In this document: positions 1-64,000 of the stretch, piece by piece
How the letters are laid out: the number at the start of each line of letters is the position of its first letter
How positions within the stretch are numbered: position 1 is the first letter of the stretch
Source of the DNA: a virus
Taxonomy: Duplodnaviria > Caudoviricetes
Length of the DNA stretch: 64,000 bases
IMG/VR virus record: IMGVR_UViG_3300033121_000719
Location: 68,784-132,783 of that record
Direction: 5' to 3' (one strand)
The notes under the pieces: model-generated
What the model was told of the DNA's origin: nothing
The model's database searches: none
Seen by the model: the letters and a program-made list of their open reading frames with translations, nothing else
Program-made: the position numbers and the translations under genes

Positions 1-13
1 AAAAAATGTCTAT

Positions 14-388
14 TTAGAAAGGAATGTTTCCGTCTTCTTCGTCTTCAACAACAGGAGGGGTATCCATCTTGCTATCTTCAACAGGTGCGTCACCTTTCAT
101 TGTAAAATCCCAAATAACAACGTTGAGGTAGGTTTTGAAACTACCGTCATTTTGTTTCTTTGAAACATTTGAAATCTTCCCATTCGCAATAATCTGATCT
201 TTTGGCTCCAAATTTGCGGCTTTATCTTTTGCTTTACCAACAAATGTAGCAAACCATGTAGAGTTAATCCATTCCTTTTCACCATTTCTGTCATCAGATT
301 CACTTGAGCCTAAACGAACTCTAATATATTTGTCCTCAACTTTTTCCTTGTGCCAAAAAGTAAAGTAACTGTTTTTGAATAAAATCAT
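14..388 (-). CDS. ssb: Single-stranded DNA-binding protein
   Basis: OB-fold-like N-terminus (TWFATFVGK...IIANGKI) and acidic tail ending EEDGNIPF; adjacent to Sak4-like ATPase. Confidence 0.8.
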   Translation of the reverse strand: MILFKNSYFTFWHKEKVEDKYIRVRLGSSESDDRNGEKEWINSTWFATFVGKAKDKAANLEPKDQIIANGKISNVSKKQNDGSFKTYLNVVIWDFTMKGDAPVEDSKMDTPPVVEDEEDGNIPF

Positions 389-400
389 TTTAAAATCTCC

Positions 401-1369
401 TTATTGTGTAATAGTATTTAATTCGTTTAATAAATCATTTAATACGGAAACGTTGCTAATCTTTTTTGGATTACCAGAGGATTCGTATTTCTTTACAATA
501 TTCATAACATCAGCATTTGAGCTTCCACCCAAAGATTTAGCAATCTCAATCACTTTTTCTTGAAGTAATTTCAATTTTTCATTAGGGTCTTCTTGAGTAG
601 CAAGAATGACCTGTTTTGCATCAGAGCCAGACTCAAGATATTGCATCAACTGTTTACCAACATTTGGTGTAATAACAAACGTCTTCTGGTCAAAAATACT
701 TGTTCTGTCTTTTGAACCATAAGCATTATGTTCATTATCAATTTCAAAAAAGCTGGTAAATTCGTATTCCATACCTTCACGCTGAACTGGATTGAGACCA
801 ACTTTACGAATGGTAGTCTTTCCAGTTGAGGGGTCTTTTTCCTGAATATATTCCTGTTTTGAACGCATAGTTGCAATAATATGAATATCAGTCTGCAACA
901 TGGTATCAATAAATCTGTTTAATTGAGGTGTAACATCTCGCCAAGCAGTATAACCGTTTCCAGTTCTCTTTGCGGCATTTCCTTGCTGTTCCAACAAACC
1001 ACCTTGTCCTGCCCAAAGATGCGTGGTGCTGTCAATAATAGCAACTTCTTTTCCAGCTTCATAAGCTAACAAAATAGCGTCAGTATATTTGTTTGCTTCA
1101 AAAGGTGGTTGAAGTGTGATTGCACAATATTCACCAATTTTTGTTGAACCAATTTCTTTGTCAACGTAAAGTTCACCTGAACCGTTTTCGCTATCAATAA
1201 TAACGATTTTGTCCCACAAATCAACGTCATTCAAAGTAGGATATTTTTCTTTCATCATGCCATAAGCAATCAGTAAAGCACCAGCCGTTTTACCACCACC
1301 AGAAGGGGCGGCAATACCAAGTTTGAGTTTAGCTTTTTTACGTTGAGCCTTCTTTAATTCTAATGCCAT
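401..1369 (-). CDS. AAA ATPase, Sak4-like single-strand annealing recombinase
   Basis: Walker A APSGGGKT, IDSENGS, Walker B IIDSTTHLW, HIIATMRSK; paired with ssb. Confidence 0.8.
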   Translation of the reverse strand: MALELKKAQRKKAKLKLGIAAPSGGGKTAGALLIAYGMMKEKYPTLNDVDLWDKIVIIDSENGSGELYVDKEIGSTKIGEYCAITLQPPFEANKYTDAILLAYEAGKEVAIIDSTTHLWAGQGGLLEQQGNAAKRTGNGYTAWRDVTPQLNRFIDTMLQTDIHIIATMRSKQEYIQEKDPSTGKTTIRKVGLNPVQREGMEYEFTSFFEIDNEHNAYGSKDRTSIFDQKTFVITPNVGKQLMQYLESGSDAKQVILATQEDPNEKLKLLQEKVIEIAKSLGGSSNADVMNIVKKYESSGNPKKISNVSVLNDLLNELNTITQ

Positions 1370-1492
1370 AGGGTTTTAGTTCTCCTTTTTCTAATAATAA
1401 AAAATTTTTGAATACGATAAAAAACAATTAGGTATAATATTAGAATTTAACTTGAGTTCATTTATTCTCCTTTTATATTTTAATAATAATTA

Positions 1493-1521
1493 ATTATACC
1501 ACAAAAACTCTTTTTTGTCAA
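1493..1521 (-). promoter_or_regulatory. sigma70-type promoter with extended -10
   Basis: Minus strand TTGACA-17 bp-TATAAT, with TGTGG immediately before the -10. Confidence 0.8.
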
Positions 1522-1696
1522 GGGTTTTTAAGAATCTCGTTTTCCAAAATCGTTATTTCAACTAATTTTGTATATGTATATCTATTTTTATAACAATCAC
1601 AATATGTCTTGATTGCTTCATCATATTCTGTTATATGACCAGTTTCGCACCAATAATACTCTTTTTTATCTTTGAAATATATGATGTAGTATTTAT

Positions 1697-2716
1697 TCAT
1701 TTGAATATTTGACTATAAATTTCTTGTCCAAGTATATATGCAAAATAAGAAGGAATGCCACTACATCTTTCATGCTGTTTATCAAGAGAAATATTATCTT
1801 CAAAATAAAATTCATCAGGAACGGTCTGTATTCTTAAACATTCTCTAACATTCAATCTTCTTGGCATATTGATTTGAGTTAATCTAACATCATAGTTTGG
1901 TGGTTCTGGATGTAGTGGTAACTGTCTAGCCTCTGAAACAATCGTATAAGATGGTTCATCCCATTGTCTTTGTCTATTTGCAGTTATATATCTTGAAGAA
2001 AATCCTCCTGAATAGTGGTTTATGTTGTTTTTTATATTAATGTTTCCTTGAATATCAAATATAGCATCTCTCAATGTTTTTTTATTTTCAGGTAGATATT
2101 CTTGAGGAAATGTGAAAATTTTATTAATATCTTTTCTAACCCCAACCATAAACATTCTTTTTCTATTTTGAGGAACTCCATAATTATAACAATCTATAAT
2201 TTTCCATTCAACATTATAGTAACCATCATTAAAAACTGATACTAAATAATCAAAAAATGATTTGTTCTTATTTGAAACTATTCCTGAAACATTTTCAGCT
2301 ATAAATACTTTTGGTTGATTTTCAATAATAATTCTTGAAAAATGATAACCTAAGTCTCCAAGTTTTTTATCATTTGTTCCATTCATTGAACCACCAACGC
2401 TAAAAGGTTGACATGGAAATCCGCCCACGTATATGTCGGCATATGGTAGATCACCAGTTTTTATTTTTTTAGCATCCAATATTCTTGCATGGTTTCCAAT
2501 ATTACGATTATATGTATCAACTGCATATTTTTTTATATCAAACGCATCAATTATATTGAATCCTGCTTTTTTAAAACCAATAGCGCCAATACCTGCACCA
2601 CAAAACATATCAACCATAGATATATTATTTTGTTGTAGTTGTATAATGTCATGCAACATATTCTTTATATATCTCCCTATAGATTTTTTGAATTTCATAT
2701 ACTTTAGTGCATCCAA
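1697..2716 (-). CDS. C5-cytosine DNA methyltransferase-fold enzyme (possible carboxymethyltransferase); real start probably 2659
   Basis: Motifs DMFCGAG, GFPCQPFS, ENV, PQNRKR; motif X region reads KQHERCSGIP instead of the usual QxGNAV. Confidence 0.85.
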   Translation of the reverse strand: MDALKYMKFKKSIGRYIKNMLHDIIQLQQNNISMVDMFCGAGIGAIGFKKAGFNIIDAFDIKKYAVDTYNRNIGNHARILDAKKIKTGDLPYADIYVGGFPCQPFSVGGSMNGTNDKKLGDLGYHFSRIIIENQPKVFIAENVSGIVSNKNKSFFDYLVSVFNDGYYNVEWKIIDCYNYGVPQNRKRMFMVGVRKDINKIFTFPQEYLPENKKTLRDAIFDIQGNINIKNNINHYSGGFSSRYITANRQRQWDEPSYTIVSEARQLPLHPEPPNYDVRLTQINMPRRLNVRECLRIQTVPDEFYFEDNISLDKQHERCSGIPSYFAYILGQEIYSQIFK

Positions 2717-3455
2717 ACACCTTTAGAAAGTGATCCCTTACTCCGCTCTCTATTTGAGAGGGACTGTTTCTTCTATAAAGATTTAATTCATCAATTTCTT
2801 TTTTGAACGCAATATATGACGGCATTTTTTGTTTGGGACTATTTATTTGTCTCCATGTAAACTGAGTTATATAATTGATAATCAAATTGTTTTTATAAGG
2901 AGTAATAAGTGTCTTTTCTGTATTTTTTAAATACGCTCTTAATTGTCCTCCACCAGATTTGTTTGGATTATTTAAATTTTCTAATATTTCTTTTTTAAAT
3001 CTTTCTGGTGTTTCATCTTTTCTAAATTTAATAGATTCTTTTTTGCCATCTCCAGTTATATCAAAATCAAATCCCATTATTACAGCGTCACTTATTATTT
3101 TTGGTCTGCAAAAAATAAATGGATAAATTGTTTCTATGTGAGTTTTTCTACAGGATTTTATTTCAGTCATCAATAATCCAATATTGTGTCTTGTTTCTTG
3201 TAGAGATAGTTGAGGAATCTGTGTAATTATTTGTTCTATTCCACTATTATCACAAACTATTTTAGAATATTTTAAATCCCTAGATAATGGATTCAAATAA
3301 AATGTTTGACAAATAAAATTTTTTTCTAAATTTTTTAATGAAAAAAATAAAACCAAAGAATCCATTCCTGCTGAAAAAAATAAATCTACTTTATCTCTTC
3401 CATTTGTTTCTTCTGACATTGTTTGCAATAGAATGTCTCTATATTCTTCAAACAT
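2649..3455 (-). CDS. Asparagine-synthetase-like / PP-loop ATP-dependent amide ligase
   Basis: PP-loop LFFSAGMDS near the N-terminus; no glutaminase domain; lies between cmoA-like and C5-MTase genes. Confidence 0.6.
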   Translation of the reverse strand: MFEEYRDILLQTMSEETNGRDKVDLFFSAGMDSLVLFFSLKNLEKNFICQTFYLNPLSRDLKYSKIVCDNSGIEQIITQIPQLSLQETRHNIGLLMTEIKSCRKTHIETIYPFIFCRPKIISDAVIMGFDFDITGDGKKESIKFRKDETPERFKKEILENLNNPNKSGGGQLRAYLKNTEKTLITPYKNNLIINYITQFTWRQINSPKQKMPSYIAFKKEIDELNLYRRNSPSQIESGVRDHFLKVFGCTKVYEIQKIYREIYKEYVA

Positions 3456-3467
3456 TATTATTTTCTC

Positions 3468-4184
3468 CTATTTTATAGCAACATAACCTTCAAAATTCAT
3501 CCATCTCCAAAAAGTATCAACTTTCTTAAAACCAGCCTGCCTAAGCATATCTTTATTCCAATCTGATGTCATTGGAACAAGCACACCTTCAAGAGATAAT
3601 CTTTTTCTATCAATTTGTTCTTGAGTATATCCATTGTTTGATTTCATTTTTAAGTATTCATTAACCATAATTTCATTTAATTGACTACAATTTCCAAGAA
3701 CTTTTTCAACCATGATAAAACATCCATTGGAAGATAAATTATCATAACATTTTTGAATTACTTCTTGTCTATATTCAATTGGAACAAATTGAATTGTAAA
3801 TACTGACATGATAAGAGTATAAATATCAACTGGAAAATCTACCCTTAAATCAAGATTATTAATTGAAACAATCCCAGTTTTTATGTATCCTTGATAAGAT
3901 GTTCTTGCTTTTTCAAGCATTGGTTCTGATACGTCTATTCCTTTAAATCTAGCTTGTGCCCCATATTTATTTACAAATTCATGTAGATTTAATCCGTCTG
4001 AACATCCTAAATCCAATATGACTTTATTTTTACTTTTATCTAAAAAATAACACCCAATATCATAAACAGTCTTTCTCATTACTCCGTATTGAGGTATTGA
4101 TCTTGACAACATATCCTCAAATACTTCAGTAACTTTTTCATCAAAAGTCCATTTACCTTCTGGCAAAGTTTCGTCCCTATTCAT
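3468..4184 (-). CDS. cmoA: Carboxy-S-adenosylmethionine synthase CmoA-like
   Basis: WTFDEKVTEVFEDMLSRSIPQY, DLGCSDG, FTIQF, KRLSLEGVL and GF..VDTFWRWMNF match the CmoA pattern. Confidence 0.8.
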   Translation of the reverse strand: MNRDETLPEGKWTFDEKVTEVFEDMLSRSIPQYGVMRKTVYDIGCYFLDKSKNKVILDLGCSDGLNLHEFVNKYGAQARFKGIDVSEPMLEKARTSYQGYIKTGIVSINNLDLRVDFPVDIYTLIMSVFTIQFVPIEYRQEVIQKCYDNLSSNGCFIMVEKVLGNCSQLNEIMVNEYLKMKSNNGYTQEQIDRKRLSLEGVLVPMTSDWNKDMLRQAGFKKVDTFWRWMNFEGYVAIK

Positions 4185-4536
4185 TGTTTTTATTTTCCTT
4201 TCTTTTTATAACTGCATTATAATTATCTAATTTCATTTTATTCTCCTTTTATTCATCTTCATCATCAATGCTTGTTAAAATGTAATTTCCTTCACCAAAT
4301 GCTTCATCACAAATTTCAACTACGTAGTCTGACATTTTATTCCTCCTTTTTACCAAGGTTCTCCGTACTCGTCATAATCAAATTCATCATCTTCCTCTAT
4401 TTTTAAATTATGAGGACGATATACTTTAGTAATTACACAATCCCTTGTGTATGGATGATTATTTAAAAACTCATCCATTTGATTGGGTGAAATGCCCATA
4501 GAAACAGCAGTTTTAAAAATAGATTCTACTTTTCCA

Positions 4537-4839
4537 CTACTTTTTGTCATTGTCTATGTCCTTGTTTTTTATTTTTGTTATTAATATCTCTAACCTTAGT
4601 AATAATCTTTGGATTTTAATGTCAACTCTTTCCATTAGATTCAATGATTCATAATTATAACAGTCAGTAAAAAATTCTTTATCACCAATATATTCACTAA
4701 TATATCCAGTAACATACTGGTATCCATAGTGTTTATCTGGACAATTATAAGATTCTTCCATTAAACACCATCCATCCAGTACTTCTTGGTAATGATCCAT
4801 TTCTTTATTGCAAACTGGACAATTCATATTAAAAACCAA
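4537..4839 (-). CDS. Hypothetical protein with CxxC
   Basis: ORF track; co-oriented with neighbours. Confidence 0.5.
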   Translation of the reverse strand: MVFNMNCPVCNKEMDHYQEVLDGWCLMEESYNCPDKHYGYQYVTGYISEYIGDKEFFTDCYNYESLNLMERVDIKIQRLLLRLEILITKIKNKDIDNDKK

Positions 4840-4967
4840 ATATTTTCATTACAGCAAATATCTGTAATAATGAGATTAAAATTCCAATAATAATTATAGC
4901 GTAAGACATAAATTTGATTTGTTTATATCTCTTGAACATCATACCTCCTATAAAAATGAATTTTATC

Positions 4968-5513
4968 TTAAATAATTTTGTGACATAACCCAAGTTTTAA
5001 AGCATCTTGCGCTGGAATAAACCAATCCGCTTTTCTTTCTTTATAAGAATTTAATTTTTCTTGCATGATGTTTGAGTTTTCTGTAATTATGTTGTCATAT
5101 AATACTTGAAGTCTTTCCATTTCAGATACTTCTTGCTTGATTCCTTCTAGTTTATCTCCAATAAAATTTGAAACTTCATGATATAAGAGTGTAGCGTTTT
5201 TGCCCATATACCTATTCTTTGATGCCATAAATATCCATAACCCCATGCTCATAGCTCTTCCAAAACAATATGTATGAATTGGGGTGGAATTGTTAATAAT
5301 CAAATCAACTAAAGATAATCCGTCATAAACACTTCCTCCACCAGAATTTATATATAGACAAATTGGCTCCATTTTAAAGTTTCTAAATGTTTCAGCCTTA
5401 CATTTATCATCATACGTAATGTCAAAAATCTTGTTAACAACACCGTCTATCGTAGAAGCATTGATATATCCAGACAAAAATATATTTTTGTTTTTTGAAA
5501 TATCTTCCCACAT
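4968..5513 (-). CDS. clpP: ClpP-like serine protease
   Basis: LYINSGGGSV, GRAMSMG (catalytic Ser), LLYHE, DWFIPAQDALKLGL. Confidence 0.8.
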   Translation of the reverse strand: MWEDISKNKNIFLSGYINASTIDGVVNKIFDITYDDKCKAETFRNFKMEPICLYINSGGGSVYDGLSLVDLIINNSTPIHTYCFGRAMSMGLWIFMASKNRYMGKNATLLYHEVSNFIGDKLEGIKQEVSEMERLQVLYDNIITENSNIMQEKLNSYKERKADWFIPAQDALKLGLCHKII

Positions 5514-5563
5514 ATCTTATTCTCCTTTATAAATTCGTACTTTTATTGGTTTTTTATACACCG

Positions 5564-5598
5564 TATATGGGGGTGTAATATAACTTAACCCCCATATA
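5564..5598. terminator. Stable hairpin (terminator-like) between two 18-bp sites
   Basis: TATATGGGGGT...ACCCCCATATA 11-bp stem. Confidence 0.55.
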
Positions 5599-5632
5599 TA
5601 CAGGTGGTTAAACACATAAAATATTTGTTTTA

Positions 5633-5950
5633 TTATAAAACTGTATTTTCATTCCCAATTCTATCACAATCATCACATAAAGTCAATAACCAACTACCAT
5701 TACGCAATCTTCCTTCTTTACCACATCTTTCACAGGTTATTGCGCTTTTATTTTCTGCTTCCTGAATTAGTTTATCAAACTCAGGAGTAGACCAATTGAC
5801 ATATGCTCTCAAAGTACCAAATTTCTCTTTTATTTGAACAAATTTTATATCATCAGGTTTGTTATCGTATAGAAAATTAATAATACCAGACCAACCAATA
5901 CCAACACAATTTAAAGCATCTTCTCTATCAATATCTCCATATCCACTCAT
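5633..5950 (-). CDS. Conserved phage hypothetical protein
   Basis: VQIKEKFGTLRAY and C-terminal CERCG...LCDDC, typical of a phage protein family. Confidence 0.6.
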   Translation of the reverse strand: MSGYGDIDREDALNCVGIGWSGIINFLYDNKPDDIKFVQIKEKFGTLRAYVNWSTPEFDKLIQEAENKSAITCERCGKEGRLRNGSWLLTLCDDCDRIGNENTVL

Positions 5951-7562
5951 AGTTCAGTCTCCTGTAATTCTTGATACACACAATTTATTGTTTCATTTGT
6001 GCTTGCATCAACAGCAACAAGATTTGATTCTGGTTCTAATTCTTCAAAAGGAACCAATGAAAAATACCATTCAGATTCGTCATCGTCTTTGTGTAAAAAT
6101 AGTTTCATAAAACGCTCTTTTCATTTATTATCGTCATAAATATAGCACATATCATTTGTATTAGGACAAAAATAAAAACCATGATAAGGTAGATTCATAT
6201 TTGTATCAAGAACTTTTAGATACTCGTTTACCTCATGAGATTCTCCGCAAGACTGACATTTGTCAATTTTTATCCACTTTAAAGCATGCGTACTTTCACT
6301 TAGTTTAATTCCCGTTTTAGCGTCTCTCAATGTTATTATAGCTGAATTGATTAAGAATTTTTTCATTTTAAATACACTTGTTCAACGACATAATTATAGT
6401 CAGGACTTGTATCTCTGTCAACAAAAATAGACGCTACTTCTGATACTTTTTCATCTTGAGAAATATGTTTTACGTCACTCTCTCCATAACCAGCTATAAT
6501 TAGGTCTACAATCTGTACATACAGCTCATTTAGTTTCATAAAACTCTCCTTTTATTTTCTATAATCTTTCACAATTTTATATTCACCTTCTCGCAAATAA
6601 CACCACCTATCAAAACCATCGTAATAATAAATAGTATTGTCTTTATCTATTTCTTTTACTAAAACAATCTCTCCAACACCATTCCCAAAACAAATAGTTG
6701 TTATTTCTGCTCTTAGAATTGTTTTGCCTCTTTTTTCTCTCATAAAACTTTTCTTTTATTGTAATAAAAGTCCTTTTTTATACTTCTTAAACTTCGCTTT
6801 TGAATCAGGTACAAGTTTCTTTTCATGCTGTTCATGTTCCCATTCAAAGATTTCTTCGCAAAGCGCACAACCAGCGTGTCCATTACAGCTATTATTCCCA
6901 CATTGAGGACATATCACCATTGGGCCTTCGCAATAATCACACCATGACCATTCAAATTGTTTATCATTCATGTTTTCTTGCAACATTTTCCCACCTTCAA
7001 TAGCAGACGATAATAATTTTTTAAATATTTTATTTTTCATAATCTATCCTATAAAAGAGCGTTTTTATTACTCATATTTATAAAAAACAGCAACAACAAA
7101 TCGTGAATTAATATCCATAACTACACGATTATTTTCATCATAAACAAGGTATTGTTGATTGGTTGTATAATCTATTCTAACATGATTATCTTCTTTTGCA
7201 TAGATATAACCCAAGTCAAGAACATATAACGATTCTATTTTCCACATATTTTCTCCTATAAAAGTACATTTTTATTCATCTAAAATTGATTCAATGCAAG
7301 TCTTTTTGTGACCTTCTGTTCTCATATTGTTGCCACACTTTTTACAGGTGTTGTAATAATGATCTTCGCCTTCCATTCTCCAAACAATGTTTCTTATTTC
7401 GTCTAAAGTAAATTTGCCCTTCATATAAACAACTATGTCAGAATCCTCATTTTTTATATCAACTACATTTTTATCAAAATGCAAATTGAAAAATTCTTTT
7501 AATCCATCACCTGTTTCTTCTGGTGTTCCTCTTAGCATATTTTCTCCTATAAAAGATAGTTT

Positions 7563-7925
7563 TTATTTTATTTTTGCAAATTCTACACACAAAATATTTT
7601 TTATCTTGAATACATTTTTGAATTCCATATTAGGATAGGCTTCAGACTTTACGGCAACTTCATAATTTAAAAATTCATAATCTTTGTATTGTTCATCATA
7701 TAAAAATATTGTGCCAAAAAATTCGTTGTTGACAGCTTTAGTAACTTTTGTTATAACGCCTATTACAATGGACTTATCATCTTGAGGTACGTTATCATGT
7801 ACTAAATTAATTACAACAGGAATATCTTTTAATTTATCCGCTATTTCAGAGTATGTACTACTAATCCATATATTAGGATTATTCATATCAAATATTTTTT
7901 TATCTTTTACTGTTATTGATTTCAT
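7563..7925 (-). CDS. Hypothetical protein flanked by 18-bp sites
   Basis: ORF with AGGAGA RBS; stop codon lies inside the 7549 site. Confidence 0.6.
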   Translation of the reverse strand: MKSITVKDKKIFDMNNPNIWISSTYSEIADKLKDIPVVINLVHDNVPQDDKSIVIGVITKVTKAVNNEFFGTIFLYDEQYKDYEFLNYEVAVKSEAYPNMEFKNVFKIKNILCVEFAKIK

Positions 7926-9212
7926 ATTTTCTCCTATGAAAAGTATAATCTATTACCTGTTAATCACGATTTTAGGCGTTTAAGTATAATTAATTATACT
8001 ATATTACTTTTGTTTGTCAACCCATTCAACAAGTCTTTTCAAATCATCAATCAACTCTTGAATTTCTGATATTGACATTTTGCACAACAACGAATTATCT
8101 GGTGATCCAATATCAATCAATAAGTTACATTGCGTCTCACCATCTACAATATCCGTGATGTTATAATCAACAAGTTTCATCCCTTAACTCCATTTGTGTA
8201 AATAATATACCCTTTATTTGTTCCATGACCACAACATGCAGATATGGCGTCTTTTATATAGCCAAAACAGGCATCATATCCTTCTGGTGTTGGCGGTAAT
8301 CCACAATATTTACAAACTCTCAAATCGTTCCAATTAACGGGATCATTGTTATCTGAATATTTCCAAAGCCTGTCTGTTTCGTCAAAATAAATTTCATAAC
8401 CTCTTGAATATGACGTTGCAGTCATTTTTCTCCTTTACGTATAAACAACACCATAAATAGTGCCTGTTTCTGGAACAACCACAATAACAACACAATCATT
8501 TCTTCCATCGTAAAACATTTTCTTATATCTTTCTGCTCTTTCATCATCAACAATAACTTTATGTATACCAAAGAGTTCATGACTATTAAACTGTTGTATA
8601 AACGTAAGTTCATCACATACAATGTAAGAATTTTTACACCCATTCAATGATTCAATTCTTTTTAAAAGTTGATACGTACTAGTATAACTAAATCCGTAAA
8701 TTGAATGGTAATTATCTGATATAAACTTTTCGTTATCGTACATTTTTCTCCCAATAAATCTAATTTTTTATTTCTTTTAAGATTAAGATAAAAACAATAC
8801 ATTGCCTTTATCTTCATACCAATCCCTAACCTCTAACCAATTATCAGCAGAAGTTTCAACTATCTCTTCGGAATCATTATCATACATGCAAACATCAATG
8901 TCTCCATATTTTAATTTTACACTATATAAAAAATCAATCCAATCACTAATTTTTGATTTCATAAAAATCCTCTTTTATTTCTTGAAAATAAACATACGAT
9001 CATCATTAAAAATAATATCTGCCATATCAGATTCAATAACAAGATTACCTTCAATATTTTTTTTAAAATAACAATAATCTTTTATAGCATCAATAACCTC
9101 TGAAACCCCTACAATATCTAATAATTGATTTAATGCCTGAGTTCCAGAATAATCAGTATAATTAACTAACACCCTATCTAATTCGCTCATAAAAAATAAA
9201 TTTTATGTGGTT

Positions 9213-10118
9213 TTAATTATATTTTATATTGATAAAATCCAAAACTTCACCCAATTTTAATTTATTTATACAATAATCCCATAATTTTGGATGAGTTAAT
9301 TTCATTTTTTGAAATCTATTCGGCTCATTCTCTGAATCAACACCAAACATACAAAACATACAGCCTGTTCTATCATAACCCATATCATAAATCTTAGAAT
9401 ATGGTAAATTATATTTATGGATATATTCCCATATGTCTTTTTCTGTCCAAAAAGCTAAAGGTGTAGAATTAGGATTATTTTTATCAAACGCATTACAACC
9501 ATATTTCATATAATTTGTTTTTCTTCTAAAACTTTCTTCAGTCATTACTCCAATAATTGGTTTTCTATTTGTTTCTTTTTCATATTGCTTCATTGGAAGT
9601 TTTTTCAAAATATTACAACATATATGTGAAATTTTAAATGGAGCGTCAATTAAAAATTTCCATTTTTCACTTATTTTAAAATTGCCTTTATAACTTCCAT
9701 TTAATCTTAAATCTTTTAATTTTTCAGAATTAGTATTTCGACACTCATATAAATATTGACTTTGTGTTTTACTGATAATTGGATATCCATATTGTTCAAT
9801 TACTTGTTTAAAATTCATCTTTGGTTTTACCCAAACAACATTGTCAATAGTTTTTACAAATTCTCTAATTTCTGGATATTCTAATCCTGTATCTGAAAAT
9901 ACAGCAGGAACTAATTTTGAATCTGGAATAAACGCTCTATTTCTAACTAAATCTAAAAGCACAGTAGAGTCTTTTCCACCAGAAAAAGCAACATAAACTT
10001 GACCATTATAATGATTATACCATTGTTCTATTTTTTCACAAGACATATCAATCTTGTCTTGCAAAGGTAAAGATAAACGATATTGTAATTCTTCTTTAGT
10101 TACCTTGTTATCTACCAA
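9213..10118 (-). CDS. PAPS-reductase-family (PP-loop) protein
   Basis: VAFSGGKDS, DTGLEYPE, CCNILKK, RTGCMFC. Confidence 0.85.
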   Translation of the reverse strand: MVDNKVTKEELQYRLSLPLQDKIDMSCEKIEQWYNHYNGQVYVAFSGGKDSTVLLDLVRNRAFIPDSKLVPAVFSDTGLEYPEIREFVKTIDNVVWVKPKMNFKQVIEQYGYPIISKTQSQYLYECRNTNSEKLKDLRLNGSYKGNFKISEKWKFLIDAPFKISHICCNILKKLPMKQYEKETNRKPIIGVMTEESFRRKTNYMKYGCNAFDKNNPNSTPLAFWTEKDIWEYIHKYNLPYSKIYDMGYDRTGCMFCMFGVDSENEPNRFQKMKLTHPKLWDYCINKLKLGEVLDFINIKYN

Positions 10119-10470
10119 ATACTCCTCCTTAAAAACCCAATAAAAGGTAAATTTTATTTAATTAACCCTTAATTTCTTTCACTTTTTTGTTAGTTCTTCA
10201 ATTTTCTTATTGTTTTTATCAATTGATTCGTCAATTCTTGCTATTATTATCTCTAACTTTATCAATATTTTATTGAGAAAAAGTATCATAATTAGTCACC
10301 ATCAAAAAACAGTACCTTTACACAAAAGATGATAAACAATAATACACAACAAATAAGAATAAAAACAAAAATAAAAAATGTAATATATGGAAAAAACCAC
10401 ACTATCAAAGACAACAAAGATAAACTTCCTAAAACTATTACACTTGATGTAATCCATTTCATCTTTTCGC

Positions 10471-11160
10471 TCATAATTTATCCCTCAAATTTCTTAATCT
10501 ATTCTCAGCTAATTTAAAAACCTCAGTGTCATACTCAACCCCAACAAAGTCTCTGTCGTTTCTGATACACCATTCTCCAGTTGTTCCTGAACCAAGAAAA
10601 GGATCAACCACTAAGTCTCCAATATCAGTAAAGGGAAACAACAAACGGTCAATAAGCTCTATTGGTTTTTGCCATCTTATACAATGTCCATCTTCTTTTT
10701 TTATTCTTTCTTTAGCAACCGTAGTCAAACAAATATCTGTTATTACACTTGTGGCAAGTTTAGTCGTTCTTCCACTTTTGTTTAGCCCCTTGCTTTTTGC
10801 TGTAGCCTTTTCAACTTGAACCCTATCAGGATAGAATTTAAATTTTTTGCCTTTACTAAAAATTAGAATATCATCGTGACATTGACGAAACCTATCTTTA
10901 GGAAAGTTACCAAACTCATTTTTCCAGATTAACCAGTTTACAAAATTAGAATCCTCAAAAGATTGTAAATAACATTTAGCTTCTGCTACACTATGCCAAT
11001 CTGTCATAATAATAAAAATACCATTTTGTTTCAAAAATTTCCAATAGTGGTCAATCCATGAAAAATCTAAGTTCTCGTATATCATGTCAGCAAAAACACA
11101 ATCAACGTATTGACCAGTAAAGTGTAGTGTCATATTGTCTATGTTGTAAATATTGTACAT
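10471..11160 (-). CDS. N4/N6 DNA methyltransferase (beta class), catalytic motif degenerate
   Basis: QKPIELI..., VVDPFLGSGTT; ADMIY in place of DPPY. Confidence 0.7.
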   Translation of the reverse strand: MYNIYNIDNMTLHFTGQYVDCVFADMIYENLDFSWIDHYWKFLKQNGIFIIMTDWHSVAEAKCYLQSFEDSNFVNWLIWKNEFGNFPKDRFRQCHDDILIFSKGKKFKFYPDRVQVEKATAKSKGLNKSGRTTKLATSVITDICLTTVAKERIKKEDGHCIRWQKPIELIDRLLFPFTDIGDLVVDPFLGSGTTGEWCIRNDRDFVGVEYDTEVFKLAENRLRNLRDKL

Positions 11161-11186
11161 CTATTTTTCCTTATAAATTCATCATT

Positions 11187-11705
11187 TTATTTACTTATTT
11201 CTTCAAATATAATCTGTTTTGGCAACATATTTTTACAGATATACACACTTGAGAATGGAGGATTTAAACTTGGTCTTTGTTCTCCGTAATCTTTAAAATA
11301 AGCAATACGTCTATTTAAATACATTATTTCAAAATCATTATCCCTAAACATATTGAATCTTTTTTGACTTTCAAATAATCCTACAACTCCAACCAACATG
11401 GCAAATGGAATATTTAATTCAAAAAGTCTAGCAAAAACATCACCCTTTAAAGAATAAGGAGGATTACTAATAATATAATCTATTTTTATTTGTGGTTGCC
11501 ATTTGAAAAAGTCTTTTCCATCATTAAGATGAGAATATAATACAGTATTGTTTTTACCAATTGTTTTAACAAACAAACTATCCTGCGTATCAAAAGGACA
11601 CCAAACTGTTGTTTTTGGTTTAATATATTTTAATAATGGAGTTATTGCGTATTCTGGTGTATAAAACTCATCATTGCCACTATCTGCCACTTTGTCCATT
11701 TTCAT
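11187..11705 (-). CDS. Small N6-adenine DNA methyltransferase
   Basis: DEFYTP, VWCPFD, IISNPPYS. Confidence 0.75.
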   Translation of the reverse strand: MKMDKVADSGNDEFYTPEYAITPLLKYIKPKTTVWCPFDTQDSLFVKTIGKNNTVLYSHLNDGKDFFKWQPQIKIDYIISNPPYSLKGDVFARLFELNIPFAMLVGVVGLFESQKRFNMFRDNDFEIMYLNRRIAYFKDYGEQRPSLNPPFSSVYICKNMLPKQIIFEEISK

Positions 11706-12183
11706 TGATTGTTTATTCCTTTCTAAGAAACCTAATAAAAATCACATTTCATTTCCAAAAATACTACCAAAACAATAATCACAACGTTGTAACTCATATT
11801 CTGGAATTTCACCATTTCTATAATCTTCAGCTTTGCTTGCAGGAATAGGAACATACACGTTATCTTTGTTTCTATAATATCCAAAACCAAAACATTCTGG
11901 ACAATTTTCATAATGATGCACTTCGCATTTTGTACATAATTTTAATTTCAACATAATTCGTCCTTATGAAATTACCGTTTTATTCCATTAATTTTGCATC
12001 ATCAATTAGTTTACATAAAATTTCTTTAGCAAATTCTTTACCCATTGTTTCAGTATATAATCTAATTTCTGGTTCACCGTATTCGTCACATCCAGAGACA
12101 ATATCTAATTGCCCAAAGTAACCTTTGTCATCACTCCAAGATATACTTAATCCGTCTGAAATTGAAATTTGATAACTCATAAT

Positions 12184-13026
12184 TTATTGTATCCCTTTTA
12201 TATTTTCAGAAATATATTTGTAAATTTTCCACATTGGTAAAACGGGAGTACTTGTTTGTAATACTTTCGATATGTCCCAATTTTTAACACAATTATATAT
12301 TTCTTCTTTTTTGTTTGCATTATTGATTACAAAAATAATTTCTTTTTTATATAACTCATTTTTATCTAAAATTTGTCCACATTTAGCACCCCATGCACAA
12401 ATTTTAAAATCATATTGTTTGTTTTTATAAATTTCAATAGAAGGAGAAGAAGGTGTTGATAAATTATGATCATCATATAAAACAAAATCTTTAAAACTAT
12501 ATCTCTGTTTTTTATTTAACCCTTTTTCTGGTTTTTTGTAAATATTAAAACAACAATGAATATCTCTATCTGTATAAATATTTTTACCCAAATCTTCGCT
12601 ATAAATTAAATCAAATTCATAAAAAATATAAGTATTATTTAATTGACTAATTGGTAAAATAAAAGCAATATAATCTCCCAATTGATAACATTTTTTCATA
12701 AATTTTAATGCTTCATTTAACCTTGCACCAAAAGGAGGATTCCCAATAAATAATCTACCTTCTTTATATGGAAGATTTAACTCTAAGAAATCTTGCTTTA
12801 TAATGGAATCATCCTCTGGTTCTAAATCGTAAGCAATACATCTTTTTATTTTTTTGCTAAACGCTCCATTGCCAGCAGAAGGTTCAATGACTTCCGTTAT
12901 TTTTTCATTCTTTAAAACTTCTCTTGCCTTATCAATACAATACTGTGCGGTTTTGTCTGATGTATAATATTTATCAAGATGTAATTTGTTTGAATTTTGT
13001 GTCAAATCTCGCTTAAATTGTTGCAA
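12184..13026 (-). CDS. N6-adenine DNA methyltransferase
   Basis: LDKYYT, IEPSAGNG, IGNPPFG; TTG start at 13026 after a GGAGG RBS. Confidence 0.75.
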   Translation of the reverse strand: MQQFKRDLTQNSNKLHLDKYYTSDKTAQYCIDKAREVLKNEKITEVIEPSAGNGAFSKKIKRCIAYDLEPEDDSIIKQDFLELNLPYKEGRLFIGNPPFGARLNEALKFMKKCYQLGDYIAFILPISQLNNTYIFYEFDLIYSEDLGKNIYTDRDIHCCFNIYKKPEKGLNKKQRYSFKDFVLYDDHNLSTPSSPSIEIYKNKQYDFKICAWGAKCGQILDKNELYKKEIIFVINNANKKEEIYNCVKNWDISKVLQTSTPVLPMWKIYKYISENIKGIQ

Positions 13027-13068
13027 AATACCTCCTTTTTGATTTAAAAACCACATAAAAATGGGATT

Positions 13069-13896
13069 TTATTGGGTTAATTCTATCCTTTTTCTAATTA
13101 TATCACAATATTCACTACTCATTTCGCTTCCAATAAATTTTCTATTGTTTAATTTTGCCATTTTTAAAGTTGTACCACTTCCACAGAATGGATCATAAAC
13201 AATATCATTTTCATTAGACCAAGATAAGATATGATCTTCAGCAAGTTTCTCTGGAAATGTAGCAGGATGTTCAAATGAAAATTTATCTTTAGATGAAACC
13301 ATATATCCAGAATTATAAAACCAAACATTAGATTTTGTTTTGTCTAATTTCTGTCCTGAATTTTCAATTCGCTTCAACATTCTATCATCTGAATCTGCTC
13401 TGGCAGTTGTCCCATCTTTGTTTCTGAAAGACTTTGACGCAAACTTTATACTACCTTTTTTAATTTTTTCTATTTCTTTTTCAGATTTAGATTCTTTTAA
13501 GGGATTGAATGTATTAACATTTCCTTTACTAAATACAAACATAAATTCAAATTGTTGATTATATCTTACATTTGCAGGGAAAGGACAATTATTTTTAGCG
13601 TAGATCATTGTATCCCAAACATTAAATCCAATGGAATTAAAAAATAAACATTGTTTATATGGTACTAATTCTTCCGTCCCATCTTTTGTTTTATCGCCAA
13701 CCACCCAAACTACTACACCACCTTGTTTTGTTACACGAAATAATTCTTTGGCAATAGATTCAAAATCCCATGTATATTTTTTATAATCTCTAAAATCAGA
13801 ATATGGAGGAGAAGTTACAGTTAAGTCGATAAAATTATCTTCCATTTTACGCATTGTTTCTAAACAATCCTCGTTATAAATTGTATTTATTTCCAA
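13069..13896 (-). CDS. N4-cytosine/N6-adenine DNA methyltransferase (beta class)
   Basis: VTSPPY, HPATFP, YDPFCGSGTT. Confidence 0.9.
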   Translation of the reverse strand: MEINTIYNEDCLETMRKMEDNFIDLTVTSPPYSDFRDYKKYTWDFESIAKELFRVTKQGGVVVWVVGDKTKDGTEELVPYKQCLFFNSIGFNVWDTMIYAKNNCPFPANVRYNQQFEFMFVFSKGNVNTFNPLKESKSEKEIEKIKKGSIKFASKSFRNKDGTTARADSDDRMLKRIENSGQKLDKTKSNVWFYNSGYMVSSKDKFSFEHPATFPEKLAEDHILSWSNENDIVYDPFCGSGTTLKMAKLNNRKFIGSEMSSEYCDIIRKRIELTQ

Positions 13897-14091
13897 TATT
13901 TCCTCCTAAATTTTAAAACCCAATAAAACTTCACTTTTATCTATTTTTATCTTCATATTCTTCTGGATTATTTCTGTAAAACCACGCTACGATGTTTAAT
14001 CCAGTTTCAGAATATGGAAGTTTGAACAATATATCTCTTACGATACTCCACACAAAAATAAAGATAAAATAATTATAGGCTCTTTTTATCA

Positions 14092-14499
14092 CTACTTTCT
14101 TCTTTCTAATTTTACCGTAGCAGTTGGCTCTGTTTTAGATACGACAATGGGTTCAATTTTAGCTTCTTTACATACTTCTGCATAGTTGACATTGACAACT
14201 TTATAAGTACATTCTTCTATAATATCAGGGTCTACTTTTGCAATCTCAACAACAGCTTTCCAGTCTGTCATTTTATCTATCTTTGAATGTTTTTGAATAA
14301 TCTCTTTTGGTGCTGTCTTTCCAGCAGTTTCATAATCATATGTTCTTCTACCATTAGAATACGTAACTCTGCATCCACCAACCAGTTGAGTTTTTTGCAG
14401 TTTCAACACTTCTGCTTGAATTTCCTGTTCTAGTTCGTCTAACTCAATCTTGCGTCTTTCCCACATCAACATTTTCTCTGCCAATTCCGTTGAATCCAT
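14092..14499 (-). CDS. Hypothetical protein
   Basis: ORF with AGGAGA RBS. Confidence 0.6.
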   Translation of the reverse strand: MDSTELAEKMLMWERRKIELDELEQEIQAEVLKLQKTQLVGGCRVTYSNGRRTYDYETAGKTAPKEIIQKHSKIDKMTDWKAVVEIAKVDPDIIEECTYKVVNVNYAEVCKEAKIEPIVVSKTEPTATVKLERRK

Positions 14500-14872
14500 T
14501 TTATTATTTCTCCTTTTTATTTTTACAAATTAACTGTGTCAAATATTTCAATATACAAGCAACCCACACTATAACCATAAAAACTATAATGTCTATTTTC
14601 ACAAAACATCCTCATCGTCCTTATAAACCTCAATACAAAAAGTTTCTGTTGTTGAAAATTTTAGCATTTTTCCGTTTGAAAATTCAATTATATAATCTCC
14701 GCATGAATCAAGTCCTAGTTTTGTATATCCATCCATATCTATTGATTGTTCAACACGATCCAAGTCTTCTTGAATCTCAAAATCAAAATCCCTATCAAAT
14801 TTATATGTTTGAATATAAGCATTTATAACAAATTCGTTGCCAAATATCTCTTTTGCATATTGTAGGAGTCTA

Positions 14873-15316
14873 TTACTCTTTCTCTTGATTAGTTTCATTT
14901 TTTACTTCCTCTAAAGCACTCAAAACCATAAAATAACAGTTCATATTTGGGTAATATCTTTTATTCTCAAAAATTTGAGAGTCGTCATTAGTAAAAAATT
15001 TTAAGATAGCACCAGCTATTCCAGACGATCTTGATATTCCAGCTTCACAGTTTACTATTATATATCTAACTTTTGAATAATACTTTTTTGTAAATTCTGC
15101 TATTTTTATAGCATCACTCTTTGATATTGGATAATATTTTCCAGTATAGTCTCTTTCAACATCGTGAAAAGATAGATATAAAACATCATTATAAGTAAAA
15201 TTCAAATGAACTTTGTCAAGTTCAGGATCGTGAATACTTATAACAGCCACTGATGATTCTGCATATTTGATTGCCTCAATTCCACTTCTTGAATATACTA
15301 ATATGTCTGTGTTCAT
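14873..15316 (-). CDS. Protein-tyrosine/dual-specificity phosphatase-like protein
   Basis: CX5R motif NCEAGISRS. Confidence 0.75.
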   Translation of the reverse strand: MNTDILVYSRSGIEAIKYAESSVAVISIHDPELDKVHLNFTYNDVLYLSFHDVERDYTGKYYPISKSDAIKIAEFTKKYYSKVRYIIVNCEAGISRSSGIAGAILKFFTNDDSQIFENKRYYPNMNCYFMVLSALEEVKNETNQEKE

Positions 15317-15320
15317 TACT

Positions 15321-15878
15321 TTACAAAGTTCCTTTGCTTAATTCTTCTGCAATAAGTTCTGGATGTTCTAATTGAGAAAATATTGACCTAAAAAATATTT
15401 GCCATTGTGGTAGTCTATGGTTCGCTCTTTGAAAGAACATATTTTGTAGTGTTTTATAGTTTATACACCAAACTCTACGTTGTAAAAAACCCTCTGGAAG
15501 AATATTTTTTAATTCAGCAATAGACATCTGCCTATTGTTATAGCAAATTATACTGTTATTTACTGCAATTATAACTTGTTCTCCAACTGGATATTCAAAA
15601 TCTGTCTCGCTTACGAACCCTTTTGATAAAGTGTGCATAGTTGATTCTGATTGCTTAGTTGAGCCAACTCTGTAAGTATCAGCCTCTTGCCACCAAAATC
15701 TAGGTGCATTAACATCAAGCCAAATTGTAATTGATTCTAAAAATTTATTCTCTCCTCCTTGTTTAAAGGCAAATTTACCAAACAAATCTTTAGCTCTTTC
15801 AGGTGTGCTGTTATATGAAAGACTAAAACCAAGAGCAGATTCTTCATATCCACATTCTCTCAATACTTTTACATCCAT
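15321..15878 (-). CDS. thyX: Divergent ThyX-like (FAD-dependent thymidylate synthase) protein
   Basis: APRFWWQEADTYR...SESTMH, LPEGFLQ, QRANHRLPQW; start MDVKV after GGAGG (the longer ORF overlaps a tRNA). Confidence 0.6.
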   Translation of the reverse strand: MDVKVLRECGYEESALGFSLSYNSTPERAKDLFGKFAFKQGGENKFLESITIWLDVNAPRFWWQEADTYRVGSTKQSESTMHTLSKGFVSETDFEYPVGEQVIIAVNNSIICYNNRQMSIAELKNILPEGFLQRRVWCINYKTLQNMFFQRANHRLPQWQIFFRSIFSQLEHPELIAEELSKGTL

Positions 15879-15911
15879 ATTATTCCTCCGTTTTTTATGA
15901 GATAAAACCAA

Positions 15912-15982
15912 CAGCGAGATACGGAATCGAACCGCAAAAACCTGCTCCAAAGGCAAGTGTTTTTCCATTAAACTATCTCGCT
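15912..15982 (-). tRNA. tRNA-Gln(UUG)
   Basis: Acceptor AGCGAGA/TCTCGCT; anticodon arm CTTGC-CTTTGGA-GCAGG; T arm TGCGG-TTCGATT-CCGTA; no encoded CCA. Confidence 0.8.
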
Positions 15983-16332
15983 ACTATTGTTTAGTAGTTA
16001 TATTTTTTTATAACTTCCTCTCTGAGTTTTTGTTCTAATTCGTTAGCCTTAATATTCAACAAAGTTTTTCTATATCCAGAACTTCTTAAGGCCAGCAATC
16101 TTAGTTTTCCAATCTCAGTTCTCAGTTCCTTTTCTTTCATTTGAAACAATTGATTTTTGTAATCCATCTCTCAATCCTTTCTGGTATCCATCATCCCATA
16201 CTTTGAATAAAAAATGTTCAATATTATTTAGAAATTCTAGCTCAAATTTTTCTAAATTTAATCCGTCTTTCGCAATAAGTTCAAATTCTTTCAAAAAGTT
16301 TTCAATCTCTTGATACATATAATCCTCTTTCG

Positions 16333-17205
16333 CTAAATCCTATACTTTAAATTTTGAGTATCAAGTGCTTCGTCAAGAACTTTATTTTTGAGGTGGGCAT
16401 ATTTTATAGTTGTATTTATACTTGAGTGTCCTAATGCCGCCTGTACGATTGAAAGGTTGATGTTTTCTCCAATGAGATTTGCTGTGAAAGTGTGTCTCAT
16501 TGTATGAGCATGAATTTCATTTATTCTTTCCTCTGAAAAACCAGCTTTCCTCATTAAGGATGAAACTCTAAATCTAAGTCCTTGACCAGTAAATTGTGTT
16601 CCAATTTGAGTTACAAAAACATATGGTACTGAATTTCCAAATTTTCTATTTCTAATTACAATATATTTTTGCAATAAGTCAAAGACTTCTGACGTTAGTT
16701 TTATAACTCTTTCTTTATTTCCTTTTCCAATTATATGAATTCTGTCTCCCTCAATTTGATCTATTCTCAAATTACAAAATTCACTGTTCCTCATTCCAGT
16801 AGTTATCAAAACCATAAAAATAACTTTATCATCATATCTTTTGCAGTTGTCTAAAACTGCTTGAATTTCTTCATCACTCAAGAAAGCCTGTTCTCTATGT
16901 GGAACCTTCAAGGCTCTAATTTCTTTCCAATTATTTTCTGAAATTTTCTTTCTTGATTTTAAGAAGTCAAAAAACACTTTGATTCCCATTATTTTTAGGT
17001 TTATTGACGAAGCACTTAAACCTGCTCTTTTTAGAGCAATCTGATAATCAAAACAGTTGTCAACTGTCATATTATTCAACTGCTCAACGTTATCAACATG
17101 AAAAAAACTAAGCATTTCTTCAATTGCTTTTCTATATGTCTTTATGGTATTTTCAGATTTGTCAAGAGACAAACTATTTATGTATTGTTCAAGTTCCGTA
17201 AGCAT
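16333..17205 (-). CDS. XerC/D-like tyrosine recombinase
   Basis: SAM-like N-domain; TGMRNSE, GKGNKER, HTMRH, LGH...TIKY catalytic residues. Confidence 0.9.
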   Translation of the reverse strand: MLTELEQYINSLSLDKSENTIKTYRKAIEEMLSFFHVDNVEQLNNMTVDNCFDYQIALKRAGLSASSINLKIMGIKVFFDFLKSRKKISENNWKEIRALKVPHREQAFLSDEEIQAVLDNCKRYDDKVIFMVLITTGMRNSEFCNLRIDQIEGDRIHIIGKGNKERVIKLTSEVFDLLQKYIVIRNRKFGNSVPYVFVTQIGTQFTGQGLRFRVSSLMRKAGFSEERINEIHAHTMRHTFTANLIGENINLSIVQAALGHSSINTTIKYAHLKNKVLDEALDTQNLKYRI

Positions 17206-17228
17206 TTTATCTCCTTTTCTATACTTTA

Positions 17229-17256
17229 ATTATACCACAAATTTTAATTAAGTCAA
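17229..17256 (-). promoter_or_regulatory. sigma70-type promoter for the recombinase
   Basis: TTGACT-16-TATAAT with TGTGG extension. Confidence 0.7.
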
Positions 17257-17325
17257 GTATTTTTCAATTATAGACAAATACAGTCTTTGTCATCGTATTC
17301 ATGATATTCTTCTTCATCATCGTCT

Positions 17326-18426
17326 TTAGGATCGTAAATTGATTCCATTTTCATCTCCTATTTTAAAAAATAAATTTATCATGATATCAACATTGTCTTC
17401 ATAATTAGTTGTCAATGCAAATTTATATGGAATATCTTTTGCCTTTTCTCTTTCAGCGTCAAGGTTATTTATCATATATTCAAGAGCGTCAACCCATTTT
17501 TTCCTTTGATTAGGAACAAATGTTCCTAGGTGATATAATTCCTCATAGGATAGACTTTCTGATGCTATAAATGGTATTTGTAGCAACATATATTCAACCA
17601 CCTTGATATATGACCTTCTCTGGTCATATAATCCATGTAGGGGCGCTAGACCAATATCAAATGTTTTCTGAACAATAGGCCATTCCAAAGGTGAAACATA
17701 GGGTTGAAAAATCTTTTTATTATTGTCCAGAGGTATGCTATCAAATACATCTTTATTTCCACAAATCATCAATCTTACATTTGTATTTGCGTTTACGACC
17801 TTTCTAATTGCATCAATAATTCCGCTATCTTTCCAGCTTTGGAAGTGCGACATGCTACCACCCCACCCAATAATAATTCCTTCGTGTGGCCTAATTGGGG
17901 GGATTCCGTAATAATCATCAACCTTAAAATAGTTTGGAAGAACATATGTCTTGTTTAGATAAGACCAGTCGTCACTCAATACTTTTGATGGTGTAACAAT
18001 TCCGTGACATAATTTAAGACCATTTTTAAAGTCTTCCATAATGTTTGTATTCAAATCAAAGTAAATCTTATTGCCTTTTTCATCAGTTGTAAATCCTTTA
18101 TTTTCAACCCAAAAAGAATAAGAAATATTGCTTGGTGTCATAAATTGATAAGCGTCATCAAAATTCGCCAAAACCAGTTTGCCCTGTGACTTCCAATAAT
18201 TGATTGCATCGTGAACCTCTTTAAAAATATTCCTTTCTATTACAATTACCTGCGATTTATTGCAACAAATATTTGAAATAATTGTACTTTGAGCGAAGTC
18301 TCGTATGTTCACTAAATATGCTTCATGGTCTTTGCTTTTATTTATTGCATCAACTGGAGTTACACATCTAAAAATTGAGGTATTTAATTCATGCTTATTG
18401 TCTGCATAAACGAAAGTTATTATCAT
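17326..18426 (-). CDS. Glycosyltransferase (GT-B/GT4-like)
   Basis: IGWGGS..H, DIGLAPL, KVVEY..PFIAS. Confidence 0.7.
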   Translation of the reverse strand: MIITFVYADNKHELNTSIFRCVTPVDAINKSKDHEAYLVNIRDFAQSTIISNICCNKSQVIVIERNIFKEVHDAINYWKSQGKLVLANFDDAYQFMTPSNISYSFWVENKGFTTDEKGNKIYFDLNTNIMEDFKNGLKLCHGIVTPSKVLSDDWSYLNKTYVLPNYFKVDDYYGIPPIRPHEGIIIGWGGSMSHFQSWKDSGIIDAIRKVVNANTNVRLMICGNKDVFDSIPLDNNKKIFQPYVSPLEWPIVQKTFDIGLAPLHGLYDQRRSYIKVVEYMLLQIPFIASESLSYEELYHLGTFVPNQRKKWVDALEYMINNLDAEREKAKDIPYKFALTTNYEDNVDIMINLFFKIGDENGINLRS

Positions 18427-19205
18427 AATTGTCCTCTCAAAGTCAGTTGCTCTCTCTGTTTTTCTTCAACATAATCCCTGTTTTTTACTTTCATTTTCTT
18501 AGTTTTTTCGTAAATGACTGGCAATAAAGTATCAAATAACTTATCAGGCGTTGAACTCATACTTGTTGAATTTGTTCTCCAAGTGAACTCACATACTGGT
18601 TTATTATAGTGATAAAAGTCATATTCTTCAGAAATTCTAAGCCACATATCCCAATCTTCATATCTTTTTAATGTTTCATCAAATTTACCAGCTTTATCAA
18701 AACATTCTTTGTGTACCATAAATCCATTAACTGGATTTATGTTTTGGATTTTAAGTAAATCTGTGTTATCAAGATAATTGATGTTATATGGCAAATCCCT
18801 GTAAAAGGTTTTGTATCCACCTTTATAAAGTTCTCTTTGGTGTCCTCTAAGACAGTTACCGTACCCTATTTTTGCATTATTTTCAATTAGGAAAGAAAGC
18901 ATTTCAGAAACCATATATGTATATAGTCTATCATCAGAATCTAAAAATACAAAATATTCTCCTGTTGATTTTTCAATTCCAGTATTTCTTGTAGCACCAA
19001 GGCCCTTATTTTTTCTATGAGAAAAATATTTTACTCTATTATCATTGAAAGAGTTACAAACATCTCTTGCACTTTCACCTGCGTCATTTACGACAATGAC
19101 TTCAATATTTCTGTATGACTGTTTTAAACAAGACCTAATTGCGATTGGAAGAAAAAATTCATTCCTGTTATATGTTGGAATAATTATTGATACAAGACTA
19201 GTCAT
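18423..19205 (-). CDS. Glycosyltransferase family 2
   Basis: VSIIIPTYNR, EVIVVND, RNTG, FLDSDD, EDWDMWLR. Confidence 0.9.
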   Translation of the reverse strand: MTSLVSIIIPTYNRNEFFLPIAIRSCLKQSYRNIEVIVVNDAGESARDVCNSFNDNRVKYFSHRKNKGLGATRNTGIEKSTGEYFVFLDSDDRLYTYMVSEMLSFLIENNAKIGYGNCLRGHQRELYKGGYKTFYRDLPYNINYLDNTDLLKIQNINPVNGFMVHKECFDKAGKFDETLKRYEDWDMWLRISEEYDFYHYNKPVCEFTWRTNSTSMSSTPDKLFDTLLPVIYEKTKKMKVKNRDYVEEKQREQLTLRGQL

Positions 19206-19953
19206 GGTCTAGTTCTCCATATTTTCTTGAACTTATTGCTATATAATTTGTTTTATATGCAGTTTCAAGTTCCTCAAGGTATTCATTAATTACCACCAGA
19301 CCATTTGGAATAATTCTGTATAAGCTATAATTATTTGACGCTAATAAATCATAAACCTCTTTTAGTTTATATCCAGCATTGTTCAGGCTGTCGTTGTAAT
19401 GAAACTGAATTATCTCTATATCTTGATTTTTCAAGTAATCTTTAGCGCCATCAAGAATATCAAAAAGACTTCCTTCAGCATCAATTTTCATAAAATTGAC
19501 AACATCAATTCCATTCATGTTTAAGAAACAATCAAGACTGGATTGATTAACCTCAATTTCCTTTGGTTTTATTACAAGTTTTTCTTCAAGATCAGTTCTT
19601 CTAAATAGCGAAGATTTCTCTGCAAAAGGGTCATTATTACCATATAGATAAAACATCCCCTTCTCATCTTTATTTGTGACAGCCATGTTATGTAAAGAAA
19701 CATTCTTTCTTATAAAGAAATGCTCATTAGCAATTTTTAGTTTATCAACATTTGGATCAATCATATATATATGTTCAAATGGTTTGTGGGATTCAACAAT
19801 CATACTCCAATTTCCAATTCCACATCCAATATCAAATATAATCTGTCCTTTTGTAATAAAACTTCCAATCACTAAAATCTCGCCGTTATTTAGAATATCT
19901 GTTGCATCAAAAACTAAATTCTTTGATTCTTCATTATATTCAAATAGATTCAT
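19198..19953 (-). CDS. FkbM-family methyltransferase
   Basis: IFDIGCGIG, FMKIDAEG. Confidence 0.75.
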   Translation of the reverse strand: MNLFEYNEESKNLVFDATDILNNGEILVIGSFITKGQIIFDIGCGIGNWSMIVESHKPFEHIYMIDPNVDKLKIANEHFFIRKNVSLHNMAVTNKDEKGMFYLYGNNDPFAEKSSLFRRTDLEEKLVIKPKEIEVNQSSLDCFLNMNGIDVVNFMKIDAEGSLFDILDGAKDYLKNQDIEIIQFHYNDSLNNAGYKLKEVYDLLASNNYSLYRIIPNGLVVINEYLEELETAYKTNYIAISSRKYGELDHD

Positions 19954-20780
19954 TTAATTCCTTTCCTAAATTCAAAATCAACCTCTTGATGACATCCGTT
20001 TGGTATAAAACCATAGAATTGACTATCATCAAGTCTATACCCCTGTTCAAATCCTTCCAAAAACGATTCTGAACTGTACTTTTCATTTGCGCTAAATCTA
20101 TTCAGAGCAGTTGACTGAACCCTATTTGCTGGAATACAGAAAGCCGCAGACTTTTGAAAACAAAGTAAATTATGTGGTTGAGTTGATGACCATGCTAAAG
20201 CTGGCAAAACTGAAGCCATATTTGCTTCAAGCATATTTGGATTTTTATAGTTTGAGTGTAATATTGTATTTATTGTATCATATTTATAAATTGACGATGA
20301 AAGCTCAAGTGGATATGCGAAATCATATTCCTGTCTAGTCCAATCAAACATAAGACAATTTTCAGCAACATCAAAATAATTGTGTCTTATTTTTTGATTT
20401 ACTCCATAAGGATAACAATATGTACAATTCAATCCAAGCCTCAAACTAAACCCAATACAATTATTACACGCAAACATAAGATTGATTATTTTTTTTACGT
20501 CAAAATTTTGTACAAACACACAGTCATCAACAGTAAACATTATATGAGAATATCCATTTACCAAATTAAGTAAATCATTTTTGAAATTAGATTCTCTTAC
20601 AAACGATATTGATGGATACTCAGTTTTCAATGTATCATATGTTTTTTCGTGTCTTTCTGTGCTTGTAGTATATAAAACCACGATGTTATCAATATTTTTT
20701 GAATGATATAACAATGTTTTTAGAGTTAAATCAAGTTGTAGCGCACGATCCTTACTGAAAATTACACAAATTGTCTTCAT
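19950..20780 (-). CDS. GT-A fold glycosyltransferase-like protein
   Basis: IFSKDRALQL, FTVDDCVF; located in glycosylation cluster. Confidence 0.55.
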   Translation of the reverse strand: MKTICVIFSKDRALQLDLTLKTLLYHSKNIDNIVVLYTTSTERHEKTYDTLKTEYPSISFVRESNFKNDLLNLVNGYSHIMFTVDDCVFVQNFDVKKIINLMFACNNCIGFSLRLGLNCTYCYPYGVNQKIRHNYFDVAENCLMFDWTRQEYDFAYPLELSSSIYKYDTINTILHSNYKNPNMLEANMASVLPALAWSSTQPHNLLCFQKSAAFCIPANRVQSTALNRFSANEKYSSESFLEGFEQGYRLDDSQFYGFIPNGCHQEVDFEFRKGIK

Positions 20781-21001
20781 TGACTACCTTTTTTAGTGAT
20801 TTTTTTAGTAAACCCATCACCTTTATAAATAACATGGGGACTGGAAAAGTTTTTTCTCACATTCATACTAGCACAATGAGGACATTTTACTTCAGATATA
20901 ACTATACTATACGAAGATATAGAAATAACGAAGATTTCTCCACAGTCCTTGCAAACATATTCGTATTCTATCATAAACCTCCTTTTCTGGTAATTAATCA
21001 T
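20777..21001 (-). CDS. FmdB-family zinc ribbon protein
   Basis: YEYVCKDCG...CPHC...YKGDGF. Confidence 0.75.
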   Translation of the reverse strand: MINYQKRRFMIEYEYVCKDCGEIFVISISSYSIVISEVKCPHCASMNVRKNFSSPHVIYKGDGFTKKITKKGSQ

Positions 21002-21010
21002 ACCACACTT

Positions 21011-21622
21011 TCAATGATTTGTCAAGCAAAATTCATATCTTGCTTTCATCCACTCATAATCAACTATTCTATTCTCAATATTAGAGAATGAAGCTCTCTG
21101 TATTGCTACTAGAGGAATTGTTATATAGCAATTGTTATTAGGGACTACTTCATATCCATATAGCAAATCAATGTGTGAATAAAAATTCTCAATCATTGGA
21201 ATAAGTTTTCCTAAAAATTTTGCTGACACTCCATATGCGTGAGTTGCTTGAGCGTGTGTCAATTTTCCAACATGAGGTGAGACTTTGTGAATTTTGTTAC
21301 AGATGTTTGCACCAAGATAAAACATATCAAAGTTTGGGTCAAGTTCAGTTAGTGCTTGACTTATGGTGTTTTCATAATCTTCGTCAATAAATAATACATC
21401 ATCTTCAAAGATAAAAACATTTTCCTGTCTTTCTTGCGCCTCTCTGAGAATTGCTAAATGTGACATCAAGCATCCTCTAACTGGATTAATGTCTTTGAAA
21501 GCGTCAAACCTATCACATTTTATACCAACTCTACCAAGTTCTGTTTGTGCATCATGCCACCTGTCTTTTCTATCTAATAGATTTACGCATGTTACCATTG
21601 GAAAAAAGTCATTTAAGTTCAT
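21011..21622 (-). CDS. Glycosyltransferase family 25-like
   Basis: VNLLDRKDR, GCLMSH, IFEDDV, THAY. Confidence 0.75.
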   Translation of the reverse strand: MNLNDFFPMVTCVNLLDRKDRWHDAQTELGRVGIKCDRFDAFKDINPVRGCLMSHLAILREAQERQENVFIFEDDVLFIDEDYENTISQALTELDPNFDMFYLGANICNKIHKVSPHVGKLTHAQATHAYGVSAKFLGKLIPMIENFYSHIDLLYGYEVVPNNNCYITIPLVAIQRASFSNIENRIVDYEWMKARYEFCLTNH

Positions 21623-22509
21623 GCTAAAATCATCCCTTCAAATTCACTTTGATTATCAACTAAATATTTTGGATGGGTTTCATAAGAGATTGGGACTTTT
21701 GTAAATGTAGATGGTCTTCCAAACAAGTCTGATCCAACAGATAAACAATTATCAATCTTTCTTTTTATTCCGTCTTTAACCCAATCTTGATTGAGAGATT
21801 GTTCACCCCAAGATTCTATTTTTAGTTTTACATTTGAATACCCACCCATGTATGAAAAATGCCATCCAGCGTTTTGAATAAACTCACCCTCTTTAAAATT
21901 TCTCATTACACAGAATGAATTTTTTCTAAACGTTTTAAATCTCATAAGCATATTTCCATACCACCTTTCATTCTTTAGAACATTCAAATAATACCAATAA
22001 AAATCATGTTGTAAGTGATATACTGTATTCGTATTGCTTGAGCAAATAAGTTCACCAATGATTTCATTTCTTGGAATCTCATCACAGTCTCCTAATATGA
22101 CAATATCATCATCATTTACACCAGCATTTATTAATGGTCGTATCAAAATCTCTTTTTCAAAAGAATCGTTTCCGTATGATAATACATTTTTATCCCAATG
22201 CGTTTGAGCTTTTAGCTTATCTATAACAAGATTATATGAAGTATCTCTTTGAGAATACTTCAAATCTGTATATTCAATAGGAGTATCAAATACTGTTTGA
22301 TATATGATTTTATTCTTATATTTTTTGAATAAATGTTCGTTTGATACAAAATTGAATGGCTTTTGTTTTCCACTATGAGTGAAACACGATTCACTAATCA
22401 CAAAATAATCTACAACATCATAAAGTTCTTCAATTTTTAATTTCAACAATTCAATTTCATTAAAGAACTGAAAACAACAGTAAACTTTATTGCTCATGCA
22501 ATACTCCAT
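21619..22509 (-). CDS. Glycosyltransferase family 17-like (beta-1,4-GlcNAc transferase)
   Basis: FFNEIELL, VDYFVISES..THSG, DCDEIP, GWHFSY. Confidence 0.8.
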   Translation of the reverse strand: MEYCMSNKVYCCFQFFNEIELLKLKIEELYDVVDYFVISESCFTHSGKQKPFNFVSNEHLFKKYKNKIIYQTVFDTPIEYTDLKYSQRDTSYNLVIDKLKAQTHWDKNVLSYGNDSFEKEILIRPLINAGVNDDDIVILGDCDEIPRNEIIGELICSSNTNTVYHLQHDFYWYYLNVLKNERWYGNMLMRFKTFRKNSFCVMRNFKEGEFIQNAGWHFSYMGGYSNVKLKIESWGEQSLNQDWVKDGIKRKIDNCLSVGSDLFGRPSTFTKVPISYETHPKYLVDNQSEFEGMILA

Positions 22510-23368
22510 CCCTATCTAAAAAGTTGAATTTAAAGGTTTCTATATGGGAACTAGCCCAATGATTTCTGTTATGTTTAGCCCAACCATAAGGTGCTATGGT
22601 ATATTTAGATTTCTCGTTTAACCAAGCTGGTATAATAGCAAAAGAACTGTTGCTCATTATCAAATACTTTGCATTTGCTACACAAAAATAATCAGTTCCA
22701 ATTGAAAAATGATATGTTTTGTATGGAATAATACTACTTGCATATTGGACATCATCTGTTATACAGATAAATTTCATCTTTGGATTTATTCTTTTCATGT
22801 AAGCTATTGAATCATTCCAGTATTTTTGAGAAAGCAAAACATCAGGCATTGAACGATATTCAGAACCACCACGAACATTTATTACACACGTATCATCATC
22901 AAGCTCTATATTTTCTTTTTTCAAAACATCGTTGGATTGTTCAACAAAATCATCTTTGAAAGTTAACCAGTTACGGATATTATTTTTTTCACTTTTAAAA
23001 TATCTTGCATCTTGACAGCATCTTATGAAAAGTTTAGTTTCATCTTTTATGTTCCAAATATCAGGATCATATTCGTGCCAATCAATACTATCACCATCTG
23101 GATGTGTTATGTGCTGATATTTTTCCCTCCATATGTTTTCAACTCCAACTGGAAGTTCATCATATCCGCAGTTATTTTCAATTCCATAATCAATATTTAA
23201 AAAATACAGTTGCTCACTCCCTCCATAATAGTCATATGACGGATGTTTATTGAATCCAAACTGATAGTTATTATGTTCTGCTACCATTCTGGTGACAGTA
23301 TATATAAATAAATTGTTTCCACAGTTTCCAGAAAGTCCAGCGGTTATCATTATTTTCTCTCTTCCCAT
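22487..23368 (-). CDS. Glycosyltransferase family 11-like (fucosyltransferase)
   Basis: GNCGNNLF, INVRGG, ITDD, MSNSSF. Confidence 0.7.
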   Translation of the reverse strand: MGREKIMITAGLSGNCGNNLFIYTVTRMVAEHNNYQFGFNKHPSYDYYGGSEQLYFLNIDYGIENNCGYDELPVGVENIWREKYQHITHPDGDSIDWHEYDPDIWNIKDETKLFIRCCQDARYFKSEKNNIRNWLTFKDDFVEQSNDVLKKENIELDDDTCVINVRGGSEYRSMPDVLLSQKYWNDSIAYMKRINPKMKFICITDDVQYASSIIPYKTYHFSIGTDYFCVANAKYLIMSNSSFAIIPAWLNEKSKYTIAPYGWAKHNRNHWASSHIETFKFNFLDRDGVLHEQ

Positions 23369-24012
23369 TTGTTGGTAAAAATATAGAATAAAGACCTCTC
23401 AACTATATGTGATTCTGATGGTATCCTTGTGTAGTCCACAAAACCCATGATTTTTCTATAAAAATTTCTACTATAAAACAATATATTTTGCTTTGGAACA
23501 ATGTATTGACCACCTGGCGCAAATCTAACCCATTCAGGATATGCAACGTTTTCAAACATAACATCTAAAAACTGATTATAGTTTGAGAAAAACCTGTTTG
23601 TTTCCTGTCCGTGAGTTGATATATGAGAAGAAATATACCAACTGTTATTTATCTCCATATATCCACCATCAAAATCTTTCTTATGTGCAAAAGATTCTGG
23701 AACGTTGTCATATGCTTCTATAGGTGTGAAATCATTTCTGACTATTAGTCTATTGAATACTTCTTCTCTACAGTGGTCAAATGGATTTCCCTCTAAAAAA
23801 GCAATTGTTTCTGGCAATCTATCGTAGTTATTATAGATATAATGACATATATCGTATATGTTATATCCAACATTTGGCACTTTTACAACATGATTGTCAT
23901 ATGGTAAATCATTACTTTTGTCATATATTAAATAATTGTTAGTATATTTTGTTATCCAGTCAATATTGTTTTTCCATTGAGAGATAACAAAAAAGGTATT
24001 TGTTTTACACAT
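23350..24012 (-). CDS. DUF3431-like protein
   Basis: PNVG, YIYNNYDRLP, FLEGNPFDH, FAPGGQYIV, HIVER. Confidence 0.65.
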   Translation of the reverse strand: MCKTNTFFVISQWKNNIDWITKYTNNYLIYDKSNDLPYDNHVVKVPNVGYNIYDICHYIYNNYDRLPETIAFLEGNPFDHCREEVFNRLIVRNDFTPIEAYDNVPESFAHKKDFDGGYMEINNSWYISSHISTHGQETNRFFSNYNQFLDVMFENVAYPEWVRFAPGGQYIVPKQNILFYSRNFYRKIMGFVDYTRIPSESHIVERSLFYIFTNKWEERK

Positions 24013-24299
24013 TTTTCTCCATCATCAACATCCTGTTGTTATCTATTTCATATTCATTTACACTAAAAATATTAGAAATGTTATCTCGCATCATTTTATA
24101 AAAATCACTGTGTCCAGCACAGTGCATCGTGTTATAGGCTAGATATGCAAACCTTACAGAATTCCATACAGTATTAAACAGTACTTGTCTATATGCCAAA
24201 TCCCAACCTTGAGAAACAAGTGGGCTTGCTAATCTTGTTAGATATTCAACGATTTTTTGAACTTGATCTGCATCAAAATCCATTTTATTTTATCCTTTT

Positions 24300-24950
24300 T
24301 TATTCTTTATAAGGCCATACTGGAAGATTTCTATGATAACCAAATGGGATAACATTTAAATTTTCAGCCATTGGTGTTTCGTATGAAAATTCAACAGCCA
24401 CAGTTAATGGTGCATATTTTATCCCATTTTTTAAAAACTCTGACTTCCAATAGCAACAAATATTACCATCCTCATTATAATATCCTTGTTCTTCTTTTAG
24501 ATAATATCCCATTCTTGACGGGAGTTCCATAAGTTTTCGTGATCTTAAACTAAAACCACCATTACCAACCCTTGATCTTGTTCCGTCATTAGCCATATAA
24601 GAGTTTGGAACTACAGGCCAAGGACTTCCAATATAATCAAAATATAACCAGTTATCATCCCACTTTTTAGGATTTAATATCCTTGCGTGATCTTGAACTG
24701 TCAAACAATGTGATGTATCAACATATTTATATAAACTAAGAAACATAAAGTTGTTGTATACATTTATGTTTGTTATGTTTTCACATTCACAAAACTCAAT
24801 TTTATCAGGTAAGTTATCTGGTTTTTTATTTGACAATAATTTGATCGCACCAAATTGAATAGATTCTGAACATTCAAGTAATGATAGAATAGTATTATTG
24901 ATTCTTTCAGTACAATCAACAGCTATTAATGTAACATTAGTAGATTCCAT
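24300..24950 (-). CDS. DUF5672-like glycosyltransferase-associated protein
   Basis: DYIGSPW, VGNGGFSLRS, ED, FSYE, PFGYH. Confidence 0.7.
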   Translation of the reverse strand: MESTNVTLIAVDCTERINNTILSLLECSESIQFGAIKLLSNKKPDNLPDKIEFCECENITNINVYNNFMFLSLYKYVDTSHCLTVQDHARILNPKKWDDNWLYFDYIGSPWPVVPNSYMANDGTRSRVGNGGFSLRSRKLMELPSRMGYYLKEEQGYYNEDGNICCYWKSEFLKNGIKYAPLTVAVEFSYETPMAENLNVIPFGYHRNLPVWPYKE

Positions 24951-25632
24951 GTTTTCCTAGTATATAATTGTTTTCTTTTTGTATAAGCTCTGGCGTTATT
25001 TTTGAGGAAATTGATTCTCCCCATAGATAATTTATAACAGTCGCATCCTTTCCAATAAAAGGATTTCCATATTTTTTATATAAATAATAGTACCAATCGC
25101 AATCATAGGCGTAATTTAGATTTTTATCCATTCCAGGAATATCATTTGTGTTTTTTATTGTAATACAACTAGGAGTTCCTATTGTGTTTGCAATCATAAT
25201 ACTTGGATTCATATATGGAATATGAAGATTGTATGTTGATTTTCTGTCGTTACTATGAAAATATGGGTGAGCATACCACACTCTATTGTTATTATATAAA
25301 TCTAGGTTGATATAAAACAATGAATAATCATTGTATAAATAGTCGTCCTGACATAATATTTTTATATATTCTCCTGTTGACAACTTGATTGCATTTGTTG
25401 TGTTAGCTGAAGGATTTCCAATATCTTGAGTATTTCTAAAATATTTTATGTAAAGTCTATCATCCCATTTTTTACATAGATTCATAATTTCATTATCTTG
25501 GCTGTGGTCTGATATTACAACGTCAAAATCTCTGAATACTTGAGTATTCATCTTACAGAATGAATACTCAAGAACCTCAGCACCTTTGCCATGATATTCA
25601 TAAGTTGGAATTGCTATTGATATTTTTGTCAT
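24937..25632 (-). CDS. Glycosyltransferase family 2
   Basis: ISIAIPTY, VVISDHS, ILCQDD; start MTKIS overlaps the upstream stop. Confidence 0.75.
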   Translation of the reverse strand: MTKISIAIPTYEYHGKGAEVLEYSFCKMNTQVFRDFDVVISDHSQDNEIMNLCKKWDDRLYIKYFRNTQDIGNPSANTTNAIKLSTGEYIKILCQDDYLYNDYSLFYINLDLYNNNRVWYAHPYFHSNDRKSTYNLHIPYMNPSIMIANTIGTPSCITIKNTNDIPGMDKNLNYAYDCDWYYYLYKKYGNPFIGKDATVINYLWGESISSKITPELIQKENNYILGKHGIY

Positions 25633-26345
25633 TCTTTTCTTTTCTCCATTAGAAAGTTTTTCATCTTTGAACAATCCATGCTTACATTTGTTGGCATTGT
25701 GTCATCAATTTTTCCATCAGTTGGTTTTACATTAGGATTTGTTTTTATGGCAAGCTCGTAGACACTTTTTAATTCTGTTCCAACATTATATACACCAACA
25801 GCATTGTTCTTAATTAACTCTACTATTAGTCTTGCTATTACGTCAATTGAATCAAAATTTCCTACTTGGCTTGTTATACCAAAAGCATAGGGAAATGGAT
25901 TTGGTTTGAAGGAAGTTCTAATCAGTAAATAGTTTTTCATTCTTGCTTGCACGTAAGCATCACCCAATAATTTCGTATAACTATAAAAGTTGCGGGCATG
26001 TACTGGAACGTCTTCTTCAGTGGCATTATCTACTGACCCACCATAAATATAGTCCGTACTTATGTGAACAAGTTTTTTGCCAAGCATAAAACAACTGTCT
26101 ACCAAGTCCATAACTCCAAGATAGTTCACATCCCAATGGAGTTCTTTTTCTTTTGAATATGTTGATGTGTTTGCAATACAATTCAAGATAGTATTATATC
26201 TTCCAACATAGTTTATATATGTTTCAGGATTTCTAATATCAATCCCGTTATTCTTTCTGCTTACCATCCCCCAATTGGTGAGCGTTTTTATTTCTGTAGC
26301 AAGTCTTCCGTCACCTAAAATTAAAACATCATCGTACATTCTCAT
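25629..26345 (-). CDS. rmlD: dTDP-4-dehydrorhamnose reductase-like (RmlD)
   Basis: ILGDGRL, HISTDYIY, YSYTKLLGD, LLIRTS. Confidence 0.75.
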   Translation of the reverse strand: MRMYDDVLILGDGRLATEIKTLTNWGMVSRKNNGIDIRNPETYINYVGRYNTILNCIANTSTYSKEKELHWDVNYLGVMDLVDSCFMLGKKLVHISTDYIYGGSVDNATEEDVPVHARNFYSYTKLLGDAYVQARMKNYLLIRTSFKPNPFPYAFGITSQVGNFDSIDVIARLIVELIKNNAVGVYNVGTELKSVYELAIKTNPNVKPTDGKIDDTMPTNVSMDCSKMKNFLMEKRKE

Positions 26346-27642
26346 ATCCTTTTAAAACATCTTCAACATAATTGAAAATATCATCATCATATAGAGGCGA
26401 AGCACCAATAAAGAACACGTGGTCTAAGACTTTATTTGCCTCTGGATATTCTCTAAAATCTCCTAAATGAGCAAACCCCTTGTGCATAAGAATATTGCCT
26501 GCAAAATAATGTCTTGTCTGAATAAGGTTTGTTTCAAGATAACTTAATAGTTTATGTTTTTGTTCAGAGTTGTTACATACAATAGGTGTTCCAAACCAAG
26601 ATGTTTCAGCACCGCCAATTTCGCTTGGAATATGGACATTGGTTACATATTTTAAAATTAAATTAGACAAAACCTTCTTGCTCTTTTTACGATTTTCATG
26701 TATGCTGTCTATTTTATTTAGTTGTTCCAAACCAATAGCACCCTGCAAATCCAATGGTTGCAAATTATATCCCATTCCAGTAAATACGTATTTATGGTCA
26801 ACCACACCATCATAGTTTTCAATCCATTTATCAAAACGATGTTTGCAAATCCCATCTGGAAGTAAGTTTTCAGTACCAGAACATACACAACCTCTTGCCC
26901 AAGTGCTATAATTTCTTGCATAGTTAATAATGTTTCTGTTATCTGAGATAACCATTCCACCATGAATGGTGGAAATATGATGAGCCGCATAGAAACTGTT
27001 GCTTGAAGCTACTGCATATTCATTTAGGTATTTACCCCTCCACTTGCTTCCAAGACTATCACAGTTATCAAGGATCAATTTAAGACCATGTTTTTCACAT
27101 AAAAACAGGATTTTATCAAAGTCAGGAGGATTCCCTAACACTGGTGAAACAAAAATTGCCTTAGTTTTTGACGTTATTTTTTCCTCAATTTTATCTAAAT
27201 TGAAATTCAGTGTATCCATTTCAATATCTACGAACACTGGAACTAAGCCATTTTGAGGAACAACTGATATTGTAGTTGGAAAACCAACAACTGAAACAAT
27301 AATTTCAGAGCCGTCTTGCCATTCAAAAAATTTCTTCAATGCCGCTATCATAACAAGGTTTGCACTTGACCCTGAATTTACCATAACTCCAAAAAGATTA
27401 TTCACTTTCTTGGCAAACTCAAATTCAAACTTCTGTACGTTTTCACCTGATGCCAGCCATTTTCCAATCAATAGCGTTCTAATTGCGGCAACAACTTCAT
27501 CTTCATCCCAAATTGGCCCACTATAATAAATTGGTGTTTTATGTGGGACAAATTTTCTTCTGCTGTTATACACATATGGCATAACATTGTATTCGCTACT
27601 TATTTTTTCTATCAAGTTTTTTATTTCTAAGTCTATATCCAA
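26329..27642 (-). CDS. rfbH: DegT/DnrJ-family NDP-4-keto-6-deoxyhexose 3-dehydratase (RfbH/E1-like)
   Basis: VNSGSSANL, DNCDSLG, SFYAAHH (His at the usual Lys position), GCVC...C cluster, DHKY, GYNL. Confidence 0.8.
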   Translation of the reverse strand: MDIDLEIKNLIEKISSEYNVMPYVYNSRRKFVPHKTPIYYSGPIWDEDEVVAAIRTLLIGKWLASGENVQKFEFEFAKKVNNLFGVMVNSGSSANLVMIAALKKFFEWQDGSEIIVSVVGFPTTISVVPQNGLVPVFVDIEMDTLNFNLDKIEEKITSKTKAIFVSPVLGNPPDFDKILFLCEKHGLKLILDNCDSLGSKWRGKYLNEYAVASSNSFYAAHHISTIHGGMVISDNRNIINYARNYSTWARGCVCSGTENLLPDGICKHRFDKWIENYDGVVDHKYVFTGMGYNLQPLDLQGAIGLEQLNKIDSIHENRKKSKKVLSNLILKYVTNVHIPSEIGGAETSWFGTPIVCNNSEQKHKLLSYLETNLIQTRHYFAGNILMHKGFAHLGDFREYPEANKVLDHVFFIGASPLYDDDIFNYVEDVLKGYENVR

Positions 27643-28285
27643 TTTATCCTCCTATACCGTAAAAAAAACTGGACTTATTCTGGAAGGTTTTGAGTCGCGA
27701 TATTTAAGTATATTGTTATCATAGTATTTGTCATTCAACTCCTTCAATGAATTAACTCCTTCTTCTTGTAAGGAAGAAACAGAACTGTGAATGGTAGTCC
27801 ATTCAAGACGTGTTTTTTCAATTTTACAAGAAGGACAGGTTAGCACATCGTCTTGAATATTTGAGATCAACAACAACGCGTCTCTGTTATTTGCTTCATC
27901 TTCACAGATTTGACATGGATTTGATTCACACCCAAGAAATACTTTTGCACCACAATTTGGACACTTCATACCACAGCCTCCAAATTGATCTCAGCACAAT
28001 CAACAACCTCAATCTTGTTCTCTATCCAATCATTGATTATTTTTTCTCCGTCATTAAATCTATCTCGCACATACGATCTGATTCTTTCTTTTAATATAGC
28101 GTTGTCTTGTATGTCTGAGAATTTTTTAGATACATAAAAAACTGCGTTGTTATCGTCATATACGATATAAAAAAGATAACTCCTAACTTTTATATTAAAG
28201 GTGTTTATTCTGTGCAAATCTTCTTTGAGCATAGTATACGCTGATACTGAATTGTATCCATCATAAAAAAACAATGCGTAAACTT

Positions 28286-28876
28286 TCATATATCTTTCCT
28301 CATTTCTTTAGTTATAGTAGTGAAGGTTAGTTGGCTTGGAAGATTAAACTTATATGTCAACCAAAAAGAATGAAAATAACTTGAGTGACCAGTATCTTCA
28401 GTAAGCCCTGTTGGTGTAATATAGTTAATTCTTGAATCTGGAACAAGACCCTGACATCCACTTTGAAAAGCAATTGACATCCATTTTGTCATGGCAAATG
28501 GAATTAAAAATGCAAATGGAATGTCTAAATCAATTGCGTGTTTTACAAAATCATCTTTCAATGAAAAAGGTGGGTTTGTTATTATACAATCAACATCAAT
28601 CCCATCTGGACAAGAATTATATTCAAGAAAACTTTTTACTTCATCAGTATACCCTTTATCAATAATATCAGAACAAAAAACGCTATATTTTTTTGGACAT
28701 TCTTCTAATACTGTTGATATTTTACCAAATCCTGATGCACACTCCCAAACAATGCTGAATCTATTTGGTATATATGGCAATAATAATTTTGTTGCATAGT
28801 TTGGTGTTTGAAAAAAATCTCTAGGTTGAAACTCTGTGCTTTTACTCTGTGTTTTTTGTGGAACTTTTCTGCTCAT
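28286..28876 (-). CDS. N6-adenine DNA methyltransferase
   Basis: DFFQTP, WECASGFG, IITNPPFS. Confidence 0.75.
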   Translation of the reverse strand: MSRKVPQKTQSKSTEFQPRDFFQTPNYATKLLLPYIPNRFSIVWECASGFGKISTVLEECPKKYSVFCSDIIDKGYTDEVKSFLEYNSCPDGIDVDCIITNPPFSLKDDFVKHAIDLDIPFAFLIPFAMTKWMSIAFQSGCQGLVPDSRINYITPTGLTEDTGHSSYFHSFWLTYKFNLPSQLTFTTITKEMRKDI

Positions 28877-29741
28877 ATTGCATCCTCATCACTATTGATT
28901 TCACTGTATAAAATCTCCATAATCAATGTCCTCATCTTTCTGACTCCAGTTTTTTTCGTCAAGTGTTTTTGATTCTTTGTCCCAATAGTCACTCCACATC
29001 ATATCCAATTCTTTTAGACTTATAAAAACTTTGTTAAAACTACGACTCAAAAATCCTCTAAACCACAGCCAAGTAACAAAATCTCCATGATAATAAAAAC
29101 TTACTCCAGCTTTATCAATCTTCATCTTCATTTTTTGATCTACCTTCTCTGTTATACTTTGGTCTTTTGAGTAAAACGATGTCACACTCGTCTACATCAA
29201 CTATAATTCTATATCCTGAATGTGGTGGTATGGATTCATCACTGGTAAACATCAATGGACTCAATGCTACTTTATATTTGTTATTTAGCTTTCCAACGTA
29301 ATAACAATGGTCAATTATTTTCTGACCAGTTTCCAAATCAGTAATTTCTATCGTTGAATATGTTTTTCCATTGATTCTTATACTAACTATATCATTAAAT
29401 AAAAGATTCATAATCCTCCTTATGGCTTATTGATTGAGACAAGAGAAATCTTGTCTCAACTGATAAACTATTTTGACATTTTATTTTTTTGAACAATGTC
29501 AATCAACTGTTCAGATGTATAATCAACTCCGCTAATATTTATCAATGGGATATTGCTATTTATCATTGACGCGTTCATTGGCGACATTATAACAACAAAC
29601 CTGTCGCCAAGTGTTTCTTTAACAAAATTCATAAATTCAGCGCATGTTCTAGGACTTATTGCAAAGTCATCTTGAATATTGCTGTCGTTATGCGGTATTT
29701 GTAAGTGAACAATGCCATAAATCTTTTTTGGTCTAGCCATA

Positions 29742-30824
29742 TTAATCCTTTTCATTCAGCAAGAATTTATTGCTTATGATCTTGAAACTAATTCCAAGAT
29801 CATAATTTCTACAAACAACGCCTTCTCTTTCTGTTGGAAATATCTTTGATTGTCCTTCTGCAATTTTCAAAATGTCATTGATTTCAGATGGAATTTGTAA
29901 ATTATCTGCAAGAATAGGCACAGTATCTAACCCAAAACTTTCAACCGTTTGACGCATTAGTTTATTATCAGCCTGACCATAAGGATATTTCAAATTGAAA
30001 ACAAACAGTTTATATCCGTCAATATGATATTTATTTCCTTGAATACCATCTCCTGCAATTTCTCCTTGCAAGACAATGAAGTTATTGTTTCCAATTAGCT
30101 GGTTTAGAATCTTCTCAATGTTATATTGTTTTGCAACCTTCCACCAAGAACTGTTATCAGGTTTTGAGAGTCTTAAATTTCTTGAACAAACACCAAATTC
30201 ATACTTGTTCCAGAACATCCACTTTGGGTTCCTTATCAAAAAATATGATACGCTTTGTCCATCAATTTTTTCAGTTACCTGATACTCATAGTCCTTCCCC
30301 CATAACTTTGGGAGATTTTGGATTCTTTCCTCATCAGTTTTACTGAAAAAAGATGGGAATCTTCCAGATTTCTTTTTAAAAAAGAGATTTCTAGTAATTG
30401 ACCAGCGTTTTAGAATTTTGATATACCATTTATCTTTGTCGCATAGCTCTAACGTTCTATCAATTTCAGCTTGTTCAGATGGAGTCAAATATTTTTTTAC
30501 ACCAATTATATCAGTAACATCTTGACCTTCTTCATATTCAGCTTGAGGTAAATATGATATAGGCAACAAGAGTCCTTGAGATAATTGTTTTCGTAGCTTG
30601 ATTGTTTTGATTCTATAATGACGCTCTTTCAAAAAATCAAACTCAGGCTTGATTGGCATTATGCTGTCAATTTCACAATAAACAGCAAGATCACCAATTT
30701 TCATTTCTCCTTTTTTGACAACAACTTGCCATCCTAAAACAAAGGCAAGCTCAATACTATCAGCACCATCAATGGGTTGAATATCTTTAACTCTCTCAAT
30801 GTGAGCCAACACTCTATCACTCAT
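29742..30824 (-). CDS. RNA ligase (Rnl2-related, DRB0094-like, N-terminal OB domain)
   Basis: IQPIDGADSIE, KTDEERIQN, motif I TEKIDG, QGEI, TEREGVV, FKIIS. Confidence 0.85.
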   Translation of the reverse strand: MSDRVLAHIERVKDIQPIDGADSIELAFVLGWQVVVKKGEMKIGDLAVYCEIDSIMPIKPEFDFLKERHYRIKTIKLRKQLSQGLLLPISYLPQAEYEEGQDVTDIIGVKKYLTPSEQAEIDRTLELCDKDKWYIKILKRWSITRNLFFKKKSGRFPSFFSKTDEERIQNLPKLWGKDYEYQVTEKIDGQSVSYFLIRNPKWMFWNKYEFGVCSRNLRLSKPDNSSWWKVAKQYNIEKILNQLIGNNNFIVLQGEIAGDGIQGNKYHIDGYKLFVFNLKYPYGQADNKLMRQTVESFGLDTVPILADNLQIPSEINDILKIAEGQSKIFPTEREGVVCRNYDLGISFKIISNKFLLNEKD

Positions 30825-31711
30825 TTTATCCTCCTAATATTTTTAATATTTCTGTACAAATCAAAGAAAAGACACCACAAGAAAAAGAGGCAATACCCAA
30901 AATAAGCAAAATAATAAAAAAAATTATTATAGCATATTCTAATGTACTCTCGCCTTTTAGGTATACTTTTCCATTATTTTTTGTATACAAATTACGCATA
31001 ATGGCTCCCCTCTTGGAAATCTTAAATCACCTATTGGTGTTTCTTGTTTACATTTGCAACATGGAATTGTTGTAGACTCAGCATTTAACTTTTCCTCAAG
31101 TTCTGTTTCATTTTTTACGCCAAACTCTGTAAACAAGTCTCTTATATTTGATGGGAATAATTCATCATCTTTTGACATTTTTATTAATTCCATAAAGACT
31201 GGATTCATAATCTTTTAGCAACATCAATAGTTTCCATCCTAAAAAAGACGTTGCCCATTCTGGTTTTACAAGACCAAATGATGTGACAAGTACAAAACCT
31301 TGAAACAAATAAATCCACCCTAAAACCCAATCCAGAAAAATATACTTAATTTCTGTTTTCATATTTCTACAAACTCTCCTTTTTCAATAAGTGCGATAAT
31401 AATTTCTTGATACAGTGGTTTTATTGCACCATATTTTGAATAGTCACCATTTTCATAAACATCCACGTAATCATATTTCATAATATCAAAATAATTAGAA
31501 TGATGGTCGTAATATCCCATTTCAATTGCTTTTTTCCAATATTGTGATATACAATTTGAGGCAAAAATACACGCCTCATACGCTTTTTCACTATTTTTTT
31601 CTTCTATTTTCAAACATGCTTTTATGCGAAAATATATTGTAATTATCAGAAACGTAATTAATAGTGAAACCATAAACAAGGCAAAAATTTCCATTTTATT
31701 CCTCTGTATTT

Positions 31712-32167
31712 TTAATACATTATTTCTGGAAAAACTGCTTTCCAACAATCTTTCAAATAAGTCCAGTATCCATATTGACCTTTATCTATTTCAGCATAAG
31801 TTACTGCGTCTTCAATTGTGCGTATATTTTGGTCAATGTATGATGTAATTCTACACCATACACCAAACTTACATGCAGTAACCCTGATGCCAAGTCCTTC
31901 TGGAAGTAAACATAAATCAACTCTTTTATCCCCATTTACTTCTCCAACTTTCTCATAGGTCAAATCTGGCCCGTTATTGTTCAAACATTGGTCAACCATT
32001 TGTGGCTGAGTGTTATGTTTTACTTCAGCGTGATCTATTGCAGTATCATTAGTTACTGGAATTACAATTTGTGGTACTTGTGGTTGTGCTAACATTTGAC
32101 AAGCAATAAAAGCAATTACACCTAAAACAATAAGTAACAACAATGGTCTTGAATCTGTTATTGCCAT
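31712..32167 (-). CDS. Secreted/membrane-anchored hypothetical protein
   Basis: N-terminal hydrophobic signal-like segment. Confidence 0.55.
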   Translation of the reverse strand: MAITDSRPLLLLIVLGVIAFIACQMLAQPQVPQIVIPVTNDTAIDHAEVKHNTQPQMVDQCLNNNGPDLTYEKVGEVNGDKRVDLCLLPEGLGIRVTACKFGVWCRITSYIDQNIRTIEDAVTYAEIDKGQYGYWTYLKDCWKAVFPEIMY

Positions 32168-32798
32168 AGTTCCTCCAGTAATCCATTTTTAATATCCCAA
32201 TTTTTTATTTGTGATCTTGCTTCTGCTATTACATCATTCTTAAAAGTTAGACTTCCACCAGCTAAAACACCAACAAAATGAAACGTATACCCTTCAAGAG
32301 TTTTGCTTGCTAAAGACCTGACTTGAGCATCATATATTCCATAAGTCACATACAAAAACAATAAAACAAGTGATTTTTTATAATCAAAGTTCATTTTACA
32401 CCAGTCCCATCATCACTAAAACCCATGCAAAAAAATTGAGAAGAACAAAAAAAAGAAGAACTACCATAACTATTGTAAAAAATCTTTTTACTAATTCCAT
32501 TCTAAACCTCCTTCAAGAATATGTGTTTAAGCCCTCTAAACGGGCATTTTTCAAAAGTTACAATACAAGGTGACTTTTTATACCTCTAGGGAAAAAGTGT
32601 TGTTTTTGATCTGTTATCGCACGTTAAATCAATCTCTCCTGTACTATCGTTTTTATGTTCCCAATATAAAACTTCTTCGCCCTTAAAAATATCAAAAGGG
32701 TCTCTTACTTCTGAATCTTTCATTGTAAAAAAACTTTTACCGCTTATTAGACCGCATTTTTTTGATACCCTATAAAAATACATTTTGTCCACACTCCT

Positions 32799-32990
32799 TT
32801 AATTAGTATAACACTACTATTAAGTATTTATATACTGGAATATATATACTATTAAGTATCATTAATTAATATATATAAAATAATACTTAATAGTATTATT
32901 AATTAGTATATATATACTAATTAATATTATTAAAGTATATATATACTATTAAGAATCTATATTAATACTTATAGTATTATTAATACCACA
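32799..32990. other. Extremely AT-rich, palindrome-rich non-coding region (candidate origin)
   Basis: Perfect 30-bp palindrome TATTAATTAGTATATATATACTAATTAATA at 32897-32926; recurring TATATACT and ACTATTAAG. Confidence 0.5.
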
Positions 32991-33065
32991 AAAGTTGAAA
33001 TTTGTCAAGGGTAAATATACTTATTGGATAACATGAATAAAGTTCATGTTATCGCATAAAAACAT

Positions 33066-33977
33066 TTACAAACCCATTAGTTTATAGTATAAATTCGTTA
33101 TACCAACTCTATCACAAGAATGGGGTAAGTTGCTTTTAGCATACCAAACATCAAAATCCTTATCCATTTGTTCTGCTTTCTCTATGACTTCATCATATGA
33201 ATAGATTCCGTTTTTGATAGCTAAAATTTCTTCTGCATTTGGTAGTGGGAAAGTTATTTTTCCAGTTAATAATAATTCTTTACCTTCTCCCATGAGTCTA
33301 AACAAATGACTAGCATGTTTTACATCATACTTGAATTTTTCTTCAAGCTCTTTTCTAGCTGGATTTCTTTCACAATACCAAGCTATATAATTATCCCATC
33401 TTTTTTTAGCTTCCCTATATTCTCGTTCTCTTTGAATTTCATCAACATATTCATCCTTAAAAAATTCAAGAGAAACATTGAATAAGTTATTAAGTGCATC
33501 ACCACTTATTTTTGGGGAGTCTGTTAGACCAAAATCCTCTCTAGTTGGTTTTCTTTTGGGTGGATTGATAAAATACGTTCTATGAGTTCTAATTGCATTT
33601 AGTTGACTCATAGCATATCCACTAAAAGTATATTTTATCTTTTTGCTCAAAAATAGACTTCTATTCTCAACAATTATTTTCCAATCATTAGTATTAAGAA
33701 GAACCATATTTTCTGGAACAAAAAGCATTTCAATAATGTTTGGGTTTGCATCTCCACACAACTTAAAAAACTTCCCAAGATCATATATAACCCTATCTTC
33801 CTCAACAAAACCGTTATCTTTTTGCTCAAATCTGTTATAAGGGTCTATAACTACATTGAGAGGTGTTTTAGAGACGCCTCTATAGTCCCAATCACTTTTA
33901 GGTGTATTAGTACCGTAGAGTCTACTACCAGTAATTAACTTTACTATCTGATGTTCTTCTGGATTATAAGTTTTCAA
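33066..33977 (-). CDS. Pol-beta-superfamily nucleotidyltransferase (YcgL/RNA-repair-associated type)
   Basis: GSRLYGTNTPKSDWDYRG, NPNIIE, YDVKHASHLFRL. Confidence 0.8.
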   Translation of the reverse strand: MKTYNPEEHQIVKLITGSRLYGTNTPKSDWDYRGVSKTPLNVVIDPYNRFEQKDNGFVEEDRVIYDLGKFFKLCGDANPNIIEMLFVPENMVLLNTNDWKIIVENRSLFLSKKIKYTFSGYAMSQLNAIRTHRTYFINPPKRKPTREDFGLTDSPKISGDALNNLFNVSLEFFKDEYVDEIQREREYREAKKRWDNYIAWYCERNPARKELEEKFKYDVKHASHLFRLMGEGKELLLTGKITFPLPNAEEILAIKNGIYSYDEVIEKAEQMDKDFDVWYAKSNLPHSCDRVGITNLYYKLMGL

Positions 33978-34178
33978 CTAAACATCTCCTTTAGAATACT
34001 TACAATAATTCTTATCAATATATTCACCTATACCTCCTTTCCAAGAAAGTTTTGAATAGACTGCTCTTTCACCTCCCTCAATTTTTTCCAATCTTTCTTT
34101 TGTAGTTTGTGTTTAGAGATTTTTCTTTTTCTTTTCTCTAATACTTCTTCGTAATTTTTTTCTTCTTTTTCGCCCATT

Positions 34179-35633
34179 TTACCAATCCTCTACATCTTCA
34201 TCATTGTCATCATTGTCATCATTGTCATCATCATTTTCAGAACAATCACAACAAAGTGGAATACGACAAGAGTCTTCTAATAATTCTCCACAACGAAAAC
34301 AATAAACATCACCACCAACTTTTATGCTTAATTCACCATCAACATTTTCCTTATGTTTGACTGTTTCAAAATAAAAACCATTTAGTACATCGTGGTAGAT
34401 CAACTCGCTACCCCTAGCATATTTGAATGAATTAAGTGATGGATTTTTTGATACAATCCAATGGTTATCAACGTTAAAATAGTTTGATACAATTTCCTCA
34501 TAAATTTCTCTTGAAACTTTAGATACAACGTCAATGGTTTCAGGATACTGTCTACTAAAGATAGCGGACATAGTATTTTTATCAATATATACGCATTGTC
34601 TCCATGATTTAGAATTTCCATCAACAGTATAAGTCTCGTAACCAAACTTACTTGTCAATCCATTGTGTTTATATGCAATTGCGGTGCAATCATCAATCAG
34701 CAAAGAAAGTGGCGCAGTTCCAAATTCTCCATATCCAAGTCGTTGACAAGATTGCCAGCCGTTGTTATTGATTGACATAGTAAAATAGTCATAGGGATCA
34801 ATACTTAATGTTATATATGCGTTAATTTTTCTACTAGACAACATTCTAGCCAAGTGGTCGTTGAGTTCTTTATCGCCATATAAATCACTAAAAAACTTAG
34901 TAACCTTGATTCCAGACTTATAATAGTTTGGCATATATTTTCTAGCTTTTGAGCTAGCACCAGAAATTTGATTGTTTAAATATTCACTTGTTACAACAAG
35001 AGATAATGCTGGATAGTATTTTTCAAACTTTGAATATGTTTCTTCAACAAGATTCCTCATTTCAAGTTCTTCCATATCAAGTTCAATCTGTTTTGATACA
35101 GTAAGATTTTTTCCAAATAAAAGGTACAGATGTGCTTTTGCTTTAGCCCACCTTGAAAGATATTCATTCAAAGGAAAGTTATTAGTCCTGCCTCTTGTTG
35201 CAATTCTAAAAAAGTTTTCAAATTTTTTCCTGTCAACTTTAGCAATCATTTCTTTTATGATTTCATCAGGAATCTCTGATGGCATTTTTAATACCTTATT
35301 GTTCTCATCAATAGGTTCTAACTCTTTTTTGTTTTTGTAATCAAGCATTGATAGACTGATAGACCACCAATAACCACTAGGGTCTTTGATTCTAAATACA
35401 GTTGGCTCTTTTCTTGCGATCCTTTTTAATGCTGTCTCATCAACTATGACCTCATATCCGTTACACAAGAAATCCATTCGTGCATCCCAACCACATACAA
35501 TAAGTCCTTGTTTTTCATCATTCTTAATTTCTTGTAGTGGACGGAATACTAACACGTCTCCTAACTCTACATTTTTGAATTTTGATGGGACACAGTTATC
35601 CTCACCATCAGAATTAATAATTTCTTCGCTCAT
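34179..35633 (-). CDS. Hypothetical protein, paralog of 36914..38302
   Basis: Shared blocks SIDPYDYFTMSINNNGWQSC and NSKSWRQCVYID...SAIFSRQYP; C-terminal CxxC. Confidence 0.75.
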   Translation of the reverse strand: MSEEIINSDGEDNCVPSKFKNVELGDVLVFRPLQEIKNDEKQGLIVCGWDARMDFLCNGYEVIVDETALKRIARKEPTVFRIKDPSGYWWSISLSMLDYKNKKELEPIDENNKVLKMPSEIPDEIIKEMIAKVDRKKFENFFRIATRGRTNNFPLNEYLSRWAKAKAHLYLLFGKNLTVSKQIELDMEELEMRNLVEETYSKFEKYYPALSLVVTSEYLNNQISGASSKARKYMPNYYKSGIKVTKFFSDLYGDKELNDHLARMLSSRKINAYITLSIDPYDYFTMSINNNGWQSCQRLGYGEFGTAPLSLLIDDCTAIAYKHNGLTSKFGYETYTVDGNSKSWRQCVYIDKNTMSAIFSRQYPETIDVVSKVSREIYEEIVSNYFNVDNHWIVSKNPSLNSFKYARGSELIYHDVLNGFYFETVKHKENVDGELSIKVGGDVYCFRCGELLEDSCRIPLCCDCSENDDDNDDNDDNDEDVEDW

Positions 35634-35645
35634 ATATTTTTCTCC

Positions 35646-36902
35646 TTATAATGGAACTTCAGTATTGGTAATTTCTGGCAACAACGGTGCTTTTGTGATG
35701 ATCTTTACAAAATCCTGTGGGTTTGGGTCTAAGTCTACGTAAAACGCCCTATACATTCTGCCAGAATCTTTGATCGTACTTTTGTAGATTTTAGAAAATC
35801 GTCTTTTTGCAACGGCTTTTGGCAATACTTCACCAACCAGTTCGTCTGGATTTGAATAGTCAAGTTTTATGACTCTGTTAGTCCAATCTAAAACATACTC
35901 CAAATTTTTATTATCAAATGTTTCTACAACTTCAAGGTCAGATGCAAAGTTTTTGTGTATCTCAATTATATCATCTTCGTCAAGATAACGACACAGAATT
36001 TTTGTTGTAGTTATAGTGCCTTCTTTTTCAATCAAAGTTTTTCTTCCAGCTTTTTTGATTTGACCATTAGAAACACCGCCTTCTCCAGCCGTCCAGAATC
36101 TGTCCTGATAGTAGTCATCATCGTCAGTAGTCAAATCATCTTCCCATCTTCTGGTTTCATAATTCCACTTTCTACCAGAATATCCTGTATATACGTATTT
36201 GACTTCCTGAAAATCATAAACAGGATAAACGTCAGGATTGACTGATAATATTTTTTCAACCTTATCAGTTGTGGCTTGCATTTCATCAAGCCTAACGTAC
36301 TCATTCAACGTATGTTCATTATAATATCCAATTGATAGGTTAACGCTTGCCCTATTAAAAACTGGAGATAGAGCTTTTATATCAGAACTACTACCAATAG
36401 CTGTTTTGAAACCAAAAGATTCTATATATGTTTGAAATTCCTTATTTCCGCATTGATAGAACACACAGTCTTCACTTCCTCTACGATCAAGTTCTATCAT
36501 AAATTTAAAGTGGCTCAATGACGGAAAATCTTTCGCAAATGCCCTTGCGCCAATCAGTCCTGTTTCTTCCCCATTTGTAAATAAAACTGATGGTCTAAAT
36601 CCATGTCTCAAAATTGTCAACACTGACCAAACACCACAGCGATCATCCCCACCAATTCCCTCTGGACACCAAGCAACTTTTTTCTGAGGGTCATAGAATA
36701 CATTTTCAGGTTTTGTCCTATGGACTGTATCCATATGACACACCAACATAATTGGGATTGTACCCTCTGCATACACATAATCACCTTTCAATGAAATGTG
36801 TATTTTATCTGTTGGATATGCGTCTAATAAACTTTTTGTGATGAATCCAATCAGTTCTGGAACTTCACTTTGAACTAATTTTACCAAACTAATGTTTTTC
36901 AT
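35646..36902 (-). CDS. M28/M20-family zinc peptidase-like protein
   Basis: HMDTVH, GGDDRCG, GEETG, ELDRRG, SSDI, GYYNEH. Confidence 0.75.
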   Translation of the reverse strand: MKNISLVKLVQSEVPELIGFITKSLLDAYPTDKIHISLKGDYVYAEGTIPIMLVCHMDTVHRTKPENVFYDPQKKVAWCPEGIGGDDRCGVWSVLTILRHGFRPSVLFTNGEETGLIGARAFAKDFPSLSHFKFMIELDRRGSEDCVFYQCGNKEFQTYIESFGFKTAIGSSSDIKALSPVFNRASVNLSIGYYNEHTLNEYVRLDEMQATTDKVEKILSVNPDVYPVYDFQEVKYVYTGYSGRKWNYETRRWEDDLTTDDDDYYQDRFWTAGEGGVSNGQIKKAGRKTLIEKEGTITTTKILCRYLDEDDIIEIHKNFASDLEVVETFDNKNLEYVLDWTNRVIKLDYSNPDELVGEVLPKAVAKRRFSKIYKSTIKDSGRMYRAFYVDLDPNPQDFVKIITKAPLLPEITNTEVPL

Positions 36903-36913
36903 TTTATTTTCCC

Positions 36914-38302
36914 TTAGTGTCTGCCACAAGTGGCAATACGTCTTCCAGTCATAATCGTTTCGCCACAAATTAAACATGGCACATTTTCGCCAACTCTGAA
37001 GTTTTCAGCACCAACAAAATCAGCATGAACAATTTTCTTAAACTCACGGTCTGTTGAGGTTACATCGTGATATGGAATGTTTGAACCCTTGTTATACCCA
37101 TTTCCGTCACGATGATATACGTGCCAATCGTTTTTGAGGTGTAAATAGTTTGAGGCCGTTTCCTCATATAATTCTCTGACAGCAGATATAATCTGATCTG
37201 ACCTGCTTGGATATTGTCTGCTGAAAATTGCAGATGCTGAATTAGGATCAATATATACACACTGTCTCCATGATTTAGAGTTCCATTTTACTTCAACATT
37301 ATTGTATGTGTATGTTGGAAACTCTGCTTTTTTATTGTACTTGAAAGCAATTGCAGTTGAACTATCAAGAAGATATGATAACGGGGCCATACCATATTGA
37401 CCAGTACCTAATTCATGACAAGATTGCCAACCACTGTTATTGATTGACATAGTAAAGATGTCAAAAGGATTGATGCTAATTGACACTGTTGATTGAATCA
37501 ATCTGTTGGTTAGAATGGTAGCCAGTGCATCGTCAAGCTCTTTATCTTTACAAAGATCATGGAACATACCAGACAGTTTTCCTCCTACTGTATATTGAGG
37601 AAAAAATCTTTTCAACTCCCCTCTTGTTCCCATAACTTTATTCTCTAAAAATTCATCAGCAATAAAGTTCTTTACCAAATAATAATACTTTGGGAATTTC
37701 ATGTAAATATTTTCATTGATTTGAGCCAACATTTCAGATTCACCCATTGGCAAACTGACCTCTTTTTCAATTGATAAAGACCTGCCAAACATCAGATAAA
37801 TGTCGTGTTTGGCCTCAGCCCATTTTAATAAAAGCTCATTAACCAATCCAGCTTTGAATGGAATACCGTTGCTGGCTTTTGCAATCATCAAGAATTTTTC
37901 AAAAGTTTTCTTATCAACTTTTGACATCATTTCACCTAAAATATCACTATTTTTAATTGGACAATGGAAGGAAAAAGTCTTTTTATCTTCTAAAGGTTTT
38001 TCTTCTTCAACTTTATTAAGCATATCAAGAGAGATAAACCAATGCCACTCAGGATATGTTTTATCTTTAATGAGAGCAACATACTTAATTCCATTACTAA
38101 TGCGATAGATAGTAAGTCCATCAACTATGATTTCTTTTACTTCTTCAACAAGATAATCCATTTCTGGAATCCACTCTGGAAGAGAGTGCAAAATATCAAG
38201 AGTCCTAAATTTAAGTTTAGTACCTTCTTTGATTTCTCCCAACCTTCTGTCAATGTTTTCGCGAGCGATATTCCTATAACCACGTTTTTCAGTTTCAGCC
38301 AT
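36914..38302 (-). CDS. Hypothetical protein, paralog of 34179..35633
   Basis: SINPFDIFTMSINNSGWQSC, NSKSWRQCVYID, SAIFSRQYP, C-terminal CLICG. Confidence 0.75.
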   Translation of the reverse strand: MAETEKRGYRNIARENIDRRLGEIKEGTKLKFRTLDILHSLPEWIPEMDYLVEEVKEIIVDGLTIYRISNGIKYVALIKDKTYPEWHWFISLDMLNKVEEEKPLEDKKTFSFHCPIKNSDILGEMMSKVDKKTFEKFLMIAKASNGIPFKAGLVNELLLKWAEAKHDIYLMFGRSLSIEKEVSLPMGESEMLAQINENIYMKFPKYYYLVKNFIADEFLENKVMGTRGELKRFFPQYTVGGKLSGMFHDLCKDKELDDALATILTNRLIQSTVSISINPFDIFTMSINNSGWQSCHELGTGQYGMAPLSYLLDSSTAIAFKYNKKAEFPTYTYNNVEVKWNSKSWRQCVYIDPNSASAIFSRQYPSRSDQIISAVRELYEETASNYLHLKNDWHVYHRDGNGYNKGSNIPYHDVTSTDREFKKIVHADFVGAENFRVGENVPCLICGETIMTGRRIATCGRH

Positions 38303-39442
38303 AATATTTTTCTCCTAATTTTTTATGTATTAATTAATAATTAACTTCTACTTCAGTTTCTTTTTTAGAAAACAATCTATATAACTGGTTTGGCATTGTA
38401 ATTGACATACCACCACTCTGTTGAGAGGTAGAAAAAAATAAATAAACAGCGTTATCAATGGCATTAGTCCTGTTTATGTATTGCATAATTTCTTTGAATG
38501 TTGCAGTTCCAGTACATCCGTTACGATAATCTTCCGTTCTCAAAACATATCGTAGTTTATGTGAAGATTTTATAGTTTTTACCATTTTATTTGTTTCTCC
38601 TTTTTTAAATTCTAGCTTCTATTACAGTAGAGCCTTCAGTAAAGACTCTGTATAACTTATTATAATCATTGATATTACAAGATGTCCAGTTATAAAGTTT
38701 TTTTACTCCATTCTCGTCAATCAACACTCTTGAATAGATTCTTAGAGTATTTTTATATTCCCCTTGATAATGTTTCAATATATGTTTTAAAACTTCCTGT
38801 ATGTTTATGCCAACACCCTCTATTTTCCCATCACAACAGGTAATTGCCATTTTTAGATTTGTAGGCGAATTATCAAAAAACAATTTCATTTTTATATTTC
38901 TCCTTTAACTCCAATCAGTTTCAATTTCTGTTTTTTTGTCAATTAATATATAATAAAGTTTGTTAAAATCTTTTTCAACGATCTTTTTATGATACTCATC
39001 TTTTTTATAGTACAAGAAAAACCCAATAGAATGTAATTGATGATTTTCCTGCTGACTTATTATTTCAATCCAACGTGCATTTGAAATAATGTCTAATAAT
39101 TTTGAAGACCTATAACTTATTCTTTCTTTCTCTGTTCTAATTATGCCACCAAACAGACTATTGCTGTCAATAATTTCTCCCATAACCAAAGCCTTCCTTG
39201 AATAAAATTAAAAAGAAAATGCCTATCAGTTTTATATATATCTGATAGGCACTAAGAAAAGGGATATAAATTTGTCTTTATTGATTTTTCTTTTAAGAAA
39301 GATAGACACAAATTCATATCAGGTCTTATGCCTGTTATACATTTACGTTCTATTCTATGTTTTAGAATATATAAGTCAAATAAAATTCTCTATTTGACTT
39401 ATATATTCTTTCTATATTTCTATAGAAAGAATATATTTTATA

Positions 39443-40057
39443 TTACATAGTGCGCCAAGTAACAGTAGTCACGACAGGGGTGACTACAACAAAGCGTGAT
39501 TTCTTGAAGTCTTCAACATTACCAACATCATTCTTGATAAAATAGAAATCAGTAGAAGTGTTGGCAGGTTTGACCAATTCATACACAGTACCTTCAGTCA
39601 GACGTTTGACTTTCTTATTTCCAGTAGTTGAAAATTTGTGATTGTCAACGCATTTGACAAAGCCAAACTGCGAAGTAGGAACTGCTGGAGTTGCAGGAAC
39701 GGCAGGTGCAGGAACTAAACTCTTGAAACGATTGATATTGAAGTAGTCTTTCTTTCCAATATCATTGGTGATTACAACATAGGTTTGCTGTGAGCTTTCC
39801 CAAGTGGTATCAACATTGTACATCTTTCCAGCGGTCAAGTTCTCAGTAGAGGACAAGGCAACGACAGGATTACGTGGATTGGCAACAAGATCAAGTACAT
39901 CAAGTCGTTCTTCAACCACAATCTGACCAGTAGCAACGAGTTTCACAAAGCCTTCAAGTTCAACACCATCAACCACAATTTCATCCTCAACCAAATAAAT
40001 CTTATTCTTGGTCATATCAGAATTTTCTACGGAAACAGCTTTCATCAGTTTTAACAT
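39443..40057 (-). CDS. Hypothetical protein with internally repeated small beta domains
   Basis: LTxGxxY...I.ND.G..D.F...RF occurs twice, joined by a PAVPA linker. Confidence 0.65.
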   Translation of the reverse strand: MLKLMKAVSVENSDMTKNKIYLVEDEIVVDGVELEGFVKLVATGQIVVEERLDVLDLVANPRNPVVALSSTENLTAGKMYNVDTTWESSQQTYVVITNDIGKKDYFNINRFKSLVPAPAVPATPAVPTSQFGFVKCVDNHKFSTTGNKKVKRLTEGTVYELVKPANTSTDFYFIKNDVGNVEDFKKSRFVVVTPVVTTVTWRTM

Positions 40058-40136
40058 TTTTATTTTCTCCTTCGTTTTTTATATATATTTTTTTGATTTA
40101 GATAAACAGTCCAAATAGACTAAGACACACAATTTA

Positions 40137-41612
40137 TTATAGAACAATTTTGCTGTATCGTTCTCCTTCCAGAACCTTGAGCATGGCATCAACTGGATTG
40201 TAACCAATTCCTTCAAGAACACTTTTGAACACACTTACTGAATGTCCACTTGCCAATTGAACACCTCTTGATTCTTTATCAACTTGAAATGAATTTTTTG
40301 AGTCTCTTACATTCCAAAAAATTACATTTGGCATAGTATAACCATGAGCAGAAAATTTGGCTGTCATAGTTTCAAACAGCGTCTTATTCCAGCCACCAGT
40401 ACAACCATCAAACTGCATATCAGAAATGATAATGATTGCTTTTGGCAGGTCGTCATTCGTCAAATTATTACTGATAGCGGTCTGTAAAATAAGATCAAAA
40501 GCCGCTTTTAAGTTTGTGTTTTGCACAATTTCAGGAATACAATTCAGTTTTGACTGTAAAGTATCACCCTTAATTTCAACGAAATGTGGGGTGCTACTAA
40601 AGGTCAAGAACTTGTTATGCCACACTCCTTGATTACGTTCTGCAAAATATACAGCCAACCCAAGAGATGTCATAATTGGTAAGCCACCATGTCCATACAT
40701 TGACCCGCTTGAGTCTGCCATAATAAGGACGCTGTTTTCTCCTTCAATGTAATTTGGTAAAGCCTTCCATTGAGCTTCAGAAACTCTATCAGACTTCCAA
40801 TTTGTATTATAACCACCAGAATAAATTGTTCTCAAGATGTCGTAGGGATAAAGAGTGGTACTGTTGATTTTTACTTCACCCTTTTCAACTTTATTCAAGT
40901 AAGCTACAAACCCGTCAGGATCATGTCGTGAAAATGCTTTACGATATTTTGTCATAGCATTTGAACTAACACCACTATAAACAATACTTCTCCATTCATT
41001 TGAACTCATTTTCCGTTCAAGAACATCAAGCCCTGTACGTAACATGGCTAAAGTTCTGCGATATTCTTTTGGAGTCTGTTTGAAAAAGATTTGAAACTTG
41101 TAAGCAATTTCACGACTTTCACGTGAGGATGTATTATTTGACTTCATCCATTTTCCTAAGAGCGAAAACTTTTCGCCATTCTGCAAATTTTTGATGTCAT
41201 CAACTAACTGATAGCCAACTAACTGCATCATTTCTTTTTCAACTTTCGTTCCAATAAGAACGAACAAATCGTCCCAACGACCATATTCAGGAATAAGTGT
41301 CATGTTTTTGATAACAGCTTCAGGGTTGTTGTTTCCTAAATATTTCAAGATAGTTCTGAAAACTTTTCGTTCACCCAAACCGCCACGAATATCACGCGCA
41401 TAAAATAAACATTTCAGCGCAAGCAAAGGATTTTCAGACCAAGCCATAGAAAAAGCTCTCACAATATCATTTTCAGAACGATCTCTGATTGCACCAGCCT
41501 GACCATAAAAGTCAAGAACATAATTTCCAGTAGTGGACAAAGCATTTGCACCATTTTCTGTCTGAATCATTGTTCCACCACGCTGTAAACCGCTTACAAA
41601 ATTTGCTGACAT
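40137..41612 (-). CDS. DUF2828-family TROVE-like/VWA protein (Ro60-related architecture)
   Basis: TENGA, RDIRGGLGER, YGRWDDL, KW, LYPYD, QWKAL, VWA MIDAS DSSGSM, NTN, ISDMQFD, FWNV. Confidence 0.85.
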   Translation of the reverse strand: MSANFVSGLQRGGTMIQTENGANALSTTGNYVLDFYGQAGAIRDRSENDIVRAFSMAWSENPLLALKCLFYARDIRGGLGERKVFRTILKYLGNNNPEAVIKNMTLIPEYGRWDDLFVLIGTKVEKEMMQLVGYQLVDDIKNLQNGEKFSLLGKWMKSNNTSSRESREIAYKFQIFFKQTPKEYRRTLAMLRTGLDVLERKMSSNEWRSIVYSGVSSNAMTKYRKAFSRHDPDGFVAYLNKVEKGEVKINSTTLYPYDILRTIYSGGYNTNWKSDRVSEAQWKALPNYIEGENSVLIMADSSGSMYGHGGLPIMTSLGLAVYFAERNQGVWHNKFLTFSSTPHFVEIKGDTLQSKLNCIPEIVQNTNLKAAFDLILQTAISNNLTNDDLPKAIIIISDMQFDGCTGGWNKTLFETMTAKFSAHGYTMPNVIFWNVRDSKNSFQVDKESRGVQLASGHSVSVFKSVLEGIGYNPVDAMLKVLEGERYSKIVL

Positions 41613-41650
41613 AATTTTTATTCTCCTTATTTATTGTTTGATATTTTTTA

Positions 41651-41679
41651 ATTATACGACAATTTCAAATATAAGTCAA
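41651..41679 (-). promoter_or_regulatory. sigma70-type promoter for the DUF2828 gene
   Basis: TTGACT-17-TATAAT. Confidence 0.7.
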
Positions 41680-41709
41680 GTGTTTTTTGTTTTTGTTATC
41701 TCTCTTTCC

Positions 41710-41770
41710 AAGACTCTTTTATTTATTTTTTTAGCATAAAAAATTTGGTTTGTATCGCTGTAAGAGTCTT
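41710..41770 (-). ncRNA. ACAGCAA-handle hairpin RNA A (apical loop AU-GCU-AA)
   Basis: AAGACTCTT/AAGAGTCTT stem, ACAGCGA, apical TTTTT-ATGCTAA-AAAAA. Confidence 0.65.
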
Positions 41771-41798
41771 ACTTTAATGGAGAATGAAAATAATAAAA

Positions 41799-41859
41799 TC
41801 AGACACATAAACTTTAGAATTTAGCAGATTCTTGTTTTTGTATTGCTGTAAGTGTCTGA
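41799..41859 (-). ncRNA. ACAGCAA-handle hairpin RNA B (Ser GCU anticodon-loop mimic)
   Basis: TCAGACAC/GTGTCTGA stem, ACAGCAA, apical AGAAT-CTGCTAA-ATTCT. Confidence 0.7.
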
Positions 41860-41886
41860 AACAATGCAAGGTCTCCTGTGACCAAG

Positions 41887-41959
41887 TACCCCTTGTAGGC
41901 TACGATCCCACGTATCCAAGCTGAGGGCTTAGTGTCCTAGTCCACTAGACGAAAGGGGT
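41887..41959 (-). tRNA. tRNA-Glu(CUC), atypical loops
   Basis: Acceptor ACCCCTT/AAGGGGT; CTAAG-CCCTCAG-CTTGG; T-loop ATCGTAG. Confidence 0.7.
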
Positions 41960-41975
41960 ATTTTTATAATAAAAC

Positions 41976-42034
41976 AAGATGCCGTCAACTGTTTATCTTA
42001 AAAGGATAAGGTTTTGGATTGCTGTTAGCATCTT
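41976..42034 (-). ncRNA. ACAGCAA-handle hairpin RNA C (Lys UUU anticodon-loop mimic)
   Basis: AAGATGCT/GGCATCTT stem, ACAGCAA, apical TTATC-CTTTTAA-GATAA. Confidence 0.7.
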
Positions 42035-42037
42035 TAG

Positions 42038-42110
42038 TGAGAGAGGTTGGACTCGAACCAACGACCACGATCATGTCAAGATAAGAGTTTTGTATTGCTG
42101 TATGTGTCTT
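42038..42110 (-). ncRNA. ACAGCAA handle fused to a tRNA 3' half (GAC loop, T arm, acceptor 3' strand)
   Basis: AAGACACAT-ACAGCAA...ATC-TTGACAT-GAT...GTTGG-TTCGAGT-CCAAC-CTCTCTC-A; no 5' half. Confidence 0.6.
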
Positions 42111-42113
42111 TAG

Positions 42114-42186
42114 TGGAGGTCAAGGGACTCGAACCCCTAACTAGCCGCTCATAAGACGGATACTCTAACCATTGAGTTACACCTCC
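42114..42186 (-). tRNA. tRNA with UAU anticodon (Ile)
   Basis: GGAGGTG...GACCTCC-A; D arm ACTC-AATGGTTA-GAGT; loop CTTATGA; T arm AGGGG-TTCGAGT-CCCTT. Confidence 0.75.
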
Positions 42187-42202
42187 ATTTTTATACTTTT
42201 AG

Positions 42203-42276
42203 CGCAAGTGACAGGTCACGATCCTGCGACATTCTGCTTAGAAGGCAGACGCTCTATCCAACTGAGCTACACTTGC
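42203..42276 (-). tRNA. tRNA-Arg(UCU)
   Basis: GCAAGTG/CACTTGC; TCTGC-CTTCTAA-GCAGA; T-loop ATCGTGA. Confidence 0.85.
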
Positions 42277-42362
42277 ATTTTGCTTGCATAGATATTAATT
42301 GTTATAGGTCATATAAATTTTAAGATATATGCAAGCTCTTAGGAGAAAAATTATGAATACCT

Positions 42363-42415
42363 AGATACATTTATTTTCTTTTTAAGAGAAGATTTTTTGA
42401 TTGCTGTATGTATCT
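42363..42415 (-). ncRNA. ACAGCAA-handle hairpin RNA D (Leu UAA anticodon-loop mimic)
   Basis: AGATACAT/ATGTATCT stem, ACAGCAA, apical TTCT-CTTAAAA-AGAA. Confidence 0.7.
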
Positions 42416-42419
42416 TTAG

Positions 42420-42549
42420 TAGTCTGAGTGGGACTCGAACCCACACCTTCTTTATGTGAAAAAGAGTTTAAGATTTTTGTATTGCAGTATATATCTAAAA
42501 CTAGATATATTGGTTTCTTGTTTTTATGCTGCCATTACACCATCAGACT
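42420..42549 (-). ncRNA. tRNA-like chimera (CAC loop) with the handle inserted between D arm and anticodon arm
   Basis: Acceptor AGTCTGA/TCAGACT; T arm GTGGG-TTCGAGT-CCCAC; TCTTT-TTCACAT-AAAGA; insert ATATATCTA-GTTT-TAGATATAT-ACTGCAA. Confidence 0.7.
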
Positions 42550-42562
42550 ATTTTATTACAAG

Positions 42563-42687
42563 TAGAGAGTATTGGATTTGAACCAATGACCCAGCGATTT
42601 TTTATAATATTTTTGAATTGCTGTTTGCGTCTGTTAAGACACACTTTTTATTATTGTCGCTTGCTCTGCCAACTGAGCTAACTCTCT
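42563..42687 (-). ncRNA. tRNA-like chimera with the handle replacing the anticodon loop
   Basis: AGAGAGT/ACTCTCT; GCTC-AGTTGGCA-GAGC; stem AGCGA/TCGCT enclosing TGTGTCT-TAAC-AGACGCA-A-ACAGCAA; T arm ATTGG-TTCAAAT-CCAAT. Confidence 0.75.
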
Positions 42688-42698
42688 ATAAAGCAATC

Positions 42699-42758
42699 AA
42701 GATACATTAGATTTTCAAGTCAATAGGTTGAAAAGGTTTGAATTGCTGTATGTATCTT
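42699..42758 (-). ncRNA. ACAGCAA-handle hairpin RNA E
   Basis: AAGATACAT/ATGTATCTT stem, ACAGCAA, apical TTTTCAA-CCTATTGAC-TTGAAAA. Confidence 0.7.
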
Positions 42759-42761
42759 TAG

Positions 42762-42834
42762 TACCCCTTGATAGATTCGGACTACCGTAAGCACCTTGAG
42801 AGGGTGCTGTCCTAGACCACTAGACGAAAGGGGT
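42762..42834 (-). tRNA. tRNA-Glu(CUC)
   Basis: ACCCCTT/AAGGGGT; GCACC-CTCTCAA-GGTGC; T-loop TCCGAAT. Confidence 0.8.
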
Positions 42835-42849
42835 GTTTGTTATTTTTAC

Positions 42850-42912
42850 TAGACACATTTGCTTTTTCGTCAGCCAATTAGATGAAAAATTTTGTATTGC
42901 TGTGTGTGTCTA
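42850..42912 (-). ncRNA. ACAGCAA-handle hairpin RNA F
   Basis: TAGACACA/TGTGTCTA stem, ACAGCAA, apical TTTTTCATC-TAATTGGCT-GACGAAAAA. Confidence 0.65.
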
Positions 42913-42934
42913 AAAGTTTCTCAATTACTATTTA

Positions 42935-42962
42935 ATTATACCACTAAAATTTTATTTGTCAA
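42935..42962 (-). promoter_or_regulatory. Promoter driving the tRNA/ncRNA array
   Basis: TTGACA-16-TATAAT; the -10 is ~20 nt upstream of RNA F. Confidence 0.75.
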
Positions 42963-43704
42963 GTATTTTTCAAAATTCTAAAAAATTGGTGGATTTGGAT
43001 AACAATAAATGAACATACCCACGATAACCAAAATCCAAAACAGAACAAACAGAAAGACTAAAATATTTTTTATCATAAAACTCCGTTTCTCAGTTACTAT
43101 TTAATTATACCAGATTTGAAAATGAAAGTCAAGTATTTTTCAAAAAAAAGAATTTTTCAATGTCTTACATCATCTTCTTTTATTTTTTTGAATGTTGAAC
43201 CTAAACTACCACGACCACTTTCATAAAATTTATCTTCAAACCAATTCACAAAACTGTGAACGCACTTTCCGTCTTGATAGGTTTGGCTTACGTGTTCCCA
43301 TATTTTATACTTTCCAAAACCATATAAAGTATAAATATCAATATAATAATGGTCACAGTATATATGATAAGTTTTTCTTCTTGTTATAAATTCTTTTTTC
43401 ATCATAAATCCTCCAATAACTATATCTATTGAATAGTTAATTTTCATTAACTATTCTAACATCTAGTTATTGTAAAATTAATCTTCTCTGTCCCAATCAG
43501 AATTTTCTGAATTATCTTCTTCAAAGTCATCATCGTCATCAGGACGTGGTGTCAAAGAACTGTTATTCATAATAAACTCCTTTGTTTGATTTCTCAATCA
43601 CTACTTAAGTATACCACATCTGGAAATAAAAGTCAAGCATTTTTCATTTTTAGACTTTATCTATTCCTCAAGCAATAAACTTGAGGAATATAAAAACCAA
43701 AAAA

Positions 43705-44808
43705 CTAACTGGACTTAAAATTATAAATTGGCATTATGCGTTCAACAATCTCAACATCATCAGCAACAGCATCTACAATGCTCTGAAACGGCTTGTAAGC
43801 GTCTGGTGCTTCATCCAATGTGTTTTGACCTACAGATGAAGTATAAATACCTTCCATCTGCGTTTTGAACGTATCTAATGGTATGTTTTGCTTGGCTTTT
43901 GACCTTGACATTAATCTTCCAGCCCCATGAGGTGCAGATGAAAGATTGCTTTTATTGCCCTTTCCAATGCAAAGTAAAGAACCATCTCGCATGTTCATGG
44001 GAATAATGAGGGTTTTTCCAAGTTCAGCAGATACAGCGCCCTTACGCAAAATCATGGTTTCAATATCAATGTAATTATGTACAGTTTCAAAAACCCCTGA
44101 AAATTCATATTTGAAATATTCCATAATCAACTTCGCAATCATCAGACGGTTGCGTTGTGCGTATTGCTGACAAATGTGCATATCATTGATGTAGTTTTCA
44201 AAGTTTGCACCTGACACATAACATAAATCTCTATGGATGCCTTTTCCATCACATTCTTCAACTGCTTTACGTTGATGGTAATTTGCAACTTGTAGTCCAA
44301 GATTTCTTGAACCAGTATGAATGACAAGATAAAACTCATTATTAGAAGATTTATTCACCTCAATAAAATGATTACCACCACCCAAAGAACCAATGGATTT
44401 TTTGAATACATCCATTCCTTTTGATAATGAGTCTTTGCAAGTCAATCCAGACAAATCCATATTATCCAAAACTTTGTTATGGTCTGAGAACCCATGAGGA
44501 ATGTGGTGTCTAATAAAAGTATCCAGTTCAGGCAATCTTTCTTGAATTTCATCTGGAATCTTTGTGACAAACATAGAGCATCCAACATCAACTCCCACTA
44601 AATTAGGGCAAACTTTTTCATCTTTGATTGTCATAACAGTTCCAATGGTGCAACCAGCACCAGCATGACAATCAGCTTGAATTTCAATCTGACTATCCTT
44701 TACAAATTCCTGATTGAGTAAATTCATAACCTGAGATATTGTTTCATTATCAACAATATCAGTATGAATATTTGCGATGTTATACTTTCCTTGTAGTGTT
44801 ATCATCAC
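43705..44808 (-). CDS. rtcB: RtcB-family RNA 2',3'-cyclic phosphate/3'-phosphate ligase
   Basis: DCHAG, GVDVGC, GSLGGGNHF, HTGSR, HNYI, RKGA, PHGAGR, DEAPDAYK. Confidence 0.95.
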   Translation of the reverse strand: MMITLQGKYNIANIHTDIVDNETISQVMNLLNQEFVKDSQIEIQADCHAGAGCTIGTVMTIKDEKVCPNLVGVDVGCSMFVTKIPDEIQERLPELDTFIRHHIPHGFSDHNKVLDNMDLSGLTCKDSLSKGMDVFKKSIGSLGGGNHFIEVNKSSNNEFYLVIHTGSRNLGLQVANYHQRKAVEECDGKGIHRDLCYVSGANFENYINDMHICQQYAQRNRLMIAKLIMEYFKYEFSGVFETVHNYIDIETMILRKGAVSAELGKTLIIPMNMRDGSLLCIGKGNKSNLSSAPHGAGRLMSRSKAKQNIPLDTFKTQMEGIYTSSVGQNTLDEAPDAYKPFQSIVDAVADDVEIVERIMPIYNFKSS

Positions 44809-45251
44809 TTCCTCTTTGTCTTTGATAATTTACAAACCATATTTTTTGCGCCATTATGGATTCTATCTTTACTGGCATCAAGAAAAACCCACCACTTGTT
44901 TTCATAGACAATAATATTATGCAGGTCTATATTGGGATTAATAAGAATCATTCTCTTGTAGAATTTTTCAAAGCTGGTATTTCCTCTGTCCTGATTACAT
45001 TTATTGCAAGACAAAACGATAGGTGATGGTTTGTGTTTCCTTTTATATGTTTGACGTTCATCAAACTTTAAAGGAAAAATATGGTCAACCGTTGCGCCGT
45101 CTGGTTGATTGATTTGTATGCGATTTTCAGGATACATTTTAGTATCTTTACCACACCAAAAACACATACCGTTGACTTTTGCAGAAATAACAATTTTACT
45201 TGCTCTGCCTGTGCCCATGCTAAATCCTCTCTTTTTAAAATTAGAGAACAC
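44805..45251 (-). CDS. HNH endonuclease
   Basis: CFWCG, ATVDHIFP, SCNKCNQDRG. Confidence 0.75.
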   Translation of the reverse strand: MFSNFKKRGFSMGTGRASKIVISAKVNGMCFWCGKDTKMYPENRIQINQPDGATVDHIFPLKFDERQTYKRKHKPSPIVLSCNKCNQDRGNTSFEKFYKRMILINPNIDLHNIIVYENKWWVFLDASKDRIHNGAKNMVCKLSKTKRK

Positions 45252-45326
45252 AGAATTATATTCTCTACTTTAGTCCATAACTTTATGCTATGGACTAAAA
45301 TGCAAAACATAATTATTGATTTGTAA

Positions 45327-46136
45327 TTAGAGTTGTAAAATGTAATATGCAATAGCACCATAAATCATAGTAAAAAGTACAATGCTACATAAATAGTACA
45401 TAAATACAGCAAAACCTATCGCATTTTCTTCGTCTTTGATAATTTGATCTGGAGATTTTGCATCTCTAACATTTAAAACTATACTTCCTGAAATTGGATC
45501 AGTTGCCTTGTTGTCAAAAAATCTGACAAAAATTGTTCTTGCAGTTGATGTAACGGTTACTTTGTAATAATATCTTTTGTCATTACATCCTCCAAAAAGC
45601 CCTTTGTTGATACAAAGATAGTCTCCATCAATCATTTCTATTTGATCTTTTGAGACATTATCAGCACTCAAAGAAAGTCTTGAAACATTTTCCATTCGTA
45701 AATTTTCTTTGGAAAACACTACTCCAAGAAACGTAAACGTCTTACTCCAATCCTCTTTTTTAGATATATAATCCCAAGTGTAGTATGTCTCAGTATGACA
45801 CGTTTGGTTTCCTTTCTTATCAGAAGTACAGACCTCTCTTGTGTGCATCCTGTATTCTTCATAGACCCTTGTTATTCCAGCAAATTTCCATGTGAGTTCA
45901 GGTAATCCAACCTCTTCGTTTGCGACAAGATTGCCATTAGCAAGCACATTTCCAGCTTGAGTTCTTTTCGCATATTGAAAAGTGTTTGCATTATCTGTTT
46001 TTACTGCTTGCTCATATTTTAAAATATTATTTCTCTGTCCAGCAAAAACAAAACTCTCACAAAATATTGCGCTTGCAATAACAAGCAGTACAAATATAAA
46101 GCCAATGAAAATTTCTTTTGGAGAAATATCTTCCAT
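45327..46136 (-). CDS. Membrane protein associated with LemA
   Basis: N- and C-terminal transmembrane segments; follows lemA. Confidence 0.65.
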   Translation of the reverse strand: MEDISPKEIFIGFIFVLLVIASAIFCESFVFAGQRNNILKYEQAVKTDNANTFQYAKRTQAGNVLANGNLVANEEVGLPELTWKFAGITRVYEEYRMHTREVCTSDKKGNQTCHTETYYTWDYISKKEDWSKTFTFLGVVFSKENLRMENVSRLSLSADNVSKDQIEMIDGDYLCINKGLFGGCNDKRYYYKVTVTSTARTIFVRFFDNKATDPISGSIVLNVRDAKSPDQIIKDEENAIGFAVFMYYLCSIVLFTMIYGAIAYYILQL

Positions 46137-46144
46137 GTTTTATC

Positions 46145-46714
46145 TCACTTTGAAAATAAATTATCAGGCATGGCAGTTTCTTCTTCTGAATATTCAAGGT
46201 ATCCAAAGTCAACTGGAAGGTGTCCAGAAATAGCAAGAAATAAAGTATTTGGAAACGTTTTTACAAATTGATTGTAGTTCTTAACTTCACTATTACGAGT
46301 CTTTCGCAGTTCTGATAACATATTTTCAGTAATACTCAACTCATTCATCAGTTCAATATAGTTCTGATTCGCCTGTAATGTTGGGTAGTTTTCCATAACG
46401 ATCTTAAACATATTTGTAGCTGAAATACTGCTACTGTTATCTTGTGCGTCTTGGCGCAGTTTTACAATATCAACTAAAGTGCTTTGTTCATATTGAGATG
46501 CTTGCTCAACGACCTGAACCAATTTCATAATCAGATCATATCTTCGCTTCTCACCAATGCCAATGTCTGAACTTGCTTGTTTTACAGTCTCTTCCATTTG
46601 TACCGCTTTGTTTGATGTGTTGATGACTGAACCAGTCACAATACATCCACAAGAGACGATAATCACTAAAACCGCAACGATTACAATAATGATTGTTTGT
46701 TTGTCCATATTCAT
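46145..46714 (-). CDS. lemA: LemA-family protein
   Basis: N-terminal TM, RRYDLI..LV, ENYPTLQAN, TEN, YN..VKTFPN. Confidence 0.85.
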   Translation of the reverse strand: MNMDKQTIIIVIVAVLVIIVSCGCIVTGSVINTSNKAVQMEETVKQASSDIGIGEKRRYDLIMKLVQVVEQASQYEQSTLVDIVKLRQDAQDNSSSISATNMFKIVMENYPTLQANQNYIELMNELSITENMLSELRKTRNSEVKNYNQFVKTFPNTLFLAISGHLPVDFGYLEYSEEETAMPDNLFSK

Positions 46715-46763
46715 TTTTATTCTCCTGTTTTAATAAAAAGTTTGGTTTCTCAATTACTATTTA

Positions 46764-46792
46764 ATTATACCACTTTTCAGAACCAGAGTCAA
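46764..46792 (-). promoter_or_regulatory. sigma70-type promoter (repeated promoter cassette)
   Basis: TTGACT-17-TATAAT with flanks shared with the 42935 and 43104 promoters. Confidence 0.75.
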
Positions 46793-47843
46793 GTATTTTT
46801 CAAATTTATGAATTTTTGTACCTGAATATATAACCTCATTTTTGATTGATATAAAGCACTATAAACAACGTTTATATCAGGACACAGATTTACCCACCTT
46901 GACTATCAAAATCGTAAAATCGCCTATTTAGAGGGCTTAAACACATATTCTTATAGATGTTTTCAACCCAAATGCCAGAATTTTTTGTATAAAGACTCAG
47001 TAGTATCTATACAGAAAATAGTTATAGACATGGACATTTTTAATGGCAGAATCACATAAGAAACAAGCATTATACAATATGCTATATTGATCCAAGCCTT
47101 GAATATAAAATGCTTAAGACTCATAATTTTCCTCCTATGAAAGTTATATCTTATTCTTGTTCGTCATCCATCATGATTAATGATCTAACTTGTCTAGCAT
47201 AATCCACTCTTCCCTTTTTCCACGATCTTGTATTTATGCCAGCAGTTATTAACAACCAATCTTTCCATGAGATGTGAGAAAAAACAAAAGTAAAGATATA
47301 TTCCAAATCTACTTTATCAAACCCATCCTTAATTGTTTTACTCAAATAAGAATCAAAAGTTTTTGGAACATAAACTGTAACAACTGGAAAGAAACTCCAC
47401 TCATAAGGGGTAATGTTGATGGCATAAGTTTCTTTGTTTTCAGTAATCAAAAAATTGCCATAAGTTAAATTACTGATTTCAATACCAGTGTATTTTTGAA
47501 CCCCTCCAATTTTCTCTTGGTCACATAAAGTACCAATTAGGCGTGCTTCATTAAGCCTATTTATAAAGTGAATTTTTTTATCAGGGCCTTGTAATGATAA
47601 TGGAACCATTTTATCTCCTTATGAAAACGTAGTTTTATTTTCTTTTGAATGTGTTTAATTTATCTACATTTGACCATAATAATATTGTTCTTTTGTCATG
47701 GGCAGACTTAAACCAATGTTCCCCATATGCTCTGGTTGATTCTGTTTCTTCTTTATAAGACATATCTAACCAAGTTGTCAATTTTTTAAGAATGAAAAAC
47801 TTGTTTAAATATATAAATGTGAATTGATTATATAAAGGATTTG

Positions 47844-48260
47844 TCATTTGTGCCATCTTCCTTTGATAATTTCATAAGGTGGTTCTGACCTATTAGCATA
47901 ATCAAACCAATGTTGCTTATGTTGGTTGATAACTTCATCACTCCATCCAATGTTGGTGTAATCAAATGTAACCCTGTTATCAGATAGAGAGACAATACAA
48001 CTACCCACGCTATATCCAGCTATGTGGGTTGCTTCATCTTTCAAACAAGGTATGAGACGATATTCATGATGCCAGTCAGGATGGAATTTTAAAAAAATAT
48101 TGTCGTATATCTCATCACAGACAATTTCAAGTTGACTTCTTTCTGCGTTTTTAGCTCTTTTAGGTGGTCTAACAGGAACAGTTTTATAATATCCATCTAC
48201 ACGATACCTACTACCACGATAAATCATGCCTGTTGCTATCTCTGGACATTCGTGCTTCAT
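47844..48260 (-). CDS. Hypothetical protein
   Basis: ORF track; co-oriented. Confidence 0.55.
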   Translation of the reverse strand: MKHECPEIATGMIYRGSRYRVDGYYKTVPVRPPKRAKNAERSQLEIVCDEIYDNIFLKFHPDWHHEYRLIPCLKDEATHIAGYSVGSCIVSLSDNRVTFDYTNIGWSDEVINQHKQHWFDYANRSEPPYEIIKGRWHK

Positions 48261-50723
48261 ATTCCATCGCCTATTTTAAGAACCCAATTATCATCATATA
48301 GATGCAAAAAATAGGAAAAAGCACAACGATGGTAAATGCAAAAACATATGCTAATGCACTAATTAAACAACCTGAACAACTGTTTTCATCATCCCTTTTG
48401 TAAGGATCATAATGAATGACTCTTCCATCATTTGTTATATGGTCAAGTATCCCTATTTTAAATTCATCAGACATGATACACTCCTATGAAAATTGTGTTT
48501 TATTCAAAATTAGCATCTAGTATTTTGAAATTGGGGTCATCTGATTGTGGGTATAAAGCAATCACTTGAATGAGATATGTGTTATCATCACTCATTTTTC
48601 CATCAGGTGAAACCCAAGTGGCAGTAAATACATAGTTTGCTTTATGGGCAAGCCACCTAATCAACCTACGAATAATTTGTTCTTTGAGAGTAATTTTTCT
48701 TTTCATAAAAGTCACGTTTTGTTGATCTAAATACCAGTCCAATTCTTTGTCTTGGCCTTTGAAAACCTCTTTATTTTGCTTTGCAAACAATGTAAGTTTT
48801 GCCTTCCAATACCTGATAACTGCATTTTCATGGATAAGGCTTGCGTTTTCTCGTTCAACAAATATAATCTTTTGAACAAGTAATGCAATTATGAACAACA
48901 AAATAAATGGTAAAATCCAATAAGTTTCCATAACATCTCCTTATTTGATTGAATCAAGAAAAGATTCTGCGTCACAAGTAACCCACTCTCCATCACGAAA
49001 GAAACTCGTTTCTTTATAATAAAAATCTTTTGAATCAATTTCAGCACCATCTTCCCATGTTTCAATAGAAAGTCCCTCGTCCTCATAATGCTCTTCTTTT
49101 TGGATTTCTTCTTTTGCTTTTTCTTTGATTTTTTCCAAACTTTCAGTTACCAACATAACGTGTTCATGCAGACCAAAATCCTCATACATTCCTAACAACA
49201 CATAAATTCTCATTTTTATTTCTCCTATTCACCAAGAACAATTCCTTTTATTTCAGTTTTGCATACTTTACAAATCATAAATACCTCCTATAATTCAAAC
49301 ATAATGGTCATTGTATAATCCAAAAATCTGATTGAAAAATCAATTGAACAATATCCTTCCATTTTTGCAAGAGTAAAATATACTGTTGGAAACAGATAAT
49401 AGGAATGGATGAATGTTGCCATCTGACCTACTTTATAAGGCCAAAGAATAATAAAGTGTTTCATAAAACTATCCTTTATTATGCAAGTAAAAATGCTAGT
49501 CCAACAAAAAACCACACTATCAAAGACAACAATATCGCAGGGTCTTTTGTCTCAGTAATCACAATAATAAATATTGGAATCAACATCAAAGCAATTCCCA
49601 TTTTTTCATTATTTTTCATAAAACTACCCTTTCATTTTTTATCTCCAGAAAAAATATCAGCTATCTTATTGATTTGATTGGCGTCAAAGTTCTTTATGTT
49701 GTCGTTCAACAATTCAGCTACTCTGTTCCACCAAATAACAAAGTTTTCTGGTGCAGAATATGATAAAGATTTTTGTATCGCTTCTAATGAGACAACAAGA
49801 TCATGGTTATTGTTATTCAACTCTGCTTTTATTTCTTCAATCACATCATAAAGGTTTCTGTTGCTCATAAAAATCTCCTGTTATTTATCTGACTATTAAT
49901 ATTATACCACATTTACCAAGTGCGAGTCAAGTGTTTTGAAAATTACCAGTTATTCGTCAGCATACTTCCATGAGAAAACTGTTGCAAAGAACATATCATC
50001 AGGATCAGCACATTTTTCAAGTTTAAAAATAATAAATAATCCAGCTTTTCCAGAAGCCATATTGATTTTGATAACATCACCTTCCCTAATTTTACCAGAA
50101 TACCAACCACAAATTTCCATTAAACCATACTCTTGACTATATTCTTTTGTAATTTCATAGCTGTGACCCAAATATGTTCTGGTGTAATCAACAGTTATAG
50201 CATCACTATTGATTGCAATATGTCTTTCTTTTTTAAACAGGTTTTTAATAAATTTAAACATAATTTTCTCCTTAGCTATCCATCCAATGATTGTTGACTT
50301 CCGTTTCTCCTTCATGTAGAGTATAAATTCCATCAACATCATAATTTAAACATTCGTCAATGGTTTTAAACTCTCTCCACACACATTTATTGAATTTTTC
50401 TATTGCTTCTTCTTCTGATAAATTTTCATATACAGAAGACCAATCACCGTATCCATAGTCAGCCTTTATCCAATACATATTTTACGACCTTTCTTTGTTG
50501 AATAATAAATACGTCAAAAATAAAAAAGGAGAAAAGATAAGAAAGATCAATAACCCTAACATAACAACGATCAATGAAGCAATAATAGAATATAGCAAAA
50601 GTATTTTTTGGAATAAATCTCCATCTTTCCAATAGTCAAGAATGTCACCCCAATAAGAAAATGACTTAATTTTATTTTTTTCTTTATCAATGACATTGAT
50701 AAATTCAGTAAACTTGTTCATAG

Positions 50724-51074
50724 TTATCTCCTGTTTTTACATTTTTCGCATCTATTATACAAATCTTTAATATTATATTCAGTGTCAACCTTTGCTTCTT
50801 GTAATTGTTTTGGAAGATAGGAAACATCAGGCTGAATATATGGACTGTTATGGTTAAAACCCCTGCGCTTCATCTCCAAAACTAACTCATCATGCCTCGT
50901 TTCCATTGACAGGGGTTCAATCTGGACAATGGGAATGATTCTGCCAGTGATGTTATGACATTTTACAAAGTTATGACTATGTTTGTGAATTTCATTATGT
51001 TCCCCCAATAGGTGTTTGTCACACAGCAAACTAGGGTCAAGCATCCACATTCTCATAGCATTTTCTTTCCCCAC
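50724..51074 (-). CDS. Pyrimidine-dimer DNA glycosylase/endonuclease V-like protein
   Basis: MRMW...LCDKHLLGEH.EIH, RHDELVLEMKRRGFNH. Confidence 0.7.
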   Translation of the reverse strand: MGKENAMRMWMLDPSLLCDKHLLGEHNEIHKHSHNFVKCHNITGRIIPIVQIEPLSMETRHDELVLEMKRRGFNHNSPYIQPDVSYLPKQLQEAKVDTEYNIKDLYNRCEKCKNRR

Positions 51075-51436
51075 AATTCTTCAACAATATTCTTAGATTC
51101 AACTAATCCAAAGTCTGTTATTTGACGAACAGCTTTAATACGTTCAATAAATCCAGCGTCAATTCCAATGATGCTATCAACCTCTTCTTTGATGCCTTCT
51201 GGTATTTGATTGATAACATCAGACTTTCTTTGTATTGACGCTTCATGTAATAAATTCTCTGACATTCTTGACAACAAACCAGACTGAAAGATATAAAATA
51301 ACACTCTTTTTTCTTCCAAAGATACATCTTTTGGTAAAGAGCTAAGAAAATTTTGATATGCTAAAGTTTCAGCATTGTACAAAAGATTCTCAATTTCTGG
51401 TCTTACTGCGCCATATCTGGTAAAAATTCTGTCCAT
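51053..51436 (-). CDS. Protein with ribosomal L7/L12 C-terminal-like motif
   Basis: IERIKAVRQITDFGLVESKNIVE. Confidence 0.55.
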   Translation of the reverse strand: MDRIFTRYGAVRPEIENLLYNAETLAYQNFLSSLPKDVSLEEKRVLFYIFQSGLLSRMSENLLHEASIQRKSDVINQIPEGIKEEVDSIIGIDAGFIERIKAVRQITDFGLVESKNIVEELWGKKML

Positions 51437-52232
51437 GATATTTGTCTCCTGTTATATAGCATGAAAAAGATAATTTTATTGGGTTAAATATTCCAATATG
51501 GATCAATCCATATTTTTAAAGACCAGTTTTTTCTATTATTTTGCCATTTGGAAGTAGGATAAAATAAAGAAAATACAACCATAGCAATTTGCCATTCATA
51601 AGCTACACTTCCCTTAAATGGTTTACGAATTAAATTTTTAAACATTTTATCCTCCAAACACATGAAAGGTTCATTTCATTATACTAACAATTTGAAATAC
51701 AATAATTTTGCTTTTTTGCTAATGTCTTTGACTTTCACCCATTCAGTAAAGCAGTAATCATAACTGCCTTGAATAGTATATTTTTCACAATCAATTTGAT
51801 ATTTTAAAATGTATTCGTCCATGTTATACCTTTTCTGTTATAGTTAATGAAAAGCTCATTTCATAGGGTAAACTTCTTTTATTTTTTCATGGTCTGTTTT
51901 GACAAAAAATATCATTGAGTTATACCGTCCGTTTTGTGCAGTATGTTCAACCTCTACATTATCATCAAACCTAATCAGAATTTCACCAGCACCATGTTTT
52001 TCATAGTTGAGAGTATTCTCATTACTAATAAACAAGATTCCGTATTCTTCAATATCACCATGAATACTCATGCAATCATTAATAGATAAGTATTTTGGCT
52101 TAAAATCAACGTTCAATACTAGAGTGGTGTCATTGTTTAATAGTTCTGTTATTGAAATAACCCATCCCATATCGTCATTCACCGTTAAGCGATAATTCAT
52201 AACAACCTACATTATTGTCTATAAAAACATAG

Positions 52233-52303
52233 TTCAACATATTGGATTTGAACCAATGACTTCAGGTATATGAGCCTGTCCTCTGCCTCTGAGGTAATGT
52301 TGA
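52233..52303 (-). tRNA. Degenerate tRNA-Met(CAU)-like gene
   Basis: TCAACAT/ATGTTGA; CCTC-AGAGGCA-GAGG; CAGG-CTCATATA-CCTG (8-nt loop); ATTGG-TTCAAAT-CCAAT. Confidence 0.6.
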
Positions 52304-53890
52304 ATCACTTACACAACTTCAATTTTACAATATCAGAACAGTAAATCTCAAAATTACTGCTCTAATTCAACAATTTGAAATTTCCACGTAGGATAAAGCT
52401 CAGAAAGACAGTTTACCCTTCTCTGAGCTTTATTTCTTGAAACTGGAAAACCAATCAAAGTGTCCCAACAATTTGTTGTATCTCGTAAATAGATGATAAC
52501 ACATTTCATGCCCATCTTACATCTCCTTTCAAAACCCTATGAAATACAAGTTTTATTATATCTTTGAAACCCTAATATAAGTTACAACTTTCTGCACTTT
52601 ATACTTAGGATAATCGCTATCTCCAGCTTCATCGTTGAAAGATGAATAATAACTTAAATCTTCAATGATAGGATAGCGTTTTTCTCTTGCGTAATGTTTC
52701 CTTTTGGACTCATCAACCCACGCAAGATATTCTGCTTCACACGAAGGGCAAACTGCTTTAGCGACAATCATTCCTTCATATTCTTCAAAATAAACATGAG
52801 ATTCTTCTTTTGTAATTACGTGAGGAATTTCCACCAATTCAGGAGTATTCCCACAATGAACACAAGTTGTTACACATAAGTTTCTTGACATTTTATCCTC
52901 CAAGATAAAAGTATGTTTTTATTCTAATATTCCAAAATAACCATGTCATTGGCAGGAATAAAAGTTGTTCTGTGGTTTTTGACACAGATTGCATTGTCAT
53001 GTTGATGCACAGCCTTAATAAACTCTTCCGTACTTCCACGAAAAGAATCTACTAAGAAAGTAAACATAAAAAAGTGTTGACCAACTTTAAGTTCTTGAAA
53101 CATTTTTCCGTTCATTACTCACCTCACAAAAGCGTGTTTTGTTACTTTACTTCCTCATACCAATCAAGCGCAGGTAAAGCACCAGCACCATATCCAGCGC
53201 GGTTGAAAGCATCTGCAATTGATGTGCCTTCAACTGTTTCAGTCTTTCCAGTAAGCCAATGCAAAATATATTTTTTCATGTTACATCTCCTATTATAGCT
53301 TTGTTTTGTTCCAATTGTTACTTGTTATCAATGGTGTAATTGATTCCAGTCTTTCATATACTGCCCAAGAGCAAGTAGAAGGACTGATGTTCCAATTCTC
53401 TGCCACTTCCTCCATCAAATTAACTGCGTTGATTGTCAAGAGTTCTGGTTTACAATCGCAACGAGTTTTGTTAGCAATCAAGACATTCCCCTGTCTAATT
53501 GAAATAAAAAAAGACTTCATGAATCATTCTCCTTTTATATGTTTATCAACCCCAATATTCCCAAGAACCTTTACAACCACAATCAACAAGTTTAGTATAG
53601 CCTCTCTTGTCATAGGTGTTATACGATTCTGACCTACAATACACAACAAACTGTGTGTTATTGATAGGTTTAACAATCCAACCAACGGCAGAGTTTACAT
53701 AAAACTTTTCTGCAAATTTATGCTTACATAACCAATCAAGTATTCCCATTTTTGTTTTCAATTCATGGGAATAACAACAATTAGCGTTATCAGTAACCTC
53801 AACACCATAAACCATATTATATCTCCTTATAATTATTGTTTAATGTTTTCACTCTAACAATTAAGCTAGAGTGAAACGAATCAGCAAGAA

Positions 53891-54253
53891 TTATTTAATC
53901 AGTTCTGCAAAAACAATATTCTTGTAAAGAGAATAAAAATTATTTCTATTCCCAACAATATGAAAATGATATTTTTTACCAACCTCCAACATAAACAAAT
54001 AGTCGCCAGAGTTCCACTTACCGTACCACCAATTATCGCTATTGGAATAGATATTCTTTATTCCATCTTCATCCTGTAAGACAAAGAAAGTATAACCATT
54101 TTCAACTTCTTTACTTACCACAACAGCATCCATTTCAAAGTAATTGGTATTGGAAATAGTCATTGGTATAACTAAACCTATTACAGCAATCAATACAAGC
54201 AAAACAACCATCATAACAATCACAACATCTTCAAGAACATCTTCAAGTTCCAT
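53891..54253 (-). CDS. Membrane-anchored phage protein (DUF1523-like)
   Basis: N-terminal TM; NSDNWWYGKWNS, VGKKYHF.IVG.R. Confidence 0.55.
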   Translation of the reverse strand: MELEDVLEDVVIVMMVVLLVLIAVIGLVIPMTISNTNYFEMDAVVVSKEVENGYTFFVLQDEDGIKNIYSNSDNWWYGKWNSGDYLFMLEVGKKYHFHIVGNRNNFYSLYKNIVFAELIK

Positions 54254-55221
54254 TTTTATTCTCCTTTTTGAAGTTTTGAATATTTCTAATATTACAGACT
54301 ATCCAAATATCTTATACATTCCTCAAGTATTTGTTCTTGATTCATGTCTTGATTTGGAACGCAAACATTGAAATAATTTTCCTTTCTTTTGTATAAAAAT
54401 ACAAATTGTGAAATTTTCACATATTCTTCAACGCCAGTTTCTACAAAAAAATCCTTCCTGTAGTTGCCCTCTCTTAAAATAGAATAAAGTTGGTATTTAC
54501 GATTCAAATATGTCTTATGTCCACAATGAGATACGTAACTTTGTTTCTTTTTTTTGTCATAATTCAATCTGTATAAATCTTTTGACAAGGCACAAACTGT
54601 GTTGTATATTGAAAAAAGTATAAGCAGAGAATATAATTGAAAAATAAACGCAGGAATCCAATTTTTATCTACAAAATAACTTAAACACAATGCTTCATCA
54701 TAAATAAAAACGGAAAAAAGAAGTACTAGAAATATTTTGTTTGTCATGGCTGTTTTCTCCATGATACAATATCAAATGGATTACAAACTTGCTGGTTTGC
54801 TTCTATTCTTGCCTGTATCTCTTTTATCCAGCACTTGAAACATAAAAATATACCAGAACCACCTCCAGTATCAAGGCGTTTAACCTTTTTTACTTTGGAA
54901 CAACTATCACATACACTAATCATATTAGACTCCTCTATCTAATTTTACTTTTGTATTCTATTGAGAATATGGTCGTATCCTTCTTGACAATCTCAACGTT
55001 ATCAATTAGAGGATTACAACCAACAATTCCAGATTCAATATCTTTGAGTGCTTGTGCTAAACTGTTATATGGCAACGACCTTAAAGATGAGCCATTCACA
55101 CGAATTTCAAAAACAGTTTTAGTTTTATGTTCCTCTATATTATACATATTTTCCTTTTTTTGTGGTCTAATTTATAACCTCATTCTCATCCTCAATCGTG
55201 TTGATTGAGGATGATGAGACA

Positions 55222-55953
55222 CTACAAATTAGTTATTGCTAACCATGATTCATGGTCATCACGAAGTTCATCTGTTATCTTGTCCATCTCAGCGAGAACG
55301 GAATCGCTTGGCATTTTTTCCCAATAGAAAATGATCTTGTCTTGTTTGGTTTCAAATGTAATTTGATTATTTCTAAAGTAACCAAACTCCATGCCCATAC
55401 GATCTGAAAACAAACGAGCAAACTTCTTTGCGGACTCTGTTTTGCTGTAATCGTCTTCGTCTTCCGCGATATTGGCAAAGAGCCATTTATAGGAAAGAGT
55501 AGCAATAGGGACAATAACATCACTCTCTTCCTCAACAATAACGTCATCAGCGTTATCGTCATCATCGTCAAGAGGAATCATTTCGTCCTCAATCTCATCA
55601 TCAGTTTCAAACTCATCATAACCTTTTTTCTTTGCCATTTCAATCATTTCTCCTTTTGTTCTTGTTGCGTCAATTTCTTTTTGTCGTTCTTCTTGAATCT
55701 GCACAAGTTTAGATTCAAGAGTCTCTTTGACAATACGAGCATTTACAAGGTTGCGTTGCAAATTCTCTCCAAATTCAGCAACCCTATAACTGTACTTGTA
55801 ATTTCCATCTTTGTCTGGTTGATAATACTCAACCAACCAAACCATTTCAATTGTCTTGTTATGCAGTATCCGTTCTGGTTTGTTTTTTTCCAAAAACGGA
55901 ACGTCAATCTTGACAATCTGTATCTCATATTTGATAAAAGGATAGTATGACAT
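55222..55953 (-). CDS. Acidic hypothetical protein
   Basis: ORF with RBS; D/E-rich linker. Confidence 0.65.
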   Translation of the reverse strand: MSYYPFIKYEIQIVKIDVPFLEKNKPERILHNKTIEMVWLVEYYQPDKDGNYKYSYRVAEFGENLQRNLVNARIVKETLESKLVQIQEERQKEIDATRTKGEMIEMAKKKGYDEFETDDEIEDEMIPLDDDDDNADDVIVEEESDVIVPIATLSYKWLFANIAEDEDDYSKTESAKKFARLFSDRMGMEFGYFRNNQITFETKQDKIIFYWEKMPSDSVLAEMDKITDELRDDHESWLAITNL

Positions 55954-56578
55954 GATATTCTCCTAAAATAAAATAAGACCACAGTATTGGGCTAATTCAA
56001 TTGCGGCAACAATGATGCAACCAATCAATAAAACTATTCCACTACATCCAGCACCAGCTTTGTGTGCCATATCATTTCCTCCAATCAAGCAAATTCTTTG
56101 CTGTATCATCAGCAATCCGCACCCATGACTTAAGTTCAGGATTATAGATTGCCCAAGTATACATTGTTTCTTTATTCATCACATAACTTCCCCAACCAAA
56201 CATGGTATCAACAGTTTCGTAGATGTGGCAAACATCAAACTGAACAACAATACCAGTGCCACCAACACAAACCAGCATATCGTTTACCATGCGTCACCTT
56301 CCTTTTGACAACGATTGTATGAATTGAGGGTATCCTCAATACAATCTTCAATCACCTTTGAGGTTTGTTCTTCATCCAGAGAAACAGCAGGATTGTTATT
56401 TCTCCAAGAACGAACAACAAATTGTTTTTGAATATCTTTGGTGGTAAACTCAATAGTTTCCCATCCAATTTTCTTCAATTGTTCAGTTACGTCCTTTTGA
56501 AATGAGCGCAACGCTCTCAACGCAGTAGGACGAATAGAAGTGTAATATTCATGTGTGCTTACTAGAATATTGCTCATG

Positions 56579-57118
56579 TTAGAACTCCTTATCCATTGAT
56601 AAATTGGTAAAATGTTTCATAATTTCAATGGCATCAGTAACGTGACGCTTATCGTCAGCCCAATAAACTTCAGCCATCGTTCTTGCACCCAAAAAATTCT
56701 CTTCATATTCATGCAAAAATACCTTAAAGGTGTAGTCAGCATCCTTATGAAGAGACAGGGAATACTTTTTCCCGTTATGGATTGTTTTTTGTCCAGTAAC
56801 CACTCCGCAACGTGGGCAAACAAAGAAGTGATTGTCTACCATTACTTCACCACAATCCTTGCAGATAAACATTCCAAAGGTCTGAATATCTTTTAGGAAA
56901 GTTTGCTTGAATAAATCTTCCATATCTTTGACGTAAAGAACTTCAATATGGTCAACCAACTGCCAATAATCATTAGCTAATATTTCATCGTAGGGTTTCA
57001 GATCAATTGCTTTTTTATTGCGTTGTGTCCATTTGTTGCCAATGGACACAACATCGTCACCTTTGAACAAACAGGTTGAAACATTATTCTTTTTATAAAC
57101 TCTAACGTAGGTTTCCAT
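56579..57118 (-). CDS. Hypothetical protein with zinc ribbon
   Basis: CKDCG...CPRCG; preceded by promoter at 57156-57184. Confidence 0.65.
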   Translation of the reverse strand: METYVRVYKKNNVSTCLFKGDDVVSIGNKWTQRNKKAIDLKPYDEILANDYWQLVDHIEVLYVKDMEDLFKQTFLKDIQTFGMFICKDCGEVMVDNHFFVCPRCGVVTGQKTIHNGKKYSLSLHKDADYTFKVFLHEYEENFLGARTMAEVYWADDKRHVTDAIEIMKHFTNLSMDKEF

Positions 57119-57189
57119 AGCTGGCCTCCTTAAGCCAAAACTTTTCTATAGTTTAATTATACCACTTTTTGAGGTGCAAGTCAAGAGTT

Positions 57190-58581
57190 TTAGAAATTAT
57201 GTTTATTTTCTTCAAACCACTTGATTGCAGATTCGTGATCTGTTATCAGACCTTCAACCTGAGCTTCAAATGAAGCAGAAATAATTTTTCCAAACAAGGG
57301 ACTTGGTTTCAGTCCAGCTTTGATTAAATCTCTGCCCATTAAGTGAGGTTTAGGTGCTTCCAGAATAACATCAACTTCTGACGCTATCCTCATTAATTCG
57401 CGCAAACTGTTGGGGATGTTTACAATTCTCAATGAGCCTTCTGGTAATCTACCTGAATGATCTGCTGTTATTACAAAAGACAACAGATATAAGCTGGCAG
57501 GTTGCAGGCGTAACGATAAACGTCTTACAAAAGATTTTGAAAATGTCCCATCCTGCTTGTTTTTTACATGAGCCAGGTGGTTTGCTATCAACACTGTTAT
57601 TTTGTCAATGGACTCTGTGTCCATTTTTAACCACTCTAAAAATCCTCTTGCAATAGAAGCACCCGTCTGGTCGTGTCCATGAGTGGTGATTTTGCCGTCA
57701 ATAACTGCTGTTGTTGAGGGTTTTCCAACATCATGTAATAAAGATGACCACATAATGACTCTTGCGTCCTCATAGGGAATGTTATTCTCAATAATGAGCA
57801 TCTTTGCAAAGTCAACAACCTGTAATGTATGTTCCCACACATCCCCTTCTGGATGCCAAGTAAATTCCTGTGGGCAACCAACCAGATTGTCTAAAGTAGA
57901 GAAACAAGATAACCAACCAGAGTCTTGCAACGCTCTCAAACCTTTGGATACATTGACACCCTTCATCAACAGCTTGTCAAATTCTGTTAATATGCGCTCA
58001 GGTGTCAATGTATGAAATTCAGATTTTATGTCCTTTGCTAATGCTAAAGTTTCAGGTGAGGGAGTTAAATTGAATCTAGCACAAAACTGAGCCATTCTCA
58101 AAACCCTCAAAGGGTCTTCTGAAAAGTGACTTGAGGTGTGCTTGATAATACCATTGTCTAAATCCTGTTTGCCCCCAAAAGGATCAATAATGGTATCTGT
58201 GAATATATCATAATACATAGCGTTCATCGTGAAGTCGCGCCGTAAAGCGGCTTCTTCTGGTGTCATGGTTGAATCAGTTTCAGGAATAAAACCTTTGTGT
58301 CCTGTTCCTGATTTAGATTCTCTGCGTGGTAACGAAATATCAATATCGTCACCATGAGCGATATTCAACTTGATAATCCCAAAAGACTCACCAACCAGAT
58401 TAGGAGTCCCAAATTTAAAGATAACTTCCATTAGTTTGGTTTTGGATAATCCAAAAACCTCAATGTCAACATCTTTGGGACTTAAACCTAAATATAAATC
58501 CCTTGCATACCCTCCCACAACATAAGGAGTACCACCAGCCTCTTTTATTGCATATAACAATTCAATAGTTTTGTCTTTCAT
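57190..58581 (-). CDS. cca: CCA-adding tRNA nucleotidyltransferase with HD domain
   Basis: VGGYARD, DVDIE, RRDFTMNAM, EDPLRVLR, ERI, HPEGDVWEH, LLHDVGK. Confidence 0.92.
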   Translation of the reverse strand: MKDKTIELLYAIKEAGGTPYVVGGYARDLYLGLSPKDVDIEVFGLSKTKLMEVIFKFGTPNLVGESFGIIKLNIAHGDDIDISLPRRESKSGTGHKGFIPETDSTMTPEEAALRRDFTMNAMYYDIFTDTIIDPFGGKQDLDNGIIKHTSSHFSEDPLRVLRMAQFCARFNLTPSPETLALAKDIKSEFHTLTPERILTEFDKLLMKGVNVSKGLRALQDSGWLSCFSTLDNLVGCPQEFTWHPEGDVWEHTLQVVDFAKMLIIENNIPYEDARVIMWSSLLHDVGKPSTTAVIDGKITTHGHDQTGASIARGFLEWLKMDTESIDKITVLIANHLAHVKNKQDGTFSKSFVRRLSLRLQPASLYLLSFVITADHSGRLPEGSLRIVNIPNSLRELMRIASEVDVILEAPKPHLMGRDLIKAGLKPSPLFGKIISASFEAQVEGLITDHESAIKWFEENKHNF

Positions 58582-58670
58582 AGCCTTCTCCTTTGGCTTG
58601 TTATTTTCTAATCTTATTGATTAGATTAACCTTATCTTTAGCTAAAAAACTAAAGATAAGGGTAACTCAA

Positions 58671-59129
58671 TCAATAATCAAGTGTCTTCCCTTTTTTGAC
58701 AAAAACTTCTTTTTTGTCATCAACGATAATATCATTGTTTTCAATCATTTTGGCAAACTTTTTGAATAACTCAAACTGTTTACTGTTGGTGATATTCTCT
58801 GCTTTGATTACGTTTTCTAAAAACGCATTAACGCAGAGGTCAATGTAATCAGGGATGCCATAAAAGAAGTGTCTCATATCATCTTTTGTGATAACGATTC
58901 TTGATTCCTCATCGTCATCGTGACCAATGATAACTGGATTCTGTGGAATGAGGTGACAAACACCATCAGTAAGACCAACATAAAAACCTTCAAAATGAGT
59001 CCCAAGCGGGAATCTCAAAAATACAACCTTGACGTCATTTTTGAGGCACATCAACACACCTCTTTCAGTAAGGTGTGTAAACACCTGTGTTCCACCATAG
59101 TCAGTCATAACCTGATAGCTTTTATCCAT
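58671..59129 (-). CDS. Hypothetical protein
   Basis: ORF with AGGAGA RBS. Confidence 0.6.
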   Translation of the reverse strand: MDKSYQVMTDYGGTQVFTHLTERGVLMCLKNDVKVVFLRFPLGTHFEGFYVGLTDGVCHLIPQNPVIIGHDDDEESRIVITKDDMRHFFYGIPDYIDLCVNAFLENVIKAENITNSKQFELFKKFAKMIENNDIIVDDKKEVFVKKGKTLDY

Positions 59130-60339
59130 TTTATTTTCTCCTGTTATGTAAATTATTTTACCAAATCAATCAATCTCTGGTCTGCGTAGAACTCACCAGA
59201 ACAAAAAACCAAAACTTTTGTTGAGCCGCTAACATAACGTTCATAATTGAACGCTTGTGAATATTGTAAACCATTAGGAAACACCTCAAGGTGCTTGTCT
59301 TTAAGGATGCAATCCTCAATTTTACAGTAAGTCTTACGGTCAATTTTTACCATAAAAATCTCCTTGTTTATTCTAATCAGGATTGATTAGATAAGCCTTA
59401 CCAATAACTGATTATCTGTTATCAGTAAGGATTACTTAATCAATAAAGTTTAACAAACCCAAACTCATTCACCTTGAATAATGGGCAGGAATAGCCAACA
59501 TAATTGGTTGCGTCAACCACATACCCCTTTTTTACGTAGCCCACTATATCTTTTTTTGATAAGTGACCAATAAATACTTTGTTGTGATTGCGAGTATTGG
59601 GATCACGCACTTCAACAAGTAAACGTTCTTCGCGTTCTGCTTCTTGTTTGTTGTGCATCTGTTCCCTGATGTATTCAGCGTGGATGTTATGCTCACTTAT
59701 TGGCAACCCATCCAGTTTATAAGCAGGCACAAAACAACCTCTGCCATACTCTTGTTTGAATTGCACCATTGAGGTATTTAACCTATTTCCAAAATATTCC
59801 TTAATATCTCTTGTAATCATCTTACCTCCACCATATTTTCAGCAGGAATAAAACCAAATTTGAATTTTTCACCAAACATCAAAAAACAATTGGTAATCTT
59901 TCCGTCATCTGACTTCTTTTTGCCCATCTTAATTCCATTTACAATCCCAAAGCCAGATATAACAGTCTTGAAAGATTCGCCTTCTTTTAGCGTATGAAAC
60001 TTTACTAACATAACAGCCTCCTTAAGCGTAAATGGTCACTTTGGGCGCACAGCCCTTAACTTTTGGATATTCAACCTTCCAAACAATTCTGGAAGAGTCA
60101 AAGATATGGACTTTATAATATGTCTTTGAATACTTTGTATTCTCAACAATAAAACGTTGCTTCAATAAAATGTCCTTTTTATTGGCCTTATATTCAGCTA
60201 CTTCATCCAGACACTTCTGCTTCATGTTATTTAATTCTGATTGTGTTATCATGTTATCTTCCTTTTATCTAATTTTTATATAACCATTTTATCCCTCATC
60301 TCATCATTCAAGATGAGGGATATGATTGTTATACAAAAA

Positions 60340-61989
60340 CTAGCAGATGAAATTCAGACTGAATTTTGGTCTGGTGTACGCAACATATTTAAGGTTGCGT
60401 TCTTGCTGTTTTTGCTCATCTGTAGTGGCCTTCAACCCTTCCAATAAGCCAGGTTCCAATATATAAACATTGTCTGCTTCGCTACCTTTTGACCTGTGGA
60501 CTGTGGAAAATACTACGCCATCACAGTCATCACTAAATAATGAGTCAATATTATCCAGAACATCTTGCAGACTATTTGCATCTTCAGACAATGCCCGTAA
60601 AGTGTCTACCTTGTCGTGCATCTCTGAATTATCAATTTTACGCCGTAACGCCTTCTCATCCTCTTCCTCAAGGAAGGTTTCAAGAGATTCTAAAATCTCA
60701 TCAATGGACGTTACATCATATTTTTTAGATATTCTGGACATGAGGTCTTTTAGTCCTTTGCCAATATCACGTCCCATGATGTTAGCTTTTACACCATTAC
60801 GAATTAAGGTGAAACATGGTTTCACCAGAGGCGCATTATTTCTGCATAACACCAGATCATTCACTTTGATATTCTCTAAAAACATATCGTAACTGATGTT
60901 ATTAACCTCTCCTTCAATGGCATTGGGTGAAGCATAAAAGTTAATTTCAGGAAACTCTTGATTGACCAGAGATACAACACTCTTTGGGCAACGATAGGTT
61001 ATATCTAATGGATACACTTCAGAGTCAAACAGATTACGCATAATATCCATAGCGCCACTGTCCGCACCTCTAAAAGCATAAATAGATTGGAATGGATCAC
61101 CAACCGTTATTACTCTTCCGTTATCATTCAAAGATTTTCTAATGAATGACATTTGAAGTTTGTTCTGGTCTTGTTGCTCATCAACCAGAATGACATCAAA
61201 TTTTTCTACTGAAACGTCATCATAAATGACGTTCCACAGTATCATATCCTCAAAATCAATTCGTGTCCTGTCTTCAACGGACGTATAAAATGTGTCCTGA
61301 GCCACCTGAATAAAATCAGGCATATCCATTGTTGGATTAAATCCAAACTTTTGGCACAATTCCTTAATCTGTTCTTCTGTACCCTGCATCAACAGGTCTT
61401 TCATCAGATTGACAACACTTTTAATCATGCCAAAGTTTGACATGATAATTTTGTACTGGTCACATTCTTTTGTCAAACCATAGTCAGTTAAAACTGACTG
61501 TAAGCATAATTTTGTTTTGTCCTCTTCCACAATAGGATTAGGCTTCAATCCAGAACGCTTGATGTTCTGAAAGCCCAGTGAGTGAGTGGTACAGCATTTT
61601 ACCCACTCAGGGACTTTGGCGGCTGTTCTATCAGCCGTTTTCTTATCAAACACTAAAAACGCTATTTTCAACGTTGAAGGCAGTAAATACAGACCTTCAA
61701 TAATTGTGGTGGTTTTGCCTGATCCAGCAACGGCATTAACCTGTAACGAACACTTGGAATCACGAATAGCCTTCCAGATATTATTTTGTCTATCTGAAGG
61801 CTTTGCAATTGGCGTTCTGCCAATTTTCTCAATTTTGGTAGATGTGTAAAGGTACTTTACAGTACCTTTACAGCGCGGGAATTTGCAGCAGCCATAAAAT
61901 TTATAGCCACTTTTTCCCGTCCTTAACTGCATCATCCCACCACACTTAGGACAGGTAGGAGTTTTGCTGTCGTCATAACTGTTATTCAT
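60340..61989 (-). CDS. UvrD/Rep-like SF1 helicase with N-terminal topoisomerase-type zinc finger
   Basis: CPKCGG...FYGCCKFPRC; AVAGSGKT, VDEQQD, VGDPFQSIY, TYRCP, STVHRSKGSE, YVAYTR; start MNNSY after GGAGGA. Confidence 0.9.
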   Translation of the reverse strand: MNNSYDDSKTPTCPKCGGMMQLRTGKSGYKFYGCCKFPRCKGTVKYLYTSTKIEKIGRTPIAKPSDRQNNIWKAIRDSKCSLQVNAVAGSGKTTTIIEGLYLLPSTLKIAFLVFDKKTADRTAAKVPEWVKCCTTHSLGFQNIKRSGLKPNPIVEEDKTKLCLQSVLTDYGLTKECDQYKIIMSNFGMIKSVVNLMKDLLMQGTEEQIKELCQKFGFNPTMDMPDFIQVAQDTFYTSVEDRTRIDFEDMILWNVIYDDVSVEKFDVILVDEQQDQNKLQMSFIRKSLNDNGRVITVGDPFQSIYAFRGADSGAMDIMRNLFDSEVYPLDITYRCPKSVVSLVNQEFPEINFYASPNAIEGEVNNISYDMFLENIKVNDLVLCRNNAPLVKPCFTLIRNGVKANIMGRDIGKGLKDLMSRISKKYDVTSIDEILESLETFLEEEDEKALRRKIDNSEMHDKVDTLRALSEDANSLQDVLDNIDSLFSDDCDGVVFSTVHRSKGSEADNVYILEPGLLEGLKATTDEQKQQERNLKYVAYTRPKFSLNFIC

Positions 61990-62088
61990 AAATAGTCCTC
62001 CTTTTTGACTATTGCGATATAAAATATTATAACACAATGATTACCTTCCAGTCAAGATATAATCAAAACTGGAAGGTAAGGTATCATA

Positions 62089-63372
62089 TTATAACTTGAG
62101 AAGCATACTTGCCAGCTTTGCGCCAAGCGTGGCAATCATATTTGAATGTTCATCAGTCAGATCACCAGCACCTGACAGGATGTGAGCAAGCTCATGGATA
62201 AAGACCATCATGGCCTTCTCTGCTGTATCAAAGGCTTCAGGACGCATCCTGATAACCTTTGTTTGTAAGTTTGCGTCACCAACGCTGTGAGGCAGGTCAG
62301 CTAAAACAACTTTCTCATAATAACCCAACTTCACCCCCAGTTTTTTGACAATCAGGTAGTTTTTCTTTTGGGTTTGGGTCAGGATACTTTCAGGCAGTTT
62401 GAACGCTTTGTCACCAGCCTGTTTAATTGTCCATTCAGCATCAGTCATTATGCCTGCATCAAGCATAACGGAACGGATACTGCCACCAATATCCATCCTA
62501 ATTACTTTGGCCTTACGATGTTTGGCTTCGTTGGCATAGGCCATATCAGTAAACAAAACGGCGTTCTCACCAAACAAGGCGTACCATGCCGTTTTGATTG
62601 TCTCGCCAAGAGCATCATTATTTCTGACGCTCATGTACGACTCTTTGGGAACGAAGCCGTCATTGACTTCGTAAATCATCTTGAACAAAACTTCCCAATC
62701 AGCAGGCTCGTAATTGTTCTCCCAGATGTCACCAACAAAATTCTGTATATCCCATGCTGAAGCACTCTTACGATCGCGATTCAGCGTGACATTCTTAAGA
62801 GCGTTGTATCCAAAAGCATAACCTTCAAGGTCTTGAATATATACACCTTTGACAAACAGGCCGCAATTGTCAAGTATTTGGCCTTGACCTTCAATGGTCT
62901 TAAGGACTTCATCTTGACGGTTTACCATAAATAATTCGTCATAAGTTGATTCATGCCATCCACTTATGATAATCTCAGTGCCTTGATGATGTGGGTTATC
63001 ATCAGTATATTCCAGTTTAAAAACTGGCTCGTCACCCAACGAGTCTATGGCATTGTTGATAACAAGATTGTTACTTGTTATCGTGACATCATGGCCTTCA
63101 CGAGTCAAGATCATTAATGCAACTTTCAGACCTTCACCAAACTGCCCAATTGCTTCAGCAGATTGGCGAGATTCTGACTTGCCAATAGCAAACATTGAAA
63201 GGCTCAGGCCATCACCTGAATCTTTGATAACAAGGCTATCATCAACCTTGTTAATTGAATATTGAGTCTTGGTGTCCATGCAATTGGACACCAGCTCACG
63301 GATAGCGTCACGACTCGTCCAGTCGTGAACATATCCAAAACTCATATTATAGTTAATACTCTTTTTATCCAT
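62089..63372 (-). CDS. GHKL (HATPase_c) ATPase with C-terminal HEXXH zincin motif
   Basis: AIRELVSNCMD, IKDSGDG, IGQFGEGLK, GTEI; IHELAH. Confidence 0.75.
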   Translation of the reverse strand: MDKKSINYNMSFGYVHDWTSRDAIRELVSNCMDTKTQYSINKVDDSLVIKDSGDGLSLSMFAIGKSESRQSAEAIGQFGEGLKVALMILTREGHDVTITSNNLVINNAIDSLGDEPVFKLEYTDDNPHHQGTEIIISGWHESTYDELFMVNRQDEVLKTIEGQGQILDNCGLFVKGVYIQDLEGYAFGYNALKNVTLNRDRKSASAWDIQNFVGDIWENNYEPADWEVLFKMIYEVNDGFVPKESYMSVRNNDALGETIKTAWYALFGENAVLFTDMAYANEAKHRKAKVIRMDIGGSIRSVMLDAGIMTDAEWTIKQAGDKAFKLPESILTQTQKKNYLIVKKLGVKLGYYEKVVLADLPHSVGDANLQTKVIRMRPEAFDTAEKAMMVFIHELAHILSGAGDLTDEHSNMIATLGAKLASMLLKL

Positions 63373-63765
63373 GACCAGCCCCTCCTTAAGGGCTTAAGAT
63401 TATTAAGATACTAAAAGAACAATGCTATTGCATAAAGCTCAATGGCCTGAGCTTTGGACAAACCCCTTCTCATCACATGATGAAAAGGTTGTAAATCTGA
63501 CACATGCCCCCAAACAGGGATTTTATAGTCCCTGCCATTTAAGTACTGGAATTTATAGCCAACAAAAAAATTTTTCATTTTATCAGCCCTCCTTAAGGTC
63601 ATTGAATAAAATTGGTTTAGTGTCCACAGATATTATAAAAAACCGTGAACGTAGAAAAATGATCCTGTTATTAAGATATATAAGGCAGACTGGACACAGG
63701 AAAAATCCAGAAAATCTGCCCCAGGGTGGCAAACATCAGCCAGGCGCAAACCTGTCCCCACTAAT

Positions 63766-63795
63766 ATTATACCATATTATGATAAACTTTGTCAA
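63766..63795 (-). promoter_or_regulatory. sigma70-type promoter heading the rightmost gene block
   Basis: TTGACA-18-TATAAT. Confidence 0.65.
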
Positions 63796-63862
63796 GTTTA
63801 TTTGAGATTCAAAAGATTCTTTAACAATTGTAATGACGGCTTTAAATTATGATTGTTTTTTT

Positions 63863-64000
63863 GAGACTGGACACACTAGAGACTGGACACACTAGAGACT
63901 GGACACACTAGAGACTGGATACACTAGAGACTGGATACACTAGAGACTGGATACACTAGAGACTGGACACACTAGAGACTGGACACACTAGAGACTGGAC
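63863..64000. repeat. 16-bp tandem repeat GAGACTGGAYACACTA, at least 8.6 copies, runs off the window
   Basis: Directly visible; only a C/T variation at one position. Confidence 0.95.

Follow-up and report, generated by a model that had tools for sequence, protein, structure and literature searches.

Palindromic 18-bp sites at gene junctions of a large phage as probable dedicated crossovers for the swapping of gene modules

The window analyzed here is a stretch of 64,000 nucleotides from a tailed phage (Caudoviricetes; positions 68,784 to 132,783 of IMG/VR record IMGVR_UViG_3300033121_000719), and between positions 5529 and 13940 it holds an array of mostly small accessory genes, separated by 18-bp inverted repeats of the form ATRAAA-N6-TTTYAT. 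An earlier note, made from the sequence alone, had counted about 19 such repeats with fixed 6-bp arms and variable cores, and we obtained the same number: 16 strict sites (5616-13940) and three sites with one mismatch (5529, 8754 and 11173), all 19 of which lie at gene junctions. The cargo was also as described in that note: Pfam recognized ClpP, a protein with a PAPS-reductase domain and a pair of N6_N4 methyltransferases, and the other two methyltransferases were assigned by PHROG 799.

In the first part of the array, a one-mismatch junction site upstream of ClpP (5529..5546; ATAAAA-GTACGA-ATTTAT on the transcribed strand) is followed by two strict sites in tandem at a distance of one base (5616..5633, N6 CAAATA; 5635..5652, N6 ATACAG, with an ATGAAA arm). 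The sites at 6107..6124 (AGAGCG) and 6538..6555 (GGAGAG, which also serves as a Shine-Dalgarno sequence) each contain a stop codon, TGA in the former, together with the next ATG. The tandem sites at 6742..6759 (GAAAAG) and 6764..6781 (AAGGAC) may together represent an empty slot. Beyond the site at 7051..7068 (ACGCTC), those at 7258..7275 (ATGTAC) and 7549..7566 (ACTATC) have a stop codon within an arm, followed by AGGAG. The middle part comprises a one-mismatch site (8754..8771, ATAAAA-AATTAG-ATTTAT), the site at 8961..8978 (GAGGAT), the site at the downstream edge of the PAPS-reductase module (9189..9206, TTTATT) and the site at 10140..10157 (TTTACC), whose longer arm TTTTATTGGGTT points towards the PAPS-reductase gene. 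The last part comprises another one-mismatch site (11173..11190, ATAAAA-TGATGA-ATTTAT) and the sites at 11735..11752 (TGTGAT, ATGAAA arm), 11966..11983 (CGGTAA, TTTCAT arm), 13055..13072 (TCCCAT; longer arm AACCCAATAAAA towards the methyltransferase gene 13069-13896) and 13923..13940 (GTGAAG). The longer arm AACCCAATAAAA that had been noticed at 10134 and 13917, with an inverted copy at 13067, was confirmed at all three positions.

Nine minus-strand stop codons that the earlier note had placed at position +14 of a site (6121, 6552, 6756, 7272, 7563, 8975, 11187, 11980 and 13069) agree with the ORF table, the one at 11187 belonging to the one-mismatch site at 11173. The description of the other arm, as supplying the next ATG or preceding AGGAG, was likewise accurate: five 3' arms (6107, 6538, 6742, 8961 and 9189) provide the ATG in the form TTTTATG, and some of the remaining arms are followed by an AGGAG-like sequence. 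Most array sites extend all the way from the stop of one gene to the start of the following gene and leave no room for a promoter. Such placement, with the stop codon in the 5' arm at nine sites and the ATG in the 3' arm at five, and Shine-Dalgarno-like centres such as GGAGAG and GAGGAT, could suggest that the motif acts in RNA or translation, either as a small hairpin or A/U-rich signal coupling termination to initiation, or as a processing mark. We regard this as very improbable, since the energies predicted for the hairpins range from just -0.7 to -1.4 kcal/mol and their z-scores are close to 0, so that a stable RNA hairpin was rejected, the transcript of the common variant ATAAAA...TTTCAT would contain an A-C mismatch, the sites in a related contig (G001) lie 6-8 bases past the stops and 35-50 bases ahead of the starts, and the replacement breakpoints described below would be left unexplained. 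No terminator-like sites were found in the array. A sigma-70 promoter reading was also rejected, because promoter-like matches were not above shuffled controls and not at the sites; the array contains two perfect sigma-70 promoters, neither located at a site. A listing of RNA data sets gave none that contains the array. A match in the literature to the operator of Aca (anti-CRISPR) proved irrelevant, consisting of primer sequences.

A scan with shuffled controls, which had been proposed in the earlier note, gave 28 strict matches to ATRAAA-N6-TTTYAT in the window against 0.40 expected (fewer than one had been estimated), with a maximum of 3 in any of 100 shuffles, and 33 strict matches in the whole genome (132,783 bp). 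With the same arms, every spacer from N0 to N12 except N6 gave 0-3 matches, and the perfect form ATAAAA-N6-TTTTAT occurred 17 times at N6 versus 0-3 times for every other spacer. The part between 14 and 47 kb, described earlier as essentially free of sites, contains just three strict ones (27099, 36791 and 43938). Seven further strict sites (47621, 48486, 49618, 51662, 51847, 52539 and 52905; 47621..52922) form a second but looser cluster, at junctions of small minus-strand genes. The half-site variant ATGAAA is found in either arm, so the variation is symmetric, and the conserved arm is 6 bp long in this phage as compared with an 11-bp half-site in SPbeta. All 33 centres in the genome differ from each other, also when read on the opposite strand. 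Our literature searches found no description of the motif in phages.

To look for exchange in the phage's own sample, we used the assembly graph of the only public run containing this phage. The main path is broken into contigs that overlap by 30 bases at sites 6742/6764 (a graph branch between the two), 8961 (break at 8951-8980), 11966 (11947-11976) and 13923 (13926-13955), and loose contig ends occur at sites 8754 (a contig diverging at 8773), 8961 (end at 8980) and 11173 (a contig diverging at 11171). A contig of depth 6 joins 13916, at site 13923, to 11984, at site 11966, and carries 343 other bases instead of the 1931 bp of the main path (11985..13915, minus strand; methyltransferases 13069-13896 and 12184-13056, and the ORF 11980-12180). 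The depths of this minor allele (6) and of the main path (48.3) add up roughly to the flank depth of 53.8. Nine of the twelve listed graph events lie at sites and fall on 6.6% of the region, the events being partly dependent and corresponding to six distinct sites versus three off-site events. This within-sample evidence, a minor allele bounded by two sites, is what the window itself contributes.

Only one of 20 array proteins, the methyltransferase encoded at 12184-13056 (minus strand), has relatives elsewhere with at least 90% identity. Four foreign metagenome contigs (L141-L144) share this module at a DNA identity of 86-87%, and the similarity stops at 12183, at the stop codon, which in the foreign contigs falls within the site ATAAAA-TTTCCA-TTTTAT. 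Among the four, L144 diverges from L141-L143 right past the 3' arm of this site, which is identical in all of them. Since the only other protein similarity of these contigs to our phage is a 28% match to the CCA-adding enzyme, the methyltransferase gene has moved between distant phages. Against site-exact exchange, the upstream edge of the shared gene lies about 17 bases inside the edge of the site and not in the site.

We found no close relatives of this phage in the phage collection (best protein identity 40%), one match of only 57% in IMG/VR, on a 6.5-kb contig, and a best match of 33% in a search of 5.8 billion proteins with the recombinase described below as a query; direct comparison of the whole array is therefore impossible. 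When 80 PAPS-reductase loci from elsewhere were fetched, the motif was enriched in only two of them (L062 and L022), which belong to two distantly related phages with structural proteins about 25-30% identical. The lack of the motif in most of these loci suggests that it is a trait of phage lineages and is not carried along by that gene. As to whether a cassette travels with its site, the PAPS-reductase loci are mostly without the motif, and the shared methyltransferase is accompanied by its 3' site in the foreign contigs. No centre of this phage is identical to one in the IMG/VR contigs G001 and G002 or in SPbeta; G001 and SPbeta have one centre in common, the number of sites compared being too small for this to carry meaning.

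The SPbeta family, which is distantly related to our phage (homologues of YonO, YomM, YonF and YorL), allowed a comparison between relatives. SPbeta has 34 sites of the form TAAAA-N6-TTTTA, versus 0-3 for other spacers. Homology breakpoints were found at 64 of the 66 junctions with the motif, compared with 127 of the 231 junctions without it. Among nine phages of the family, sites with the same centres occur in unchanged order, whereas the 250-bp sequences beside them can be sorted into as many as 5-6 unrelated groups, combined in many ways, and conservation ends exactly at the arm edges on both sides. The alternative anti-Gabija genes gad1 and gad2, whose common locus was reported previously (10.1101/2023.05.01.538930), each follow directly on one and the same site, with the centre CAGAGA. 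This site is absent from SPbeta, a fact which a strict model of matching centres leaves unexplained.

Breakpoints clustered in this way might also be expected if a site-specific nuclease or nickase encoded by the phage cut at the sites, and if repair of the break from a co-infecting relative converted neighbouring genes in a homing-like manner; a palindrome whose centre is free would be a suitable target for a dimeric nuclease, and HNH-type elements occur in the genome, for example within the polymerase gene. We consider this improbable, because repair tracts should end at variable distances, whereas conservation in the SPbeta family stops at the arm edges and L144 departs from the other contigs immediately past the 3' arm of the shared site, and because the array has no linked nuclease gene.

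A more serious alternative, although still unlikely in our view, is that the palindromes bind a dimeric regulatory or architectural protein (a roadblock, silencer or operator) and that exchange takes place there merely through short islands of identity, by recombination of the homologous or annealing type. The same logic has been proposed for the PeSLs of T4-type phages and for lambdoid boundary sequences; conserved arms with a free 6-bp centre, and symmetric half-site variants with ATGAAA in either arm, would also suit helix-turn-helix operators, and SPbeta encodes an annealing protein, YorG. Moreover, MrpR (YopR) of SPbeta has a recombinase fold that has become a repressor and binds SPBRE operators (PMC10516654). 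Hybrids of phi3Ts and SPbeta obtained in the laboratory have their crossovers within long blocks identical in both parents, as expected of ordinary homologous recombination; parent-specific sequence again begins and ends at sites, and the hybrids do not tell site-specific from homologous exchange. Short-homology recombination over the 16-18 identical bases would leave identical footprints. However, identity over 16-18 bp is short for frequent homologous exchange, yet almost every motif junction in the SPbeta family is a breakpoint, and under this model only the recombination itself could keep centres identical where the sequences on both sides have been replaced. The lack of promoter room at most array sites and the location of the two perfect sigma-70 promoters away from sites also argue against a regulatory role. 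The identification of the palindrome with SPBRE was rejected: the motif common to the ten promoters that MrpR binds is another one, and the palindrome is near only three of them. The repressor operators which the earlier note had offered as its alternative thus gained no positive support.

The candidate reader of the sites is a putative Xer-like tyrosine recombinase (16333..17205, minus strand), which matches XerD, XerA and XerH in sequence, XerD and XerA best, and which when aligned to XerD (1a0p) keeps all six catalytic residues R-K-H-R-H-Y (R, K, HxxR, H and Y). Another tyrosine recombinase, similar to YomM, is encoded in the tail module. The former gene, the nearest to the array, is located 2.4 kb from its first site with at least five genes between, and its product could serve integration instead, or dimer resolution, because a ParB-like gene is present in the phage. 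The conserved 6-bp arm is also short for a recombinase arm.

With these reservations, we think it rather probable that the 18-bp palindromes are fixed recombination joints, and that the modules into which they divide the accessory region, each holding one gene or a few, can be exchanged. A phage-encoded tyrosine recombinase would bind the arms and exchange strands at the edges of the 6-bp centre, which would act as the overlap region. Unlike cores do not recombine with each other in the standard logic of tyrosine recombinases. Sites within one genome would accordingly not recombine together, because every centre differs, and this difference argues against shuffling within a genome and for slot-for-slot exchange between genomes: a site would recombine with its equivalent of the same centre in a co-infecting relative, and two such crossovers would swap the intervening module. 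The earlier proposal of cassette capture and shuffling thus stands insofar as the sites bound exchangeable modules, and breakpoints unrelated to the sites, which would have spoken against it, were not the pattern in the sample, in the foreign methyltransferase contigs or in the SPbeta family; its shuffling within a genome is not supported, all N6 being different, and we found nothing in support of the Tn916-type tolerance of unlike cores to which it had appealed. More tentatively, and at somewhat less than an even chance, the phage may itself encode recombinase-mediated cassette exchange in a natural form. Dozens of Xer-like core sites would have common arms and use their 6-bp centres as addresses, so that co-infecting relatives could swap accessory genes, anti-defence genes among them, between equivalent slots with neither scrambling nor deletion in their genomes. 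A broad range of large phages that infect Gram-positive bacteria, SPbeta included, would share the system.

It is an open question by what means large phages exchange their accessory and anti-defence genes rapidly and yet keep their gene order; the explanations given to date are illegitimate or short-homology recombination. Dedicated, addressed joints, if true, would be a distinct mechanism, would account for the gad1/gad2 alternatives in one locus of SPbeta-like phages and would give natural engineering sites for such phages.

The array resembles integron cassettes in being a series of mostly single-gene, same-strand accessory cassettes with recombination-site-like palindromes between them and a tyrosine recombinase in the genome. 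Integron attC sites are 57-141 bp long with R''/L''-L'/R' boxes (GTTRRRY core), are conserved in structure and not in sequence, recombine in the form of folded single strands and move together with their cassette, and the integron platform is defined by attI and the Pc promoter adjoining intI. The phage sites measure 18 bp, their ATAAAA/TTTTAT arms are fixed, GTTRRRY boxes are absent from them, and the recombinase gene does not adjoin the array; lacking attC-type structured sites and an attI/Pc platform, the array fits the earlier label "integron-like" only loosely. In engineered heterospecific lox or FRT sites the arms are identical and the spacers different, only like spacers recombine, and a segment is swapped without deletion. 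That is a two-site laboratory design, whereas the sites here are natural and number dozens, with a presumed need for matching centres. SPBRE, too, is an intergenic repeat that occurs in this group of phages, and its reader MrpR has the tyrosine-recombinase fold (PMC10516654), but it differs in sequence, and the array sites overlap stop and start codons. PeSL cassettes of T4-type phages also have a short repeated motif flanking variable small genes in plastic regions, at boundaries of insertion, deletion and replacement (PMC2839356, PMC4122927), and the phage sites likewise flank variable ORFs and coincide with replacement boundaries. A PeSL, however, is a composite of early promoter and terminator stem-loop thought to work by homologous recombination (PMC2839356, PMC4122927), while the phage sites have neither promoter nor stable stem-loop and look like a recombinase core site. 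The dif modules of Acinetobacter plasmids are likewise small accessory modules between Xer-type sites, many per replicon and in varied contexts; their pdif sites are 28 bp long, have distinct XerC and XerD arms, are served by host XerCD and alternate in orientation (PMC6449649, PMC13141974). In the phage, the arms are symmetric, which makes the orientation of a site unreadable, each site has its own centre in a fixed order, the candidate enzyme is phage-encoded, and one module (methyltransferase 12184-13056) was found in foreign contigs. The A4...T4 inner arms and 6-bp centre of the phage sites resemble difH (AGTTATGAAAA / AAAAGTTTGA), used by XerH, and difSL, used by XerS (PMC5357621). In those sites, inner arms of the GAAAA...TTTTC type enclose a central region, for which 6 bp has been proposed in difH (PMC5357621, PMC5241119). 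Both are single chromosomal sites beside the recombinase gene for dimer resolution, whereas this phage has 33 junction sites per genome, each with a different centre. The layout of the phage sites, in which inverted arms rich in A/T flank a centre of 6 bp and the spacing is almost always N6, is that of the Xer/dif type of core site.

The window contains 28 copies of the 18-bp motif ATRAAA-N6-TTTYAT, in which two 6-bp arms enclose a six-base centre, where 0.40 would be expected; the whole phage genome contains 33 copies, and all 33 centres differ. At spacers other than six bases there were 0-3 matches; for the perfect form of the motif, N6 gave 17 matches and other spacers 0-3. Gene junctions between 5529 and 13940 carry 19 sites, 16 of them strict and three with one mismatch (5529, 8754 and 11173; each site is named by its first base). 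On the minus strand, which is the transcribed one, nine sites have the upstream gene's stop codon within the 5' arm; the 3' arm supplies the next gene's ATG at five sites and is followed by AGGAG at others. The cargo of the array is accessory, comprising four DNA methyltransferases, ClpP, a protein with a PAPS-reductase domain and about 20 small ORFs with no assigned function. The earlier note's description of this array was correct at every point checked, and its reading as an integron-like system for capturing and shuffling cassettes was borne out in part: the sites are module boundaries where genes are replaced, but the parts are not integron-like. A second, looser cluster of seven sites lies at 47.6-52.9 kb; within it, ARAGORN called a minus-strand tRNA-like gene whose anticodon has four bases (cata; 52232-52303).

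The arm halves facing the methyltransferase gene at 13069-13896 reach 12 bp (TTTTATTGGGTT ... AACCCAATAAAA; 13055-13940 and 10140-10157), and four larger modules start with a similar leader, TTTTAT-TGGGTTTTTAA-AGGAGG (10140, 11735, 13055 and 13923), together suggesting that an inward-facing arm and a leader are carried by the modules themselves. Between site 5529 and the tandem sites 5616/5635, at 5547-5615, lies a strong, imperfect hairpin (CACCTGTATATATGGGGG ... CCCCCATATACGGTG, with a loop of about 14 bases), the sole G+C-rich stem-loop of the array, which may end the transcription unit ahead of ClpP. The sites themselves do not behave as RNA hairpins, since their predicted folding energies are only -0.7 to -1.4 kcal/mol, not better than those of shuffled sequence; the frequent variant ATAAAA...TTTCAT would give an A-C mismatch in the transcript, and a search for terminator-like sites in the array found none. 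Nor do they behave as promoters: promoter-like matches in the array did not exceed those in shuffled controls, and its two perfect sigma-70 promoters (8020-7993 and 6421-6393) stand away from the sites.

The array is present in only one public run, which is stored as assembled contigs, and these were compared over 4800-14200. Breaks between the main contigs (depth 48-60), with 30-base overlaps that are the signature of assembly-graph branch points, lie at sites 8961, 11966 and 13923 and in between the two tandem sites 6742/6764. A minor allele is seen in a 421-base contig of depth 6, where 13916-13955 and 11947-11984 are linked by 343 other bases that replace 1931 bp containing two methyltransferase genes and a small ORF. 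The two depths sum to about that of the flank (48.3 + 6 against 53.8), which means that a minority of the phage population has another module between sites 11966 and 13923. Further contigs diverge at 8773, 8980 and 11171, the edges of sites 8754, 8961 and 11173, and three diverge away from sites, at 7880, 13520 and 13552. Nine of the 12 listed events, which are partly dependent and involve six distinct sites, fall within eight bases of a site, a zone covering 6.6% of the region.

Among 20 array proteins, only the methyltransferase encoded at 12184-13056 has relatives of at least 90% identity. Four contigs from other samples carry these relatives (L141-L144) and match the phage DNA at 86-87% over the methyltransferase gene only, the match stopping at base 12183, at the stop codon. 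In all four, the stop lies inside ATAAAA-TTTCCA-TTTTAT, and L144 departs from the other three past this identical site. The one other resemblance of these contigs to the phage is to its CCA-adding enzyme (28%), so the methyltransferase gene has moved between distant phages. The counterpart of the site in the phage itself appears to have decayed to a relic (12140-12190), which keeps the 5' arm ATAAA, followed by 14 bases lacking in the foreign contigs, the source of the ATG of ORF 11980-12180, and then by AAATTTCAATTTCAG, similar to AAATTTCCATTTTAT of those contigs.

The record is a single phage genome of 132,783 bp with about 32% G+C, of which the window represents bases 68784-132783. Structural genes occupy the plus strand at 4-56 kb and a long minus-strand gene block extends over 56-132 kb (genome coordinates); the encoded portal, tape measure and tail proteins indicate a siphovirus-like phage. 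Searches of all searchable collections found no close relatives. Its predicted proteins place it as a distant relative of Bacillus phage SPbeta, with homologues of the YonO RNA polymerase, the tyrosine recombinase YomM, the terminase YonF and a YorL-type polymerase. YonO of SPbeta is a single-chain RNA polymerase related to multi-subunit enzymes; the homologue (genome 4090-6804) shows 27.6% identity over 511 residues (E 1e-36) and has no Pfam match. The large terminase (genome 14242-16791) is in three ORFs (14242-14649, 14933-15685 and 15775-16791) that match successive parts of YonF, suggesting introns or other insertions. The middle of the 1670-residue DNA polymerase ORF (genome 60924-65936, minus strand) also matches ribonucleotide-reductase-like and HNH-endonuclease families, as would be expected of an intein or inserted domain.

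A wide group of phages shares the motif. In two AT-rich phage contigs from IMG/VR, which have only distant structural genes in common with this phage, there are 11 sites (control, 1) and 14 sites (control, 0), most of them directly after stop codons; six-base spacing again predominates, with 11 matches against 0-2 at other spacers in the first contig and 14 against 0-4 in the second. SPbeta has 34 TAAAA-N6-TTTTA palindromes against 0-3 at other spacers. The SPbeta repressor MrpR, which has a recombinase fold, binds the SPBRE element (PMC10516654), but the motif is not SPBRE: the ten MrpR-bound promoters have another motif in common, roughly AAATA(A/T)ATATGTATA(T)AAT (NC_001884). Three of the ten (aimR, yorE and yosX) have a TAAAA-N6-TTTTA palindrome 40-140 bases ahead of the gene.

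We compared one 15-kb early region among nine phages of the SPbeta family. Homology breakpoints occurred at 64 of 66 junctions with the motif and 127 of 231 without it, with 3.85 and 1.59 partner events per junction, respectively. Sites with the same centre were identical letter for letter, and their order was unchanged across all nine phages (in SPbeta: GATGCA, GTAAAA, TTGAAG, AGACTG, GATAGT, TATTTA, ACGATA, GTAATT). In six relatives a TGTAAG site comes ahead of this series; the part of SPbeta that was compared has none there. On each side, the 250-bp flanks of a given site form as many as five or six unrelated groups, in many combinations, and conservation ends at the outer edge of the arms. 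The alternative anti-Gabija genes gad1 and gad2, reported at one locus (10.1101/2023.05.01.538930), both begin directly after a site with centre CAGAGA, and gad2 ends within the ACGATA site. Laboratory hybrids of phi3Ts and SPbeta have their crossovers within long identical blocks and are uninformative on the exchange type.

Inverted arms around a six-base centre are the layout of tyrosine-recombinase core sites. The gene at 16333-17205 encodes an Xer-like recombinase that aligns with XerD and keeps the residues R, K, HxxR, H and Y, and the second, YomM-like recombinase (genome 32227-33240) is encoded in the tail module, as it is in SPbeta and one IMG/VR contig. In IMG/VR contig G002, from a distant relative, the Xer-like homologue of the 16333-17205 gene (contig 125059-125973) has a motif site (ATAAAATGAGATTTTCAT) 22 bases upstream, recalling the linkage of site and gene in the XerS and XerH systems. 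As tyrosine recombinases require their overlap regions to match, no recombination is expected between sites of unlike centre, and an array of all-different centres would be kept stable yet permit exchange with the corresponding slot in a related phage. This reading by recombinase, including the matching-centre rule, is our inference; the absence of the CAGAGA site from SPbeta speaks against a strict form of the rule, and the arms in this phage are conserved over 6 bp only, short for recombinase binding. The 16333-17205 enzyme could serve integration or dimer resolution instead, and the same traces would be expected from short-homology recombination acting on 16-18 identical bases. The conserved half-site of SPbeta is 11 bp long (T-Y-T-R-n-W-TAAAA), so that two half-sites and the centre form a 28-bp site, the same size as dif. 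Literature searches found no published description of the motif. The A4...T4 inner arms resemble those of difH and difSL (PMC5357621), and the closest known systems are Xer-type dif modules in layout and PeSLs in role.

What the first reader, a model, noticed from the sequence alone, without database searches (positions are those of the whole stretch)
40137..44808. DUF2828 (TROVE-like/VWA) gene - ncRNA/tRNA array - RtcB: a Ro60/Y-RNA-like tRNA protection and repair system
Seen: the handle-RNA array lies directly between a DUF2828 TROVE-like/VWA gene and rtcB, and the array and the DUF2828 gene each have their own strong promoter. The window also encodes a second RNA ligase (29742-30824), a nucleotidyltransferase (33066-33977), a CCA-adding/HD enzyme (57190-58581) and a CX5R phosphatase (14873-15316). 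Known: bacterial Ro60 (Rsr) binds Y RNAs, some of them tRNA-like (YrlA), and is often encoded with rtcB. Inference: DUF2828 is the partner of the ACAGCAA handle. The resulting RNP would be analogous to Ro60-Y RNA but use many interchangeable RNAs, countering tRNA-cleaving defences.
Basis: partly seen in the sequence, partly recalled or inferred. Interest (0 to 1): 0.85.

Follow-up and report, generated by a model that had tools for sequence, protein, structure and literature searches.

The report
Phage Ro60-like protein with handle RNAs
A phage gene for a Ro60-shaped protein sits beside a family of small RNAs that share one conserved "handle" joined to imitations of tRNA parts, and the handle matches an unexplained RNA class of social amoebae.

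Summary
On the minus strand lie a DUF2828/DUF7788 gene (40137-41612), a 1.25-kb promoter-driven array (41708-42914) and rtcB (43705-44808). The array holds 4 tRNAs and 9 copies of a module: an 8-9-bp stem followed by single-stranded CUUACAGCAAU. Six copies are free-standing, two sit in the anticodon arm of tRNA-like genes and one is truncated.

The protein model matches Ro60 over its full length. The module lies beside DUF2828 genes, on the same strand, in 80 viral loci, 80 bacterial-assembly loci and 10 distant named phages. The stem covaries strongly. Whole-genome scans find the module almost only at DUF2828 loci.

New here:
- The free and embedded forms are circular permutations of one design.
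- Mycobacteriophage Whirlwind (with a sub-threshold Rfam YrlA hit) and, by eye, Felix O1 and an Enterococcus phage carry the YrlA-type topology.
- About a third of free-standing copies carry an anticodon-arm mimic.
- The handle equals the consensus of dictyostelid Class I RNAs (Rfam RF01414).

Best reading: these are Y-RNA-like partners of a Ro60-like protein that present tRNA mimics. Binding and the anti-nuclease role are inferred, not shown. This scan's earlier notes hold no such motif.

The parts
40137..41612 (-). Ro60-like protein gene (DUF2828 + DUF7788, 491 aa)
   Evidence: Pfam matches. AlphaFold model with mean pLDDT 85.8. Full-length Foldseek matches to Ro60: 1yvr E 3.6e-7, TM 0.62/0.59. 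D300, S302 and S304 are invariant in 29 homologs.
41651..41679 (-). Promoter-like site of the DUF2828 gene
   Evidence: TTGACT-17-TATAAT, 11 of 12.
41708..41772 (-). Handle RNA I, free-standing
   Evidence: Model R1 46.7 bits. Rfam RF01414 21.7 bits. By eye, the variable hairpin has the loop AUGCUAA.
41798..41860 (-). Handle RNA H, free-standing
   Evidence: R1 50.8 bits. The MFE keeps the terminal stem. Anticodon-arm-like hairpin with loop CUGCUAA, by eye.
41886..41959 (-). tRNA-Glu (CUC), second copy
   Evidence: ARAGORN. Rfam tRNA 36.5 bits.
41974..42036 (-). Handle RNA G, free-standing
   Evidence: R1 42.7 bits. Hairpin loop CUUUUAA, by eye.
42037..42112 (-). Handle F, truncated hybrid: 5' stem strand and motif, then a tRNA 3'-half-like T arm and acceptor strand, with no 3' stem strand
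   Evidence: R1 28 bits over 42076-42112. Sequence read. Interpreting it as a deletion product between two handle copies is inference.
42113..42186 (-). tRNA-Ile (UAU)
42202..42276 (-). tRNA-Arg (UCU)
42360..42418 (-). Handle RNA E, free-standing; starts right after the preceding tRNA-like gene
   Evidence: R1 43.2 bits. RF01414 19.2 bits.
42419..42549 (-). tRNA-like gene D with a capped handle (hairpin + ACUGCAAU) in place of the anticodon loop
   Evidence: ARAGORN finds it only in intron mode. The MFE shows acceptor stem, T arm and handle hairpin, z -2.55. Hairpin and motif listed.
42562..42687 (-). tRNA-like gene C with a capped handle in place of the anticodon loop
   Evidence: Rfam tRNA 50.7 bits with a long insertion. 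R1 22.3 bits on 42590-42635. MFE z -4.0.
42697..42760 (-). Handle RNA B, free-standing; abuts the 3' end of tRNA-Glu
   Evidence: R1 51.6 bits. MFE terminal stem.
42761..42834 (-). tRNA-Glu (CUC), first copy
42848..42914 (-). Handle RNA A, free-standing; first unit of the array
   Evidence: R1 45.1 bits.
42935..42962 (-). Promoter-like site of the array
   Evidence: TTGACA-16-TATAAT, 12 of 12 with TG.
43705..44808 (-). RtcB RNA ligase gene
   Evidence: Pfam RtcB E 8.4e-66.

Best explanation
The ACAGCAA elements are genes for small non-coding RNAs. They play, for the Ro60-like DUF2828/DUF7788 protein, the role that Y RNAs play for Ro60.

Shown:
- Each RNA has a handle: an 8-9-bp helix whose outer G-C pair is invariant, followed on its 3' side by single-stranded CUUACAGCAAU.
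- The handle is joined to a variable module.
- The module is often an imitation of a tRNA part: an anticodon arm, a T arm, a circularly permuted tRNA-like domain, or a whole tRNA-like body whose anticodon loop is replaced by the capped handle.

Inferred:
- The array is made as one precursor from the promoter at 42962-42935.
- Host RNase P and RNase Z free the tRNAs. Because most handle RNAs start within 0-3 bases of a tRNA 3' end, the same cut makes their 5' ends.
- The phage CCA-adding enzyme completes the tRNAs.
- The protein binds the helix and the single-stranded motif. It thereby holds out a set of interchangeable tRNA mimics.

Most likely use (least certain step): decoys or adaptors in the conflict over tRNAs. 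The mimics would either soak up host anticodon nucleases or bring damaged tRNA to RtcB and the other repair enzymes of this phage.

The confidence given is for the core claim, that these are real small RNAs that work with the DUF2828 protein as its partners. For direct binding alone I would say about 0.65, and for the anti-nuclease or repair use about 0.35.
For: Protein
- Pfam DUF2828 + DUF7788.
- Model with pLDDT 85.8.
- The 11 best PDB matches are Ro60 chains over the full length, including Ro60 bound to Y RNA or misfolded RNA and phage phiLo Ro60.

Association with DUF2828 genes
- 76 of 80 viral loci have at least 2 motif copies within 2 kb upstream. The bin just upstream holds 206 copies on the gene's strand and 0 on the other.
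- In 80 bacterial-assembly loci the same bin holds 130 copies against 1 on the other strand. 64 of 76 loci with enough upstream DNA have at least one copy.
- Covariance model R1 gives 53 matches in 34 of these 80 loci, all on the gene's strand. None of them was in the training set.
- R1 gives 12 matches at E<=0.01 in 6 of 10 distant named phages: Staphylococcus, Bacillus, Listeria, Enterococcus, Mycobacterium and Felix O1.
- By eye, variant copies are in the other four as well: Campylobacter, Aeromonas Aeh1, Vibrio and a cyanophage.

Specificity
- 11 of 11 matches in five whole phage genomes lie within 2.7 kb of the gene.
- 5 of 5 matches in five bacterial assemblies (14.4 Mb) lie in the DUF2828 locus.
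- In 151 further genomes, 2 have matches.
- Three records at least 84% complete have a copy far from any DUF2828 gene, and all three still encode DUF2828 elsewhere.

It acts as RNA, not DNA
- The stem is paired in 99.7% of cells against 75% in shuffles, with 82 double changes against 24.
- The G-C pair is kept in 52 of 52 sequences.
- There are 29 G-U pairs, which would be mismatches on the other strand (training set).

Y-RNA likeness
- Whirlwind has the handle closing a permuted tRNA-like domain that Rfam YrlA matches at 38.3 bits. Felix O1 and Porthos show the same topology by eye.
- Free and embedded forms keep the same clade-specific stem ends, joined by a short loop in the embedded form.

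tRNA mimicry
- Hairpins with at least 4 bp and a Y-U-NNN-R-A loop occur in 16 of 42 and 16 of 46 variable regions, against 0.9 and 0.7 in shuffles.

Context and literature
- The phage encodes RtcB, a second RNA ligase, RlaP and a CCA-adding/HD enzyme.
- Bas63 gp130, a Ro60-like protein upstream of the tRNA genes of a Felixounavirus, counters the Ppl defence (PMC11482910, passages).
Against: - No binding test could be run.
- gp130 alone, from a plasmid or inserted in T7, restores plaquing on Ppl. At least that activity needs no phage RNA. That gp130 is a DUF2828 protein is my inference from Felix O1 synteny.
- RtcB lies within the fetched flanks in only 16 of 98 loci.
- R1 finds nothing in 46 of the 80 bacterial-assembly loci or in 4 of 10 named phages. 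The copies I report in those four phages were read by eye.
- One 157-kb record (67% complete), five small fragments (3-37% complete) and one 5.1-kb contig have R1 matches but no DUF2828 detected.
- In several loci the last copy abuts or overlaps the ribosome-binding site or start codon of the gene. This fits a cis-regulatory role as well.
- The training elements were picked for having a stem.
- The shuffles keep single-base composition, not dinucleotide composition.
- Transcription is not shown (see Tried and rejected).
Confidence: 0.72

Rival explanations
1. The handle is a cis signal for cutting and maturing the tRNA precursor (a trailer or spacer element read by an RNase). It sits near DUF2828 only because that gene tends to lie beside tRNA arrays.
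For: In the window five handle units (B, E, F, G by the shared TAAAG junction) begin within 0-3 bases of a tRNA or tRNA-like 3' end. 83 of the 98 DUF2828 loci hold at least one tRNA (the script printed 99 as the denominator).
Against: Three tandem copies follow the DUF2828 gene of Staphylococcus phage S-CoN_Ph9, where the nearest tRNA is about 2.1 kb away. Three copies follow the gene in Whirlwind with no tRNA beside them. Tsamsa has 19 annotated tRNAs but only 3 R1 matches at E<=0.01. Permuted and capped forms keep the module but not its ends.
Confidence: 0.1
2. The copies next to the gene are operators in the DUF2828 mRNA leader. The protein binds them and throttles its own translation, and the other copies are spares or titrators.
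For: In the gut-phage clade the last copy ends in ...GUCCUGAAAGGAG just before the start codon. In Vibrio phage K566 the 3' stem strand contains the start codon itself.
Against: In the window a promoter lies between the last copy and the gene. In Staphylococcus, Mycobacterium and Felix O1 phages the copies lie downstream of the gene. Some complete genomes carry copies tens of kilobases away from the gene. This reading still needs the protein to bind the handle, so it adds to the best explanation rather than replacing it.
Confidence: 0.1
3. The embedded copies are introns or small mobile insertions in real tRNA genes. They would be cut out by a nuclease and the halves rejoined by RtcB, as in archaeal and eukaryotic tRNA splicing.
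For: Two tRNA-like genes in the window, and many in relatives, carry a 43-52-base insertion in the anticodon arm. rtcB is close by. A seven-base string of the form AU-NNN-AA follows the motif in several copies.
Against: ARAGORN in intron mode places the 'intron' at different positions: 32/33, 29/30, 30/31 and 35/36. It yields non-standard loops such as C-A-AAA-A-A. Most copies are free-standing. The permuted topology in Whirlwind, Felix O1 and Porthos cannot be an intron.
Confidence: 0.05
4. The repeats act at the DNA level (recombination or replication sites), or are chance.
For: They are short repeats in an A+T-rich genome. Unit F looks like a deletion between two copies.
Against: Strict strand bias: 206 against 0 and 130 against 1. 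Compensatory changes and G-U pairs in the stem. 0 of 100 shuffles reach the motif count in the window.
Confidence: 0.01

Closest known systems
Ro60 (Rsr) with Y RNAs, especially tRNA-like YrlA (Rfam RF02553), including phage phiLo Ro60 with Yrl1/Yrl2
   Same: - A ring-plus-vWA protein is encoded beside several small RNAs on the same strand.
- The RNAs pair a protein-binding stem with a second module that imitates tRNA. Whirlwind has the YrlA topology (Rfam YrlA 38.3 bits); Felix O1 and Porthos show it by eye.
- There is recurrent linkage to rtcB and tRNA genes.
Sources: PMC4201824 passages; PMC12135203 passages; PMC7790460, listing and start of abstract only.
   Different: - The protein is not recognised as TROVE by sequence. 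Pfam gives only DUF2828/DUF7788, and phmmer finds no PDB hit.
- The conserved RNA element is CUUACAGCAAU after the 5' stem strand, not the GNCGAAN0-1G or CGAA element of YrlA and Yrl.
- There are many copies per locus (9 here).
- New topologies occur: a capped handle inside a normal-topology tRNA-like RNA, and short forms carrying only an anticodon-arm mimic.
Dictyostelid Class I RNAs (Rfam RF01414; Kjellin et al. 2021, PMC7919456)
   Same: - Length 42-65 nt.
- A short terminal stem that keeps pairing but not sequence.
- A conserved 5' G paired to a C near the 3' end.
- An unstructured motif right after the 5' stem strand, and a variable remainder (passages).
- The Rfam consensus GaUcuCCUUACAGCAAUuaAA...GagAuCUG aligns to the phage AGACA-CUUACAGCAAUCAA...GUGUCUUG, with 11 of 11 motif letters identical.
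- RF01414 is the only non-tRNA family hit repeatedly: 8 sub-threshold matches, all on handle RNAs.
   Different: - Scores are 18-24 bits against a gathering score of 41.5.
- The phage genes have bacterial promoters or sit in tRNA arrays, not behind the DUSE element.
- The phage 3' end is CUUG, CAUG or CCUG, not CUGU.
- The only shown direct binder in Dictyostelium is the RRM protein Rnp1A/CIBP.
- The paper states that the class was not found outside Dictyostelia.
Bas63 gp130 (PhageMaP preprint, PMC11482910)
   Same: A Ro60-like protein is encoded directly upstream of the tRNA genes of a Felixounavirus. The authors guessed that some of the 'tRNA genes' might be Y RNAs. In Felix O1 I find four handle RNAs between the annotated tRNAs.
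   Different: No RNA partner was identified there. The Y-like RNAs are not among the annotated tRNAs but lie between them. The defence countered (Ppl: ATPase + PHP domain) is not known to cut tRNA. The protein alone was sufficient.

Membership tests
Ro60 / TROVE proteins | TROVE domain recognisable by sequence | tested here: not met
   Pfam scan at E<=0.01 returns only DUF2828 and DUF7788. phmmer against all PDB chains gives 0 hits at E<=1.
Ro60 / TROVE proteins | Alpha-helical repeat ring followed by a vWA domain | tested here: met
   Foldseek ranks 1-11 are all Ro60 chains, with 489-574 aligned columns, TM up to 0.62/0.59 and probability 1.00. The model has pLDDT 85.8.
Ro60 / TROVE proteins | Metal-binding DxSxS (MIDAS) motif in the vWA domain (the motif definition is recalled) | tested here: met
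   D300, S302 and S304 are invariant in 29 aligned homologs.
Ro60 / TROVE proteins | Binds a Y RNA stem and misfolded RNA ends | not testable with these tools
   No RNA-protein prediction or assay was available.
YrlA / bacterial Y RNA (RF02553) | Reaches the Rfam gathering score (69 bits) | tested here: not met
   Best in the window is 19.4 bits, on two true tRNAs. Whirlwind scores 38.3 bits over model positions 24-84.
YrlA / bacterial Y RNA (RF02553) | Conserved GNCGAAN0-1G element in the protein-binding stem (PMC4201824) | tested here: not met
   The R1 consensus holds CUUACAGCAAU and no CGAA.
YrlA / bacterial Y RNA (RF02553) | Terminal stem closing a permuted tRNA-like domain (T arm, capped acceptor, D arm) | tested here: inconclusive
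   Met in Whirlwind (partial Rfam YrlA match; read). Met by eye in Felix O1 and Porthos. The window's own tRNA-like RNAs have the normal topology with a capped handle.
YrlA / bacterial Y RNA (RF02553) | Encoded beside the gene of the ring protein | tested here: met
Dictyostelid Class I RNA (RF01414) | About 42-65 nt with a short covarying terminal stem | tested here: met
   The six free-standing copies in the window are 59-67 nt. Covariation.
Dictyostelid Class I RNA (RF01414) | 11-nt motif directly after the 5' stem strand | tested here: met
   CUUACAGCAAU is identical to the Rfam consensus at 11 of 11 positions in L082 4907-4968. It has T, C, C, A, A at motif positions 3, 6, 9, 10 and 11, as the paper requires.
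Dictyostelid Class I RNA (RF01414) | Invariant 5' G paired with a C near the 3' end | tested here: met
   G-C in 52 of 52 distinct sequences.
Dictyostelid Class I RNA (RF01414) | Reaches the Rfam gathering score (41.5 bits) | tested here: not met
   Eight matches at 18.4-24.3 bits.
Dictyostelid Class I RNA (RF01414) | DUSE promoter element about 60 nt upstream; dictyostelid host | tested here: not met
   Phage genome with sigma-70-type promoters.
Intron-bearing tRNA | Removing the insertion leaves a standard 7-base anticodon loop at one fixed position | tested here: not met
   ARAGORN intron mode gives varying insertion points and non-standard loops.
RtcB RNA ligase | RtcB domain by sequence | tested here: met
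   Pfam PF01139, 223 bits.

The most novel reading that the evidence does not exclude
The phage handle RNAs and the dictyostelid Class I RNAs are one RNA family, and its general protein partner is the Ro60-like DUF2828/DUF7788 protein. By recall of the Pfam text, that protein family also occurs in eukaryotes; the Aeh1 record notes a likeness to an Arabidopsis protein.

If so, Class I RNAs would be the amoebal counterpart of Y RNAs. DDB_G0281243, the protein of unknown function pulled down with Class I RNA DdR-21, or another dictyostelid protein, would be the DUF2828 homolog. The Class I-like candidates that Kjellin et al. set aside in Arabidopsis and Capsaspora (Table S4) might be real partners of eukaryotic DUF2828 proteins.
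Probability: 0.35. Interest if true: 0.92.

Novelty: new variant of a known kind. Interest (0 to 1): 0.85.

Why it matters
- DUF2828 proteins are in at least 704 sequenced phage records, including Felix O1, Listeria P100-type, Enterococcus, Staphylococcus and mycobacteriophages. They are labelled "RNA-binding" or "Ro-like" with no known RNA. This work names a candidate RNA partner, gives a model that finds it, and shows that it displays tRNA imitations. That makes the function of the protein directly testable, including its reported anti-defence effect.
- It corrects annotations. The 122-base "tRNA-Val" of Aeh1 and the "tRNA-Undet" of cyanophage B23 are tRNA-like carriers of the handle.
- It offers the first lead from outside the amoebae on Class I RNAs. 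They are abundant RNAs needed for normal Dictyostelium development, and their function is not yet worked out.

Tried and rejected
Searches for relatives
- A single-protein scan of viral contigs found no relative. An alignment was needed.
- A near-identity DNA search of sequenced phages found only a 44-base tRNA-like match.
- I first read the 69 loci from the exact-pattern scan as chance single matches. Model R1 then showed real elements in 16 of them.

Does Dictyostelium have a DUF2828 protein, and is DDB_G0281243 one?
- Full-text search for the gene id found only the preprint.
- The supplements of PMC7919456 (file 1 not searched) and PMC4931340 (file 7 not searched) hold neither term.
- Avesson et al. 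2011 is not held. What I say of it comes from the Kjellin texts.
- The protein atlas returned only viral and bacterial clusters.
- The search among longer proteins found none.
- Searches for UCP015417 and related ids found plant papers only.
- The question stays open.

Is the finding in print?
- Searches for DUF2828, for Class I RNA with Ro60/TROVE/Y RNA and for the motif letters found no paper that links the motif to phages or to DUF2828.

Expression
- One run labelled RNA (X2, a wastewater metatranscriptome) holds three exact contigs, at 41996-42101, 43310-43460 and 43887-44037.
- All other pieces laid on the region are tRNA-like matches from other organisms.
- These are assembled contigs and DNA may be present in the library, so this does not show transcription.

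Other
- ARAGORN intron mode gave inconsistent results.
- No protein-protein complex job was sent, because the claim concerns RNA binding.

Full report
**What is there**

The window is the last 64 kb of a complete 132,783-bp phage record with terminal repeats. Nearly all genes run on the minus strand.

The 491-aa ORF 40137-41612 matches Pfam DUF2828 and DUF7788. ORF 43705-44808 is RtcB. A weak HNH ORF overlaps the start of RtcB.

Between the two genes lies a 1.25-kb stretch without long ORFs. It starts at a perfect sigma-70-type promoter (42962-42935) and ends at a second promoter (41679-41651) just before the DUF2828 gene. No terminator-like site lies inside it on the minus strand.

About 740 bases separate RtcB from the array promoter. 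They hold three small ORFs and two further promoter-like sites, so the array is near rtcB rather than touching it.

The phosphatase call is weak by Pfam, but the translation contains C-E-A-G-I-S-R.

**Anatomy of the array**

It holds four canonical tRNAs: Glu-CUC twice, Arg-UCU and Ile-UAU. None encodes CCA.

It also holds nine copies of one module. These are the only nine places in the genome that match ACAGCAATNCAAA with at most one mismatch, and all are on the minus strand.

- Six copies (A, B, E, G, H, I) are free-standing units of 59-67 bases. Each is an 8-9-bp stem whose 5' strand is followed at once by (C)UUACAGCAAU, then a variable stretch, then the 3' strand ending in CU(A/U)G.
- Units B, E, F and G begin within 0-3 bases of the last base of a tRNA or tRNA-like gene, at the shared junction ...C/TAAAGAYAC.
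- Two copies (C, D) lie inside tRNA-like genes, 42562-42687 and 42419-42549. The Rfam tRNA model spans the first at 50.7 bits with a long insertion.
- In C and D the stem is a capped hairpin and the motif follows it. The whole insert replaces the anticodon loop.
- One copy (F, 42037-42112) has the 5' strand and motif followed by a tRNA 3'-half-like T arm and acceptor strand. I read it as a deletion between a free copy and an embedded copy. That is inference.

**The protein**

A model built on 29 homologs has mean pLDDT 85.8. Its 11 best matches in the PDB are all Ro60 chains, aligned over the full length (489-574 columns, TM up to 0.62/0.59, probability 1.00). They include Xenopus Ro60 bound to Y RNA and to misfolded RNA, Deinococcus Rsr, human Ro60 and the Ro60 of Thermus phage phiLo. 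Isolated vWA domains follow far behind.

By sequence the protein is not recognised as TROVE. A DxSxS triad is invariant.

So "TROVE-like/VWA" is right as a statement about fold. GenBank already labels mycobacteriophage homologs "Ro-like RNA binding protein".

**Association of the module with DUF2828 genes**

Two faecal phage contigs with only 44-45% protein identity and much higher G+C carry the same module directly upstream of the gene, in both free and embedded forms.

In 80 viral-contig loci found with a protein alignment, ACAGCAA occurs 206 times on the gene's strand in the 500 bases upstream. Other bins hold 0-19 and the opposite strand holds 0 in that bin. Scrambled words give 1 and 2. 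76 of 80 loci have at least two copies within 2 kb. Many of these loci are close relatives, so they are not 80 independent cases.

In 80 loci from bacterial assemblies, mostly Lachnospiraceae, Erysipelotrichaceae and other Bacillota, the same bin holds 130 copies against 1-16 elsewhere and 1 on the other strand. 64 of the 76 loci with at least 400 bases upstream have a copy.

I built covariance model R1 from 43 free-standing elements.
- In the whole window it finds the six training copies, units F and C, and one weak off-target.
- In the 80 bacterial-assembly loci, none of which was used in training, it gives 53 matches at E<=0.01 in 34 loci, all on the gene's strand.
- In ten distant named phages it gives 12 matches at E<=0.01 in six of them. 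There are three just downstream of the gene in Staphylococcus phage S-CoN_Ph9, three upstream in Bacillus phage Tsamsa, two upstream in Listeria phage LP-064 and two downstream in mycobacteriophage Whirlwind. There is one in Enterococcus phage Porthos and one in Felix O1. All 18 matches at E<=1 are on the gene's strand.
- Reading the other four by eye, I find variant copies in Campylobacter F365 (two, upstream), Aeromonas Aeh1 (embedded, motif ACCGCAA), cyanophage B23 (free and embedded) and Vibrio K566 (one short copy over the start codon).

**Specificity**

Whole-genome scans of five named phages (556 kb) give 11 matches, all within 2.7 kb of the DUF2828 gene.

Five bacterial assemblies (14.4 Mb) give five matches, all in the DUF2828 locus. 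Only 150 first-look candidates per genome were scored.

Among 151 genomes of one class, two have matches at E<=1e-4. One has DUF2828. The other carries its two matches on a 5.1-kb contig with four tRNAs and an HNH gene, and no DUF2828 is seen in that assembly.

The exact-pattern scan of viral contigs brought in 69 loci.
- R1 found elements in 16 of them.
- Seven loci have DUF2828 in the flank.
- Of nine further records searched whole, the three that are at least 84% complete all have DUF2828 elsewhere. One record that is 67% complete and five small fragments (3-37% complete) do not.

**It is an RNA structure**

On the 53 independent matches the six outer stem pairs are paired in 99.7% of cells, against 75.2% after shuffling. 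Five of the six pairs show changes on both sides, in 82 cells against 24 after shuffling. Sliding the partner by one to three columns drops pairing to 24-58%.

One G-C pair is kept in 52 of 52 sequences. The outermost pair is G-U in 29, which would be a mismatch on the other strand.

The training set gives the same picture. Its members were chosen for having a stem, and the alignment was fitted to the model.

**Three topologies, one design**

In the embedded form the hairpin before the motif is made of the same clade-specific end sequences as the free form, joined by a short loop.
- The gut clade has free GUGA...UCAUG and embedded ...UCAUG-uu-YGUGA....
- The A+T-rich clade has free AAGAY...RUCUUG and embedded RUCUUG-loop-AAGAY.
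- There are 37 distinct cases among 104 instances.

In Whirlwind the stretch after the gene holds three units: a simple one, one with an anticodon-arm mimic, and one in which stem and motif enclose a T arm, a loop-capped acceptor stem and a D arm. Rfam's YrlA model matches that core at 38.3 bits.

Felix O1 (fourth unit, about L160 6424-6562) and Porthos show the same enclosed, permuted tRNA-like domain by eye.

The YrlA-type form and the window's embedded form are circular permutations of one architecture. A tRNA-like body is joined through its anticodon stem to the handle, with the ends either at the handle or at the acceptor stem.

A module that keeps its sequence and neighbours while its ends move is what one expects of a protein-binding site, not of a processing site.

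**tRNA-part mimicry**

In the free-standing RNAs the variable stretch contains a hairpin with at least 4 bp and a seven-base loop of the anticodon-loop form Y-U-NNN-R-A. This occurs in 16 of 42 training elements and 16 of 46 independent ones. Composition-preserving shuffles give 0.9 and 0.7, with maxima of 5 and 4 in 200 shuffles.

The commonest loops are CUGUUAA, CUUUUAA and CUGCUAA.

In the window I see such hairpins in E (CUUAAAA), G (CUUUUAA) and H (CUGCUAA), and a near-form in I (AUGCUAA), all by eye.

Some relatives carry a GGUUCAAAUCC T-loop instead.

**Likeness to dictyostelid Class I RNAs**

Rfam's only repeated non-tRNA match on these loci is RF01414. There are eight matches at 18-24 bits against a gathering score of 41.5, and every one lies on a handle RNA.

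In the printed alignment the motif CUUACAGCAAU equals the family consensus at 11 of 11 positions. The terminal stem and the closing ...CUG/...CUUG also line up.

Kjellin et al. (PMC7919456, passages) describe Class I RNAs as follows:
- 42-65 nt long;
- a short terminal stem that keeps structure but not sequence;
- an invariant 5' G paired to a C near the 3' end;
- an unstructured 11-nt motif next to the 5' stem strand;
- not found outside Dictyostelia.

Their preprint lists four proteins pulled down with DdR-21: Rnp1A/CIBP, GuaB, NdkC and DDB_G0281243 of unknown function.

Their Table S4 lists set-aside outgroup candidates carrying the motif in Arabidopsis and Capsaspora. I could not evaluate these.

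I could not find out whether dictyostelids encode DUF2828.

**How it most likely works**

Shown:
- the RNA module, its structure and its three topologies;
- its tight, strand-specific link to DUF2828 genes across phages of Bacillota, Actinomycetota, Pseudomonadota, Campylobacterota and cyanobacteria;
- the Ro60 fold of the protein.

Inferred:
- The protein binds stem plus single strand, much as Ro60 binds a helix with an adjoining single strand.
- The array is one precursor cut by the host's tRNA-processing enzymes.
- The complex presents tRNA mimics.

Least certain is the use. I favour decoys or adaptors in the struggle over tRNAs, for three reasons:
- the mimics are of anticodon arms and of whole tRNAs that lack a readable anticodon;
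- the phage carries RtcB, a second ligase, RlaP and a CCA/HD enzyme;
- a probable homolog in Bas63 is an anti-defence gene.

Against a strict RNA requirement, that protein alone rescued T7 on Ppl.

A self-regulating operator role for the copy nearest the gene may coexist with this.

**Novelty**

Ro60 with Y RNAs in bacteria and phages is known. A preprint guessed that Y RNAs hide among Felixounavirus tRNA genes.

I found no paper that describes this RNA module, its link to DUF2828, its permuted forms or its likeness to Class I RNAs. The scan's earlier notes do not hold the motif.

I rate it a new variant of a known kind, with a real chance of joining two fields.

Noticed in passing
L168 8154-8275 (Aeromonas phage Aeh1) and L169 5863-5972 (Synechococcus phage B23): Features annotated as a 122-base 'tRNA-Val' and a 110-base 'tRNA-Undet' are tRNA-like RNAs with a capped handle in the anticodon arm. 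The motif variants are ACCGCAA and ACUGCAA.
   Followed up: partly
L166 3975-4005 (Vibrio phage K566): A short handle copy lies in the 5' leader of the DUF2828 gene. Its 3' stem strand includes the start codon, which suggests self-regulation of translation.
   Followed up: no
L161 2468-3019 (Listeria phage LP-064): There is a ROOL-like large RNA (Rfam RF03087, 87.4 bits, just under the gathering score of 99.1) about 1 kb upstream of the DUF2828 gene, within the tRNA region.
   Followed up: no
window 52232-52303 (-): A tRNA-like gene (Rfam tRNA 52.2 bits) for which ARAGORN reports a four-base anticodon 'cata' in an enlarged loop.
   Followed up: no
window 42963-43704 (-): Three small ORFs lie between rtcB and the array, two of them behind their own consensus promoters (43636-43608 and 43132-43104). 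They include a 96-aa ORF with no Pfam match and a short hydrophobic peptide at about 43075-42980.
   Followed up: no
window 42277-42359 (-): The spacer between handle E and tRNA-Arg contains an inverted repeat (CUUGCAUA...UAUGCAAG) without the handle motif.
   Followed up: no
L084 about 1420-1590: In one relative a tRNA-like gene homologous to an embedded-handle gene of L082 carries four tandem copies of a roughly 40-base repeat where the handle would be. It could be an assembly artefact.
   Followed up: no
PMC7919456, Supplemental Table S4: The outgroup candidates that the authors set aside include Arabidopsis and Capsaspora sequences with a terminal stem and (A/C)TTACAGCAAT. One is ath_can_1, with covariance-model score 40.
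   Followed up: partly
window 44805-45251 (-) and L160 6874-8239: HNH endonuclease genes sit next to rtcB here (weak Pfam match) and inside the Felix O1 tRNA/handle array. The 5.1-kb contig L250 with two handle copies also has one.
   Followed up: no

What the first reader, a model, noticed from the sequence alone, without database searches (positions are those of the whole stretch)
41710..42912. Array of ~60-nt 'handle + anticodon-loop' RNAs: candidate new ncRNA class (anticodon decoys or guides)
Seen: six standalone minus-strand hairpins (41710-41770, 41799-41859, 41976-42034, 42363-42415, 42699-42758, 42850-42912) share one layout. It is a terminal stem AGAYWY.../...RTCT, an unpaired ACAGCAA (once ACAGCGA), an A-rich linker, then a variable apical stem-loop. 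The terminal stems covary (AGACTCTT/AAGAGTCT, AGACAC/GTGTCT, AGATGC/GCATCT, AGATAC/GTATCT), which points to RNA structure. Four apical loops are 7 nt and look like tRNA anticodon loops: CU-GCU-AA and AU-GCU-AA (Ser), CU-UUU-AA (Lys), CU-UAA-AA (Leu). The other two have 9-nt loops. Known: host anticodon nucleases (PrrC, RloC, PARIS AriB, VapC) cut anticodon loops, and tRNA-Lys(UUU) is a classic target. Inference: these are modular RNAs with a constant protein-binding handle and a swappable anticodon stem-loop, acting as decoys, sensors or repair substrates. I do not recognise the motif as a named family.
Basis: partly seen in the sequence, partly recalled or inferred. Interest (0 to 1): 0.92.

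Follow-up and report, generated by a model that had tools for sequence, protein, structure and literature searches.

The report
Phage handle-tagged anticodon-arm RNAs
The six hairpins are real members of a widespread small-RNA family, absent from Rfam, that shares a protein-docking "handle" and often displays tRNA anticodon arms; it travels with a Ro60-shaped phage protein, so it is most likely a second kind of Ro/Y-RNA particle, probably used against host attacks on RNA.

Summary
All six minus-strand hairpins exist at the stated coordinates. A covariance model built only from other phages finds exactly these six (32-39 bits; next best elsewhere 14.7). The array holds nine handles, not six: two sit inside tRNA bodies and one is fused to a tRNA 3' part.

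The handle is a 6-8 bp helix, 0-3 nt, then ACAGCAA. It flanks DUF2828/vWA genes in 75 of 80 uncultured phage loci and in FelixO1, Listeria, Mycobacterium, Staphylococcus, Campylobacter, Enterococcus and Bacillus phages. This window's DUF2828 protein is predicted to fold like Ro60.

The anticodon-loop claim holds across the family: 26 of 138 short modules carry a YU-NNN-RN loop, against 0.6 in shuffles.

Best reading: these are Y-RNA-like partner RNAs of the Ro60-like protein, showing tRNA parts. Binding and the decoy idea are untested. RtcB is not a conserved partner (1 of 10 genomes).

No Rfam family matches. Short forms weakly resemble Dictyostelium Class I RNAs; long forms elsewhere resemble YrlA.

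This scan found the same family earlier on at least 31 other genomes. Two papers only guess at "Y RNAs" beside this gene.

The parts
42935..42962 (-). Promoter of the array: TTGACA, 16 nt, TG-extended TATAAT (12 of 12 matches)
   Evidence: No intrinsic terminator is predicted on the minus strand inside the array.
42850..42912 (-). Module A: handle AGACAC(AC)/GTGTCT + ACAGCAA. The cargo is a hairpin with a large loop, not anticodon-like.
   Evidence: R1 36.3 bits; fold; no anticodon-arm pattern.
42761..42834 (-). tRNA-Glu(CUC)
   Evidence: ARAGORN; Rfam tRNA 54.8 bits.
42699..42758 (-). Module B: handle AGATACAT/ATGTATCT + ACAGCAA. The cargo is a 7-bp hairpin with a 9-nt loop.
   Evidence: R1 38.9 bits.
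42563..42687 (-). tRNA-body chimera, class B. Acceptor, D, anticodon-stem (AGCGA/TCGCT) and T arms are perfect. The anticodon loop is replaced by a loop-closed handle (GTGTCT-TAAC-AGACGC, AA, ACAGCAA). No canonical anticodon remains.
   Evidence: Rfam tRNA 50.7 bits with a 58-nt insert. ARAGORN can only read 'Phe(AAA)' with A33.
42420..42549 (-). tRNA chimera, class A. It is a complete tRNA-Val(CAC) cloverleaf with a 60-nt handle arm (ATATATCT-AGTTT-TAGATATAT, ACTGCAA) between the D arm and the anticodon arm (after nt 26).
   Evidence: removing the insert in silico gives an ARAGORN tRNA-Val(CAC). ARAGORN's intron mode offers another reading, Leu(UAA).
42363..42415 (-). Module C: handle AGATACAT/ATGTATCT + ACAGCAA. 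The cargo is a 4-bp stem with loop CUUAAAA (Leu UAA-like).
   Evidence: R1 32.0 bits.
42202..42276 (-). tRNA-Arg(UCU)
42113..42186 (-). tRNA-Ile(UAU)
42038..42109 (-). Truncated member: handle 5' strand AGACACAT + ACAGCAA + 12 nt, then nt 29-73 of a tRNA-Val(GAC) (loop UUGACAU, T arm, acceptor 3' strand). It has no partner strand or 5' half in cis.
   Evidence: Sequence; R1 22.7 bits on the handle; no 5' half found in the genome.
41976..42034 (-). Module D: handle AGATGC/GCATCT + ACAGCAA. The cargo is UUAUC-CUUUUAA-GAUAA (Lys UUU anticodon arm).
   Evidence: R1 35.7 bits.
41886..41959 (-). Degenerate tRNA-Glu-like gene with an aberrant anticodon and T loop
   Evidence: ARAGORN; Rfam tRNA only 36.5 bits.
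41799..41859 (-). Module E: handle AGACAC/GTGTCT + ACAGCAA. The cargo is AGAAU-CUGCUAA-AUUCU (Ser GCU anticodon arm).
   Evidence: R1 34.8 bits.
41710..41770 (-). Module F: handle AGACTCTT/AAGAGTCT + ACAGCGA. The cargo is UUUUU-AUGCUAA-AAAAA.
   Evidence: R1 36.1 bits; Rfam RF01414 21.7 bits, full length.
40137..41612 (-). Gene for the DUF2828 + DUF7788 (vWA, MIDAS D300/S302/S304) protein with a predicted Ro60-like ring fold. It is the presumed partner of the handle. Its own promoter lies at 41651-41679.
   Evidence: Pfam; PHROG 850; AlphaFold2 pLDDT 89.4; Foldseek Ro60 hit 1yvr, E 3.5e-8, TM 0.61; promoter.
43705..44808 (-). RtcB RNA ligase gene upstream of the array. It is a neighbour here, not a conserved partner of the family.
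   Evidence: Pfam 223 bits; linkage tests.

Best explanation
The six hairpins, with three further handle-bearing elements in the same array, are the cognate small RNAs of the phage's Ro60-like DUF2828/vWA protein. In effect they form a second, uncatalogued kind of Y RNA.

Each RNA has two modules. The constant handle is a 6-8 bp helix joining the two ends, then 0-3 nt, then single-stranded ACAGCAA. It is the likely docking site for the ring protein (inferred). The variable cargo starts about 9-12 nt downstream. It is an anticodon-arm look-alike in four of the six, another hairpin in two, and a whole tRNA body in the chimeras.

The array is transcribed with ordinary tRNAs from a consensus promoter. 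Its members are presumably cut out by the tRNA-processing enzymes (inferred from their placement 3 nt after tRNA 3' ends).

By analogy with Ro60 and Y RNA, the RNA would gate the ring. Alternatively it would tether the ring to factors that recognise tRNA anticodon arms or bodies. This would serve the phage's control of RNA damage or its counter-defence.

Shown here: family membership, linkage to the gene, the predicted Ro60-like fold, and the anticodon-arm cargo. Inferred: binding, processing and function.
For: 1. Family membership: a model built only from other phages finds these six at 32-39 bits and nothing else in the window above 23 bits.

2. Linkage to the gene:
- In 80 IMG/VR loci, ACAGCAA occurs 354 times on the gene strand and 30 times on the other.
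- 64% of occurrences have a flanking helix of 7 bp or more, against 15-17% in controls.
- 75 of 80 loci have at least one handle, peaking in the 1 kb upstream of the gene.
- In five complete genomes of phages of Salmonella, Listeria, Mycobacterium, Staphylococcus and Campylobacter, 11 of 12 model hits lie within about 1 kb of the DUF2828 gene. Handles also lie beside the gene in Enterococcus phage Porthos and Bacillus phage Tsamsa.

3. The helix covaries: 7 of 7 pairs change on both sides, and 0 of 500 shuffles reach the score.

4. Protein fold: pLDDT 89.4. The top eleven Foldseek hits are Ro60, TROVE or Rsr structures, including Thermus phage phiLo Ro60.

5. Long relatives (Enterococcus, Mycobacterium, FelixO1, Tsamsa) carry a permuted tRNA-like domain. 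In Enterococcus and Mycobacterium it matches YrlA at 34-48 bits.

6. Cargo: 26 of 138 short modules have YU-NNN-RN loops, against 0.62 in shuffles (maximum 3), and 23 of the 26 have exactly 5-bp stems. The spacing from the motif is fixed at 9-12 nt, here and elsewhere.

7. Literature:
- Bas63 gp130, described as Ro60-like and sitting next to the tRNA genes, counters the Ppl defence (PMC11482910).
- In Listeria phage CKA15 the Rsr-like protein is found in virions. Three very highly transcribed non-coding regions lie within 2 kb upstream of its gene (PMC12282133).
Against: - No binding, expression or processing data exist for this phage. The only RNA-library signal is one 166-nt contig, which proves nothing.
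- The handle lacks the Ro60-binding motif of known Y RNAs (GNCGAAN0-1G or CGAA; PMC4201824, PMC12135203).
- The protein is only about 13% identical to Ro60 and has no TROVE Pfam hit.
- Bas63 gp130 alone, expressed from a plasmid or from T7, countered Ppl. So at least that activity does not need the phage RNAs. That gp130 belongs to this protein family is inferred from the paper's description and was not tested here.
- The modules used for the covariation count were picked by their pairing, so the percentage paired is partly circular.
Confidence: 0.7

Rival explanations
1. Anticodon-nuclease decoys or sensors. The abundant handle-plus-anticodon-arm RNAs, alone or held by the ring protein, soak up or report host nucleases that cut tRNA anticodon loops. 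This spares real tRNAs. It is a specific version of what the cargo does, and it is compatible with the partner-RNA reading.
For: - Anticodon-arm cargo is about 40-fold enriched over shuffles and has tRNA-exact geometry: a 5-bp stem, a 7-nt loop, U33 and R37.
- Recurrent anticodons include UUU (Lys), GUU (Asn), UGA and GCU (Ser) and UUG (Gln). From my own knowledge, tRNA-Lys(UUU) is the PrrC and PARIS target, and Asn is among the colicin E5 targets.
- The window also encodes RtcB, an ATP-dependent RNA ligase and RlaP, which form a repair arsenal.
- The array sits behind a 12-of-12 consensus promoter.
- A protein described as a relative counters a defence system.
Against: - Two of the six modules here, and about 70% of short modules elsewhere, have no anticodon-like loop.
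- Class B chimeras delete the anticodon loop altogether.
- The one defence known to be countered, Ppl, is an ATPase-PHP protein proposed to attack DNA, and gp130 worked without the RNAs.
- No nuclease was tested.
Confidence: 0.25
2. The handle marks an excisable insert, that is, a new tRNA intron or split-tRNA signal. An endonuclease would cut at the handle and RtcB would rejoin the exons. The standalone hairpins would be by-products or trans-acting pieces.
For: - Removing the insert in silico turns 18 of 19 class A chimeras into canonical ARAGORN tRNAs (1 of 19 before). These include this window's Val(CAC).
- Inserts sit after nt 28 (12 cases), 29 (6) or 26 (1).
- RtcB lies 0.8 kb upstream of the array.
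- One element looks like a tRNA 3' half with a handle strand (42038-42109).
Against: - RtcB is absent from 9 of 10 handle-bearing phage genomes tested, and from all 80 loci within 3 kb.
- The same handle closes standalone RNAs and permuted tRNA-like RNAs, where excision has no meaning.
- 23 class B chimeras have no anticodon to restore.
- Two 'Ser(GCU)' chimeras have a short variable arm. From my own knowledge, bacterial tRNA-Ser has a long variable arm, so these would not be working tRNA-Ser.
- No 5' half was found for the truncated element.
- No spliced joint appeared in the contigs (weak).
Confidence: 0.07
3. The hairpins are cis-acting elements of the operon: processing or stabilising hairpins between tRNAs, or an autoregulatory leader through which the DUF2828 protein controls its own mRNA. 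They would not be free small RNAs.
For: - Modules begin 3 nt after tRNA 3' ends.
- In several loci the last module abuts the ribosome-binding site of the DUF2828 gene, as at L001 1853-1919.
- No terminator separates the array from the gene.
Against: - In FelixO1, Mycobacterium and Staphylococcus phages the modules lie downstream of the gene.
- Here a separate 11-of-12 promoter lies between the array and the gene.
- Several different cargos per genome are not needed for a leader.
Confidence: 0.08

Closest known systems
Ro60 (Rsr) with Y RNAs: bacterial and mycobacteriophage YrlA/YrlB (Rfam RF02553; Chen et al. 2014, PMC4201824), Thermus phage phiLo Ro60 with Yrl1/Yrl2 (PMC12135203), and the Salmonella rsr-yrlBA-rtcBA operon
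   Same: - A ring-shaped HEAT + vWA protein is encoded beside several small RNAs on the same strand.
- The RNA ends pair into a helix next to a conserved motif.
- The second module mimics tRNA.
- An RtcB gene is nearby in this window.
- Long relatives match the YrlA tRNA-like domain at 34-48 bits.
   Different: - The protein is DUF2828/DUF7788, not Pfam TROVE, and is about 13% identical to Ro60.
- The handle is a helix plus ACAGCAA, not the GNCGAAN0-1G or CGAA bulged helix.
- The cargo here is mostly a bare anticodon arm, which YrlA lacks.
- Some members are unpermuted tRNAs with the handle as an extra arm.
- No window element reaches the Rfam threshold (19.4 bits against 69).
Class I RNAs of dictyostelid social amoebae (Rfam RF01414; Kjellin et al. 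2021, PMC7919456)
   Same: - The length is about 55-60 nt.
- A 6-bp terminal helix covaries.
- A conserved motif follows the 5' strand directly: the Rfam consensus is CUUACAGCAAU, and this phage has (U)UACAGCAAU. An A-rich stretch and a variable part follow.
- RF01414 gave nine full-length or near-full-length weak hits (16-24 bits), all exactly on handle modules, in five independent loci.
   Different: - Every hit is below the 41.5-bit threshold.
- Class I RNAs are reported as unique to Dictyostelia, use a DUSE promoter, bind the RRM protein Rnp1A and act in development.
- I could not test whether dictyostelids encode a DUF2828 protein. The likeness may be convergent.
Phage tRNAs and RNA-repair enzymes that counter host anticodon nucleases (T4 Pnkp/Rnl1 against PrrC; phage tRNAs with altered anticodon loops, van den Berg et al. 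2023, PMC10264068, cited in PMC11482910)
   Same: - The elements sit in a phage tRNA array, with RNA ligases in the same genome.
- The anticodon arms of Lys(UUU) and others are on display.
   Different: These are not full tRNAs. No link to any nuclease has been shown.

Membership tests
Handle RNAs of DUF2828 phages (uncatalogued; defined here by model R1) | Terminal 6-8 bp helix, 0-3 nt, then ACWGCDA, scored by a covariance model built without this window | tested here: met
   The six modules score 32.0-38.9 bits, E 6e-8 to 5e-6, full length.
Handle RNAs of DUF2828 phages (uncatalogued; defined here by model R1) | Encoded within a few kb of a DUF2828/DUF7788 gene, on the same strand | tested here: met
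   The array ends 98 nt upstream of the gene start, on the same strand. The rule holds in 75 of 80 loci and in 5 of 5 complete genomes.
Y RNA / YrlA (Rfam RF02553) | Reaches the Rfam gathering score (69 bits) | tested here: not met
   The only window hit scores 19.4 bits and lies on ordinary tRNAs. Relatives in other phages reach 34-48 bits, through the tRNA-like domain only.
Y RNA / YrlA (Rfam RF02553) | Ro60-binding motif GNCGAAN0-1G (or CGAA) in the terminal helix (PMC4201824, PMC12135203) | tested here: not met
   The handle carries ACAGCAA instead. In the cmscan alignment, the YrlA model starts after the ACAGCGA motif.
Y RNA / YrlA (Rfam RF02553) | Encoded beside, and bound by, a Ro60 (TROVE) protein | tested here: inconclusive
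   The neighbour has a predicted Ro60-like fold but no TROVE Pfam hit. Binding cannot be tested with these tools.
Y RNA / YrlA (Rfam RF02553) | tRNA-like domain (T arm, D arm, acceptor-like stem) | tested here: not met
   It is absent from the six hairpins. It is present only in the chimeras at 42563-42687 and 42420-42549, and partly at 42038-42109.
Dictyostelium Class I RNA (Rfam RF01414) | Reaches the Rfam gathering score (41.5 bits) | tested here: not met
   Scores are 21.7, 19.2 and 16.1 bits in the window, and 22-24 bits in other loci.
Dictyostelium Class I RNA (Rfam RF01414) | 42-65 nt, a 6-bp terminal helix that covaries, and an 11-nt motif next to its 5' strand | tested here: met
   The modules are 53-63 nt with 6-8 bp helices. 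The motif matches 8-10 of the 11 consensus positions.
Dictyostelium Class I RNA (Rfam RF01414) | Dictyostelid origin, DUSE promoter, Rnp1A binding | not testable with these tools
   No eukaryotic genome or proteome is held. The pull-down paper (Avesson 2011) is not in the library.
tRNA intron or split tRNA (archaeal BHB type) | Excision restores a functional tRNA, and a dedicated endonuclease and ligase are present | tested here: inconclusive
   Excision in silico restores 18 of 19 class A cloverleaves. However, RtcB is missing from 9 of 10 genomes, and class B and the standalone forms have nothing to restore.

The most novel reading that the evidence does not exclude
The helix-plus-ACAGCAA handle is the RNA signature of an ancient DUF2828-type Ro-like particle shared by phages, bacteria and eukaryotes. 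On this reading, the orphan Class I RNAs of Dictyostelium are its eukaryotic members. The phage versions use swappable anticodon arms to aim the particle at enzymes that attack or repair tRNA.
Probability: 0.1. Interest if true: 0.9.

Novelty: new variant of a known kind. Interest (0 to 1): 0.72.

Why it matters
Ro60 and its Y RNAs are a classic but poorly understood RNA-surveillance particle. This finding points to a second, far more common phage version: a tblastn search with this window's protein finds relatives in 704 phage records.

The RNA partner can be read straight from sequence, and its cargo is explicitly built from tRNA parts. That gives a testable route to several questions:
- What does this protein do? 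One paper reports that a protein it describes as Ro60-like defeats a bacterial defence.
- Why do phage tRNA arrays contain 'odd' tRNAs?
- Do phages display anticodon arms to deal with host tRNA nucleases?

It also offers a possible, still unlikely, explanation for the orphan Class I RNAs of Dictyostelium. For annotation, the tRNA chimeras should not be called intron-bearing tRNAs or pseudogenes.

Tried and rejected
- Rfam gathering and permissive scans: no family fits.
- A 5' half for the truncated element 42038-42109: GAGAGAG-type acceptor strands in the window and the genome lie in coding sequence or lack a D arm. I treat the element as a relic.
- The search for related loci with the single protein found nothing. 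The alignment query worked.
- Public runs: one run holds the whole stretch and is probably the source sample. A wastewater metatranscriptome holds a 166-nt contig identical over 41996-42101. All data are contigs, so they show no ends, no expression level and no informative joints. This neither supports nor refutes discrete transcripts or splicing.
- PDB search by sequence found only vWA-type matches, not Ro60. The likeness shows only at the fold level.
- The Avesson 2011 pull-down paper is not held. Supplements of Chen 2014 are not held. A guessed Bas63 accession turned out to be another phage, so I did not test that Bas63 gp130 belongs to this protein family.
- The ESM Atlas returned only phage and bacterial DUF2828 clusters, with nothing on eukaryotes.
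- Paper searches for DUF2828 and for ACAGCAA with Ro60 found no description of the RNA family.
- A DNA repeat or MITE reading is rejected. The elements are strand-specific (354 against 30), lie inside one transcription unit, and vary by compensatory changes.
Full report
**What is there**

On the minus strand, between rtcB (43705-44808) and a DUF2828/DUF7788 gene (40137-41612; Pfam), lies a 1.25-kb non-coding array. A perfect sigma-70-type promoter stands in front of it (TTGACA, 16 nt, TG-TATAAT; 42962-42935). A second promoter (41679-41651) stands in front of the gene. No terminator is predicted in between.

The array holds four to five ordinary tRNA genes: Glu CUC, Arg UCU, Ile UAU and a degenerate Glu-like copy. 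It also holds the six hairpins of the finding, at exactly the stated coordinates. The shared pattern AGAYDYWW-ACWGCRAT occurs nine times here with at most one mismatch, and nowhere else in the complete 132.8-kb phage genome.

- 42563-42687: a tRNA body whose anticodon loop is replaced by a loop-closed handle.
- 42420-42549: a full tRNA-Val(CAC) with the handle as an extra arm after nt 26.
- 42038-42109: a handle strand fused to nt 29-73 of a tRNA-Val(GAC), with no 5' half anywhere in the genome.

**Is it more than chance?**

I collected 80 IMG/VR loci around relatives of the protein.
- ACAGCAA occurs 354 times on the gene strand and 30 times on the other strand of these loci.
- 64% of occurrences have a flanking helix of at least 7 bp. 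Controls give 15% when the upstream 12 nt are shuffled and 17% on the opposite strand.
- 75 of 80 loci carry at least one handle, concentrated in the 1 kb before the gene.

From 41 short modules of these other phages I built covariance model R1.
- In this window it finds the six hairpins at 32.0-38.9 bits (E 6e-8 to 5e-6) and the two weaker elements at 22.7 and 19.1 bits. Nothing else scores above 14.7 bits.
- In five complete genomes (FelixO1, Listeria LP-064, Mycobacterium Whirlwind, Staphylococcus S-CoN_Ph9, Campylobacter F365), 11 of 12 hits lie within about 1 kb of the DUF2828 gene.
- Bacillus phage Tsamsa, Enterococcus phage Porthos and two gut-phage contigs show the same.

On the alignment, all seven helix pairs show changes on both sides, and 0 of 500 shuffles reach the covariation score. 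The caveat is that modules were chosen by pairing. Within the window alone, helix positions 4-6 change in a compensatory way among the copies.

**The anticodon-loop claim**

Among 138 distinct short modules from the other phages, 26 fold into an apical hairpin with a 7-nt loop of the form YU-NNN-RN. Of these, 23 have exactly a 5-bp stem. Composition-preserving shuffles give 0.62 on average, with a maximum of 3.

A direct pattern search finds such arms in 44 of 145 modules. In 26 of these 44 the arm starts 9-12 nt after ACAGCAA. In this window the spacing is 9, 9, 10 and 12 nt. Recurrent anticodons are UUU, UGA, GUU, CAU, GCU and UUG.

It is not universal, though. Two of the six modules here, and about 70% elsewhere, carry other hairpins.

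**The tRNA chimeras**

Across all loci I found 42 distinct handles embedded in tRNA bodies with perfect acceptor and T stems.
- Class A, 19 cases: the handle sits in the 5' strand of the anticodon stem (after nt 28 in 12 cases, nt 29 in 6) or before it (nt 26, this window). Removing it in silico makes ARAGORN of 19 as canonical tRNAs, against 1 of 19 before removal.
- Class B, 23 cases: the handle replaces the anticodon loop, as at 42563-42687 here.
- In other phages the same two modules are circularly permuted. The ends lie in the handle and the acceptor stem is closed, as in YrlA. Two such copies in the Enterococcus phage and one in the Mycobacterium phage match Rfam YrlA at 34-48 bits, through the tRNA-like domain only. 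The YrlA model starts after the ACAGCAA motif.

One handle, attached in three topologies to tRNA parts, argues for a permanent docking module and against an intron. Three further points agree:
- RtcB is absent from 9 of 10 handle-bearing genomes and from all 80 loci within 3 kb.
- Class B has no anticodon to restore.
- Two 'Ser(GCU)' chimeras have a short variable arm. From my own knowledge, bacterial tRNA-Ser has a long variable arm.

**The protein**

An AlphaFold2 model built from 18 sequences has pLDDT 89.4 and pTM 0.88. Foldseek's top eleven hits are Ro60, TROVE or Rsr structures. They include Xenopus Ro60 (1yvr, E 3.5e-8, TM 0.61 over the full length), Thermus phage phiLo Ro60 and Deinococcus Rsr. 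Isolated vWA domains follow.

The MIDAS residues D300, S302 and S304 are invariant. Sequence searches alone do not see Ro60. tblastn finds relatives in 704 phage records.

**Literature**

Chen et al. 2014 (PMC4201824) defined bacterial and phage YrlA next to TROVE proteins, with the motif GNCGAAN0-1G. The phiLo study uses a CGAA motif. Neither covers this handle.

The PhageMaP preprint (PMC11482910) shows that Bas63 gp130 counters the Ppl defence, even when expressed alone in T7 infections. It describes gp130 as Ro60-like and as lying just upstream of the tRNA genes. It guesses that some 'tRNA genes' are Y RNAs. I infer, but did not test, that gp130 belongs to this protein family.

The CKA15 study (PMC12282133) finds the Rsr-like protein of a P100-type Listeria phage in virions. 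It also finds three extremely highly transcribed non-coding regions within 2 kb upstream, again proposed to be Y RNAs.

I found no paper that defines the handle or the family.

**Likeness to Dictyostelium Class I RNAs**

Rfam RF01414 has the consensus GaUcuC-CUUACAGCAAU-uaAAac...GagAuC-UG. It gave nine weak hits (16-24 bits; threshold 41.5), full-length or nearly so, all exactly on handle modules, in five independent loci. Length, helix and motif agree.

Kjellin et al. 2021 report these RNAs as unique to Dictyostelia and of unknown mechanism. Pfam describes DUF2828 as eukaryotic and viral (my own knowledge). I could not test whether dictyostelids have such a protein. I keep shared ancestry as the bold reading, at about 10%.

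**Mechanism**

Most likely (0.7), these are Y-RNA-like partner RNAs. The helix plus single-stranded ACAGCAA would dock on the ring protein. The cargo would bring, or compete for, factors that recognise anticodon arms or tRNA bodies.

A decoy or sensor role against host anticodon nucleases fits the cargo and the repair arsenal. That arsenal is RtcB, an OB-fold ATP-dependent RNA ligase at 29742-30824, and RlaP at 33066-33977. The role is untested (0.25, nested in the main reading). The intron reading (0.07) and the cis-element reading (0.08) are less likely.

**Earlier notes of this scan**

The same family was reported before on at least 31 other genomes, with the same Y-RNA-like and Class I readings. 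One later check gave the bold reading 6 in 100. I reached the reading from this window's sequence before opening those notes. The Bas63 paper came to me as a lead from one of them.

Noticed in passing
window 52232-52303 (-): A tRNA gene (Rfam 52.2 bits) that ARAGORN reads with a four-base anticodon 'cata', that is, an 8-nt anticodon loop. It may be an odd Met/Ile-type tRNA or a frameshift-suppressor-like tRNA.
   Followed up: no
window 41886-41959 (-): A second tRNA-Glu-like gene is degenerate (Rfam 36.5 bits). Its anticodon loop has C at position 33, and its T loop is AUCGUAG instead of UUCGAAU. It may be a decaying paralogue or another mimic.
   Followed up: partly
window 42277-42362 (-): An unassigned 86-nt spacer between module C and tRNA-Arg. 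It holds a long hairpin (GCTTGCATA...TATGCAAGC) and ATATCT motifs like handle 3' strands. It may be a relic of another member.
   Followed up: no
window 42916-42975 and 43104-43160 (-): The consensus promoter cassette (TTGAAAAATACTTGAC...GGTATAATTAAATAGTAA) is repeated. The source contig shows further copies. A 32-codon hydrophobic ORF (about 42980-43075) sits between two copies.
   Followed up: no
window 44805-45251 (-): An HNH endonuclease ORF overlaps the start of rtcB by 4 nt. The RtcB ORF is short (367 aa, with the Pfam match in two stretches), so the ligase gene may have been invaded by a homing element.
   Followed up: no
window 29742-30824 and 33066-33977 (-): More RNA-repair genes lie nearby: an OB-fold (PHA02142) ATP-dependent RNA ligase and an RlaP nucleotidyltransferase. 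With RtcB, that makes two ligases of different chemistry in one phage.
   Followed up: partly
L014 1468-2019 (Listeria phage LP-064): A ROOL-like RNA (87.4 bits, under the 99.1 threshold) lies about 1 kb upstream of the DUF2828 gene, beside the handle RNAs. It probably corresponds to the most highly transcribed ~490-nt region (26,236-26,727) reported for phage CKA15.
   Followed up: no
L028, L031, L001, L002 (gut or environmental phage contigs): Loop-closed handles in several unrelated contigs share the same cap, NNNTCA-TGTTCG-TGANNN. This suggests a conserved tetraloop-like closure that this window's two chimeras lack.
   Followed up: no
genome C1 9451-9570 (outside the window): ARAGORN in intron mode calls a tRNA-Ile(AAU) with a 30-nt intron, next to tRNA-Met. 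It carries no ACAGCAA handle.
   Followed up: no

What the first reader, a model, noticed from the sequence alone, without database searches (positions are those of the whole stretch)
42420..42549. tRNA(CAC)-like RNA with the handle inserted between D arm and anticodon arm
Seen: a complete cloverleaf including an anticodon arm TCTTT-TTCACAT-AAAGA. An extra ~58-nt arm (ATATATCTA-GTTT-TAGATATAT-ACTGCAA-TACAAAA) is inserted after the D arm. The insertion point differs from the 42563 chimera and preserves the handle-then-anticodon-loop order of the standalone RNAs. Inference: a possible evolutionary intermediate between tRNA genes and the minimal handle-anticodon RNAs.
Basis: partly seen in the sequence, partly recalled or inferred. 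Interest (0 to 1): 0.7.

Follow-up and report, generated by a model that had tools for sequence, protein, structure and literature searches.

The report
tRNA mimic carrying a Ro60-type handle
A 130-base phage RNA is a complete valine-type tRNA cloverleaf with a fifth arm carrying the short "handle" shared by small RNAs next to a Ro60-like protein gene. It is most likely a non-decoding tRNA look-alike held by that protein, one member of a widespread, uncatalogued phage RNA-protein system.

Summary
On the minus strand, 42549-42420 encodes an acceptor stem, D arm, anticodon arm (loop UUCACAU, anticodon CAC) and T arm. A 59-nt insert sits between position 26 and the anticodon stem. The insert is a 9-bp capped hairpin followed by ACUGCAA, the closed form of the helix+ACAGCAA handle on eight neighbouring RNAs.

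- **Conservation:** 18 homologues share the D arm and layout, and 23 of 30 pairs show compensatory changes. A model built from them finds such chimeras in 52 of 80 phage loci carrying the neighbouring DUF2828 gene.
- **Protein partner:** the DUF2828 model matches Ro60 structures first.
- **General rule:** the handle branches from the 5' strand of the anticodon stem. Removing it in silico gives an ARAGORN-valid tRNA in 60 of 61 cases.
- **Permutation:** cultured Felixounaviruses, including Bas63, carry the circular permutation, with the handle open and the acceptor capped.
- **Against decoding:** anticodons change on fixed scaffolds, and Ser/Leu/Tyr anticodons lack long variable arms.

I read it as a YrlA-like tRNA mimic bound by a Ro60-like protein, not an evolutionary intermediate. 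Splicing or decoding is not excluded. Function is inferred only. This scan has already reported the same system in at least eight other genomes and twice in this window.

The parts
42420..42549 (-). Whole handle-tagged tRNA-like RNA (130 nt)
   Evidence: Sequence; fold; model R1 scores it 100.3 bits, though it is a seed member.
42543..42549 (-). Acceptor stem, 5' strand. It pairs with 42421-42427; discriminator A is at 42420.
   Evidence: 7 perfect pairs. All 7 pairs covary among the 18 homologues.
42526..42540 (-). D arm (GUGU / AAUGGCA / GCAU), preceded by U8 G9 and followed by A26 at 42525
   Evidence: Invariant in all 18 homologues. The same D arm occurs in the permuted Felixounavirus RNA.
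42511..42524 (-). A-rich 5' linker of the insert
   Evidence: Unpaired in the MFE and centroid folds. Length and sequence vary among homologues.
42489..42510 (-). Capped handle hairpin (9 bp, loop GUUU)
   Evidence: Fold. The core 6 pairs covary in homologues. Its outer pairs AGAU/AUCU match the open handle stems of the neighbouring RNAs.
42482..42488 (-). ACUGCAA, a variant of the ACAGCAA word that follows every handle helix
   Evidence: A62 C63 G65 C66 A67 A68 are invariant in alignment A2.
42466..42481 (-). 3' linker between the handle word and the anticodon arm
   Evidence: 10-18 nt and A/U-rich in homologues; unpaired in the fold.
42449..42465 (-). Anticodon arm (5 bp, loop UUCACAU; anticodon CAC at 42456-42458)
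   Evidence: All 5 pairs covary in homologues. ARAGORN reads Val(CAC) after virtual excision.
42428..42448 (-). Variable region AGGU and T arm (GUGGG / UUCGAGU / CCCAC)
41710..42912 (-). The array the RNA belongs to: 9 handle copies, 4 canonical tRNAs, a second chimera (42563-42687) and an orphan 3' half
42935..42962 (-). Consensus sigma-70-type promoter (12 of 12 matches, extended -10) in front of the array
40137..41612 (-). DUF2828/DUF7788 protein, predicted Ro60 fold (HEAT-repeat ring plus vWA domain); the presumed handle-binding partner
   Evidence: Pfam; AlphaFold model with pLDDT 87; Foldseek top 12 matches are all Ro60.
43705..44808 (-). RtcB RNA ligase upstream of the array (context, not a constant partner)
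   Evidence: Pfam PF01139, E = 8e-66. RtcB lies within 6 kb in only 8 of 80 related loci.

Best explanation
The RNA is a handle-tagged tRNA mimic, a Y-RNA-like partner of the phage's Ro60-like DUF2828 protein.

Shown:
- It has every arm and every tertiary-contact nucleotide of an L-shaped tRNA-Val(CAC).
- It has a fifth arm branching between position 26 and the anticodon stem.
- That arm is the capped form of the helix+ACAGCAA handle carried by the other small RNAs of the array.
- The whole layout is conserved with compensatory changes in many phages that encode DUF2828.
- It is the circular permutation of a handle-open, acceptor-capped RNA in Felixounaviruses and other cultured phages.

Inferred:
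- The array is transcribed from its own promoter.
- RNase P and RNase Z cut at the tRNA-like ends, which also frees the next handle RNA 3-4 nt downstream.
- The Ro60-like ring binds the handle helix and the adjacent single strand, so the particle displays an intact anticodon arm on a tRNA body at a fixed distance from the protein.
- The RNA is not used for decoding.
- The particle acts in the phage-host conflict over tRNAs. It could be a decoy or tether for host factors that read anticodon loops (anticodon nucleases, modification or charging enzymes), or a platform for repair.
For: 1. Structure and chance: fold z = -2.97; handle word found 8 times against 0.53 expected.
2. Eighteen homologues were found by a pattern that specified only the D arm and the handle word. 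All also have a capped hairpin, an anticodon arm, a T arm and a pairing acceptor.
3. On the MAFFT alignment, 90.2% of cells pair against 63.5% in shuffles and 39-50% when partners are slid. 23 of 30 pairs change on both sides.
4. Model R1 finds chimeras of 112-128 nt at 40 bits or more in 52 of 80 DUF2828 loci. Ordinary tRNAs score 38 bits or less.
5. Handles are about 14 times denser in the 2 kb upstream of DUF2828 than on the opposite strand, and 70 of 80 loci have at least one there.
6. DUF2828 has the Ro60 fold: 1yvr E = 5e-7, phage phiLo Ro60 E = 1e-6, TM 0.5-0.6 over the whole length.
7. Permuted form: the Felixounavirus RNA folds into open handle, anticodon arm, T arm, capped acceptor and the same D arm. 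The rotated alignment scores 99, against 58 unrotated and 44 +/- 6 shuffled, and the best rotation falls at the cap loop. A capped acceptor cannot be charged, yet the modules are the same.
8. A mycobacteriophage DUF2828-linked RNA matches Rfam YrlA below threshold: 36.4 bits, E = 1.5e-6.
9. Anticodons change on otherwise fixed scaffolds: one acceptor/handle scaffold carries GCC, GUA, GCU or UUU, another GAU, GGU or GGA. Ser, Leu and Tyr anticodons occur without the long variable arm that bacterial class II tRNAs have.
10. Chimera anticodons neither avoid nor track the canonical tRNAs of the same locus: 10 of 57 overlap against 8.5 +/- 2.2 in permutations.
11. Bas63 gp130 is a DUF2828 protein with handle RNAs beside it. 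It counters the Ppl defence system (PMC11482910).
Against: - No binding, expression or processing data exist for this RNA. The one RNA library that shares words with the region does not cover it.
- Virtual removal of the insert yields a flawless tRNA here and in 60 of 61 relatives.
- Several relatives keep the discriminator base expected for their anticodon: G73 with GUC, U73 with GCC/UCC, C1-G72/A73 with UGG.
- The phage has no canonical tRNA-Val, and its other tRNAs include one for a G-ending minor codon (GAG). All of this would also fit a working tRNA.
- Bas63 gp130 protects T7 from Ppl without any handle RNA, so at least one activity of the protein does not need these RNAs.
- The proposed decoy or tether role is inference from anatomy only.
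Confidence: 0.65

Rival explanations
1. Intron-containing pre-tRNA. The 59-nt insert is cut out at both junctions and the halves are rejoined, for example by the neighbouring RtcB, to give a working tRNA-Val(CAC). The handle would serve only to recruit the machinery.
For: Virtual excision gives ARAGORN-valid tRNAs in 60 of 61 chimeras. A complete 5-bp anticodon stem can be rebuilt across the insert in 67 of 93 cases, against 11.8 +/- 3.1 after shuffling the linkers. RtcB, the ligase of archaeal and animal tRNA splicing, lies 1.2 kb upstream. The phage has no other tRNA-Val.
Against: - Both junctions are unpaired, A-rich and variable in length and sequence, so there is no bulge-helix-bulge or other conserved splice-site structure.
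- The insert is far too small for a group I intron, and Rfam finds no intron family.
- The same handle sits on standalone and acceptor-capped RNAs, where splicing has no product.
- RtcB lies within 6 kb in only 8 of 80 loci.
- Anticodons drift on fixed scaffolds, and class II anticodons lack long variable arms.
Confidence: 0.08
2. A working tRNA with a permanent fifth arm. The RNA is charged with valine and decodes GUG, while the handle docks the Ro60-like protein to shield or repair the anticodon loop when host nucleases attack.
For: All tRNA tertiary nucleotides, A73 and A35-C36 (valine identity in E. coli, from established knowledge) are present. Several relatives have matching discriminators. 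The phage's canonical tRNAs include Glu(CUC), which serves a minor G-ending codon, and GUG is 10% of Val codons.
Against: - From known ribosome-tRNA contacts, an inference: a 45-60-nt branch on the 5' strand of the anticodon stem or hinge (positions 26-30) would clash with the subunit interface around the D stem and anticodon stem.
- Permuted homologues with capped acceptors cannot be charged, yet they keep the same modules.
- Anticodons are decoupled from scaffolds.
- Chimera anticodons do not complement the canonical tRNA sets.
Confidence: 0.07
3. Decayed gene. A tRNA-Val gene was broken by recombination with a neighbouring handle repeat, and the RNA has no function of its own.
For: The array contains an orphan 3' half led by a handle (42038-42110) and repeated handle words that could recombine.
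Against: All arms are perfect. The same architecture, with compensatory changes in every variable helix, recurs in distant phages whose DUF2828 proteins are 44-55% identical.
Confidence: 0.02

Closest known systems
YrlA-type bacterial and phage Y RNAs bound by Ro60/Rsr (Rfam RF02553; Chen et al. 2014, PMC4201824)
   Same: A small RNA encoded beside a Ro60-fold gene that joins a protein-binding helix to a tRNA-like domain with T arm, D arm and acceptor-like stem. YrlA is processed and modified like tRNA. A DUF2828-linked mycobacteriophage RNA gives a sub-threshold YrlA match.
   Different: The topology is permuted: the acceptor is open and the handle is capped, instead of the reverse. A full 5-bp/7-nt anticodon arm is present, which the YrlA consensus lacks. 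The handle is a helix plus ACAGCAA, not the YrlA stem sequence. The partner is DUF2828, which sequence profiles do not link to TROVE. No YrlA hit falls on this RNA.
Felixounavirus handle RNAs beside Bas63 gp130 (PhageMaP preprint, PMC11482910)
   Same: Same protein family, same handle word, same D arm, anticodon arm and T arm. This is the only member of the system with a phenotype: gp130 counters the Ppl defence.
   Different: It is the circular permutation of the finding. The RNAs are unannotated in 246 genomes, and the preprint only guessed that some tRNA genes might be Y RNAs. gp130 works against Ppl without them.
Thermus phage phiLo Ro60 with Yrl1/Yrl2 (PMC12135203)
   Same: A phage Ro60-fold protein binding phage-encoded Y-like RNAs encoded next to its gene. 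It is among the top structural matches of the DUF2828 model.
   Different: Those RNAs are classical stem / internal loop / stem Y RNAs with a CGAA motif. They have no tRNA cloverleaf and no ACAGCAA handle.
tRNA genes with non-canonical introns, and permuted tRNA genes (Archaea, red algae), from general knowledge
   Same: A tRNA interrupted outside the anticodon loop, and circularly permuted versions of one RNA family.
   Different: Those rely on bulge-helix-bulge motifs and a splicing endonuclease. No such motif is present here, and the insert is itself the conserved functional module.

Membership tests
Canonical decoding tRNA (Rfam RF00005) | Contiguous cloverleaf recognised by tRNA models | tested here: not met
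   No ARAGORN or Rfam tRNA call on 42420-42549, even at E up to 10. It is called tRNA-Val(CAC) only after the 59-nt insert is removed in silico.
Canonical decoding tRNA (Rfam RF00005) | Conserved tertiary-contact nucleotides (U8, A14, R15-Y48, G18 G19, G53 U54 U55 C56, A58, C61) | tested here: met
   All are present in the sequence and invariant or nearly so in 18 homologues.
Canonical decoding tRNA (Rfam RF00005) | Aminoacylation and use on the ribosome | not testable with these tools
   Indirect evidence argues against it at the family level: capped-acceptor homologues, anticodon drift on fixed scaffolds, and class II anticodons without long arms.
YrlA / Y RNA (Rfam RF02553) | Encoded next to a Ro60-type protein gene | tested here: met
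   The DUF2828 gene starts 808 nt downstream on the same strand. Its model matches Ro60 structures first.
YrlA / Y RNA (Rfam RF02553) | Protein-binding stem formed by the RNA's 5' and 3' ends, with the tRNA-like domain closed by a loop | tested here: not met
   Here the ends form the acceptor stem and the handle is closed by GUUU. The YrlA-like topology is found in the permuted relatives.
YrlA / Y RNA (Rfam RF02553) | Score at or above the family's gathering threshold (69 bits) | tested here: not met
   No YrlA match on this RNA. The best match on a relative is 36.4 bits.
YrlA / Y RNA (Rfam RF02553) | Physical binding to the Ro60-type protein | not testable with these tools
   Supported only by co-occurrence.
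Helix+ACAGCAA handle RNAs of DUF2828 phage loci (uncatalogued; noted repeatedly by this scan) | A 6-9-bp helix followed directly on its 3' side by ACWGCAA | tested here: met
   9-bp hairpin plus ACUGCAA.
Helix+ACAGCAA handle RNAs of DUF2828 phage loci (uncatalogued; noted repeatedly by this scan) | Lies in an array beside a DUF2828 gene, on the same strand | tested here: met
   The same arrangement holds in 70 of 80 related loci.
Helix+ACAGCAA handle RNAs of DUF2828 phage loci (uncatalogued; noted repeatedly by this scan) | tRNA-derived cargo (anticodon arm or tRNA body) after a 10-18-nt linker | tested here: met
Intron-containing tRNA (bulge-helix-bulge or group I) | Conserved splice-site structure at both junctions, or a self-splicing intron fold | tested here: not met
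   The junctions are single-stranded in the MFE and centroid folds and not conserved. The insert is 59 nt and there is no Rfam intron match.

The most novel reading that the evidence does not exclude
The fifth arm is a removable or protein-guarded module on a working tRNA. Either the RNA is cut at both junctions and rejoined by RtcB, which would be protein-dependent tRNA splicing in a bacteriophage, or it decodes GUG with the arm in place while the Ro60-like protein shields or repairs its anticodon loop.
Probability: 0.1. Interest if true: 0.9.

Novelty: new variant of a known kind. Interest (0 to 1): 0.62.

Why it matters
Ro60 and its Y RNAs are conserved from bacteria to humans, yet what their tRNA-like modules do is still open. 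This RNA shows a second, very common phage version of that particle. Its RNA partner can be a true cloverleaf with an intact anticodon arm and the protein handle as a fifth arm.

The module order is kept through circular permutation, and the anticodon loop is the part that changes fastest. That points to anticodon-loop display as the purpose of the particle. It links the system to the arms race over tRNA cleavage and repair.

The permuted relatives sit unannotated in hundreds of cultured E. coli, Salmonella, Bacillus, Enterococcus and Listeria phages. One of them, Bas63 gp130, already has an anti-defence phenotype, so the question can be tested directly. It also matters for annotation: these genes are missed by tRNA finders and by Rfam.

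Tried and rejected
- **A loose handle pattern in viral contigs** gave 118 single, mostly chance hits and was dropped.
- **The search for related loci with the single protein** found nothing. The alignment-based search worked.
- **blastn of the array against cultured phages** found only ordinary tRNA similarity.
- **A sequence profile of DUF2828 against PDB sequences** found no Ro60, only a weak vWA match. The link to Ro60 rests on the fold comparison.
- **Literature searches** for DUF2828 gave only unrelated plant and animal papers. 'Ro-like' gave genome announcements.
- **Read laying:** the only RNA library with shared words gave no cover attributable to 42420-42549 and shows no joint across the insert. 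This is not evidence either way.
- **My 'open handle' detector** was too permissive, with many hits on the control strand. I used it only as a density ratio.
- **A test of whether chimera anticodons complement the canonical tRNAs** of the same locus was null.
- **An extra handle-word match at window 55456** lies inside coding sequence and was dismissed.
- **Model R1 on six cultured-phage loci** found only permuted or partial matches, and no open-acceptor chimera of the finding's type.
- **Complex prediction** was not used. It does not take RNA.

Full report
**1. What is there**

The window is the right half of a complete 132.8-kb phage genome with direct terminal repeats. It is about 31% G+C and almost all genes lie on the minus strand. 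Read on the minus strand, the order is:
- an RtcB ligase gene (44808-43705)
- two near-identical consensus promoters flanking a tiny ORF
- a 1.2-kb array of small RNA genes (42912-41710)
- a third promoter
- a DUF2828/DUF7788 gene (41612-40137)

The array holds four canonical tRNAs and nine copies of one word, a short helix strand beginning AGAY followed by ACWGCAA. Eight match a strict pattern against 0.53 expected by chance. The word marks no other RNA in the genome; one further match lies by chance inside coding sequence.

**2. The finding itself**

- a perfect 7-bp acceptor stem with discriminator A
- U8 and a D arm with G18 G19
- A26
- a 59-nt insert
- a 5-bp anticodon stem with the 7-nt loop UUCACAU
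- a 4-nt variable region
- a standard T arm

The insert consists of a 14-nt A-rich linker, a 9-bp hairpin closed by GUUU, the word ACUGCAA, and a 16-nt linker.

RNAfold recovers the acceptor stem, hairpin, anticodon arm and T arm, and no shuffle of 200 folds as well (z = -2.97). tRNA finders miss the RNA as it stands. With the insert deleted in silico, ARAGORN calls a 71-nt tRNA-Val(CAC).

The hairpin is the closed version of the handle. Its outer pairs AGAU/AUCU are those that form the open terminal stem of the neighbouring standalone RNAs. The order handle, ACAGCAA word, linker, anticodon-type hairpin is the same in both.

**3. Is it more than a local oddity?**

The nearest DUF2828 proteins are only 54-55% identical, and no close phage relative exists in the collections. 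I therefore fetched 80 viral loci through an alignment of DUF2828 proteins. Their upstream regions show the same system: standalone helix+ACAGCAA RNAs with 5-bp/7-nt apical hairpins, and tRNA bodies carrying a capped handle.

A DNA pattern that specified only the unusual D arm of the finding and the handle word was run on viral, metagenome and genome collections. It returned about 20 distinct RNAs; nearly all of them, and all 18 that I aligned, also have, unrequested:
- a capped hairpin of unrelated sequence
- a 10-18-nt linker
- an anticodon-type arm
- an AGGU-type variable region
- a T arm
- a pairing acceptor stem

On a plain MAFFT alignment of 18 of them, 90.2% of cells pair. Column shuffles give 63.5% and slid partners give 39-50%. 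23 of 30 pairs change on both sides, including all pairs of the acceptor and anticodon stems and the core of the handle hairpin. The D stem is invariant.

A covariance model built from this alignment finds full-length chimeras of 112-128 nt at 40 bits or more in 52 of the 80 DUF2828 loci. Ordinary tRNAs score 38 bits or less.

**4. A general rule**

I parsed 93 distinct chimeras. The handle always branches from the 5' strand of the anticodon stem, after 0 to 5 basal pairs. The finding is the 0-pair case, at the 26/27 junction. Three basal pairs is commonest. The neighbouring 42563 chimera is the 5-pair case, with the handle in the loop.

A complete 5-bp anticodon stem with a 7-nt loop can be rebuilt across the branch in 67 of 93. 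After shuffling the two linker regions, the figure is 11.8 +/- 3.1. Virtual excision yields an ARAGORN-valid tRNA in 60 of 61. An intact, coaxially stackable anticodon arm next to the handle is therefore under selection.

**5. The protein**

A sequence profile does not connect DUF2828 to any solved structure. The AlphaFold model (pLDDT 87, pTM 0.86) matches Ro60 first and over its whole length. Xenopus and human Ro60, Deinococcus Rsr and Thermus phage phiLo Ro60 all give E between 5e-7 and 8e-5 and TM up to 0.59. vWA domains follow.

Handles are about 14 times denser in the 2 kb upstream of DUF2828 than on the control strand, and 70 of 80 loci have at least one. The protein-RNA pairing is thus a Ro60/Y-RNA-type arrangement by fold and by synteny. 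Binding itself is inferred.

**6. Link to cultured phages and to YrlA**

tblastn finds DUF2828 in 704 cultured phages, including Felixounavirus, Listeria, Enterococcus, Staphylococcus, Bacillus, Campylobacter, Vibrio and mycobacteriophages.

In Felixounaviruses the gene sits directly upstream of the tRNA array. The gaps of that array hold handle RNAs. One of them, 131 nt long, folds into:
- an open handle formed by the two ends
- ACAGCAA
- a linker
- an anticodon arm
- a T arm
- an acceptor stem closed by a 4-nt loop
- the same D arm as the finding

Rotating the finding's RNA at its cap loop and aligning it to this RNA scores 99. The unrotated score is 58 and shuffles give 44 +/- 6. The best of all 130 rotations falls at the cap loop. 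The two are circular permutations of one design.

This RNA is present and unannotated in 246 cultured phage genomes. In mycobacteriophage Wyatt2, the RNA downstream of the 'Ro-like' DUF2828 gene matches Rfam YrlA below threshold, at 36.4 bits and E = 1.5e-6, aligning T arm, capped acceptor and D arm. The family is therefore a distant, uncatalogued relative of YrlA (Chen et al. 2014, PMC4201824). No Rfam family reaches threshold on any handle RNA.

**7. Decoding tRNA, intron, or mimic?**

For a working tRNA:
- The cloverleaf is flawless.
- A73 with A35-C36 fits valine identity.
- Several relatives keep the expected discriminator.
- The phage has no canonical tRNA-Val.

Against a working tRNA:
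- The permuted relatives have a capped acceptor and cannot be charged, yet they keep the same modules.
- One acceptor/handle scaffold carries GCC, GUA, GCU or UUU in related phages, and another carries GAU, GGU or GGA.
- Ser, Leu and Tyr anticodons occur on bodies without the long variable arm.
- Chimera anticodons neither avoid nor follow the canonical tRNAs of the same locus.

Against an intron:
- Both junctions are unpaired, variable and A-rich, without a bulge-helix-bulge motif.
- The handle is the conserved part and also occurs where nothing could be spliced.
- RtcB is nearby in only 8 of 80 loci.

I therefore favour a non-decoding tRNA mimic that the Ro60-like protein holds by the fifth arm. 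I put splicing at 0.08 and decoding with the arm in place at 0.07.

**8. Function**

The only experimental handle comes from the PhageMaP preprint (PMC11482910). Bas63 gp130 counters the Ppl defence system, and it does so even when moved alone into T7. I confirmed that gp130 is a DUF2828/DUF7788 protein flanked by handle RNAs.

So the protein has an anti-defence activity that does not need the RNAs. What the RNAs add is unknown.

Three features make display of tRNA anticodon arms to host factors the most economical reading:
- The geometry between handle and anticodon arm is conserved.
- The loops turn over rapidly on fixed scaffolds.
- RNA-repair genes are frequent company here and in Listeria phage List-36.

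The host factors could be anticodon nucleases or modification and charging enzymes, with the particle acting as decoy, tether or repair platform. This step is inference.

**9. Expression**

The source sample's contig covers the region. One wastewater metatranscriptome holds a 166-nt contig identical to 41996-42101, elsewhere in the array, but nothing on the finding. Contigs cannot show RNA ends.

**10. Standing**

The 'evolutionary intermediate' reading is only partly supported.

The system as a whole has been reported by this scan in at least eight other genomes, and for two neighbouring features of this window. Those notes are not independent evidence.

New here:
- the 26/27-junction subclass with its own conserved D arm
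- the rule that the handle branches from the 5' strand of an otherwise complete anticodon stem
- the quantitative demonstration of circular permutation with the Felixounavirus RNA
- the evidence that anticodons are decoupled from scaffolds

Noticed in passing
window 42916-43135 (minus strand): Two near-identical consensus promoters (43132-43104 and 42962-42935), each followed by the same about 25-nt leader, flank a roughly 32-codon hydrophobic ORF (about 43074-42978). The source contig carries further copies of this promoter cassette, seen as 'goes back' joints. A third similar promoter (41679-41651) precedes the DUF2828 gene.
   Followed up: partly
window 41996-42101: A 166-nt contig from a wastewater metatranscriptome is identical over these 106 bases (handle RNA plus orphan tRNA 3' half) and then diverges. 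This suggests a related phage, possibly expressed, in another habitat.
   Followed up: no
window 42038-42186 (minus strand): Model R1 gives a weak hit (29.5 bits) spanning tRNA-Ile, the next handle and the orphan 3' half with a GAC loop. The orphan has a T arm and an acceptor 3' strand but no 5' partner in the window.
   Followed up: no
window 52232-52303 (minus strand): A tRNA gene that ARAGORN reads with a four-base anticodon (cata). Rfam scores it 52 bits as tRNA.
   Followed up: no
L376 (Bas63, MZ501086) 20749-21023: Two short annotated 'hypothetical protein' genes (bas63_0137, bas63_0138) lie antisense to the handle RNAs, including the 131-nt permuted tRNA-like RNA. They are probably spurious calls.
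   Followed up: partly
L266 1672-2334: Four tandem chimeras share the same anticodon stem and a similar handle but differ in acceptor stems and loops (UUC, UAU, UGG, UCC). Each has the discriminator or first pair expected for that amino acid, so in this phage they look like a small set of tagged isoacceptors.
   Followed up: partly
L281 455-572: A homologue of the finding with an 8-nt anticodon-type loop, where its close relative L235 has 7 nt.
   Followed up: no
L377 (Bacillus phage vB_BcoS-136) 1886-4800; L378 (Enterococcus phage TJE2) 4446-4815; L379 (Listeria phage List-36) 4668-4826: Unannotated helix+ACAGCAA RNAs, several with permuted tRNA-like bodies, lie upstream of the DUF2828 gene in these cultured Gram-positive phages. 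In List-36, RtcB, a second RNA ligase and a phosphohydrolase follow within 5 kb.
   Followed up: partly
window 44805-45251 (minus strand): A 148-aa ORF overlapping the start of RtcB has a weak HNH endonuclease match (E = 7e-4, below Pfam's cut-off).
   Followed up: no
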